DNA of 63,487 nt, counting the filler, from Octopus bimaculoides (taxonomy: Eukaryota), in the NCBI RefSeq assembly GCF_001194135.2. It is 5 parts of 4 records of this genome, joined end to end, with 100 filler letters (N's around TTAATTAATTAA, not from the genome) between each part and the next. Parts side by side here need not be neighbours in the genome. Positions count along the whole stretch, not along the records: positions 32,662 to 61,137 come from NC_068982.1; 4 more parts are not named here. One strand, 5' to 3'. Shown in pieces: positions 1 to 63,487 of this stretch. Positions within the stretch are counted from its first letter, which is position 1; every line of letters begins with the position of its first letter. The notes beneath the pieces are model-generated. The model saw nothing but the letters and a program-made list of their open reading frames with translations. It ran no database searches and was not told the DNA's origin. The translations under genes and the position numbers were made by a program.

Positions 1-9351: not shown

Positions 9352-12073
9352 TGTGGCTATAAAAATCGGGGTCCAAATATTTACACAGTGGCCATAAAGT
9401 CGGGGTCCAAACATTTACAGAATGGCCATAGAGTCGGGAACCAACCATTTACACAGTGGCCATAAAGTCGGGGTCCCAAAATTTACATAGTGGCCATAAA
9501 GTCGGGGTCCAAACATTTGCACACTGGCTATAAAGTCGGGGTCCAAACATTTGCACACTGGCCATAAAGTCGGGGTCCAAACATTTGCACACTGGCCGTA
9601 AAGTTGGGGCCCAAACATTTGCACATTGGCCAAAAAGTCAGGCTCGAAACATTGGCAAACTGGCCATAAAGTCGGGATCACAACATTTAAACATTGACCA
9701 TAAAGTCAGGGTCCAAACAGTTGCCCAGTAACTATAATGTCGGGGTCTAAANNNNNNNNNNNNNNNNNNNNNNNNNNNNNNNNNNNNNNNNNNNNNNNNN
9801 NNNNNNNNNNNNNNNNNNNNNNNNNNNNNNNNNNNNNNNNNNNNNNNNNNNNNNNNNNNNNNNNNNNNNNNNNNNNNNNNNNNNNNNNNNNNNNNNNNNN
9901 NNNNNNNNNNNNNNNNNNNNNNNNNNNNNNNNNNNNNNNNNNNNNNNNNNNNNNNNNNNNNNNNNNNNNNNNNNGTCGGGAACCAAAAACTGATCACTGG
10001 CCAAAAAGTCGGGGACCAAAAATTGAACACTGGCCATAAAGTCGGGAACCCAAAACTGATCACTGGCCAAAAAGTCGGGTACCAAAAATTGAACACTGGC
10101 CATAAAGTCGGGAACCAAAAACTGATCACTGGCCAAAAAGTCGGGAACCAAAAATTGAACACTGGCGATAAAGTCGGGAACCAAAAATTGAACACTGGCC
10201 ATAAAGTCTTGGTCCAAACATTTGCACACTGGCAATTAAGTCGGGGTCCAAACATTTGCAAACTGGCGATAAAGTCGGGGTCGAAACATTGGCAAACTAG
10301 CCATAAATTCGTGTTAGAACATTTGCACACTGGCTATAAAGTCGGGGACCAAAACTATAATACTGGCCTCAGAGACCAAAAATTGAACACTGGCCATGAA
10401 GTCGGGGTCTAAACATTTGCACATTGGCCATAAAAGTCGGCGACCAAGAATTCAACACTGGCCATAAAGTCGGGGACCAAAAACTGATCACTGGCCATAA
10501 AGTCGGGGACCAAAAATTGAACACTGGCCAAAAAGTCGGGGACCATAAATTGAACACTGGCCATAAAGTCTTGGTCCAGAGATTTGCACACTGGCCATAA
10601 AGTCAGGGACCAAAAATATAACACTTGCCTGAGATACCAAAAATTGAACACTGGCCATAAAGTCGGGGTCCAAACATTGAACACATGCCATAAAGTCGGG
10701 GACCAATAATTGAACACTGGCCATAAATTCGGGGTCCAATCATTTGCTCAATGGCCATTTAATCGGGGTCTAAACATGTGCACACTGGCCGTAAAGTGGG
10801 GGTCCAAACATTTGCACACAGACCATAAAGTAGGGGACCAAAAATTGAACACTAGCCATAAAGTCTGGGTCCAGACATTTGCATAGTGGCCATAAATTCG
10901 GGGTCCAAATATTTGCACAGTGGCCATAAAGTCGGAGACCAAAAATTGAACACTGGCCATAAAGTCGGGAACCAAAAATTGAACATTGACCATAAAGTCG
11001 GGTTCCAAACATTTGCAGACTGGCCATAAAGTCGGGGTCCAAACATTGGCAAACTGGCCATAAATTCGGGGTCACAACATTTGCAGACTGGCCAAAATTA
11101 TAATACTGGCCTCAGAGACCAAAAATTGAACACTGGCCATAAAGTCGGAGTCCAAACATTCGCACAGTGGCCATAAAGTCGGGAACCAAAAATTGAACAC
11201 TAGCCAGAAAGTCGGGGACCAAGAATTAAACACTGGCCATAAAGTCGGAAACCAAAAACTGATTACTGGCCATAAAGTCGGGGTTCAAACATTGAACACA
11301 TGCCATAAAGTCGGGTACCAAAAACTGAACACTGACCATAAAGTCATGGACCAAACATTGAACACTGGCCATAAATTCGGGGTCCAACCATTTGCTCACT
11401 GGCCATTTAATTGGGGTCTAAACATGTGCAAACTGGCCATAAACTGAGGGTCCAAACATTTGCAAATAGGCCATAAAGTAGGGGAGCAAAAACTGCACAG
11501 TGACCATAAAGTCGGGGACGAAAAATTGAACACTGGCCATAAAGTCTGAGTCCAAACATTGAACACATGCCATAAAGTCGGGGACCTATAATTCAACACT
11601 GGCCATAAATTCGCGATTCAATCATTTGCTCACTGGCCATTTAATTGGGGTCTAAACATGTGCAAACTGGGCATAAACTGAGGGTCCAAACATTTGCACA
11701 TAGGCCATAAAGTAGGGGACCAAAAACTGCACAGTGACCATAAAGTCGGGGACAAAAAATTGAACACTGGCCAAAAAGTCGGGAACCAAAAATTGATCAC
11801 TGGCCATAAAGTCAGGGACCAAAAATATAACACTAGCCTGAGAGACCAATAATTGAACACTGGCCATAAATTCGGGGTCCAAACATCGAACACATGCCAT
11901 AAAGTCGGGTACCAATAATTGAACACTGGCCATAAATTCGCGGTTCGGTAATTTGCTCACTGACCATTTAATCGGGGTCTAAACATGTGCACACTGGCCA
12001 TAAACTGAGGGTCCAAACATTTGCACATATGCCATAAAGTAGGGGACCGAAAACTGCACAGTGGCCATAAAGT
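9352..12073. repeat. 33/34-bp tandem minisatellite
   Basis: Two unit types, actggccataaagtcggggtccaaacatttgcac (34 bp) and actggccataaagtcgggaaccaaaaattgaac (33 bp), tandemly arrayed. Contains an N gap. Confidence 0.97.
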
Positions 12074-15000
12074 ACGTACGTACTTACGTACGTTTGTACT
12101 TACGTACGTACGTACGAACGTACAAACGAACGTACATACGAAGGAACGAACTAGCGAAAGAACGAACGTAGTACAGACATACGAACGAACGAACGGACGT
12201 ACGGAGATAAGTGCATAAGAACGAACGAGCGATCGAACGAACGGACGTACGTACGTACGTAAGAACGAACGAGCGATCGAACGAACGACGTACGTACGTA
12301 CGTAAATACGAACCTAAGTACGTACGTACGAATGAACAAATGAACGTACGTACCTACGAAGGAATGAACGAACTAACGAAAGAATGAAATAACGAAAGAG
12401 CTAACGGACGAACGAACGTACGTACGAACGAACGAACGAACATACGAAATAACGAACGAACGTACGTTGGTAAGTACGAAAGAACAAGAGAACGAACGTA
12501 CGTACGGATGTACGTTCGCAAGTACCTACGTACGAACGAACGAACGTACGTAAGAACGAACGACGAACGAACGAACGTACGTTCGTACGTAAGTACAAAC
12601 GAACTACCGATCGAACTAACAAAAGACAGAACGAACGAAGGAAAGAACGAACGTAAGTATGTACGTAGGTACGAACGAAAGAACGAATGAACGAACGATC
12701 GAAGAAACGAACGTACGTAAGTACGTACGAAAGAACGAACGTAAGTACGTATGTACGAACGAACGATAGTACGTACGTACGTACGTACGAAGGAACGAAC
12801 GAACGAAGAAACGAAATGAAGGAACGAGCGTACGTACGCACGAACGAACGTACGTACGCACGAACGAACGTACGTACGAACGAACGAATGTACGTATGTA
12901 CGAACGTACGAACGAACGTACGAAGGAACTAACGATTGAACGTACATACGCACGTACGTACGAACGAACGAGCAAGTGAAAGAACGTACGTACGTAATTA
13001 CGTATGTACGAACGAACGAACGATCGAACGAACGAACGAAAGAACGAACGTATGTACGTAAGTAAGTACGAACGAACGAACGAATGTACGTATTTGCGAA
13101 CGAACGAACGAACGACAGAATGATCGAAGGAACGAACGAACGAAAGAACGAACGTACGTACGTACGCAAGAACGATCATACGTACGTACGTACATACGAA
13201 CGAACGAAAGTATGGACGTACGAACGTACAAACGAACGTACATACGAAGGAATGAACTAACGAAAGAACGAACGAACGAAAGAACTAACGAACGAACGTA
13301 CGTGCGTATGTACGAAGAAAAGTACGAACGAACGTACGTACGAAGGACCGAACGAACCAACAAACGAATGTACGTACGTACGTACATACGAATGATCGAA
13401 CGAACGTACGTACTTACGTACGAATGAACGAACGAACGAACGAAAGAACGAACGTACGTACGAACGAACGAACAACGAACGAACTTACGTACGTAATTAC
13501 GTACGAACGATCGATCGAACGAACGAACGAACGAACGTACGAAATAACGAACGACCAACGAACGAACGTACGTTCGTACGTAAGTAGGAACGAACTAACG
13601 ATCGAACAAACAAAAGAAAGTACGAATGAAGGAAAGAACGAACGTAAGTGTGTATGTAGGTACGAACGAAAGAACGAATGAACGATCGAAGAAGCGAACG
13701 TACGTAAGTACGTACGAAAGAACGAACGATCGAAAGATCGAACGAACGAACGTACGTACGTACGTACGTATGTATGAGCGAAAGGAAATACATACGTCCG
13801 TACGTACGAAAGAACGAACGAACGTACGAACGTATGTATGAACGAACGGTAGTACGTACGTACGTACGAAGGAACGAACGAACGAAGAAACGAAATGAAG
13901 GAACGAGCGAACGTACGAACGAACGAACGTACGTATGTACGAACGTACGTATGTACGAACGTACGTATGTACGAACGTACGAACGAACGTACGAACGAAC
14001 GTACGAACGAACGTACGAACGAACTAACGATTGAACGTACATACGCACGTACGTGCGTACGAATGAACGAACGAACGAATGAAAGAACCTACGTACGTAA
14101 TTACGTATATACGAATGAACAAACGAACGTACGTACGTAGGTACGTCCGAACGAACGAACGATCGAAAGAACGAACGAAAGTACAAACCTATGTACCAAC
14201 GTAAGTACAAACGAACGAACGCAATTACGTACGTACGAATGAACAAACGTACGTACGTGCGACCGAACGAACGAACGAACTAATGAATGAACGAACTAAC
14301 AAACGAACGAACGAATGAACGAAAGAAGGAACGAACGATCGTACAAATGGATTCACGAAGAAACGTAGGTACGACCAACCGCACGTACGAACGAACAAAC
14401 GATCGAACGAACATACGTACATACGTAGGAACGAACGAACGAACGAAAGAAGGATCAAACGATGGAATGATCGAACGAAGGAACAAAAAAACGAACGAAC
14501 GTACTTACGAACGATGGAAAGAATGAACGAAATATTGGACGAACGAACGTACGTACGTACGTACGAACAAATGAACGAACAAACGAACGAAAGAACAAAT
14601 GAAATAACGAAAAAACGAATGTACGTACGTAAGTACGAATGAACGAACAGACGTACGTACGTACGTACGTACGAACGAACGAACGAACGAACGAACGGAT
14701 GCATGTACAAACGTAAGAACGAACGAACGAACGAACGGACGTACGAACGAACAGACGTACGAACGAACGAACGTACGTAAGTACGTACGAATGAACGATC
14801 GTACGTACGTACGTACAAACGAACGAACTAACGACCGAACGATCGAAGGAACGAGCGAAAGAACGATCGTACGTACGTACATACGAACGAATGAACGTAT
14901 GTACGTAAGTACGTACGTACCAACGAACAAACGGACGTACATACATACGAAGCAACGAACGAACGAACTAACGAAAAAACGAACGAACGAAACAACTAAC

Positions 15001-18000
15001 GAAGGAACGAACGAACGTATATACGTACGTACGAACGACCCAACGAACGTACGTACGTTCGTGCGTAAGTACGAAAGAGCGAACGAACGAACGAACGAAC
15101 GAAAGAAAGACAACGAACAAACGAACGAACGAAAGAAAGACACAACGAACAAACGAACGTACGTTTGTACGTACTTTCATACGTACGAATGAACGAACGA
15201 ACGAAAGAACGATCGAAAGTACGAATGAACGAACGAACGAAAGAACGATCGAAAGTACGAATGAACGAAAGAACGATCTATCGAACGAACGATCGAACGA
15301 ACGATCGAACGAACGAATGAACAAACGTACGTAAGCAGGTACATATGTACGTACGTACGTACGTACGAACGAACAAAAGAACGTACGTACGACCGAACGA
15401 ACAAACGAACGAACAAAGGAACAAACGAACAAAAGAACGAACGTAGGTACGTACAAACGAACGAACGAACGAAAGTACGTACGTACGTACTACGTAGTGC
15501 GTGCGTAAGAACGAACAAACGAACAAACGAACGAACGTAGGTACGTACGAAAGAAAGAAAGATCGAACGAACAGACGAAGGTACGAACGTACGTACGATC
15601 GAGCGAACGAAAGAATGTGCGTACATACGTCCGTACGTACGAACGAACGAACGAACGAAGGTACGTACATACAACGAACGGACGAACGTACGTACGTACG
15701 AACGAGCGATCGAACGAACGAAAGAATGAACAAGCGAATGAACGTACGTACTTACGTACGTACGAACGAACGAACGAACAAACGTGCGGATGAACCTATG
15801 ATTCAACGAACGAGTGAACGAACAAACGTACGTCCGAACGTTGGTACATACGAACGAACGCACGTACATACGTAGTATGTACATTAGAACGAACAAACGA
15901 ACGAACGAAAGAACGTACACACTTGTAAACGAAAGAAAGATCGAACGAACAAACAAATGAACGTACGAACGAACGTACGTACATACATCCATACGTAGGA
16001 ACGAGCGAACGATCGAACGAACGTACGTACGTACGAATGAATGAACTAACGTATGTACGTACGTACGAACGACTGAACGCATGAAATTAAGGAACGAACG
16101 AACGTACGAACGAACGAACGAACAAACGAACGAACGTACATATGTACGTACGAACATACGTACGATTAAACGAACGAAGGAACGTACGTGTGTACGAACG
16201 AACGTACGTACGTAAAAACAATCGAAAGAACGAACGAACGAAAGAACGAAGGCACGTACGTACTTACGTAAGTACGAACGAACGATCCAGCGAACGAACG
16301 TAATTACATACGCACGAACGAACGAACGAATGGACGAGCGAACATACGTACGTACGAAGAAACGATCGAACGAACGAACGATCCAACGAACGAACGTACG
16401 TACGTACGTACATAAGTACGTACGTAATAAATACCTACGTACATAAGTACGTACGTACGAACGAACGAACGAACGTACGTACGTACGAACGAACGAAAGA
16501 ATTAACGAACGAATGAACGAAAGAAGGAGCGAACGATCGTACCAATGAATTCACGAAGAAACGTAGAACGAATGAACGAATGAACGAACAGACGTACGTT
16601 CGTACGTATGAACGAACGAACGAACGTACGCATGTACAAACGTAGGAACGAACAAATGAACGTACGTAAGTACGCACGAAAGAACGATCGTACGTACGTA
16701 CGTATGAACGAACGAACGTACGTACGAACTAAAGACCGAACATACGTACGATCGTACGTACGTACATACGATCGTACGAACGTAAGGACGTACGTACGAA
16801 CGAGCAAACGAACGTACATACGTACGAAGCAACGAACGAACGAACGAACTAACGAAAAACTAACGAAGGAACGAAGGAACCTACGTACGAAGGAGCGTAC
16901 GAACGAAACAAACGAACGTACGTTTGTATGTACTTTCATACGTACGAATGAACGAACGAACGAACGAAAGAACGAACGAACGAAAGAACGAAAGAACGAT
17001 CGAAACTACGAATGAACGAACGAACGAAGGAATGAACAAACGTACGTAAGTAGGTAAATATGTACGTACGAACGAACGGACAAACTAACGAACGAACGTA
17101 CGTACGAACGAAAGAAAGAATGTACGTACGACCGAACGAACAATCTAAGGAACAAACGAACGAAAGAACGAATGTACGTACGTACGAACGAGCGAACGAA
17201 CGAACGAAAAAATGAACAAACGAATGAACGAAAGAATGAACAAGCGAATGAACATTTGTTCGTACGTACGTACGAACAAACGAAGGAACGATCGAACGAA
17301 CGTGCATACGTANNNNNNNNNNNNNNNNNNNNNNNNNNNNNNNNNNNNNNNNNNNNNNNNNNNNNNNNNNNNNNNNNNACTAACGACCGAACCAACGAAC
17401 GAGCGAACGAACGAACGTACGTCCGAACGTTGGTACATACGAACGAACAAAAGAACGAACGAACGTACGTACGTAATTACGTACGTACGAACGAAAGGAC
17501 GAGCGAACGTACGTACGTACGTACGAACAAACGAAGGAACGATCGAACGAACGTGCATACGTACGTAGGAACGAACGAACTAATGAACGAACGAACTAAT
17601 GAACGAATGAACTAATGAACGAACGTTCGCACTTACGTACGTAGGAACGAACGAAAGAATGGACGAACGAACGTACGCACGTATGTACGTAAGTAAGTAT
17701 CAACGTGTGAATCAACGAACGAATGAATGAAAGAACGTACATACGTATGTAGGACCGAATGAACGAACGAACGAAAGGATTAACGAATGAACGATATAAG
17801 GAACGAACGATAGAACAAACGATTTAACGAACAATCGTAGGTACATACGTACGAACGAACGAACAACCATACGTACGAAGGAACAAACGAACGAATGAAC
17901 GTACGTACGTACGTACGTAGGAACGAACGCACAAACGAAAGAAGGAACGAACGAAGGAACAAAAGAACGAACGAACGAAAGTACTACGTACGAACGAATG

Positions 18001-20797
18001 AACGAAGGTACGTTCGAACGAATGAACGAAGGTACGTACGAACTTACGTAAGTACGAACGAAAGAACGAACGAACGATCGAACGAACGAACGATCGAACG
18101 AACGAAAGAAAGAACGTACGTACGTACGTAAGTACGAACGAACGAATGAAGAAATGAACGTTCGTACGTACGAAAGAACGAACGATCGAACGAACGATCG
18201 AACGAACGTACATACGTCCGTACGTAAGTACGAACGACGGAACGAACGAACTAATGAACGAACGTACGCACGTACGTACGTAGGAACGAACGAACGAACG
18301 AACGTACGCACGTATGTACGTATGAATGTACGTACGAACGTACGTACGAAGCAACGAACGAACGAATGAAAGAACGTACGTGCGTACGAACGATGGAACG
18401 AACGAACGAAAGAATTAACGAAAGAAGGAACGAAAGAAGGAACGAACAATCGAAGAAACGAACAATCGAAGAAACGAATTAACGAAGAAACTCAGGTATG
18501 TACGTACGACCAACCGCACGTACGAACGAACAAACGATCGAACAAACATACGTACATACGTAGGAACGAACGAAAGGAGGATCAAACAATGGAATGATCG
18601 AACGAAGGAAGAAAAAAACGAACGAACGAACGTACGTACTTACGAACGATCGAAAGAATGAACTAAATATTGGACGAACGAACGTACGTACGTACGTACG
18701 AACAAATGAACGAACAAACGAACGAACGAACAAACGAAATAACGAAAAAACGAATGTACGTACGTAAGTACGAATGAACGAACAGACGTACGTACGTACG
18801 TACGAACGAACGAACGAACGTATGCATGTACAAACGTAAGAACGAACGAACGAACGAACGAACGGACGTACAAACGAACGAACGTACGTAAGTACGTACG
18901 AATGAACGATCGTACGTACGTACGTATGAACGTACGTACGTACAAACGAACGTACTAACGACCGAATGATCGAAGGAACGAACGAAAGAACGATCGTACG
19001 TACGTACGTACATACGAACGAATGAACGATCGAACGAACGAACGTATGTAAGTAAGTACGTACGTACGACCGAACGAACAGACGAACGAACGATGGAACA
19101 AACGAACAAAAGAACGACCGAAAGTACGTATGAACGAACGAACGAAAGTACGTACGTAAGAACGAACAAACGAACAAACGAACGAACGTACGTACGTACG
19201 AACGAAAGAAAGATCGAACGAACAGACGAAGGTACGTAAGTACGTACGATCGAGCGAACGAAAGAACGTGCGTACATACGTCCGTACGTACGAACGAACG
19301 AGCGATCGAACGAACGAACGAAAGAATGAACAAGCGAATGAACGTACGTACTTCCGTACGTACGAACGAACGAACGAACGAACGAAAGTGCGGATGAACC
19401 TATGAAACGACGAACGAGCGAACGAACGAACGTACGTACGTACGTAGAACGTACATTAGAACGAACAAACGAACGAACGAAAGAACGTACGCACTTGCGA
19501 ACGAAAGAAAGATCGAACGAACAAACAAACGAACGTACGTACGAACGAACGAACGTACGTACATACATTCGTACGTAGGAACGAGCGAACGTACGTACGT
19601 ACGAATGAATGAACTAACGTATGTACGTATGTACGAACGACTGAACAAATGAAATTAAGGAACGAACGAACGAACAAACTAACGAACGTACATATGTACG
19701 TACGTACATACGTACGATTAAACGAACGAAGGAATGTACGTTCGTAAAAACAATCGAAAGAACGAACGAAAGAACGAAGGCACGTACGTACGTACGTACG
19801 TAAGTACGAAGGAACGATCGAACGTACGAATGTAATTACATACGTACGAACGAACGAACGAACGAATGGACGAGCGAAGGTACGTACGTACGAACAGACG
19901 ATCGAACGAACGTACGATCGAACGAACGAACGTACGATCGAACGAACGAACGTACGTACGTACATAAATACGTACGTACAGAAGTACGTACGTACGAACG
20001 ATCGAACGAACGAACGAACGTACGTACGTACGAACGAACGAAAGAATTAACGAACGAATGAACGAAAGAAGGAACGAACGACCGTACCAATGGATTCACG
20101 AAGAAACGTAGGTACGTACGTACGAACAACCGCCCGGACGAACGAACGTACGTACGTACGTACGTAGGAACGAACGAACGATTAAACGAATGAAAGAAAG
20201 AAGGATCAAAAGAGGGAATGATCGAACGAAGGAACAAAAGAACGAACGTACGTACGAACGAACGAACGATCATACGTACATAAGTACGAATGAACAAACA
20301 GACGTACGTTCGTACGTAGGACCGAACGAACGAACGTATGCATGTACAAACGTAAGAACGAACGAATGAACGTACGTAAGTACGCACGAAAGAACGATCG
20401 TACGAACGTACGTATGAACGAACGAACGTACGTACGAACTAAGGACCGAACATACGTACGATCGTACGTACGCACATACAAACGAACGAACGTAAGGACG
20501 TACGTACGAACGTACGAACGAACAAACGGACGTACATACGTACGAAGCAACGAACGAACGAACTAACGAAAAGCTAACGAAGGAACGAAAAAACGTACGT
20601 ACGAAAGAGCGTACGAACGAAACACACGAACGTACGTTTGTATGTACTTTCATACGTACGAATGAACAAACGTACGTAAGTAGGTAAATATGTACGTACG
20701 AACGAACGGACAAACTAACGAACGAACGTACGTACGAACGAACGTAGGTACGTACGAACGAACGTAGGTACGTACGAACGTAAGAACGAACAAACAA
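12074..20797. repeat. Complex tetranucleotide satellite (ACGA/ACGT)n, at least 8.7 kb
   Basis: Continuous mosaic of GAAC and GTAC 4-mers with point variants. Ends at a gap of unknown size. Confidence 0.98.
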
Positions 20798-21130
20798 NNN
20801 NNNNNNNNNNNNNNNNNNNNNNNNNNNNNNNNNNNNNNNNNTTAATTAATTAANNNNNNNNNNNNNNNNNNNNNNNNNNNNNNNNNNNNNNNNNNNNTTT
20901 TTTTATTTTATTTTTCTACATATTAATGCTTTCGTTCATCTTTCGAACTTGTCAAATACAATTCTGTAAATATACATATATCTTGTTTATTTATATAGAA
21001 CATATGTTGTTTTTTTTTATTTTGTTTATAAGAGAACATTGATTTTGTTTTGTTTTTCGGGGGGAGGGGAGGCTTTGGAGACAATGGAAGATGGATAAAC
21101 AGATAGATAGACAAACAGATGGACAGACAC

Positions 21131-21191
<61 letters not shown>

Positions 21192-21192
21192 C
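21131..21192 (+). repeat. (GATA)n microsatellite
   Basis: Direct read. Confidence 0.95.
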
Positions 21193-22287
21193 CAAATGAG
21201 AAACCTCACTGATCTAGGATTACCTGGGTACCAAGAGCAAGTGGTATCTTTACCTATACTGCTTAGTCAACAAAATACATGCTCGAAATAGACACATTCA
21301 TCTGAGTTGAGCAATTTTCTCACACTCACTCTCCAGCAAATTTACTGGAGTGCAGTACCTTCTTCTCCAACTATACGTTCCTTCTCAAGTAGAACTTGAA
21401 GATGACGTGAGCCTAGCTGGAGAGGAAATTATCTGGCTTCAATTCTTGGAATCTTGTTCAACATAAGACCCCTTTCGCCATAGTCCTCGGTTCAGTGACA
21501 TACTGTAGGGTGTGCGAGATTTGCAGACTTCGCAGGAAGACCACATTTATATAATTGCGTTTTCTGTAGTGGAAGATGTGCTAGATTTTAGGAAGAAGAT
21601 AGCCACACACACGCTACGCCACTGAGCCAGTTAAAGGAAGGGAAGGAGCAATTTTCTCGCCGGGTTTGGCATTAGCCAAGGATTACTTAGGTAGCAAAAA
21701 AAAAAAAAAATGAATCGTTCGAGAATAACAAGAAGCGGACACTTATGAAAGACACGCAAAAGAACTTTAATGAGATACACGGGTATCCCGTATACACACT
21801 CACACACGCAAAAAAAATCATAGGGCTAAAAGCAAAGTACAGAAGAAAGTGTGAAAAGGCTATAAGGTTAAAACGCGTCTATATGCGCATATTTTCACAT
21901 GCACGCAGATACATCTATATACGCACGTACGCGCACACACGTATATGTATATGAACATATATATATAGTTTTTGGTGAGTATGTGGGTGCGCATGTGTAT
22001 ATTTCAAGCGAGGGTTGTTTAGTACATATATATAGGCGAATGTACGGATCGGTGTGCTTGCGAGAACACTATAGACTTTTCTACTCCCTTACCTTTACTC
22101 CCTCCCCTTAGCGGTCTCTAGCTCTTTTGTCTTAACGACAGTCAACCACACAGTAATTTCCCTTTGTTTAACGGTCATTTTTCACAGGAATTTTCAATGA
22201 CCGGATAACTGAAGAGATATTGGCGTGGGTTCCCACCCCGGCATCCGAAACTCGGAGTGTTATCATGGCTACCGAATAAGTGTCACA

Positions 22288-22650
22288 TAGTTCAAATTCT
22301 GCCGAGGTCGACTTTGCCTTACATCCTTTCAGGTTCGATATAGTAAGACCAATCAAATACTGAGGGGGTTGACGTAGTCGACTTTCTCCTCCCCTCAAAA
22401 GCTGCTGGTATTGTGCCAAAATTTGAAACCATTATTATTCGACAGTTTGGCGGTGGTCTGGCAGAATCGTTAGCACGCAGGATAAAATACGTAGCGTCAT
22501 TTCGTCCGTCTTTCCGTCGTTCTGAATTCAAATTCCACCGAGGTCGTCTTTGCCTTTTATTCTTTCGGGGTCGATGAAATAGGTCGGAGTAATGGACCAG
22601 CTCCCTCCCGCAGAATTTCAGGCCTTGAGCCTAGTGTAGAAAGAATTATT
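22288..22650 (+). mobile_element. Two tandem SINE family A-related copies
   Basis: Each has gttcaaattc..ccgaggtcgactttgcc..tttcggggtcgat. The second starts ggtctggcagaatcgttagc at about 22455. Confidence 0.75.
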
Positions 22651-23460
22651 CTTCGACTATTTTCATCTGCGCAGGAAGATCAACGAAACGTCTAATTTCT
22701 CCTCTTCTCTCCGCTGTATACAAACTTGTCCAGATTCACGACTTGCCTTAGGGTATATGTAAAACGCCAATACAAGCCACTTGCTGTTATTATATCTTTT
22801 TTATCAGCTGTTGAAAGTGGTTTTGGTAACAGACATGACACAACACCGGTAACAGGATACAAATCGCCGGATATTCCTGGTTTGTTGACATACTTCCTTC
22901 CTTATGTACCGTGCAGCGTCAATCACAACCGCCACAGCTGTCGGAGCAACCATCCTAGTGGTGGTGTGTGGTGGCCGTGGTCGGTCAGTCTCGATCGGGT
23001 GGGCTCGACCAAAAGTGCTCTGGCCGTTACCGTTGTTTTGTAAATCTATTGGCAATGAATGATGTAAATTCTAAAATCTTGTGGTACTTCTTGTATCTGA
23101 ACACTGTAACATTTGAAATTTGAGTGCTGCGTTATTTATCAAAAGTCAAATGAAATATTTAAAATTAAACGAAGAACAATTTCATGATAAAAGGTAGATA
23201 AAGAAAGATAACTCTGAGTAAATTTAGAGTTACTTCCCTTACTAAACACTTTCTTTATCAATTATTCTTAAACGGCAAACATTTGGTTTCCTGGGAAGAC
23301 GGTTCCAATTTCAGAGGAGGAAACTCAGTCGGTTGGGACGAAATTCGGAAAGGGTCTAAAACCAAAGAAAAGGAATTTTATCGATGAGTCAGTCGGGGGA
23401 AATTTCGGTGAAAGGAGGATCTTCAAACAGGCAAAGAATATACTTCGTACGCTACATGTG

Positions 23461-23492
<32 letters not shown>

Positions 23493-23689
23493 TGTATATG
23501 GGTGTATATGGATGTATATGGAAACAAATAAATGTGTATTTATCGACTGCATACGTATACGTATAAATATACAGGTACACTTATACATTCACACATACAT
23601 ACACATGCATTAAACACATACATATATGCATACATATGTGTATATGCGTGTGTGTGTGTCTGTATGTGTATATATATTCTTTTATTCTT

Positions 23690-23861
23690 TTATCCTTTTA
23701 CTTGTTTCTGTCATTTGACTGCGGCCATGCTGGAGCACCGCCTTTTAGTCGAGTAAATCGACACTAGGACTTATTCTATCGGTCTCTAACCTTAACGCCC
23801 CGCTAAATCACGGGGACGTAAACACACCAGCATCGATTGTCAAGCGATGTGTGTGGGGGAA

Positions 23862-23937
<76 letters not shown>

Positions 23938-23948
23938 GACGGGTTTCT
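23690..23948 (-). mobile_element. SINE family B partial copy with expanded internal (CA)n(TA)n
   Basis: Homologous to 27545-27790. Runs into an N gap. Confidence 0.8.
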
Positions 23949-25244
23949 NNNNNNNNNNNNNNNNNNNNNNNNNNNNNNNNNNNNNNNNNNNNNNNNNNNN
24001 NNNNNNNNNNNNNNNNNNNNNNNNNNNNNNNNNNNNNNNNNNNNNNNNNNNNNNNNNNNNNNNNNNNNNNNNNNNNNNNNNNNNNNNNNNNNNNNNNNNN
24101 NNNNNNNNNNNNNNNNNNNNNNNNNNNNNNNNNNNNNNNNNNNNNNNNNNNNNNNNNNNNNNNNNNNNNNNNNNNNNNNNNNNNNNNNNNNNNNNNNNNN
24201 NNNNNNNNNNNNNNNNNNNNNNNNNNNNNNNNNNNNNNNNNNNNNNNNNNNNNNNNNNNNNNNNNNNNNNNNNNNNNNNNNNNNNNNNNNNNNNNNNNNN
24301 NNNNNNNNNNNNNNNNNNNNNNNNNNNNNNNNNNNNNNNNNNNNNNNNNNNNNNNNNNNNNNNNNNNNNNNNNNNNNNNNNNNNNNNNNNNNNNNNNNNN
24401 NNNNNNNNNNNNNNNNNNNNNNNNNNNNNNNNNNNNNNNNNNNNNNNNNNNNNNNNNNNNNNNNNNNNNNNNNNNNNNNNNNNNNNNNNNNNNNNNNNNN
24501 NNNNNNNNNNNNNNNNNNNNNNNNNNNTTTGCCCTTCCCAACAACATATTCAGTGAAATGCATCTCTAATGCTTTGGTACATATATTGAGCAAAAATCGA
24601 GGAAGTCTCATGACTTATGAGCGAAACTAACTGGATTTGTTTCTCGGAATTTTAGTTTAGATTTTCTGCACACCGTCAACCAAAACGACAATGAAATCAA
24701 ATGAAGGATGTGTGTTGCGAAGTTTTCATTAAATATCCTTTTGCCTAAAATCGTTTGCCCATCCAAAGCATCCTCATAAGTTTGGCAAATGGTCTATGCT
24801 TGTTTTTAGACCTTTAGTTAGCTCTTGTTTGATACGTCATGAATTATATAAAGCTTTCTTTTGAATTATATAAAGCTTTCTGTCCCAGGTTATTCTGGAG
24901 GTTAAAACGAATGAGGGATGTGTATCATACCTGGTGGTGCGTGGAAGATTGGCAAAATTGTTAGCATGTCGGCGAAAATCTCACCTGCCTAGAGAAAGCA
25001 ACGGGAAAAAACTCCAGTATTTATCCTAAATCTAGCGGTGGATAGTCGTAGTTCCAGAAAGCTACTTAACGGCGGTGTGGAGGAGAATACGGGCTTTCAT
25101 AAGTCCTGATGGTTCACGTGCACAGGACCTGCTTAAGGGTAGACCACCTAGACCACCTCTAGCTCATATATGATGCTGGGACGCCTGAAAAGTATACCCT
25201 GTGTATCATATGTAATACACAGATTTTAGGCGGCAAGACGGAAG

Positions 25245-26690
25245 AACCATTAGCGTGCTTGAGAAATGCGTTGCGGCACTTTTACCGGCTCTTTACTTCT
25301 GAGTTCAAATGCCGCCGAGAGCAACTTTGCCTTTCATCCTTTCTAGATCGATAAAATAAGTACCAGTCATATATTCGGATCGATGCAAGCGGCTNNNNNN
25401 NNNNNNNNNNNNNNNNNNNNNNNNNNNNNNNNNNNNNNNNNNNNNNNNNNNNNNNNNNNNNNNNNNNNNNNNNNNNNNNNNNNNNNNNNNNNNNNNNNNN
25501 NNNNNNNNNNNNNNNNNNNNNNNNNNNNNNNNNNNNNNNNNNNNNNNNNNNNNNNNNNNNNNNNNNNNNNNNNNNNNNNNNNNNNNNNNNNNNNNNNNNN
25601 NNNNNNNNNNNNNNNNNNNNNNNNNNNNNNNNNNNNNNNNNNNNNNNNNNNNNNNNNNNNNNNNNNNNNNNNNNNNNNNNNNNNNNNNNNNNNNNNNNNN
25701 NNNNNNNNNNNNNNNNNNNNNNNNNNNNNNNNNNNNNNNNNNNNNNNNNNNNNNNNNNNNNNNNNNNNNNNNNNNNNNNNNNNNNNNNNNNNNNNNNNNN
25801 NNNNNNNNNNNNNNNNNNNNNNNNNNNNNNNNNNNNNNNNNNNNNNNNNNNNNNNNNNNNNNNNNNNNNNNNNNNNNNNNNNNNNNNNNNNNNNNNNNNN
25901 NNNNNNNNNNNNNNNNNNNNNNNNNNNNNNNNNNNNNNNNNNNNNNNNNNNNNNNNNNNNNNNNNNNNNNNNNNNNNNNNNNNNNNNNNNNNNNNNNNNN
26001 NNNNNNNNNNNNNNNNNNNNNNNNNNNNNNNNNNNNNNNNNNNNNNNNNNNNNNNNNNNNNNNNNNNNNNNNNNNNNNNNNNNNNNNNNNNNNNNNNNNN
26101 NNNNNNNNNNNNNNNNNNNNNNNNNNNNNNNNNNNNNNNNNNNNNNNNNNNNNNNNNNNNNNNNNNNNNNNNNNNNNNNNNNNNNNNNNNNNNNNNNNNN
26201 NNNNNNNNNNNNNNNNNNNNNNNNNNNNNNNNNNNNNNNNNNNNNNNNNNNNNNNNNNNNNNNNNNNNNNNNNNNNNNNNNNNNGTGGCATTTTTTCCTG
26301 CTATTTACATTCTGAATTGAAATCCCACCGAGGATGACTTTGCTTTTATTTTCTAGGGAGTTGAAAAAATAAATGCCAGTAGAGTACGGGGGTCGATGTA
26401 ATTCATTAGCATTTTCCCCCACTAACATATCAAGCCTTGTGCCTATAGTAGAAAGGATTGTTATTATCATTTGGACGGTGAGATGGCTGAATCATTAGTG
26501 CTTCGGACAAAAATTCTTAGCAGCATTTCTTCTGTCTCTTTGCGCGCTGAGTTCAAATCCCGCTGAGTATGACTTTGCTTTTTTAAACCTCGAGGTCAAT
26601 AAAACAAGGAGTACCTAAATACTACTCGATGTAAATTACCAACCCCGGCCTCTTCCAACATACCAGGCATTGTACCAAATTCGGAAGGGA
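25245..26690 (+). mobile_element. Cluster of three SINE family A-related copies around a gap (about 25245, 26300, 26476)
   Basis: Repeated gagttcaaat..ccgag..gactttgc..ttcatcc..aagtacc modules. Confidence 0.7.
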
Positions 26691-27391
26691 TTATTTCAAA
26701 GAAAAACATTCGATAAACGAACATAAAATCAGTTTACTTTCATCATAGAATTCATTTAAACTTAATAAACCTTAGAAAAATAATTCGATATCATTCCATG
26801 GGCGACAACAATCCGTTATAGACTGTGAAATACGCAACTTATCAACAAATTGAAGAATTTCTTTGAGACGGATGCGAAAGAAATCTAATCAAGCAAAAGC
26901 GAATCCTAAGCGCTTCGCTTAATCCCGTTTGTTCGCTCAGCTATTCATTCTGTCAGCGTTGTTTTCTTTACCAATTTGTACATAGCGTGTTGTTGAAGTA
27001 AAACCAGCAGATCAGACATACTTAGCTTGAATAAAACTTCGTACACAGACGTATGCAATTGCAAATGAACGTAGGTATGCACGCAAATACATGCATACAT
27101 ACATACATACATACATACATACATACCATGCATGTTTGACTTGACTAAGACTTCATATACTTGCATATGCACGCGTTGATACGCACACAAACTATAAATA
27201 CATACATGCACACATGCATTCATACAAATATACATACATACGCATATATGGATGCATACATATGCAAAAAGATATAGATAAGCATGTAGATATTCATACA
27301 CGCACACACACACACACACATACACACACACAGAGACATACACACATAACAATAAATGAACAGGCAAAATAAAAAAATTGGTATCACTTCA

Positions 27392-27504
<113 letters not shown>

Positions 27505-27544
27505 TCTGTATATATATATATACTCTTTTACGCTCTCTTTTACA

Positions 27545-27900
27545 CTTGTACTTGTTTCAGTCATTTGACTGCGGCCATGCTAGAGCACTGCCTTTAGTCG
27601 AGCAAATCGACCCCAGGAGTTATTCTTTGTAAGCCTAGTACTTATTCTATCGGTCTCTTATGCCGAATCGCTAAGTTAGGGGGGCGTAAACACACCACCA
27701 TCGGTTGTTAAGCGATGCTGGGGGGACAGACACAGACACACAAACATATATATATACATATATACGTCGGGATTCTTTCAGTTACCGTCTACAAAATCCA
27801 CTCACAAGGCTTTGGTCGGCCCGAGACTATAGTAGAAGACACTTGCCGAAGGTGCCACGCAGTGGGAATCAACCGGGAACCATGTGGTTGGTATGCTACA
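27545..27900 (-). mobile_element. SINE family B, near full length
   Basis: Reverse complement reads: ggttcccggttgattcccactgcgtggcacc head, internal (TA/TG) tract, and a 3' tail ending gactgaaacaagta. Confidence 0.85.
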
Positions 27901-27915
27901 AACAAACACACACAG

Positions 27916-27948
<33 letters not shown>

Positions 27949-28058
27949 AGCAAACACAAACACACGCACATACATGCACATAACGTAATAACCTCCGACA
28001 GCATTTCGCTTCTGATTGAGCCAGTTGCTTATGTAACATCATCTACGTGTACAAACTA

Positions 28059-28323
28059 TTAGGTTGTCAGATAAATTCGTTCGTCTTTTTTGCTTCCATT
28101 TTTTTTCTCTGTATCTGAATCCTTTTCAATGTTAATTTGAATTAGTACCCTTCACCCCCACCCCCTACACACAAGAAATGCTTTCACAGAGTTTAATTTT
28201 TTTTTTGTAGTACTATTCTTCTAGAAATTTTGTTTATCGTTTTTTTTTTCTTGACACATTTGAGTATGGAATGCTCAGTAAGACAAAAGGAAAAAGATTA
28301 CATGAATTTATCTGACAATTCAA
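28059..28323. mobile_element. Tc1/mariner-type MITE
   Basis: TA-flanked inverted repeats ttaggttgtcagataaattcg and (reverse complement) ttgaattgtcagataaattca. Confidence 0.7.
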
Positions 28324-28669
28324 TATGCTAAGTTGATGAGTTTGGAATGCTTGTTAGTACATATTGAAAGGTAGCTTGTTAGGGTAGCAGCCAAATCTCC
28401 CTCATGTTGAGATACGAAGAAAATTTGGTTGCTACTTTTATAAGAGGGTAAATAATAGAACATTCGAGAAAGCCATATCACACCACAGCTTCACGCTGAT
28501 TAGTCGATTTTAGATCAATCTCGTGAAACTGTTATAGCTCACGCGTGGTGGCTAACCGAGTACCTAGACGTTTGAATCCCTGCTACAATACAAAGACATA
28601 ATCGATAATAAAGTCATTGATATAAATTAAGACCAGAATTATCACAAATGTAATCGATTATAAGCTTGA

Positions 28670-28898
28670 TCATCGTTGTCAAGCGATGTTGGGGGGACAA
28701 ACACAGACACACAAACATATATATATACATATATACGACAGGCTTCTTTCAGTTGCCATCTACCAAATCCACTCACAAGGCTTTGGTCGGCCTGAGGCTA
28801 TAGTAAAAGACAGTTGCCCTAGGTGCCACGCAGTGGGACTGAACCCAGAACCATATTGTTGGTAAGCAAGCTACCTACCACACAGCCACTCCTGCGCC
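28670..28898 (-). mobile_element. SINE family B 5' half with intact tRNA head
   Basis: Reverse complement reads ggcgcaggagtggctgtgtggtaggtagc...gggttcagtcccactgcgtggcacc (A and B boxes). Confidence 0.85.
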
Positions 28899-29033
28899 TA
28901 TAATTATAATAAGTTTCATAAATTCTACAGTTCTTACTAAATTTCTGAGCTTCATCCTATCCAACGCCTAAATCTGAACAAGAGAAATATAGTTAAATAT
29001 TTTTTAACACAGGAATATAACACGACACATATA

Positions 29034-29047
29034 GTTGCCATGTCAAC
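29034..29047. promoter_or_regulatory. RFX X-box-like palindrome
   Basis: GTTGCCATGTCAAC matches the consensus GTTGCCATGGCAAC at 13 of 14 positions, in apparently unique sequence. Confidence 0.45.
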
Positions 29048-30599
29048 GAGATAACTGGAAAATCGGCGAAGCTGTATCCAAATGATTAATTAGAATTCGC
29101 ATGCTGCTTCTACTAATCACGCTGAGTTTATATTTTGTTCAGTTCATGAAAGAATGCCAGCCTGTCTACTCGAATGAATGAACGTTTCCTAAGCTCCGTA
29201 CACATGGCAGTTTTCGTTAGAGAAAGAAGTTGCCTTCAGACACGTACGTATGTATAATCTGCGTTATTGAAAAGCTATTTCTGTTGTTTCCGGGAAGAAA
29301 AAGAAGCTTAGTTTCCTATCTTAGCAATGATCTATCTACATATCTCATTCACATGTTATTATCGCCGATCTATTTCAGTTCGAATGAGAACAGTTCAATT
29401 TATTTTAAATTTAATTCAATTTTGGTTCGATTCGAATGAATTCTATTTTTAGATAAAGAAAATAAATGNNNNNNNNNNNNNNNNNNNNNNNNNNNNNNNN
29501 NNNNNNNNNNNNNNNNNNNNNNNNNNNNNNNNNNNNNNNNNNNNNNNNNNNNNNNNNNNNNNNNNNNNNNNNNNNNNNNNNNNNNNNNNNNNNNNNNNNN
29601 NNNNNNNNNNNNNNNNNNNNNNNNNNNNNNNNNNNNNNNNNNNNNNNNNGGGGTGGGGTGATGATGGGGGTGGGGGTGATGATTGTGGTAATAGTAGTGG
29701 TGATCGTGGTGGTGGTGATGGTAATGATACTGATGTTGAAGTAGTAATGATGATGGTGATGGATCTCCGTCGTTAGACGATGAGGATTCAGTTGATCGAT
29801 CAACTGAATAACCTAGTCTTAGATTAACATCTCAGTGATCGAGTATTCCACAGACATGCGTATCAGCGGGACACCTTGTGTGTTAAGGTTGAACTCACGA
29901 ATTACAGGTACGAAACATATAAGATGTTTCAAGAATTCATGTGTTGTCTTTGCACAGCAGCCATGGCCATCTCCTTTGTGCCGTTCCAATTTCTAATTTA
30001 GGCACAAAGCCAGCAATTTCGAGAGTTGGGGGTTCAATCGACACTATTGGCTCTGCTAATTCACTGATACTTTATTCTATCGAATCTGACAGGATGAAAG
30101 ACATCTCGGGATTTGAACTCAGAAGATAGAGACCCGGGATGTATTTTTCCGACGCCTAAACGATTCTCCCAAATAATCCTTTCTCTCGTGTGTACAAGGC
30201 TTGAAATTTCAGGGGAAAGAACTTGTTGGTTACATCGACCCCAGTGCTCAGATGATAATAATAATAATGATGATGGTTTTATTTATTTGAGAAGAATATT
30301 TTCGTGTTCAGAAAATTCACCTCAGGAAACATGGGTGTTCCTTAAACAACCCTTATTCAAAGACAGTTTGAGCGGGATGGGCTACTTAGCCTAAAGAAAA
30401 TTCTAACTGGGCCTTACCTGCGAGGTCATGCGCTGTTTATCTTGATATGAGATCACTATGTCGCACACATGTGGTTGTAATGCTTGTACCTGGTGTACCC
30501 TTATCATGATGGATATATTGGGTTTTGTATATTTTACCCCAATGTCACTTTGATGGCATGCACTGCGCTCTCACTCAATAATAATAATAATCCTTTCTA

Positions 30600-30800
30600 T
30601 TAAAGGCATAAGGCCTGAAATGTGGTATAAGGGATTAAGCCGATTACATTGACCCCAGTGTTTCACTGGTACTCAATTTATCGACCCAGAAAGGATGAAA
30701 GGCACAGTCGACCTCGGTGGAATTTGAACTCAGAACGTAGCGACGGGTGAAAAACCGCTAAGCTTTTCGTCCAGCGTGCTAACGATTTCGCCAGCTCGCC
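30600..30800 (-). mobile_element. SINE family A-related copy
   Basis: Reverse complement reads ggcgagctggcgaaatcgttagcacgctggacgaaaagcttagcgg...gagttcaaattccaccgaggtcgac. Confidence 0.8.
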
Positions 30801-31098
30801 GAATATTGACCTAACTGAACAGGTATGAATGTAATAGTACAGGATGCAAAGATGAATCATTTCATCAAAGCATGTGGCAAATGTAGAATTTTCTATATTT
30901 TTAAAGTGTAGTCGACTTTTTCGAACATCAGCTGCTACCGCCATTGTTTAATTTATCTTTTAATTAATACAGCAATTAGTTGTTGTAAAACATCAGGCCA
31001 ATCCAGGTCGAAGAAAGCACTGAAGAAGTGTCTTGGCTTTCATTTATTGAATTGTAGAATAATTATAATTCCATTGAACAATACGCATCTACAATGTA

Positions 31099-31229
<131 letters not shown>

Positions 31230-31390
31230 ATATTGCGTGTATCGTGTCTGTCTAAAATTCCAGTTCATTACGTTTCCATCTAGCTTCCCATATTCTCTTT
31301 GTAATGATCTTTCAGTTTAACCCTAACATATATATATATACATATACAACACGCACACACACTCAAACACACATACACACACACACACAA

Positions 31391-31403
31391 ATAGATAGAT
31401 AGG

Positions 31404-31470
<67 letters not shown>
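31391..31470 (+). repeat. (GATA)n microsatellite
   Basis: Direct read. Confidence 0.95.
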
Positions 31471-31472
<2 letters not shown>

Positions 31473-32312
31473 TGATTGATTGATAGCTTGATAGAGAACT
31501 AAATAGATAGCTATATTAGATATATATAGATGTACATAAATATATATATATATATTATGTATGGATGTATGTGCGTATATATGAATGTATGAATAATTAT
31601 AGATATACATATATGATGGTTGTACTTTCGTGACTGAGAAAGACTATCGCTGACCATTAAGAACAGTATGCGCTCAGTCAAATTTATACTTTACACTTGC
31701 GGCTCAGCTTGTGACTAATTTGCTCTACTCTTGACACACACACACGCGTCCGCAGATATTGCAGGACCAAACTTTATCCGTTCACTACACTGGTGGTGTG
31801 TCTTAGGGTAGCTTGCTTGAATGCTGCATGAAAATTGCGTGTCTTTTCGGAAATACCCATTTCTTTCCTGTTTCCTCTATTGGTGGTGACGACAAGCATT
31901 GCTTTCTCATATTTCACATGCTTTCGACAAAGACTTTGCCCAATCCTTTAATTGTAAATCTTGGTTTATATTAGGGGCGCTTTCTAGAAACAAGCTCGCC
32001 ATATATCTGCTGCTTAGGGATCCTCTGATCATACATACATACATACATACATGTATGTATGCATATATATATCTAAATAATAAGGGTGAAAAATTGAATA
32101 AGTAATTACGTAAGTAGTTGACAACGAAACCGGTCTATGATTAATTCTTTATATTTTGTATCTTTTCATTTGTCTTGCTCGCATACGTTCCGGTGTTTGC
32201 TGAATTTTCTTGAGAACAATCTTTTCTTAGTGGTCAGACCATATGTGGTCTACTTCTAGCAAAATAGATGTCCACTTAGTGGTCATCCCTCTTATAAGTA
32301 TATTATATATAT

Positions 32313-32343
<31 letters not shown>

Positions 32344-32524
32344 ATCGGTCGGCATCTTTCGGACAATTATGGTCCCTGTTAGTGTATATATTTTCATTCA
32401 TGTGCATTAACTACGGCATTAGTGCATTTTAGCTCTTATTTCTAGCAATGTAGGTATTTTTTAACACTCTACTCACATTTCGTGACAATTATAACTCTCC
32501 TTTTCGGTGAAACATTGCAGCCTG

Positions 32525-32561
<37 letters not shown>

Positions 32562-32661
32562 NNNNNNNNNNNNNNNNNNNNNNNNNNNNNNNNNNNNNNN
32601 NNNNNTTAATTAATTAANNNNNNNNNNNNNNNNNNNNNNNNNNNNNNNNNNNNNNNNNNNN

Positions 32662-33000
32662 ATGTCAACGAAAGCCAGGTACAGAGGTTTATCCTTAGCT
32701 AGGTATTTCTCCTGCAGCTGTCTCACTAGAAATAAGGCATCAGTAGTGCTTTTACCTGGCACGAACCCAAACTGCATCTCATCTAAATTGATTCGCTCCC
32801 TAATTAGTTGGGCTATGACCCTCTCTGTAACTTTCATAACCTGATCTAACAGCTTGATGCCTCTGTAATTATTTGTATCTAAAGCGTCACCTTTACCTTT
32901 GTAGCAGTTGACTATGATGCTGCTACACCAGTCATTGGGTATGACTCCTTCGTGTATCACCTGGTTCGTAATACGGGTGACTAGGCTATAGCCAACACTG
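32662..33000 (-). mobile_element. RTE-clade LINE RT fragment
   Basis: IPNDWCSSIIVNCYKGKGDALDTNNYRGIKLL...QFGFVPGKSTTDALFLVRQLQEKY...LYLAFVD. Confidence 0.88.
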
Positions 33001-33002
33001 CC

Positions 33003-35525
33003 ATGAAAACAGCCACTTATGTTTATATTGCAGGGGATTTCAATTTCCCTGAGATTGACTGGGAGGCCTTCCGTTGGCCACAAAGTGCAGATGATTTCCT
33101 TGAGCTAGTGCTGAATTCAAATTGGTCCCAATTCGTTACCTCCCACACAAGAGATAACAACACTTTGGATCTGCTGTTTACCACTTCTCCTGAAACAATC
33201 ATTAGTGTCACTACTGAAGAACCTTTAGGTGACTTTGATCATTCCATGATCATGGCCAACTTGTCTCTGATTGGTTGTAACAAAAACCATCTTCAAACTG
33301 CCCGCTTTGACTGGAACTTATTGTACTGTGCTGCGACGCCCAAACTGGCTCAAATTTTATGTCTATGGAGATGTGAACACTATACTTCAGAACATTCTGA
33401 ATTCAATGTGGACGGCATGTGCAGCATCGGTACCATGCAAGCACGAAAAACCACCCAATAGTGCAATTTAGGAGACTGCAACAGTCCAACTTGCCAGGAA
33501 AGAACACCATAATGTTGAACAGGAATACAAAATGTACAAATCAGAGATCAACAAGAAAAAGCGCAATAGATCATCCAACCATCTCAAGCAGGTGACAGAA
33601 AAGGCAGTGCTTGAATTCGAACAGCGCATAGCAACCAACCCTGACAGCAAAGTGTTCTGGAAGTATGTACATTCAAAGCAGAAGCCTCACTCGCCAGTTG
33701 GTCCCCTTCACAATCCCCATACAGGCCATATTACTGACAATCCCAAAGAATGTGCAGAAATTATTGCTGGATGCTATGCAGGCATCTTTACTGTCGAAAA
33801 TAAAAATGTTCCATATCTATCACCTCTGACACCGGACTCTATAACTACTATGAAATTTACACCAGCAATGCTACAATGCCACCTTAAGAATAAATGCAAC
33901 TATGCCTCACTTGGTCTCAATGGTGTTACATACCTACTTCTCAAACACGGTGGGTACTTTCTTCTAAACCAACTTTCACTATTCTTTCAATTGTGTCTTG
34001 ACAATAGTGTTATTCCAGAACAGTGGAAAACTGCCAGTGTTATTCTTCTGTTCAAAAAAGGTGACCGCACATTGCTTGTCAACTATCACCCTGTCAGTCT
34101 TACTAGCTGTATTGCCAAACTGATGGAATCCTGTGTCAGAGAAACCCTCTGGCACTTCTGGAAGTCTCACAGCCTCATCCAGCTGTCGCAATTTGGATTT
34201 ATTCCTAACTCCAGCTGCTGTAATCAACTCATCGAGTTTCTTGAGGACATTACCTGAATCACTGATGGCAACTCCTGGGTGGATGTTGTTTACCTGGACT
34301 TTGCTAAGGCTTTTAATTCTGTGCCATACAAAAGACTTATGGTGAAACTCTTTGCAATGGGTGTAAGAGATGATCTCTATAACTGGTTTCAGTCCTTCAT
34401 TATCGGCTGAAAAGAGGTTGTCACAGTTCTAGGACAGCACTCTTCATCCTATGGGATGACATCTGGTGTACTACAGATCCCTGTTCTTGGCCCCCTTTTA
34501 TTTGTTGCATATATTAATGACATAGATGCCAACTTAAAGAATGCCACAGTGCTGAAATATGCAGATGACATCAAGCTGTACCTCAAAATAAAGAGGACAG
34601 ATCCTGTACACTATAGATCTTTATTGCAATCAGACCTGGCCACAATGTAGCAATGGATCATGGACTAGCAACTCAAACTGGCTGTGGACAAATGTACCAC
34701 CATGCATTTTGGGAGGAAAACCCCAGCGTCTACTTACATCCTCCACAACACTAATCTCAAAAAGTCTTCTTGTGAATGTGACCTGAGCATTATTGTTGAC
34801 AGCGATTTGCATTGTACAAAACACATTGCTAAAATTACCAAGAAGGCTGAGGGTGTCCTGGCATCACTTATCAAGTCCTTTGTGAGCCACTCTCTGGCTA
34901 TCTATCTGAGGCTTTATATACCTATGGTGCGGCCTCACCTTGAATCTGCATCACCAGTCTGGAACCCCTATCTTGCCCAGGATATTAATTGCCTGGAAAC
35001 CGTTCAGCGAAGTGCAACCAAGAGAAAACCCTCCATCAGGCATTTGCCATATTCTGAACACCTTACTTCCCTGGGCATGGATACATTGAAACTCTGACGT
35101 CTGGCAACTGACTTGGCAGACACCCATAAAATTATTAACCATCTTACTAACAATAGCTCTGAGTGCCTTTTCAAACTCCACCTGTCTAACACCCGTGGGC
35201 ATGTTTACAAAGTCAGAAAACAGCACAGCTCCCATGACTTTCGGAAACATTTTTTCATGCTAAGAGTTACTGAAGTATGGAACAAACTGCCAGCATCAGT
35301 TGTTAGTTGTCAGAGCACTGCACCCTTTAAAACTTCCATGCTTCCTGAGATTCACCAACACTACACCTGATTTTCTGCCCTCCATACACACACAAGCATG
35401 TATCTGACACAAACACTGTTTACTTTCCAGACATTTGTACAATACTGCATATGCTTTATATGCACTTTTGACAAGTTGTTGTACACCTGAGCACTGTATA
35501 CAATAATTTCATTATTATTTTTATA
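33003..35525 (+). mobile_element. CR1-clade LINE, 5'-truncated ORF2 with stops and frameshifts
   Basis: APE end GDFNFPEIDW; RT motifs NYHPVSLTSCIAKLME, YLDFAKAF, VLGPLLFVAYIND, YADDIKL; C-terminal VRPHLESASPVWNPY and TRGHVYK; 3' UTR ending in an (att)n tail. Confidence 0.92.
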
Positions 35526-35555
35526 TGAGAAGGACAGATACCGAACAGTATAGAT

Positions 35556-35790
35556 CTTTCCTGCAATCGGACATTGACACAATGCAACAATGAATCATGA
35601 ACTGAAGCTGTGGACAAGTGTACCATGCATTTTGGGAAGAAAAACCCAGCATCCACACGCTCTCTCCACAACACTAATATCAAGAAGTCTTCTTGTGAAT
35701 GAGACCTGGGCATTACTGTCAGCAACGATTTGCACTGGACATGGCACATCTCTAAAGTTGTCAAGAAGGCCCAGACATGAATGTGTCTGT
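35556..35790 (+). mobile_element. Second CR1 fragment
   Basis: Diverged repeat of about 34660-34850 (ctgtggacaagtgtaccatgcattttgggaagaaaaacccagc). Confidence 0.75.
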
Positions 35791-36479
35791 GGCTTATGAT
35801 TGGTGAAAATTACCCAAAATTTGTAAACTTTAAAAAGATTTATTGCGAAAATAAATTTCAAAGCAATGATTAGCATATAAAACTATATCATTACACCAAA
35901 TATGAAATCAATTCAAGTAGGAATTGAAGAGACTGAAAATTGGCAGCCAAACAGAAAATATCCCAATTCTTTTCAAATAGTCATATATCAGACACTACAA
36001 TAGCATGTTGTGAGAGAAAAAAAAAAGGAAAGGAAAAAAAGCATCAATGCCACACTTAAGTGCTTCAATTGGTCACACACAAGGTTCAACGGAACCTAGT
36101 ATAGAGAGAAATAGATTGATGGTGATAGAGAGTTGTCAATTTAAAAGTGAGTTATTTCTCATAGCAAATTGTTTTTTCTTCTTCACTATTATTTACAGAT
36201 TACCTTCTCTTTGAGATGCAAATTCAAATTCATTTTTGTCAAGGACACAGTTTCAGAGTCTTTCAGGGGTCATTAATATGTATATAACCACATACACTCA
36301 AATATATATATATGTGTGTGTGTGTTTGTGTGTGGAGAGAAAGAGTAAAATAGCTAGTTGTAAAATCTCAATAAGAGATGAGAGTAGTAACTATATTAAC
36401 AAGTAAAGTTAATCACCACATCAATGTGGTTGTTCCATGTTACTACTAGTTTAACCCCAGATCTGTCTCGAACATTATC

Positions 36480-36720
36480 ACCGGTCTATTTGAGCATATA
36501 AATGACAAACTTAGCTGGTGCAAAATGAGTAAGACACGATATGGTAAATTTGCCTCTGCAATTCTTCAGAATCACACTGTAAAAGACCCATATGAATCAG
36601 TATCCATTCTTGGGCATCAGAAGTGCAGCAAAAATTAAAATATCTAAGTTTACTGGAAAATGGCACATGATTTGAAATTAACAAAACCCGACTAAACCTA
36701 AAAGCTCAACGTGAAATATT
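36480..36720 (+). mobile_element. Possible degenerate PLE endonuclease C-terminus
   Basis: Frameshifted SAILQNHT...SILGH...KLKYLSLLE...KPxLNLK pattern. Confidence 0.3.
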
Positions 36721-37510
36721 CCGCGACCTGCTTGCTTAGGTCTCTTTTTGATGTATTTACGCACCATACCGTTGAAGAGAAGAAATTATGGAAATTAGTC
36801 ATTACTTATTTTGCTTCAATTTAGACTTTTTTTTTAATGAAAATTATCAAATTAAAGATTAGTGTAGGAAAAAAATTGATTTGGAATCGAATAGAGAAAA
36901 AAATATTGACTGTTAAACATCAAAAATTATCCAGATATATTAACATCAATCACAATTGGGTCAAAGTTTGATTGAATATCATAGTACCGGCTGCACAACA
37001 ACTTATGGTAATCTTCCAGTATAGGGAAATAACAGTCAAACTAAAGCGTTTGACCCGAGCTCAAAAATAAAAAAATAAATTAGTGTAATAGGTGTAAAAC
37101 AACTTGCTGTGAACGAATATGAAGAATGCGCGCTCGCGAACGGGTGGGGTGAGGAGAGTACGGATAATACTAGTAAGACGTTAAGTTATTTCCCTTGTAT
37201 TCTTATTTACTTTTTTTTACCTCCCGAAACTGGAAGATTNNNNNNNNNNNNNNNNNNNNNNNNNNNNNNNNNNNNNNNNNNNNNNNNNNNNNNNNNNNNN
37301 NNNNNNNNNNNNNNNNNNNNNNNNNNNNNNNNNNNNNNNNNNNNNNNNNNNNNNNNNNNNNNNNNNNNNNNNNNNNNNNNNNNNNNNNNNNNNNNNNNNN
37401 NNNNNNNNNNNNNNNNNNNNNNNNNNNNNNNNNNNNNNNNNNNNNNNNNNNNNNNNNNNNNNNNNNNNNNNNNNNNNNNNNNNNNNNNNNNNNNNNNNNN
37501 NNNNNNNNNA

Positions 37511-37550
<40 letters not shown>

Positions 37551-37626
37551 CGGCAGTGTCCTAGCATAACCAAAAACTTTAAAAAGAGATTAAAGATTTA
37601 CACACACGTATCTCTGTATATATATA

Positions 37627-38709
37627 TTAGTCTTTAACCGACTCTGCCGTCTCTGTTATTTTATATAATTGTATGCAGTCTGCTTTGAATTTCACTATCC
37701 GTGGCTTAAACGTTTTATGCGTTTCTAACATTTCAAAAAGATCCTTCATTCCAGTTTCCTTTGACAAATAAACCAGAGTTTTAAAAACCTTCATAAACAA
37801 AGACCTGGGATATGCGATCCAGATTTTTTCAAATATATCAGCACTTGCTTGGCTTAAATTATAAATGTCAAGAAGATTCGCTTTAAAATCCCTCTTATCC
37901 AAGTCAGTTTCTGCTATCTTCCATAAAAGCTTTTCAGTATAGATTTGTTTCCTGGTATCTTCAACAACTAATTTCCGATTCAAGGCCTTATCATATATGT
38001 GTGTAGCGTAAATGCCTGCCGATGGTAAATATTGGAAGGCAAACTTCTTAGGGGCTTTTCTTAATATTTCATTGATCATGTTATCCAGCTGATAATTCTT
38101 CATGTCAACAAGCGAAGCTTTATTGCACTCTTTAAGCGAACAGAAATTTCCAAGATAATCGAAGTAACGTTCAGGAGTTTTTTTCTCTTCCCATCCGAAA
38201 ACTAGCTTGTTTTTCTCAGGGAAACCCTCCTTCCAGTTTTTCTCGGTTTTATCCAAATCGTTGTAGTCAACAATTACCTCTTGTGACCACTCGTCAAATT
38301 CCTTCTTAATTTTCTCAGCGCATTGAGTCTTAGCCATGTTGAAGAATATTTCTATCAACGTCTCGACTGTCTTTTCGTCTCCATTATGTCTATTAATAAT
38401 GAAATTTGCGAAAAGAGTTAGAGCCATTTGTGATATATTTGAATAGTATTTTTTTTCTAAACGCCAAAGTATTTCGGAATCATAAAACATATTAACTCCA
38501 AGTTTCACAGCATCTTCCAGGTTATTGAAGTGTTCAGAAAGATCTCTCAAGCGTTGTTCTGTAAAGAATGGAAGTGAAGTATGATCGAATGTTGAATTAA
38601 ATCCGTTCCAGTAATCATCTCCTAATTTTTTTAAAATCTTCGGATTTTCCTTCCAAAACCGTCTTCGAAATCTCTCCATTGTGACTCTCTGTCCAGTTTG
38701 ACCCGGCAT
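37627..38709 (-). CDS. Intronless 360-aa ORF of unknown family
   Basis: Uninterrupted 1083-nt ORF in non-repetitive sequence, with aatcATG start (A at -3) and a Lys/Glu/Leu/Phe-rich, helical-looking composition. No transposon or enzyme motif recognised. Confidence 0.7.
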   Translation of the reverse strand: MPGQTGQRVTMERFRRRFWKENPKILKKLGDDYWNGFNSTFDHTSLPFFTEQRLRDLSEHFNNLEDAVKLGVNMFYDSEILWRLEKKYYSNISQMALTLFANFIINRHNGDEKTVETLIEIFFNMAKTQCAEKIKKEFDEWSQEVIVDYNDLDKTEKNWKEGFPEKNKLVFGWEEKKTPERYFDYLGNFCSLKECNKASLVDMKNYQLDNMINEILRKAPKKFAFQYLPSAGIYATHIYDKALNRKLVVEDTRKQIYTEKLLWKIAETDLDKRDFKANLLDIYNLSQASADIFEKIWIAYPRSLFMKVFKTLVYLSKETGMKDLFEMLETHKTFKPRIVKFKADCIQLYKITETAESVKD

Positions 38710-38834
38710 GATTAACGTTGCAAATTTGGTAGTTGTAATTTGCTGAGATAGCGAAAAAATTCGAATAACTTTAGGATAAATCTAAGTTATATAAACTTTG
38801 TTTCTTTACGAATGCGGAAGTAAAATCGATGGTT

Positions 38835-39130
38835 GCAAAAGCGCTAGAGCCTCGGGGAGAAAATGCTTTACATTTGCACTGTGAGTACGAATCCTACCGA
38901 GGTCAACTCTCCTTTTATCCGTTTTGGGGGTCAATAAAATAAAAGATCAGTCTCGTACTGGGGTCGATTTGGCAAACTGGAAGAATTCTTTAACGTCGGT
39001 GAAATATTTAAGCGGTTCAAATACCACGGAAGTCAACTTTGCCTTTTATCCTTTCGGAGTCAGTCACGTACTTGAGTTGTTTTAATTAACTAACCTGAAA
39101 AACTGCTGGCCTTGTGTCAAAATTTTAAAC
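38835..39130 (+). mobile_element. Two diverged SINE family A-related copies
   Basis: aatcctaccgaggtcaact...ggggtcaataaa and ggttcaaataccacggaagtcaactttgcc. Confidence 0.6.
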
Positions 39131-39170
39131 AATTATTATAATGAAAAAAACTTTTACGGTATTTACTTGC

Positions 39171-39202
<32 letters not shown>

Positions 39203-39439
39203 CAAGTAAAGCAGTTTAAAAAGTTATGGCATAGTCGTAGTTGTCGGGTTATGAGTTATGTCCCCTTAATCAGACACTTCTTCAAACTTTTTTTTTACTC
39301 CTGTCCCAACTTTATTGCTTTATCTGACAGCAAAATGAACAAGAGACTGTGAAACAGAAACGGAATAAATATCCTAAAGCTTCTGTTCAAAGGCACCTAT
39401 GTGTCGTATATTTTCGTCAATCTTTATATCATTACGTCG

Positions 39440-40205
39440 AGATACATCGCCGAATCCAATCCCCAGTGGCACAGTGAAGATTTGTAAGACATTCCAATAT
39501 TTTTCCATGAGATTCTTATTTGAATAGAAATACACACTTCAGTGTATGCATCGAGATACTCAGACACATACACATACATAAATCATATACATGTACATAC
39601 GTACACATGCACGCACATTACATAAATGCATGCATGCATACATACATACATTACATTAGATACATTATATCCCACCCAGAAGGGTATACATTCGCTATCC
39701 AGGAACAGGAGATAGCTACTAAATACCTGATATACAAGAGGGACAAAGATACCACCTTTAAAAACAAAGAATATTCGTAGAACACCCCAATAAAATCATA
39801 AATTCGGTGCAAGCATAACAGACCTGATATTATTCTGTGGGACAAGAAATAAAAAGTTATGCACTATTGTAGAGGTCACCTGCCCAGCAGATGTGAATGT
39901 ACAATTCAGGAAAAAGAGAACATTTATGGCGAATTCAGGCGGAACTTACAGCTCTTGTACCCTGACAATGAATTCTCATCTGTACCTATCATCATAGGTC
40001 CATTAGGTTATGTACCGATAAATTTGCATAAAGAAAGAAGAAAAATTACAAATACTCGGTTTCACGGGAAAAGAGCAAAAGAAACTAACACGGATTCTCC
40101 AAACCCAGTCTATGGTAGCACAGTGAAGATGTGTAAGACATTCCAATATTTTTCCATGTGAGATTCTTATGTGAATAGATGTACACACTTCGGTGTATGC
40201 ATCGA
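39440..40205 (+). mobile_element. R4/Dong-clade (RLE) non-LTR 3' fragment, preceded by a duplicated 3' end
   Basis: EGYTFAIQEQEIATK, RPDIILWDK, IVEVTCPAD and VPIIIGPLGYVP (PD-D/ExK-like RLE). 39466-39560 matches 40117-40205. Confidence 0.8.
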
Positions 40206-41039
40206 CAGTTCAACCAACACGCGAAATCAACCACATATTTACAAACACCAGGAACTGTCTTAACTCACTGTGTCAGCAATAATATCATTACAAAAGTGAA
40301 CAAACAGCTGGAAAGAAAGAAGTCTGGAGAAGTGCTGAAAATTGTGCAGTATTAGAGGAATTTAGTTACAACCTGATTGGATTACAAGCAAGTATTCGAT
40401 TCTGTTTGCCACTCGTGGACAATGCTGTCTCAATTCATAGGGTCACTGAGCAGTTGCTCAGGAGCCCTATGAATTTTCGGACTCAATTCTAATTTATGCA
40501 TACTATGAGTTGCAGTCAATAAATAAATATAGTGATGTGTGAAAAGAATAAGATGACGGAAAGGGTAAAGGAACAAACGAAAGAGGAGGAGGAGGGGCTT
40601 GAGGAAAAGAAAAAAAGAACGAAAGAAAAGCAGATGGAGCTTAGGATAGAAGGAAGTAATGAATGCACGAAGAAAGAAAGAAAGGAAGGAGGGAGTATAA
40701 GTCGGATCGACTTTTCTACAGCAGCTTAATATCAGTATTTGACGTTGTACTTCTAATGTAAATAAAGCATAAACATATCTGATTTGGCAGAAAAGTACAT
40801 CCCAGACATGAGGGATTTCTTAAGTATCCGTCTCTTGTCCTCTAAACCACTGGGGTCCGTGGACAGCAAATACTTTTTATGGGGAATTTGATTTTATATA
40901 TGTTTTTTAATCGAAATCTTTTAATTGACAATAAACCTATTTGTTAAATACTGTTAAATAAACAAATGTAAAAATATGTTATTTTAAGCAAATATTTATG
41001 TATAAATTTCATAAGCGTTTATAAGGGTTATGGTTAGGT

Positions 41040-41266
41040 TTTATACGTATTTCCTCTATCCATCTGTTCAAATCTTTAGGAATAATTCCTAATGCACCTT
41101 TAACTACAGGAATACATTTTACCTGCACTTTCAGTTGTCTCTAACTCAATGGCTAGCTCCTGATATTTTGCTATTTTCTCTAGACTTCTCATTCTGACTT
41201 TCTCATCATTTGGAACTGTAAAGTCAATTATCTGGCACTTTCTATTATTTTTGACTGCTGCTGCTG

Positions 41267-41311
<45 letters not shown>

Positions 41312-42830
41312 AATTGCGCCTATTACTCCGTCCGTCTGAATGTTGAAGTCCCTCAACATCTGATATTTCTTACTATCTAGTACTTTACTAGGTTCATGTT
41401 CATACCATTTATCAGTATAGTCAAATTCTAGATTTTTACATAACTCCAAGTGGATTACTCTCCCTAGGTCGTCATATCATTGTATTCTTTCTGTTCCATC
41501 TTGCTACATTCACTTACTATATGAGTAACACTTTCCTCTTTTGATTTCTATAATTTACATTGGGCATCCACCTAGTTTTTGTCTATTTTGGCTTTTATCC
41601 AATTAGTCCTCAATGTTTGAACTTGGGCTGCTACTAACAAACTTTCTGTCCCCCTTTTCAACCTTCCTTCCTGCAACCATAACCGTGTCTCAGTACTACT
41701 ATTTCTTGCAATTATCTTTGGGAATCTACTATGCAAAGCGTTCCCTGCCAGTAAGATAATCTTTCTTCTTTTTTTCTGTTTTTTAACTTTTTTTGGTTTG
41801 GCTATATCTTACTGTCACTATATCTTACTGTAACACCTCTTAATAAACTTTCTTCACTGTTAACTACATAGGAGTATATATCTACTCTAGCTAACTCCAC
41901 GCAGTCTTCTACTGATTTTAACCCTCTCCCACCTTCCTTTCTAGGTAAGTACAATGTTGCTACTCCTGCCATTGGGTGGAGTTCTCCATTCATATTGAAT
42001 TCCTTCCTAGTTTTCCTGTCTAGATTTTCTAATCCAGATTTTGTCCAATCTACAAAAGCTGTTGAGTATCTTAGTAACAACACTGCCCAATTATTTACAC
42101 CCGTCACTAGATTCGCACCATTTAGCTTTGACTTCATTAACTTCCTCACTCTTCTGATGTACTTCTCAATTTTCGTTTTAATTTCTGTAGTTAGTACTCT
42201 TTCAGATTCTAATACTCCTAGACACTTATAACTCCTCTTCTTTCAATGTCTGGCCATCTTGTAATAGGATGCCTTCACTGTTGACTACCTGTCCCTTTTT
42301 CGTGACAAATATTACACAAATTCCATGCCTATATCTTTGCTGAAGAGTCTTACAGTTTGTATTAAGCAATCTATCTCTTTTTTAATTCTTACTAAAAAGC
42401 TTCAGATCATCCATGTAAAGCAAATGGTTTATATTTCCTTTACTATTTCTGAACTGATACCCGTTCCTTTGCCTTCCTGGATATTAAACTGAGTGGGATC
42501 AAACATAAGACAAATAGTAAAGGAGATAACGAGTTCCCTTGGAAAATTCTTCTTTTGATATTAACTTTCCCCAGGACTGTATCACCTGATTAGAGATCTA
42601 CTTCCCATTTCTTCATGTTAAATCTAATTAGTTTTCTTGTCTGTTATACTGAATATACTCAAACGTTCACTTATCCATGTGTGAGGTCATGTCATAGGCT
42701 TTCTTAAAATCCATCAATGCTATTGTTAGAATTTTTCTAGCTTTTACTTCATTTAGAATTGCTTTGTCTATATATAATAGATCATGCGTTCCTCTAGCCT
42801 TCTTCCTGCAACCTTTCTGTTCTTCTGAGA
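41040..42830 (-). mobile_element. R4/Dong-clade non-LTR retrotransposon, 5'-truncated and degenerate
   Basis: EEQKGCRKKARGTHDLL, NHLLYMDDLK, LYLPRKEGGRGLKSVEDC, ESVTHIVSECSKM, IIDFTVPND and IPVVKGALG. Confidence 0.88.
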
Positions 42831-44899
42831 GCAAATGGTAGTGGTGGTGGTGGTGGTGTTTAGCTTCAGGTCAACCCTGATTGAACAGATTTGTGATTGT
42901 AGGCATTCTAACCATGAATATTCCATCATTTTCCTAAACAGAGAACACCCAGTACCATATCATCCAGTATGCTCTTCGTTTCTAACACAGCAGGGAGATT
43001 TGAGTATAACCACGTACAGGTTCCTTTGTTGGCTTGACTCAGGACACGTTATTTAAACTTTATGTCAGCTCCGAGCTGACCTAAGATCAAAAGCATTTCA
43101 AACTTGTGTATCCAATATTTTAAGACACAGTGCATCCAGGGCCATGTTGCGTTGGTTTACATATTTAAGACAGCAGAGTGTGATTTAAAGAAGATTTTGT
43201 TGCTATTTCTCTCAAACATTCACAACACAGATGATGTACTTTAATAGTGTTCTAACAACTAAATAATTTACGGTTTACAATATTATAGCATTTAAAATAA
43301 CTTTGTTATTCAGTTGGTCGATTAAGACAATTGATACTTCTCATTCACAATGCATGGCAATAAAAATAAAGCCCTCGAAGCCTAATTAAAGAGGAAGTCA
43401 AGCCAAAGACGGAACTTCTGAGTACTCATAAAACTTGCTAGAAATAGCTGCCAAAATTCTCTCAAATCACACTATCTTTAGGAAGGAAAGATTATCTTTT
43501 GTTTAGACATTGGATAATGTGCTCATAGATGCACAATGTCTGAACAAAAGATAGGATAATCAGGGCTTGGATGCCTTTGTGATTCTGTTCGTTGCCCCCT
43601 GGCTAAACAACATTTTATATTATAGTTATGATGTATATCTTTTTTTTAATTTCTTACTTTCGGTGTTAATAACTTTGGGATCAATAGATTTAAGCTTTAT
43701 TTAACGCTGCAGAAGTAGTTTTCTTGAATCAAATCTTTATCTAGTACAATGTAAGCATACATAAAGTTTATGGATTGGATTTTTTTTTTTACCTCTTAGT
43801 AGAATTGGACGAAAATTATTGTTTAAAAGAATACTTTGAAGACGGATATGTTATATACAAATTAGATTGTATTTAGATTGTGACACTTATGCTACAAAGT
43901 TTGTAGTCAAGCATGCTAACTGATTTCATTACAGTCTACTTGTTTAAGAATGTCTAAATTTGAAAAGAAAGTAGAGCAAAATACTAGGTAAGGATTCGAA
44001 CCCAACCGCAAGATATTCAGTTAGGGATTACGATTAAGCCATCACAGTTTCATGTGATTGATCTATAAATCGGTCAATTAACAGGAAGCTTTGGCGTGAC
44101 TTGGCTCTTTGGATGATCTAAAAGTTGCCCTTTTTTCGCAATATAAAAACCGCTTGGCACCTAACTAAGCCAGATGGTTTCAAGCATCCGCGTAGATCAC
44201 CTTGGGCACACACAGAAGGCAGACCGCTAATACTAGACCACGTCAGACATTCGGACAGAATACCTCGAGCAAGAAACGATTTCAGACACATACGTTGGAT
44301 TCTAGTTAGCCTTCTACAAGATACAGCGTGGTTCTCTCCTCCTAGTCGGCGGTTATATTATCAGTACTTTTCTTTTGTAGACAGTTAACGCAGTAAATCA
44401 TATCCATCAATAAATATGTTAAAAGTTCGTGAGTCGCTTCATTTATTATACGCGCAGCTAGCTAGACCACAGGGTGATGGTCTTTAACAAGACAACACAC
44501 ACCAACAAACGACCATCACAACAATGAAGATCAAACATCCTTACGTCTCTAGTAAGAACCACGATGAAAAGTGTCGTATAAAAATAATATTGAACAGATC
44601 GTCAACTTGTTTAAGAAAAAGCTAAATTCGAAAGGAAAGTAGGCAAAAATGTTAGTAAGGAATATAGTGAAAAATGTCGCTCAAAAATACTATCGAACAA
44701 ACAGTATTTAAAATTATGTCGGCCGCAAATATACGTCATAGGAAAATTGTGACGTTGTGAATTAGATTGTAGACGTACTGTATGGAAAACATTAAGAATT
44801 GGGGGGAAATGGAACGGGTGTTACATCACCTTTTCTATGAATTAGTAGTTCGTTTATTTATTTATTAATATATATTTTTTTCTTAATGTAATTACCAAA

Positions 44900-45095
44900 A
44901 TGCCTTCCCCTCAGAGAAAACGAAAGGTAACACCGTTTACCACACTGCTTAATTTTGTGCCTTATAAGAAACCACTGAATTATGTTCATTCTGATCTAAA
45001 ACAGAGCACGAAAAGTAGCACAAAAAGTGGAAGCAATCAACCTACATATCGTCAAATTCTAAGTGACCACAACTATTCCTTGATAAAATCTTTAG
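44900..45095 (+). CDS. TSSK: TSSK-family kinase, probable first coding exon
   Basis: ccaaaATG start. MPSPQRKRK...RQILSDHNYSLIKSL followed by G|GTgagt donor (phase 1). Splices in frame to 52506 to give YSLIKSLGSGSYSKVKLA, the kinase subdomain I glycine loop. Confidence 0.8.
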
Positions 45096-45184
45096 GTGAG
45101 TTGTTTTTTTTTTTTTAAGAACAAACTTATGTACATTTCAAGAACAAACTTCTGTACATTCACAACGCAGTCATGTGTTCAAAT

Positions 45185-45222
<38 letters not shown>

Positions 45223-46539
45223 ATATACGCACAAACACAGTATGTACACATGTAAAAATACAAAAACGTATACTAACATACAGATAAATTAATAAATGAA
45301 AGAATGTTCGTGTGAATGCACACAAGCATCCATCCATACACATCCATCCATACACACGAATACACACATTTGTTTATATAATAATTCAACTACGGTATTT
45401 CATAGTTTGTCGCTAATTCAATTCTTAACCAAATGGAAACTAACATTGTTGAAGAGGACTAGTCACTAGCTACATTTTGGCATGAAAAAATTGTGATTTG
45501 GTCCAGTAGAAAAAAGTTTACATCAAAATTTGTAGCAACGTTATGAGAGAGTAAGTAACGCCACCAATCAAGTTTAGATCTAAACAACTTTTCTTTATTT
45601 TAAAAGCAAAATATATTTTATCTTAGATTCAATGATAGAAGAAAGCATGGGGAATTTTATAGTTTTGATCCCATGCAAGAAAAATTTGTATCAAAATCGT
45701 TGTGAGGTAAAATATCATGAAAAAAATATAAGTAAGGCAAAGTGTAATTAACTTTTTCCTTTATTTTAAAAACAAACTATATTTTAATTAAGTTTAAATG
45801 ATAGTGCTTAATTCGAGGAATTTCATGCAATCAATTTCATGCAATGCAGTTTTAAAAGAAAGTTATGAGTGTTTTTTTTTCTCGTATTTGAGGGTGATAA
45901 TATAGTTCTATACTTTTTCTGGATATAGTTCTAGGGGGCTTTTAATATATATATCACCGGCATCATTGAGGTAAGGAAAAAATTATCAACGCCACCGCTA
46001 ATTGACACATTTGAAACATTATTAATTAGCAAAACCTGGAAAAAAACATGGGTTACTTGGAAAAATACGAGCAAGGGAAATAATATTCTTAAGATTATAA
46101 ATGTGAAAAAGTACAGGACAGGTTATTACACTTGGAAAAGTTCAAGACAAGTTATTACATCTGGTACCACCATTTTGTTAAAATATTGACACACTAGAAT
46201 ACTTTAAAAAATGAGAGCCAGAAGTACCAATATAGCTAAAGTTTTATGCAAAGTATAATAGTATATATGGTAGGCAAATTCATTGTGTAAAAAATAGGCA
46301 TTGAGTCAAGACTAAAAATGTGAAGACTTGGCAATAACTTAGGCAATAACTCAAGCAAATCTTACTGTGAATTTGTTATAGGTAGATTTTACTGTAATAT
46401 GTAACTAATTCTTTTTATTATTCTATTTATTGTACTAAATAATTTTGTTCCACTATCATTTTTTTACAACCTATTTTCAAATTTCTAATTTTTAATTAGC
46501 NNNNNNNNNNAAAATAATTCAATTAAAATATTTTTTGCA

Positions 46540-47404
46540 CTTTACCATTTGCCAATTCTGGCCGTTTTTCTTTGATTGCAGCCTCCAGTTTCATTAGTTG
46601 TTGACAGTAAACATCTGAATTGATCATTTGGTTCCCTGAAAGCAGCTCAAAATACACAACACCTTTCTAATCCCACCAATTTTTTCTTTATTTCAGCTTT
46701 CGATTGGGGTCTGCTGGTTCATTACGCTTGGACCATGACGTTTTCGATTAATGTTATTGTAGAGAATCCATTTTTCATCACCAGTGATTATTCATTTCAC
46801 AAAAAGGTCGATTTCATTGCGTTTGAGACGCATATCGCAAATATTGATTTGCTGTGTTAAGTGATTCTCTTTCAATTTATGTGCAACCCAAATATCGAGC
46901 TTCTCAACGAATCCGAGACATTTTCAGTGATTTTCAATTGTTGTGTGTGATAAATTTAACCTCTCTGCAACATCTCGCACAGTCATATGACAAGCAGATT
47001 CAGTTATAGCTTTGATTCGGTCATCATCAACTTCAGTAGGTCGACCAGAACGTTGGTCATCTTTGAGTGAAAAATCACCAGAATGAATTTTTTGATCATT
47101 TCTGACATGTGCGTTCTGTTAAGTAATCAACACCATAAACTTCACATATTTCTTTGTGAGCCTCAGCAGCTTTCTTGCCTTTACGCAAAATATGGTGAAC
47201 ATATTCATTTTTGCACTTCATGTTAAAATTAACACTGAAGTAGCAGTTGTAAACAAAATTATGTGCAATTTGCTTCTAAAGTAAGCTAAAAGTTACGGCT
47301 ATCAAATGTCAAAAGGAAAAAATCATAACATTGACAAAAGTCATTAAAAAAAATCGTAACTCTCTCTATTTGCGAAAAACGAAATTACTTTCTTGTCAAC
47401 TCAA
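46540..47404 (-). mobile_element. mariner transposon remnant (5' TIR plus N-terminal and catalytic-start region of a pseudo-transposase)
   Basis: KGKKAAEAHKEICEVYG, DDQRSGRP, KLDIWVAHKL (WVPHEL motif) and IITGDEKWILYNN, with stops. TIR ttgagttgacaagaaagtaatt next to a TA at about 47405. Confidence 0.9.
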
Positions 47405-48572
47405 TATATATATATAAAGGATATGAAGGGTATTGGGGTCAACCAAACCCTAAAGATACGGTAATACCGAGTAAGTGCTGTATACTGACTAGTTTTTCCC
47501 CTGTTGTTGTAGCAACATGAGTGGGGAATATAACATAGGTCGTGTATTAGCGTGTGTATGTATAAAGAAAGAAAAGGATAAAGAGACCAATGGCAAAGTT
47601 GGAATTTTATTTTATGTATAAAGTCTTACAGCTGTTTACAAAATAAACAACAACACAAATAACTACGCAGAGGCAGCCATGGTTGAAACAAGAACAAGAT
47701 CAAGAAGCATTATTAAAAGAGAAAAGAAGCATGGTCATTCCTTNNNNNNNNNNNNNNNNNNNNNNNNNNNNNNNNNNNNNNNNNNNNNNNNNNNNNNNNN
47801 NNNNNNNNNNNNNNNNNNNNNNNNNNNNNNNNNNNNNNNNNNNNNNNNNNNNNNNNNNNNNNNNNNNNNNNNNNNNNNNNNNNNNNNNNNNNNNNNNNNN
47901 NNNNNNNNNNNNNNNNNNNNNNNNNNNNNNNNNNNNNNNNNNNNNNNNNNNNNNGTGGACCGACTCTACTACTATCACCACCACCCCCTTAGCTATGCTA
48001 GTGGTTCGAATTAACCACCTATTCATCTCAAGTGATGTTAAAAAGTTTTTCTCTTTTTTTGTATTTCTCAGAAAATTCTTCATCATCTTGGTTCTTATCA
48101 AGTTCATGTTTGAAATCATGTCATCTTTGAACTGTTTCAGGACTGCTGCTTTTCGCATTGCTGTTGATCACTTCTTCGTCTTAACTAACCACTATCATCA
48201 TTAGAAACTGTCGATTCAGTAACTGTCGATTCGCTCAGAATTTTTCTTTTCTACAACTAATAACAATTACGTAATTTTAAATTTGATTACCATCCGATAT
48301 TTAACATTTATTAAGTACATTACTTGGTTCTCTCCTCCTTGACAGCCCCCTTTGTTAACAGATACCAGTTTCTACGAATCCTTTCAAGAACAGATGATTT
48401 CTTATTGATGACAGACGTAATTTCAATTGTGATTGTTACGGTTAACATTTCCTCCCCTCCTCTCTCTCTCTCTATCTTTCTTTCTCATATACACACTCAA
48501 GCACACATAATGCACACATATACACACATACACGTACGCACATACACACACTCATACACATACACACTTAAA

Positions 48573-48611
48573 GACAGACAGACAGACAGACAGATAGATA
48601 GACAAACAGAC

Positions 48612-48647
<36 letters not shown>
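48573..48647 (+). repeat. (GACA)n(GATA)n compound microsatellite
   Basis: Direct read. Confidence 0.95.
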
Positions 48648-50354
48648 TGGTAGTAGATATATACATCATAACGTATAATCATATATCAAATCTTTCTCAA
48701 TCTGCGGAACAGTGAAGACAAATCATACATCTTAAGTGTGGTTTTATACACTATATTTTGAAATTTATTAGTGATTTTCTAAAGTGATACGGGGGGNNNN
48801 NNNNNNTACTCGTCAAATATCAAGGGAAATTTTTCGTGCAATCCAATAGAGTTCACAATTTTGCTGTTCTAAAGAATAAAATGGTTGTTGCTAAATATGT
48901 GGCTAGCAATATCTATTTAATGTTAGGCTCTCAGACATTCCTTAATACAGTTGTAAAAGTTCACTGGTCTTTAGTTTACAATAACAATTTTGATTACGTC
49001 TTGTACATTTCAGTAATTCACAAGTCTTTCCATTGTGCCAGTTAGAATACCTTCCCTTAATGACTTATTGTACAGGATAGCAAAAGGATGATTATGAACA
49101 TCAGTTAGTTTCTGTCATAAGTATGAATGTCACCAATCCGGATTAATGCTTTATCTGTGAGTAACACCTTATATTTCATACGATATCGATATCAATTAAG
49201 GTTGTTCTTCAAACAGGTAATCATGGTTGAGTCATAAATCTTTGATTCCAGGACATTTCTAAGGAACTGGTTCGAAGAGAGTGTTTTATCTCCTGGAGAA
49301 GCAGCGAGGCATATTCGGAAGTTTTAATCTGGTCTTCAACACAGATTGGACGTACATTCAGAAAGATATGGAATTCTATTCTATGTTTGAGGTTATATTC
49401 ATCTCAAATCTACGACCAGGTTGCGCTGTGTTAATTAGATCGCTTGTATAAGTACAGTATAGCAAATGATTACAATTATGAGTACAAAATAGATGACATA
49501 GACTGATAGAACGAGTTTGTTGAGAAATATAATACTCCAGAGACATCATCCGTATGAAAGACAGAAATTAAGTTAGTGTTAACAAAATTAATGCAAGGAA
49601 CATTAAAAAACTCAGTCTGAAAATCCCAGATTGCCAGTTACGTATTTTTTAGATACCTTATTCACACAATTGTGGAAGTTTTAAAACTGCCATGCTTGTC
49701 TTGCTTAGTGTCCAATTGGTAAGACAGCTAATTGTTTTTATCGTCCTTCTTTTGTATTAGACTTTTTTCTGATAGAGAGCCATGTTCATCAAATCAAAGT
49801 GTATCTGTATACTATTGCTGTTTAGTTGATTTGACATGCAACACTCTCAAAACAGTGTTGTATCAATAAATATCTAGTCCTATACAAAAACAGCTTTGGA
49901 AATTAGCAGGGAAGGGAGGGAAAACCTGAAAAAACATTGACTGGCCTCCACTTCATACATCTACTTGCGTAGAAAGAGTTGTCTGTACACTCTAGTACAA
50001 TGATTCTCTCACAAATCCTTGGCCACCATCCCACAAAATATTAATGAATTCTTTTTTTTTGTGCTTTCCTACTTTTTTTTTATTAATGAGAAAACAAAAT
50101 AGTTTGCATGCACATAAGTCTTCCTTTGCCATGATGATTTACAAGCTTTAAAACTCGGGAAACATGGATTTTATTAAATTTTGCAATTTCTCTGCTCCTT
50201 TACAATCTTCACAGCTCCATGCTATGATAGACACTGCACTAATTTCATCTCACGTTTCTTGATATTCTTTGGTCACCCCTCTTAACTTACTCACCTCTAT
50301 TATATAAAACAGTAAAAGAATAAAACGACTTTTGCAGGTTTTCATATTAGAGTG

Positions 50355-50505
50355 AAAGCGGCGATCTGACAGAATCGTTACCGCGCCAGAGAAAAATGCT
50401 TAACGGCACTTCTTCCGAATTAACTTTTACAATTCAAATACCACCGGGATCGACGTTGCCTTTCATATTTTCGGGGGCCATAAAATAAGTACCAGTTAAG
50501 CACTA
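50355..50505 (+). mobile_element. SINE family A-related copy
   Basis: gcggcgatctgacagaatcgttacc...attcaaataccaccgggatcgacgttgcc...aagtaccag. Confidence 0.7.
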
Positions 50506-50574
50506 TCTTCACCTTGATTTTTTATTTAGGAGGATTGTATGTCTATTTTTAGGCCTTCCTTCCAGACTATTCGT

Positions 50575-50940
50575 GGGTTTATTATTATTATCATTTCATA
50601 TGTGCTTTACAGATTAAACTGTTGGAAAAGAAATATCCCTAACAACAAGTAACTTTAGATGCCAAGAACCCTATTAAGTATTCTAGCTGTCCTTAATAAC
50701 ATTGTCTTCTGGAACTGTACTAAACTAGATTTTATGCTTATTTCCTCTATTCATCTGTTCAAATCTTTAAGGATAGTTCCTAATGCACCTATATAACTAC
50801 AGGTATGCATTTTACTCGCATTATTCATGATTGCTGTAACTGAATGGTTGTGTCCTGGTATTTTGCTATTTTCTCTATGCCTCTCATATTGACTTTCTCG
50901 TCATTTGGAACTGTAAAGTAAACTATCTAGCACTTTCTAT
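50575..50940 (-). mobile_element. R4/Dong 3'-end fragment
   Basis: Homologous to 41040-41250 (ctattcatctgttcaaatctttaaggatagttcctaatgcacc). Confidence 0.75.
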
Positions 50941-50954
50941 ATTCTGAGCCAAGG

Positions 50955-51595
50955 AGCGGTGGCGTTGTTGAGAAATGACCCGAAAAAGGGGGATTGTATT
51001 GACAACTTAGGCGCATAACTCTGCTGAATGCAGAGTTCAAAATCTTGGCCAAGGTGTTAGCTACGAGGTTAGCGTTTGCCGTCTGGTAGGGGAGGCACAG
51101 ACATGTGCCATCCCGAAAACCTCTACCTCATGCAATACATCATTGAAAAATTAGCTAAAGAACTTCGCACGGATGGGACCCTGATCAATTTAGATTAGTC
51201 TAGCGCTTTCGATAGAATCGACCATCTATACCTGGAGGTGGTTGTCAAGGCAGTTAGTTTCGGGCCTGTATTCAGGGACTGGATCGCTGCAATGCACAGC
51301 GATATCTATTCAATGGTCAACGTAAGCGGTCACCTCTCAGAGCCGTTCAACATCATGCGCTCGGTCCGGAAAGGGTGTCTCCACTTGTCTCGCTTGTATG
51401 TACTGACTCTGGAGCTACTACTACACAAACTGGAGGCGTTGCAAGGCATCTGCGTGACCTAGAATGTTGGAAATGCGTGTCGGCATAAGCCGACGACATC
51501 ACTGTAGTGGTGTCGGATCATAAACACATAGAAATGATCGGCACCGCTCTCAGAGACTATGAGGCAGTTTCAGGAGCAACGATTAACCAATAAAA
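50955..51595 (+). mobile_element. Tx1/L1-clade RT fragment
   Basis: ITLLNAEFKILAKVLATRL and SAFDRIDHLYL. DNA homology to 8830-8990 (ctggatcgctgcaatgc...ttcaatggtcaa). Confidence 0.82.
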
Positions 51596-51956
51596 ATCAA
51601 TTGGCTAGTAGTAACATTCAACTGCCATTTTGATGTGACAACTCATTAACAGTTTAGTATACGTTACTACTCTATCTCTTCTTGAGATTTTATAACAAGC
51701 TACCTTGCTTAATGATATATAATATATTCCATTATTGTAACAATGAAGTAAAGTAAATGCAACAATGTGTTCTATTTGCTACGAAGACTTCACCGATGTA
51801 ATCTTTGTATAACAAATGAATACTATTGTATAACAAATGAATACTATAAGTGGTTCTTTAAGCAATACTTTTGTTATCCTGTACCATAAGTCATTAAAGG
51901 AAAGTACTCTATCGGCACAATGGAAAGACATGTGAATTGCTGAAATGTGCAAGACT

Positions 51957-52350
51957 CTTTTATCTTTTACTTGTTTCAATCATTTGACTGCGGCCATGCT
52001 GGGGCACGCCTTGAAGGATTTTAGTCGAACAAATCGACCCCAAGACTTATTTTCATTTTTTTTTAAATTTTAAACCTGGTATTTATTCTATCTGTCTCTT
52101 TGCCTAAACCGGGGCACGTGAACACACCAACACCAGCTGTCAAGCGGTAGAGGGGGATAAATACATACACAAAGATACATACTCATTCACACACACAGAC
52201 GAACTTCTTTCAGTTTCTGTCTCTCGAATCCACTCACAAGGCTTTGGTCGGCCCGAGGCTATAGTAGAAGACAATTGCCCAAGGGGCCACACAATGGGAT
52301 TGAACTCGGATTCATGCGGTTGAGAAGCAAGCTTCTTACCACCCAGCCAT
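51957..52350 (-). mobile_element. SINE family B, near full length, in the TSSK intron
   Basis: Same modules as 27545-27900. Confidence 0.85.
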
Positions 52351-52505
52351 GTTGTTTATAATCTTATTTTACAAATTTATCCTTTTTCATTGCATAATTC
52401 CCTTTTCGATATTGCTTTAAATTGACAAGCTTCTAAGTTCTTTAAAAATACGAAAATTCCTGTATAACCAGCTACTCTTCTAAGCATTTTATTCTCTGTT
52501 TCCAG

Positions 52506-52807
52506 GAAGTGGTAGTTATTCGAAAGTCAAATTGGCTCAAAACTCTAACAAAACTTCTTTAAAAGTGGCAGTGAAAATTGTCAACCTTTCAAAAGCACCA
52601 GGCGATTTCCTGAAACGGTTTCTACCTCGTGAATTAGAAATATGGCCGAAAATCGAACACCAGAACATAATCAGATTCTTTGATAGCTTTGAAGATTCCG
52701 GATATGTTTATATGATTCTTGAATATGCTAGCAATGGAGATATGTTGACATACATCCAAAAGTATGGACCGATTCCTGAAATACAGAGTCGAGGAATAGC
52801 CAACCAG
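52506..52807 (+). CDS. TSSK: TSSK-family (testis-specific Ser/Thr kinase) coding exon, subdomains I-V
   Basis: Bounded by ctgtttccAG and cag|GTattg. Encodes (G)SGSYSKVK..VAVKIV..KAPGDFLKRFLPRELEIW..HQNIIRF..VYMILEYASNGDML, including the TSSK signature APxDFLxxFLPRE. HRD/DFG exons not found in the window. Paralog number cannot be assigned. Confidence 0.88.
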
Positions 52808-53172
52808 GTATTGTAGGCAGATTAGTATTCCGACATGTCGCAAGCTGGTGCGAATGCCCATTCATGCACACATCGAAACACACACAAACGCATATATACT
52901 AATAGAAACACACACATTTACAGATACATACATCCACTAAAATAGATACACATATTACGTACAGACATATACTACATAAATGTATACATGCCTACGCGGA
53001 CACACAGGGGTACAAATACTCATACATATACACATGCGCATGCGCGTAAACGCACAATATGTATACGTACGTATGTATATATATGTATGTATATGTATGT
53101 ATTTTTCATACATATATACATGCACACTCACTCACACACACACGCACTCACTCTCTCACACACACACACACA

Positions 53173-53229
<57 letters not shown>

Positions 53230-54049
53230 ATAAACCATTTAGTACTAACTGCTGGAAAAACAGAATATTCAGTACCATAGAAGATATTCATAATACTTTT
53301 TATTTTGGTCGAGTCAGTTCTTGCTAGTTTTTCACTTGTAGGTTGTAGGTGTACAAGATCTGCAGGCAAATTATGACTGAAAGTTGATAGAGTGACTCAA
53401 AAACTTTGTATTAGCGTGCAAACCCTATCAGTTTCCAACCATAACTTGCCTGAAGTTCCTGAACATCTATATATATTCTTTTATTATTCTATACGTTGCA
53501 GCCATGCTGGAGCACCACCAGAGTAAGAACCTTTTCAATGGCCATTCTTATGTGACTGGCTTTTGGTGAAGGAGGGAATTTCGACACTGCTTACCGCTTT
53601 TGAGTTTCCTGCCTTAATATAGGTTCAGCCCCTCCAGGAACGTCCATACGTATATCCCTACATACCTCTCTCGTCTTCGCTCCAGGTAGTAGAGACATAG
53701 CTCTTTCAGTCTCTCTCAGTTCTGTTGATACAATCTTTCTGGCGTTACACTGCTGAACTGCCTCAAGTTCTGCAATTAATTTGACACTGTAGGGCGACTA
53801 CAGTTGAAAGCAGTAGTCCAGACAGCTGAAAACAAATATCTTCCATAGAATATCTTCAAATATCTCCTATAGTAAACAAAAATCTCCTATAGTAAACAAA
53901 TATCTTCCATAGTATAGTTTCCTTGTTTTGAAGGTTCTCAGAATTCCTGTTCTGAAGGTTCTCAGAATTCATCCGGCCATGCGCTTACACTTGCCACCAT
54001 CTTGATGATATGTGCGTAAAATGGGGCATCGTTGCTCATATCAATCCCT

Positions 54050-56150
54050 ACATCACACACTGTACGTAACTCTGTGATTGCCGCTCTTTTTTGGTCCAAA
54101 GTATCGTTGTTGCAGCTTGTGAGTCACGATTAGCTGATAGCGGAGGACTTTTATATTGTGTGGTGACCATTGTTGGGGGCGGTAGTCCAAGCGGCTGAGG
54201 ACGTATGCCCTCCAAAGGACCATCAATGTCTCCTTTTCTCTTGTTTTGAAAGTTCGGAGGATCTGTCCAGCTAGCCGTCTGCATTTTATTATCAAATTGG
54301 TAATATGCACCTGGAAAGATGCATCATTTCTCATATGAATGCCCAGAACACTCACTGATTCAGGGATTGCAATTCCTCCCGGGCCAGGATACACTGCATG
54401 TCGTTCAGCTTTGTGTGCTGGTAGCGCAGGGCTTGGAATTTCCCTGCATTAAACTGCATTTTGTTGTCCAGGATTTTGTACTGTCTGAGAGACTTTTGTA
54501 TCATCTGCATAGTTAGGAACGATGGCTATCTGAGCAGCTGACGGCATGTCTGAGAGGGCCACTATGAATAGCAGTGGCCCTAAGACAGTGCTCTGTAGAA
54601 CACCGCTCATTATTTTTGTTTCCTTTGAGGTGGCTCCATTGGCCACCACTGCCTGACGTCTATCTTTTAGAAAGTCGTGCAGCCACTCTCCGAGTTTTCC
54701 GATTATGCCGAGATCACGCAGTTTGTGACATAAATTATGGTCGACTTTATCAAAGGCTTTTGGAAAGTCGAGATATATCACCTCCACGCTTGAGTCATTT
54801 AGCAGCTATTTTAACATCGAGTCGTAATACTGCAAGAGCTGTATCAAGCACCTTCTGCCTGGTCGAAATCTATGCTGGGTGTCAGTCATTTTCTTGAAGG
54901 AACGTGATTAGTTTCTTGCGGACTATTCGTTCCTTGACTTTGCTGATGTGTGAGATCAGAGAGATAGGCCTATAAGGCGGCGAGCTGGCAGAAACGTTAG
55001 CGCGCCAGGCGAAATGCTTAGCGGTATTTCGTCTTCTGTTACGTTCTGAGTTCAAATTCCGCCGAGGTCGACTTTACCTTTCATCTTTTCGGGGTCGATA
55101 AATTAAGTACCAGTTACGCACTGGGGTCGATGTAATCAACTTAATTTCTTTGTCTGTCATTGTTTGTCCCCTCTATGTTTAGCCCCTTGTGGGCAATAAG
55201 NNNNNNNNNNTTTACCTTTCATCTTTTCGGGGTCGATAAATTAAGTACCAGTTACGCACTGGGGTCGATGTAATCAACTTAATTTCTTTGTCTGTCATTG
55301 TTTGTCCCCTCTATGTTTAGCCCCTTGTGGGCAATAAGATAGGCCTATAATTTTTTGCAGCTGCTCTGCTTCCTCCCTTATGGATAGGGCATATTATCCC
55401 TTCCTTCAGTTTGTCTGGGAGTTTAGCACTTGTAAGAAAGTTCTAAAAAAGAAGCTGCAGTGGTTTTGAAATGGCTCGTTTGCATAATTTTAGAAGGACC
55501 GCTGGGAATCCATCAGGGCCAGCATCTGAATTTGTGTCAACTTCATCTGTGGCCAGTGTTACATTTTCAATGTTGATTTAATCAATTTTCGCCTTTTTGG
55601 TTACAGGTAAAGTGACAAAGAATTCTACCGCTTTGTTCACTTGCCTGTGTCCCAGAGGTGTAGTGAACACACTTTGGAACTGTTCGTTCTGTATTTCACT
55701 TATCCTCATTGGATTTCCTGTGAGGGAGTCATCTTTTTTGGAAGAAGGGTCTTACCTTGTGGCGTACTGAGGCTGTTTCTTTGGCAAACATAAAGAAAGC
55801 TTTACGGTGCGACTTTACATTTCCTATATCTTTTCTCGGTTTCCAACAGCGCTCTCTCCAAGCGAGACTTCTCACCACTTTTGGGGTGTTTGTTCAGGCG
55901 GTTCGCAGTCTTTGTCCGTCGTCGCATAAGAATCTGCCTTTCTCTCGGGATCCTGTTTTTGTGTATGGCCCTGCGCTCTGGAACAGATTTGTCACATATG
56001 GCTTGCATTACGGACATGAAATGTTTATGTTTCATGTCAATGTCTGTAGTGGAGAGACATTTAGGCCAATCCTGTTTGAGGATCTCTTTTTCAATCAACT
56101 TCCAGTTTGCTTTATGAAAATTCAGTTTGGAGAGGTTTTGGGTGCTTCAT
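54050..56150 (-). mobile_element. CR1/L2-like LINE ORF2 remnant interrupted by a SINE
   Basis: NYRPISL, VIYLDFPKAFDKVDH, SGVLQSTVLGPLLF, YADDTKV and LWRAYVLSRLDY. Confidence 0.85.
54976..55336 (+). mobile_element. SINE family A insertion with 14-bp TSD (tail duplicated across a 10-N gap)
   Basis: TSD agataggcctataa at 54962-54975 and 55337-55350. A box gagctggcagaa, B box gagttcaaattcc. Confidence 0.9.
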
Positions 56151-56565
56151 ATAGGCACGCGCATACACACACATATATAGACACATACGCATACCTTTAA
56201 AAGTGCTTCTTATATAAGAAGAGATTTATGTGTTGAATTCTCATTCTATTACTGGGAGTTCAACGCAACATTAAATAGTTTAGGGTACAGTATTTTAAAG
56301 AAGCGCGTAGGAATTTTGTCGTATTAGTGGTATGAAAATAAAGATATTAAAGTAGCTGAATTAGAAATAAATAATAATGATTGAAGCAATTCATAATTAA
56401 ACGAACATTTCTATATCTAGTAGATGCTAATAAAACATTAAACCGTCTGTGTTGGTTAGGAAATAATTCCCCAACTTCCGTTTGAACGTACTAGCAACTT
56501 AGATTATTAAATAGGAATAATCATAAATCCATATAAATACTTCCGAGCCATTATTGGGGAATATA

Positions 56566-57030
56566 CGAGGTGGTATCACAACGTTCCCGGACTAGTCCTG
56601 TAGCGCCCCAACTGATGGCAGCACAGTAACTGGATCTGTGGAGCGCGAGGAATTGGATTGTTCACGATGACAATGCATCCTGTCACCGAGCTCTCTTCAC
56701 TTGTGAGTTTCCCTCCAAAAACAACATAGTATTGCTTCCGTACCCGCCCTATTCACCTGACCTAGTATCTGCATTTCTTTCCCAAGGTGAAACTGCAGCT
56801 CAAAGTTCGCTGTTTTATCACGTTGTCGAGATCGAAAGCGAATCAGAGAAAGATCTCGACTCACTTACAGAAAACGACTTCCAGGCCGGATTCCAAAAGT
56901 AGCAAGAACGCTAGCTCTGATATATTGCTGTGCAAGGTGGCTATTTCAAAGGCGATTATGTTAAAACTTAGGTAAATAAGTTGTATTTTATTAAATATAA
57001 TTAGTCCGAGAACTTTTTGATACCGCCTCC
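56566..57030 (+). mobile_element. Internally deleted mariner (non-autonomous)
   Basis: TA-flanked TIRs cgaggtggtatcacaacgttcccggactagt and (reverse complement) ggaggcggtatcaaaaagttctcggactaat. Retains WIVHDDNASCH and YPPYSPDL. Confidence 0.88.
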
Positions 57031-57192
57031 TATATCATAGATGTTCAGTTTCTGAGTTTTATGTTTCGATCGATCGATCGATCAATCGATAGGTGGATGA
57101 GTGGATGGGTGGATCGATCGATCCATCCATCCATCCATCCTACAATTTACTTGCAAAGCACGTATACACGCACGCACGGACACACACACACA

Positions 57193-57223
<31 letters not shown>

Positions 57224-57385
57224 TCATTCACTCAATCACTCACACACACACATTCATTCACTCACTCACTCAAACACATACATTAACAACAAACACACAC
57301 ACACACACACCTACATATACACGTTCTTTCACGTATTTTCTTGCATATACAGATAAATATTGATTATTAAACATTAAACGAGGGG

Positions 57386-57815
57386 AAGGCGACGTGCTGG
57401 CAGAATGGTTAGCATTTTCGGGCAAAATGTTTTTTTGCGGTATTTCGCTCGTCTTTGCGTTGGGATTCCAAATTCCACCGAGGCCGACTTTACTTTTCAT
57501 CCATTCGGAGTCGATATAATAAGTACCAGCTGAGCACTGGCGTCGATGTAATCGAACTTCCTGACCTTATGCTAAAAATGTGAAACCATTCCTATGGGGT
57601 GAAGAGCGGGCAGAATCGTAAATGCTACGGACACAATGCTTAGCGGCATTTCATTCATCTTTGTGTTCTGGGTTCAAATACTGCCAAGGTCGATTTTTGC
57701 TTTTCATCCTTTCGGAGTCGATAAAAATTGGTACCAGTTGAATACTGGTGTCGATGTAATCGACTTGCCTCCTCACCCGAAATTACTGGCCTTGTGCGAA
57801 AATTTGAGACCAAAT
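57386..57815 (+). mobile_element. Two tandem SINE family A-related copies
   Basis: Both carry a tRNA head, gactttac/gattttgc..tttcatcc..ttcggagtcgat..gtaccag..gtcgatgtaatcga. Confidence 0.8.
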
Positions 57816-58034
57816 GTTAAACGAGATGAGAGAACGTGAAGGTTACACACTAATAAATGGAACGAGATAAAGACGGAAACAGAAGAGCGAAGACTATTTG
57901 GGGAGAGAAAAATAATCCGGAAAGGTTTGGGGAAACATATTAAGTGGAACCAATAAAGATACAATATAAAATCAATAAAGGGCAAAGACAATACTGGAGA
58001 AAGACGTGGTCTATAGAAGAGCACGCAGTAAAAA

Positions 58035-58450
58035 CGTTTTTCGAATGTGCAGCGTATTAATATTCTTGTTTGACGTTAAGATACAAGCTTGGCTGCCGCA
58101 AATGCCTTAAGTTTATGCTCTTTTCTGTTATGCAGAGTTTGCATATCTCGGTAGCCTCCATGTTTGGCTTGGAATTTTCAGCGATCTCACAGCCAATAAC
58201 AAAAGCTATGCCATTTCCTCTTCACTGCCAGATATAGTTTATATAATCGTTGCCGTATTCCGTTTTACGATGTTTCTGAACGATGCAGTATGGTCGTAGA
58301 ATCATCTTTTGAAGTCTCTTTTGGTTAATCCGATATCTCGTTTTAGGTTGATGTTCTGGTTACAATCTGTATATTTAATACCTATCTCATAAATGATGCC
58401 CTCAGTATTACATGCTTCATGAGAAAGGATGCCGTAGGGTTTCTGCCTCA
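58035..58450 (-). mobile_element. Degenerate PLE GIY-YIG endonuclease (Naiad-like)
   Basis: EGIIY...DIGLTKRDFKR*FYDHTASF...YIWQ...CKLCITEK...LNVKQE, with stops and frameshifts. Confidence 0.6.
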
Positions 58451-58759
58451 ATAACTATCCTCAGTAGTTAAGGTAGGTTTGTGAGAGACAATTTGTTTAA
58501 CGTATTCTTTTATTAACACATACCTATGTGTTATTATATAAAAGTTTTGATTATTACATTTATCAAGTCGATCTCCAGTTTAGTGGATCTTTTACTTGTT
58601 GATAAGCTCCATTTTAATTTCGATCGAAAAGACGCCCGGTGAAAGGCAATCCAGTCATGGTTGTTTCTAATGTCATGTATGTAACCGCGCCCTTCAGTAA
58701 GCTCTACCGATCACAGTTCCTTGGCTTCTGTTGTTACGAATGTGTGTGTGTGTGTATGC

Positions 58760-58797
<38 letters not shown>

Positions 58798-60299
58798 NNN
58801 NNNNNNNNNNNNNNNNNNNNNNNNNNNNNNNNNNNNNNNNNNNNNNNNNNNNNNNNNNNNNNNNNNNNNNNNNNNNNNNNNNNNNNNNNNNNNNNNNNNN
58901 NNNNNNNNNNNNNNNNNNNNNNNNNNNNNNNNNNNNNNNNNNNNNNNNNNNNNNNNNNNNNNNNNNNNNNNNNNNNNNNNNNNNNNNNNNNNNNNNNNNN
59001 NNNNNNNNNNNNNNNNNNNNNNNNNNNNNNNNNNNNNNNNNNNNNNNNNNNNNNNNNNNNNNNNNNNNNNNNNNNNNNNNNNNNNNNNNNNNNNNNNNNN
59101 NNNNNNNNNNNNNNNNNNNNNNNNNNNNNNNNNNNNNNNNNNNNNNNNNNNNNNNNNNNNNNNNNNNNNNNNNNNNNNNNNNNNNNNNNNNNNNNNNNNN
59201 NNNNNNNNNNNNNNNNNNNNNNNNNNNNNNNNNNNNNNNNNNNNNNNNNNNNNNNNNNNNNNNNNNNNNNNNNNNNNNNNNNNNNNNNNNNNNNNNNNNN
59301 NNNNNNNNNNNNNNNNNNNNNNNNNNNNNNNNNNNNNNNNNNNNNNNNNNNNNNNNNNNNNNNNNNNNNNNNNNNNNNNNNNNNNNNNNNNNNNNNNNNN
59401 NNNNNNNNNNNNNNNNNNNNNNNNNNNNNNNNNNNNNNNNNNNNNNNNNNNNNNNATATATATATATATATATATATATATACGAACATAACATTATATA
59501 TGTATATATATTTGTATGTATGTTTGTATACGGATGGCAGCTTTCGGACATTATTGAAAACATAATTATATTCTAGTTTTATCATTTCTATATAAGTTTT
59601 TTTTTTCAATATTTTTTATGAGTCCTTACAGTTCTTTTGGACTATTGAAGTTCCTAAATTTGTCATCAATGTTTCTAGACTTTCACGGTCTCGTCTCTAG
59701 CTTGTGAAGTGTTGTTGGCATGGTTACCTCTTCTGTTGCTCGTAAATGTGATTCTGGTAACACGGACTTTACCACCGACATTTGAAACTTGACTTATACA
59801 TTGTCAGTCACAGGCTTATTTTGTTTGTGACATGTGAATGTAATCTGTATGTTTACCTTAGCATTGTACTGTGTTTCCTGAGTAACGTATCCATCATTAA
59901 TCGTACATTTTTGTAGGGAGTTCTTTATATCGCAGATGTGCAGCCATTAATATTTCCCTATTTAGCCTTGTTTTGTATCCTATGGAATAGTGTGTTGCGA
60001 TTGCCCGTTATTGCAAGTGCATTGTAAACCTACGAGAGAGAGTTATACTAACAAGAATATTTAGATTCATTTCCATAGATGAATTACTAGATAAGGAAAT
60101 CTACAGTATAAATGCACTAATAATCAACTAATATTCTTATAGACAGTAGGCAAAACACAGGCGAATACAGATGCAAAAATAACGCAACGATTATATTAAG
60201 CATTACACACATTAATATACAAATCACACAAAACGTTATATATAAATCATAAGCATACGAAGTACAAAATGAACGAAACGCCACCGAATACCTAATTAA

Positions 60300-60760
60300 A
60301 GATGACATAAAGTACATCACACCAAAACATAAGCTAACACTAGTTCTACACCACAAAATTATTAAAATCAAGAACTTCATTATCAACAAAAAAAAGCACA
60401 AGCATGGAAAACCGAGAACAAGCTACAAACCATGTGATTCACATATTCAATTCAAAAAATAAAAGTGATAAGCTTCACGAACTCAAGTTGTTATGTTAAC
60501 CATACAAGTACAACATCCTCCCGGCGGATTGCCATGCACTTACAAGGAATAATTGCAACACAATATACCACACAGCACAAAACAAAGTTAAACAGGAAAA
60601 CATCAGTGGGCAATACATTCATATTATATATAATTCATTGTTAAAGTAAATGATAAATGATAAAGCATCTCTCCTAAATCAGTACATTGTTGAAATAAGT
60701 ACACGGAAAACATACATTGCGAATAAAATAAGCAGGTGACTAATGGCACACAAACCTAAC
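60300..60760 (+). mobile_element. Degenerate PLE GIY-YIG endonuclease of another lineage
   Basis: CYVNHTSTTSSRRIAMHLQG...H..KLNRKT.VGNT resembles the PLE pattern YIGxTTTTLSRRLTMHLQ. Confidence 0.5.
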
Positions 60761-61000
60761 GTGCAATATTAAAATTCTGATGGATAATTCTACAGAAATC
60801 AGTTTTGGCAATTATGAAAGCGCTGATTACATACGCCAGCAATATACATCACATCTTGATGAAAAAACTGAAACTCTAGAAATGTTATTAATGGATTTAA
60901 GAATTTTATTGTTCCAAACACGAAAATTTTAATAAAAAAGATAAAACTAAAACCTAGTTTTGTTTTCAATGCAAACAAACAGACGTACACAGAAACACGC

Positions 61001-61042
<42 letters not shown>

Positions 61043-61439
61043 GCGCACAAATAAACGCACGCACACACACGTTTGTATGCATGTATGTAGGTATGTATGT
61101 ATACATTCATACATATGTATGTATATATATATATATANNNNNNNNNNNNNNNNNNNNNNNNNNNNNNNNNNNNNNNNNNNNTTAATTAATTAANNNNNNN
61201 NNNNNNNNNNNNNNNNNNNNNNNNNNNNNNNNNNNNNATATATACAGATTTCAGCCTAAACTGTATAATTTAAACATAAACACATTGGAAAATTGTAAAC
61301 AACAACCGGTATTTTTTTTAGTCAGTTTCTTTCTCTCTGTGGACACACATAAAAACAAAGGGATCAGCTGGACCGGTTTCAATCCTTTATTGGGATTTCA
61401 TCAATAATACTGTACTTATTTGTAACTTCTACAGTTGTG

Positions 61440-61720
61440 TGTGTGTCAATTTAGTAAATGGAAATTGAAAGAAGCCCAAAGTGTGCGTTTATAATATATA
61501 TATGTGTGTCTGTATGTATGTGTATAACTATGTGTGTGTCTTTGTGTTTGTTCCCTATCAACATTGGTCTACTGTTGTTGATTTGTTTACATCGCTGTAA
61601 CTTAGCGGTTCAGCAAAAGAGCCCGATACAATAAGTACTGGGCTTCAAAAAATAAGTAGTGGCATCAATTCATTCAACTAAAAGCTTCAAGATGGTGCCC
61701 TAAAATGGCCACAGTTCAAT
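61440..61720 (+). mobile_element. SINE family B 3' two-thirds, diverged
   Basis: ggaaattgaaagaagccc...gtaacttagcggttcagcaaaagagcccgatacaataagtactgggctt. Confidence 0.75.
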
Positions 61721-62951
61721 GACGGAAATATATATGATATGACATACGGCTTTTCGTTGTCACTGTTATATCTGAACTGATATAGTATTAAACGTTCCTG
61801 ATGTTCTCTTGTTACTCTCCAACTGTGTATCTTCAACAAACATTCCACGATGTCTCTATTCAATAATTCCTAAATCCTGTATAATATGACTGTACATGTG
61901 ATACTCTTTCTAGACTGTTCTGCGCAAGCACATTTATACTAACTAGTATACTTCACTTAGCCAATCACAGGGGTGTTCAGATTCCCCATTCAACAATATA
62001 TACAAAGTTTCAAAAATTAAATGGAAGTATGAGAATGGAAAATTCACACACAGCACACGGTCATGCTCTTTCCTTGTCAGTTGTCATCCAAAAAATTATT
62101 ACAACTTCATATCTTTAGTCATAAAGTTCATTTTGTTTTTTGTTGTTTTTTTTTTGTTTTTGTGGCGTCAACAGTGAAAAGCTGCTGGGAATGGTGGGCA
62201 AATGTTGAGGGCAGTGACAAAAACAAACATACCGAAAGTAGCAGATGTGAATATGAATGTAAAGGTACAAAAAGAAATATACAAAGTAGGCTGTATGAGA
62301 CTAGACAAGGCACACACGCATGCACGCACACACACACATACACACACGTAAAGAGAGAGAGTAGGCAACTATTGTTAAGGACTTGATTAAATCAGTTGAA
62401 TTAATTTGCATAAGTAACACCTTTTTTTCACATTCCTTGATAGTTAGTTTGATTAATGAATTACTAATTTATTGATAAAACTCAGTAAGGTAATAACTGT
62501 GATTTATGAATTGAATTTAGATCAAATCTGTTGCCCATTTCTGAATTGATATTTCAGCAATGTTTCATTTCGTATATGTGTTCAAGAAAATACATCATGA
62601 ATATTTATAAGAATTTCTTAAATCAGTAATGAATTCCTGGTTGCTTTCGTTGCTGCTGTTTAACCTCAGGTCATCTTTGATTGAGCAGCCCCATGATCAA
62701 AGTCGTTCTGTTCATGACAATTGTGTCTTATTTTCAGACATACATAATCTCAGACTACCTGAAAGAATGACAGGATCAAGTAGGAGATATGATAGGATAT
62801 CTGCTGTCTATGAAATGAATTGTAAAGTGGGCACAAAGATAGTGTAATGTGCCAAGAAACTTTAACTCTTTTGTTATCACATTTCTGTTAAAATATTTGG
62901 TTTTTGTTTTCAATTAATTTCCAAAATGATTAATAACTTTGCCATTATTAA

Positions 62952-63167
62952 CTCTTTGACATTTAAACTGGTCATATCCAGCTCCTAAATTCTACCTGTT
63001 TTATGATTAAACTGGCTAGATCCAGCCTCTCACATACCCTACAATGTCATTCTATAAATAGTCACATTGTCAAAGTCTTGATGATGTGAGATAATACAGG
63101 ATTAATTTTTTAAAAATCATGAATAAATAAGCTTTACATTTAACAGAGTAATCTGAATGTCAAAGGG
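62952..63167. mobile_element. piggyBac-type MITE
   Basis: TTAA|ctctttgacattta at the left end and tgaatgtcaaaggg|TTAA at the right (reverse complement ccctttgacattca). Confidence 0.65.
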
Positions 63168-63447
63168 TTAAGCTGGTGTGTGGAATATAAATTAGGAAAT
63201 TTTCAGGGAAGCTTTTAATTTACATTGTTTTGAAACAATTTGTACCATAGAATCAGGGACAGTCTTGGTCCTTTTGTTTATCAGATGGATTAATTGCAAT
63301 AAAAGCCTATGTGTAATGGGCCACATCACAATTTTCAGGTCCAAATTATTTAAAAAAGCCTTACGATACCATGTATAACAGGCAATGTTGGAGTTCCACT
63401 ATAATCCAGTATAGTGGCTTTAAAATTCCATCTTAAGTAAGCAAACA

Positions 63448-63487
<40 letters not shown>

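What the first reader, a model, noticed from the sequence alone, without database searches (positions are those of the whole stretch)
37627..38709. Intact intronless 360-aa orphan ORF among decayed repeats
Seen: the longest clean ORF in the window, with no stops, good ATG context, a possible acceptor (ttttttcgctatctcAG, exon starting 38742) and a TATATAA element near 38790 upstream. No poly(A) or TSD marks a recent retrocopy, and I recognise no motif. Inference: a lineage-specific gene, an endogenous viral or horizontally acquired gene, or a domesticated element gene. It is antisense to HYDIN and divergent from the TSSK start about 6.2 kb away, so it may be testis-expressed.
Basis: partly seen in the sequence, partly recalled or inferred. 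Interest (0 to 1): 0.72.

Follow-up and report, generated by a model that had tools for sequence, protein, structure and literature searches.

The report
Fast-evolving octopus-only death-fold gene
The 360-codon reading frame is a real, single-exon gene found only in octopuses; it probably carries a death-domain-like signalling module and changes its protein sequence about twice as fast as the surrounding non-coding DNA, but it is not a virus or transposon gene.

Summary
The ORF at 37627..38709 (-) is confirmed: 360 aa, 384 codons stop to stop, against at most 198 in composition-matched random sequence. It is not a transposon, viral or horizontally acquired gene. Pfam, PHROGs, PDB sequence and viral fold searches give nothing, and an exhaustive profile search of 1.84 billion proteins finds only its own family. 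That family has five database proteins, all from octopods (Octopus vulgaris, an unnamed third species, Argonauta hians). They form two intronless paralogue groups. Group A, which includes the window gene, is soluble. Group B carries a C-terminal hydrophobic tail anchor and is under purifying selection. The window gene is the positional orthologue of an O. vulgaris 'hypothetical protein'. Flanking DNA differs by 8%, but the ORF differs by 20% at all three codon positions. The frame nevertheless stays open in three species (neutral simulation: 1-34 of 20000). AlphaFold models of both groups place a six-helix bundle at residues 51-143. It superposes on FADD, Fas and PIDD/RAIDD death domains (TM 0.70-0.74) and coincides with a sub-threshold Pfam Death hit. 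Best reading: a lineage-restricted, rapidly diversifying cytosolic death-fold adaptor. Expression and function are untested. HYDIN, the TATA box and the splice acceptor are not supported.

The parts
37627..38709 (-). Complete single-exon coding sequence, 360 aa plus stop. It is the group-A (soluble) member of an octopod-restricted two-paralogue family.
   Evidence: ORF listing. Homologues P0001-P0005. Positional orthology with O. vulgaris locus L001. Open frame retained in three species despite 20% divergence.
38572..38709 (-). N-terminal region, residues 1-46. A predicted helical hairpin (helices 11-21 and 23-35) and a variable linker.
   Evidence: AlphaFold model. Homologous to the N-terminus of group B. 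54% amino-acid identity to the O. vulgaris orthologue.
38281..38559 (-). Predicted death-domain-like six-helix bundle, residues 51-143. This is the slowest-evolving part of the group-A protein.
   Evidence: Six helices: 51-58, 64-73, 78-88, 92-106, 112-124, 128-143. Foldseek hits to the PIDD/RAIDD complex, Fas, FADD, ankyrin and TNFR1 death domains, with target-normalised TM up to 0.71-0.74 and rmsd down to 2.3-2.4 A for the best hits (PIDD/RAIDD complex and FADD chains) and lower for the others. Pfam Death PF00531 matches residues 52-136 to profile positions 2-84 of 86, E 0.068, below the cut-off. 81% amino-acid identity to the orthologue, omega 0.74.
37993..38217 (-). Family-specific conserved core, residues 165-239. 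It holds the invariant motifs FGW..K.TPERxFDYLGNFxSL and AP.xFxFQxLPSA..Y.
   Evidence: Invariant columns of the six-sequence alignment cluster here. Model confidence is 86-89 pLDDT. No match to any Pfam or PDB family.
37630..37992 (-). Rapidly diverging C-terminal helical region, residues 240-360. It ends about 25 residues short of the point where the group-B paralogues carry a hydrophobic tail anchor.
   Evidence: 70-78% nucleotide identity to O. vulgaris, against about 91% in the flanks. Codon positions 1+2 differ at 26%. No hydrophobic segment in group A, against Kyte-Doolittle 2.4-2.95 in group B.
38710..38790 (-). Proximal upstream region, probably the 5' leader or core promoter. It is better conserved in the third species than the rest of the upstream DNA.
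   Evidence: Three-species alignment A2, columns about 720-785. A function is inferred, not shown.
38860..39080 (-). Two adjacent repeat-derived (SINE-like) fragments upstream of the gene, present at the orthologous place in all three species.
   Evidence: Best-conserved block of alignment A2. Weak copies (76-80%) occur elsewhere in the piece at 50433-50474, 55047-55269 and 57469-57719. No Rfam family matches it.
37510..37626 (-). 3' flank: TA/TG-rich sequence and an (AT)n microsatellite, running into the assembly gap 37240..37509.
   Evidence: Sequence. An (AT)n run also directly follows the stop in O. vulgaris and the third species. No AATAAA is seen before the gap.

Best explanation
The ORF is a functional, intronless, protein-coding gene. 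It is the soluble, fast-evolving paralogue (group A) of a two-gene family that, as far as public data show, exists only in octopods.

Shown: it is the positional orthologue of an O. vulgaris hypothetical protein. The frame is kept open in three species although the coding DNA has diverged 2.5 times more than its flanks. A sister paralogue (group B) lies about 52 kb away in O. vulgaris, is also present in Argonauta, is under purifying selection and ends in a hydrophobic tail anchor that group A lacks.

Predicted: residues 51-143 fold as a death-domain-like six-helix bundle, followed by a family-specific helical region with two invariant motifs.

Inferred mechanism: the protein acts as a cytosolic death-fold adaptor or regulator. 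Its death-like domain makes homotypic contacts, most simply with the membrane-anchored paralogue or another death-domain protein of a cell-death or innate-immune pathway. Its rapidly changing C-terminal half is the surface engaged in an evolutionary conflict, with a pathogen or in reproduction.
For: The ORF is real and beyond chance.

The family is limited to five octopod proteins in 5.8 billion clusters and in an exhaustive profile search of 1.84 billion representatives.

Synteny with O. vulgaris is colinear over window 36503..43808.

Flank substitutions are 340/4233 = 8.0%. ORF substitutions are 204/1017 = 20.1% (Fisher 9e-26). Codon positions 1+2 differ at 20.2% (p 1.6e-19 against the flanks). 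Four-fold sites differ at 7/66 = 10.6%.

Under neutral simulation the frame stays open in 34 of 20000 runs with 110 changes and in 1 of 20000 with 218 changes. Six of eight gaps inside the ORF are multiples of three, and the other two (13 + 2 nt, 28 nt apart) restore the frame together. In the flanks only 12 of 36 gaps are multiples of three.

Group B has omega 0.34 against Argonauta (p 1e-9), and its ORF is more conserved than its flanks (9.3% against 14-22%). Group B is an intact 384-aa single-exon ORF in O. vulgaris and has a tail anchor.

The death fold appears in both models as the only compact, high-TM, high-probability hits. It has the same borders as the weak Pfam Death match.
Against: No expression data were available. 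Neither this protein nor any homologue from the RefSeq-annotated O. bimaculoides or O. sinensis appears in the protein collections. This may mean low expression, or only that single-exon orphans were not called.

The death-domain call fails the curated sequence test: 13.7 bits against a 22.6 cut-off, in one of six members. A profile of the domain finds no death domain among PDB sequences. Foldseek E-values are 0.5-5. The two models share one shallow six-sequence alignment.

Pairwise codon-model omega is 1.26 and not significantly above 1. Mismatches are equal at the three codon positions. Synonymous change may be higher inside the variable patches: pS 0.19 against 0.088, on small counts. Gene conversion or local hypermutation could therefore contribute to the excess divergence.

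The proposed partner and pathway are inference only.
Confidence: 0.55

Rival explanations
1. The excess divergence of the ORF is not adaptive. It comes from patchy sequence exchange (gene conversion) with unsampled group-A paralogues, or from a locally raised mutation rate. The gene is still coding but under weak constraint.
For: Mismatches are equal at codon positions 1, 2 and 3 (18.9, 20.6 and 20.6%). Replaced codons are clustered (runs test z = -3.55). Identical-amino-acid codons in variable neighbourhoods show pS 0.19, against 0.088 in conserved ones. The maximum-likelihood omega is not significantly above 1. 57 of 132 replaced codons differ at 2-3 bases.
Against: Four-fold sites (7/66) and synonymous sites of identical-amino-acid codons (16/126.5 = 0.126) sit near the flank rate, not at 20%. 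The divergence excess stops at the ORF borders: the upstream 890 nt differ by 9.2%. Only one group-A copy per species is on record.
Confidence: 0.25
2. The death-domain resemblance is accidental. The protein is a wholly novel all-helical protein, either arisen de novo or diverged beyond recognition, and its activity has nothing to do with death-fold signalling.
For: The Pfam Death score is below the cut-off and seen in one of six members. The domain profile finds designed helical proteins, UBA and TRF2 segments, and no death domain, at E 0.02-3. Foldseek E-values are not significant. Small helical bundles are easy to superpose.
Against: The Pfam alignment covers 83 of 86 profile positions with the same borders as the predicted six-helix unit. 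The death-domain hits are the only ones with target-normalised TM of 0.7 or more and Foldseek probability 0.8-1.0. They are death domains rather than CARD, PYD or unrelated bundles, and they recur with the Argonauta group-B model.
Confidence: 0.3
3. The ORF is a non-functional relic: an unexpressed or decaying frame drifting neutrally (omega about 1) that is still open by luck.
For: Omega is about 1 in every group-A comparison. The gene is not annotated in the source genome. No expression evidence is in hand.
Against: A neutral frame would differ by about 8%, like its flanks, not by 20%. The frame is open in three species although simulation keeps it open in at most 0.2% of runs per pair. All length changes preserve the frame. 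The death-like domain and the core motifs are conserved across paralogues that are saturated at silent sites.
Confidence: 0.07
4. The gene derives from a mobile element, an endogenous virus or a horizontal transfer (a domesticated element gene).
For: It is intronless, sits among decayed LINE and mariner remnants, and has no relatives outside one animal order.
Against: No match to any transposon, viral or prokaryotic protein by sequence (Pfam, PHROGs, 1.84 billion representatives) or by fold (BFVD best E 0.56, probability at most 0.21). No terminal or target-site repeats. GC content equals that of the surroundings (0.354 against 0.367). Single copy at a conserved syntenic place, with a second paralogue 52 kb away. 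The nearby element remnants are separate insertions.
Confidence: 0.05

Closest known systems
Death-domain adaptors (FADD, RAIDD/PIDD, Fas and TNFR1 death domains; Pfam PF00531)
   Same: A predicted six-helix antiparallel bundle of about 93 residues superposes on solved death domains, at TM 0.71-0.74 and 2.3-2.4 A for the best-fitting ones. The sequence pattern aligns to nearly the whole Pfam profile. Like adaptors, the protein has no enzymatic domain.
   Different: The sequence score is below the family cut-off. There is no DED, CARD, TIR, kinase, caspase or ZU5-UPA partner domain. The rest of the protein (about 220 residues) is a helical region with its own invariant motifs and no known relative. 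The distribution is limited to octopods.
Tail-anchored death-fold platforms such as MAVS (N-terminal CARD, C-terminal membrane anchor)
   Same: The group-B paralogues combine an N-terminal death-fold-like module with a short C-terminal hydrophobic anchor followed by basic residues. This is the same overall layout as a membrane-tethered signalling hub.
   Different: The resemblance is in architecture only. The module is death-domain-like rather than CARD, the middle region is structured rather than disordered, and there is no sequence similarity. The window gene (group A) has lost or never had the anchor. The comparison with MAVS rests on my own knowledge of its layout and was not tested here.
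Taxon-restricted, rapidly evolving genes of immunity or reproduction
   Same: Narrow phylogenetic range, no introns, amino-acid divergence above the local neutral rate, and in-frame length changes.
   Different: It is not a single-species orphan. It belongs to a two-member family that predates the split between Octopus and Argonauta, and one member is under clear purifying selection.
O. vulgaris 'Hypothetical predicted protein' P0001 (chromosome OX597815.1) and Argonauta hians Ahia01_000767100 (P0005)
   Same: P0001 is the positional orthologue (61% amino-acid identity, colinear flanks). P0005 is the group-B relative.
   Different: Both are uncharacterised database entries. P0001 is annotated from the second ATG, although the upstream in-frame ATG is conserved. 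The window copy itself is absent from the gene collections.

Membership tests
Death domain (Pfam PF00531, death-fold superfamily) | Sequence match to the family profile at or above the curated gathering score | tested here: not met
   13.7 bits against a cut-off of 22.6, E 0.068, residues 52-136 on profile positions 2-84 of 86. Only one of six family members gives any hit. A domain profile searched against PDB sequences finds no death domain.
Death domain (Pfam PF00531, death-fold superfamily) | Compact antiparallel six-helix bundle of about 80-95 residues | tested here: met
   The AlphaFold model has six helices within residues 51-143 at pLDDT 67-89. The group-B model has the same layout. This is a prediction from a six-sequence alignment, not a solved structure.
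Death domain (Pfam PF00531, death-fold superfamily) | Significant structural superposition on solved death domains | tested here: inconclusive
   Target-normalised TM 0.68-0.74, rmsd 2.3-3.9 A and Foldseek probability 0.8-1.0 for the best hits (PIDD/RAIDD complex 2of5 and FADD chains), but E-values of 0.5-5. The Fas, ankyrin and TNFR1 hits are weaker (TM 0.52-0.66, or 0.14 against the 509-residue ankyrin-B tandem; rmsd up to 7.9 A).
Death domain (Pfam PF00531, death-fold superfamily) | Homotypic oligomerisation with other death-fold domains | not testable with these tools
   No interaction data are available.
Tail-anchored membrane proteins | A single hydrophobic segment within about the last 30 residues and no signal peptide | tested here: not met
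   The window protein's highest 15-residue hydropathy is 1.35, inside the death-like domain. The C-terminus is polar. Group-B relatives do meet the feature (2.4-2.95 at residues about 360-378).
Transposable-element or retroviral ORF | Similarity to transposase, reverse transcriptase, integrase, gag or env families | tested here: not met
   No such Pfam hit. No relatives outside the family.
Transposable-element or retroviral ORF | Multicopy, with terminal repeats or target-site duplications | tested here: not met
   One copy in the piece and one per fetched locus. Two family members in the O. vulgaris protein set. No flanking repeats. Whole-genome copy number could not be counted with these tools.
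Endogenous viral element or horizontally acquired gene | Detectable homologue in viruses or prokaryotes, or foreign base composition | tested here: not met
   PHROGs, BFVD fold search and the 1.84-billion-protein profile search are all negative. GC 0.354 against 0.367 for the piece.
Processed retrocopy of a spliced parent gene | Poly(A) tract, target-site duplication, and an intron-bearing parent elsewhere | tested here: inconclusive
   No poly(A) tract or duplication. Both paralogue groups are intronless and no intron-bearing parent is known. An ancient retroposition before the A/B duplication cannot be excluded.
Octopod A/B family (this report; no public name) | Full-length alignment with the invariant motifs TPERxFDYLGNF and FxFQxLPSA | tested here: met
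   E 4.7e-125 to 2.5e-43 against the five members, with 58 invariant columns.

The most novel reading that the evidence does not exclude
Octopods have evolved their own death-fold signalling pair. One is a conserved hub anchored by its C-terminal tail to an organelle membrane (group B). The other is a soluble, anchorless duplicate (group A, the window gene) whose non-death-domain surface is being remodelled faster than neutral DNA, as a sensor, decoy or antagonist in a host-pathogen or reproductive conflict. This would be a lineage-specific innate-immune or cell-death module with a new effector domain, carrying the invariant TPERxFDYLGNF and FQxLPSA motifs.
Probability: 0.2. Interest if true: 0.65.

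Novelty: new variant of a known kind. Interest (0 to 1): 0.45.

Why it matters
Cephalopod innate immunity and cell-death signalling are poorly mapped, and many cephalopod-specific genes have no assigned fold. This locus offers a small, tractable family of two intronless genes with conserved synteny. It has a plausible death-fold module, a new conserved helical domain, and a sharp contrast between a constrained membrane-anchored paralogue and a soluble one that evolves faster than neutral DNA. If the death-fold reading holds, it adds a lineage-specific adaptor architecture to the death-domain superfamily and marks a candidate arms-race gene in octopus. It also shows that standard annotation misses or mis-models these genes. 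The window copy is not on record. O. vulgaris P0004 is modelled as a 228-aa spliced product where an intact 384-aa ORF exists. P0001 is started at its second ATG.

Tried and rejected
- Pfam on the window protein and on all six family members gave only sub-threshold noise (YgjP-like, PriCT_2, Death).
- PDB sequence searches with the protein, the family profile and a domain-only profile found nothing meaningful.
- PHROGs found nothing.
- The BFVD viral fold search found nothing: best E 0.56, probability at most 0.21.
- A second word-index homologue search with the family profile returned the same five proteins.
- Looking up the window protein by exact sequence found no record, so the source species and accession could not be identified.
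- Searching the paper library for the run accessions that hold the third species' contigs (SRR11869384-91) gave no paper. I could not tell whether those contigs are genomic or transcript assemblies, so I do not count them as expression evidence.
- Rfam on 36500..40500 gave only sub-threshold hits on TA/CA-rich sequence.
I scanned the longer stop-free frames instead.
- Nei-Gojobori dS (0.25) proved inflated by codons with several differences. I therefore used four-fold sites, identical-amino-acid codons and the flanks as neutral yardsticks.
- The pairwise codon-model test for omega above 1 was not significant.
- The splice-acceptor and TATA ideas were rejected because the motifs are not conserved.

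Full report
**Observation**

The minus strand carries an ATG-to-stop ORF of 360 aa at 37627..38709. The frame is open for 384 codons, 37630..38781. It is the longest N-free frame in the piece 32662..61137. The runner-up is a 261-codon retroelement remnant. Two hundred first-order Markov replicas of the piece gave longest frames averaging 131 codons, with a maximum of 198. An assembly gap (37240..37509) and an (AT)n run begin shortly after the stop, so the 3' end cannot be read here.

**What it is not**

- Pfam gives only sub-threshold hits. PDB sequences give nothing. PHROGs gives nothing. A fold search against predicted viral structures gives nothing: best E 0.56, probability at most 0.21.
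- An exhaustive HMMER profile search of 1.84 billion representative proteins returned only members of the gene's own family.
- No terminal or target-site repeats bracket the ORF.
- Its GC content (0.354) matches the piece (0.367).
- It occurs once in the piece and once in each related locus.

The transposon, endogenous-virus and horizontal-transfer readings are therefore not supported. The surrounding LINE and mariner remnants are separate insertions.

**The family**

Two searches of 5.8 billion protein clusters found five relatives, all octopod:

- P0001: O. vulgaris, 61% identity.
- P0002: an unnamed third species, from Logan assemblies of runs SRR11869384-91, 55% identity.
- P0003: the same third species.
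- P0004: O. vulgaris.
- P0005: Argonauta hians.

They fall into two groups. Group A is the window gene, P0001 and P0002. Group B is P0003, P0004 and P0005.

Group B ends in a hydrophobic segment followed by basic residues, with Kyte-Doolittle 2.4-2.95 over 15 residues. That is the signature of a tail anchor. Group A stops about 25 residues earlier and has no hydrophobic segment.

In O. vulgaris the two genes lie about 52 kb apart on chromosome OX597815.1, in convergent orientation. Both groups are intronless. The 228-aa spliced model P0004 hides an intact single-exon ORF of 384 aa.

The N-termini of A and B are homologous, and the start context GTTAATCATG is shared by three species. In O. vulgaris the annotated start is in fact the second ATG. 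The CDS is therefore complete in one exon.

**Orthology and rate**

Window 36503..43808 is colinear, in reverse, with O. vulgaris locus L001, so the window gene is the positional orthologue of P0001.

| Comparison (window vs O. vulgaris) | Differences | Source |
|---|---|---|
| Five flanking blocks | 340/4233 = 8.0% | |
| The 890 nt directly upstream | 9.2% | |
| ORF, all sites | 204/1017 = 20.1% (Fisher 9e-26) | |
| Codon positions 1+2 | 137/678 = 20.2% (p 1.6e-19 against flanks) | |
| Four-fold sites | 7/66 = 10.6% | |
| Synonymous sites of identical-amino-acid codons | 16/126.5 = 0.126 | |

The excess is concentrated outside the death-like domain. Positions 1+2 differ at 8% in residues 47-143, against 23-26% elsewhere. 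Nucleotide identity is 70-78% in the 3' half.

The frame is nonetheless intact in three species. Neutral substitutions simulated on the ORF left it open in 34 of 20000 runs (110 changes) and 1 of 20000 (218 changes). Six of eight gaps in the ORF are multiples of three. The other two (13 and 2 nt, 28 nt apart) restore the frame together. Only 12 of 36 flank gaps are multiples of three. This is strong evidence for selection on a protein product.

**Caveats on the mode of evolution**

- A pairwise Goldman-Yang model gives omega 1.26 overall, 0.74 for the death-like domain and 1.45 for the rest. None differs significantly from 1.
- Mismatches are equal at the three codon positions.
- 57 of 132 replaced codons differ at two or three bases.
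- Replaced codons are clustered (runs z = -3.55).
- Silent change in identical-amino-acid codons may be higher in variable neighbourhoods (0.19 against 0.088, on small counts).

Diversifying selection is the simplest reading. Patchy gene conversion or local hypermutation cannot be excluded, and I keep that as a rival.

Group B behaves differently. Its omega is 0.34 against Argonauta (p 1e-9), and its ORF is more conserved than its flanks (9.3% against 14-22%). The family thus pairs a constrained, anchored gene with a fast, soluble one.

**Structure**

The AlphaFold model of the window protein is all-helical (six-sequence alignment, mean pLDDT 74, pTM 0.69). Residues 51-143 form six helices.

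Against the PDB, the only compact matches with high probability are death domains: the PIDD/RAIDD complex, Fas, FADD, ankyrin and TNFR1. The best-fitting of them (PIDD/RAIDD complex and FADD chains) reach target-normalised TM 0.71-0.74, rmsd 2.3-2.4 A and probability up to 1.0; the Fas, ankyrin and TNFR1 hits are weaker. E-values are only 0.5-3.

The Argonauta group-B model (pLDDT 70) again picks FADD death domains, at TM 0.70-0.73 and probability 0.6-0.8.

The sub-threshold Pfam Death hit spans residues 52-136 on profile positions 2-84 of 86. Those are the same borders as the predicted six-helix unit.

Against this, the hit is below the cut-off and seen in one member only. A domain-only profile finds no death domain among PDB sequences. 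I rate the death-fold assignment at about 0.6.

The remaining 220 residues have no structural relative. They contain the family's invariant motifs FGW..K.TPERxFDYLGNFxSL and AP.xFxFQxLPSA..Y, modelled at high confidence.

**Mechanism**

Shown:
- A selected coding gene.
- An octopod-restricted two-paralogue family.
- Contrasting selective regimes in the two paralogues.
- Presence of a C-terminal anchor in group B and its absence in group A.

Predicted:
- A death-like fold.

Inferred:
- Group A is a cytosolic death-fold adaptor or regulator.
- It contacts the anchored paralogue or another death-domain protein through homotypic death-fold interaction.
- Its C-terminal half is the surface under conflict.

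The analogy of group B with tail-anchored death-fold hubs such as MAVS concerns layout only. It rests on my own knowledge, not on a test made here.

**Neighbourhood**

- Decayed LINE remnants lie at 32664..35094, with RT and endonuclease homology split over several short frames. A further RT remnant lies at 54056..54805.
- Mariner-like remnants lie at 46526..47275 (-).
- A TSSK-like kinase gene has a first coding exon at 44900..45095 (+) and a second at 52506..52807 (+). The splice sites and phase are consistent and the joined reading gives LGSGSYSKV. The best solved relative is TSSK6, E 5.5e-17.
- I found no HYDIN-like frame in the piece. The O. vulgaris gene table lists no gene spanning the syntenic 21 kb.

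**Novelty and verdict**

The family exists in databases only as 'hypothetical protein' entries. It has no Pfam family and, in the library searched, no paper. The window copy is not on record at all.

It is best described as a new variant of a known kind: a death-fold-like adaptor with a new conserved domain, restricted to one order and evolving unusually fast.

Interest is moderate (0.45). The evolutionary contrast and the candidate lineage-specific signalling pair are worth following up, but expression and function are untested and the fold assignment is only moderately supported.

Noticed in passing
window 44900-45095 (+) and 52506-52807 (+): TSSK-like serine/threonine kinase gene. The first coding exon ends at a GTGAGT donor and the second starts after ttccAG. 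Joined, the reading gives the glycine loop LGSGSYSKV. The best solved relative is TSSK6 (E 5.5e-17). The intron of about 7.4 kb holds mariner remnants and an N gap.
   Followed up: partly
L002 9926-11080 (O. vulgaris OX597815.1): The annotated 228-aa spliced product P0004 (gene range 10001-15938) appears to be mis-modelled. An intact intronless 384-aa ORF with a C-terminal tail anchor covers the same start region and matches the full-length group-B proteins of two other species.
   Followed up: yes
L001 9971-11038 (O. vulgaris): P0001 is annotated from the second ATG. An in-frame upstream ATG with the same GTTAATCATG context as in the window and the third species would add 10 residues.
   Followed up: yes
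window 38860-39080: Two adjacent SINE-like repeat fragments upstream of the ORF form the best-conserved non-coding block among three species. Weak copies occur at 50433-50474, 55047-55269 and 57469-57719. Whether they serve as promoter sequence is unknown.
   Followed up: partly
window 39447-39554 and 40096-40205: A direct duplication of about 110 nt (83-91% identity), spaced about 650 bp apart. O. vulgaris has a single copy of the segment (L001 about 9083-9239), so this is a local duplication or insertion in the window lineage.
   Followed up: partly
window 32664-35094; 54056-54805 (-): Decayed non-LTR retroelement remnants. Reverse-transcriptase and endonuclease homology is split over several short frames on both strands.
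   Followed up: partly
window 46526-47275 (-): Mariner/Mos1-like transposase remnants (HTH_48, HTH and partial DDE matches in separate short frames) inside the kinase gene's first intron.
   Followed up: partly
window 37510-37626; L001 11039-11090; L003 1860-1884: An (AT)n microsatellite directly follows the stop codon of the group-A gene in all three species. It coincides with the assembly gap in the window and with the contig end in the third species.
   Followed up: no
L003-L008 (Logan runs SRR11869384-91): Both paralogues of a third, unnamed octopod were assembled in several of eight consecutive runs. The 5' ends vary and the 3' end is shared. If the runs are RNA-seq, this would be evidence of transcription with a leader of 800 nt or more. 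I could not find the metadata.
   Followed up: partly
L001 5368-5808 (-): The O. vulgaris annotation calls a 146-aa FAM200/ZBED5-like (hAT-derived) fragment about 4.2 kb upstream of the orthologue.
   Followed up: no
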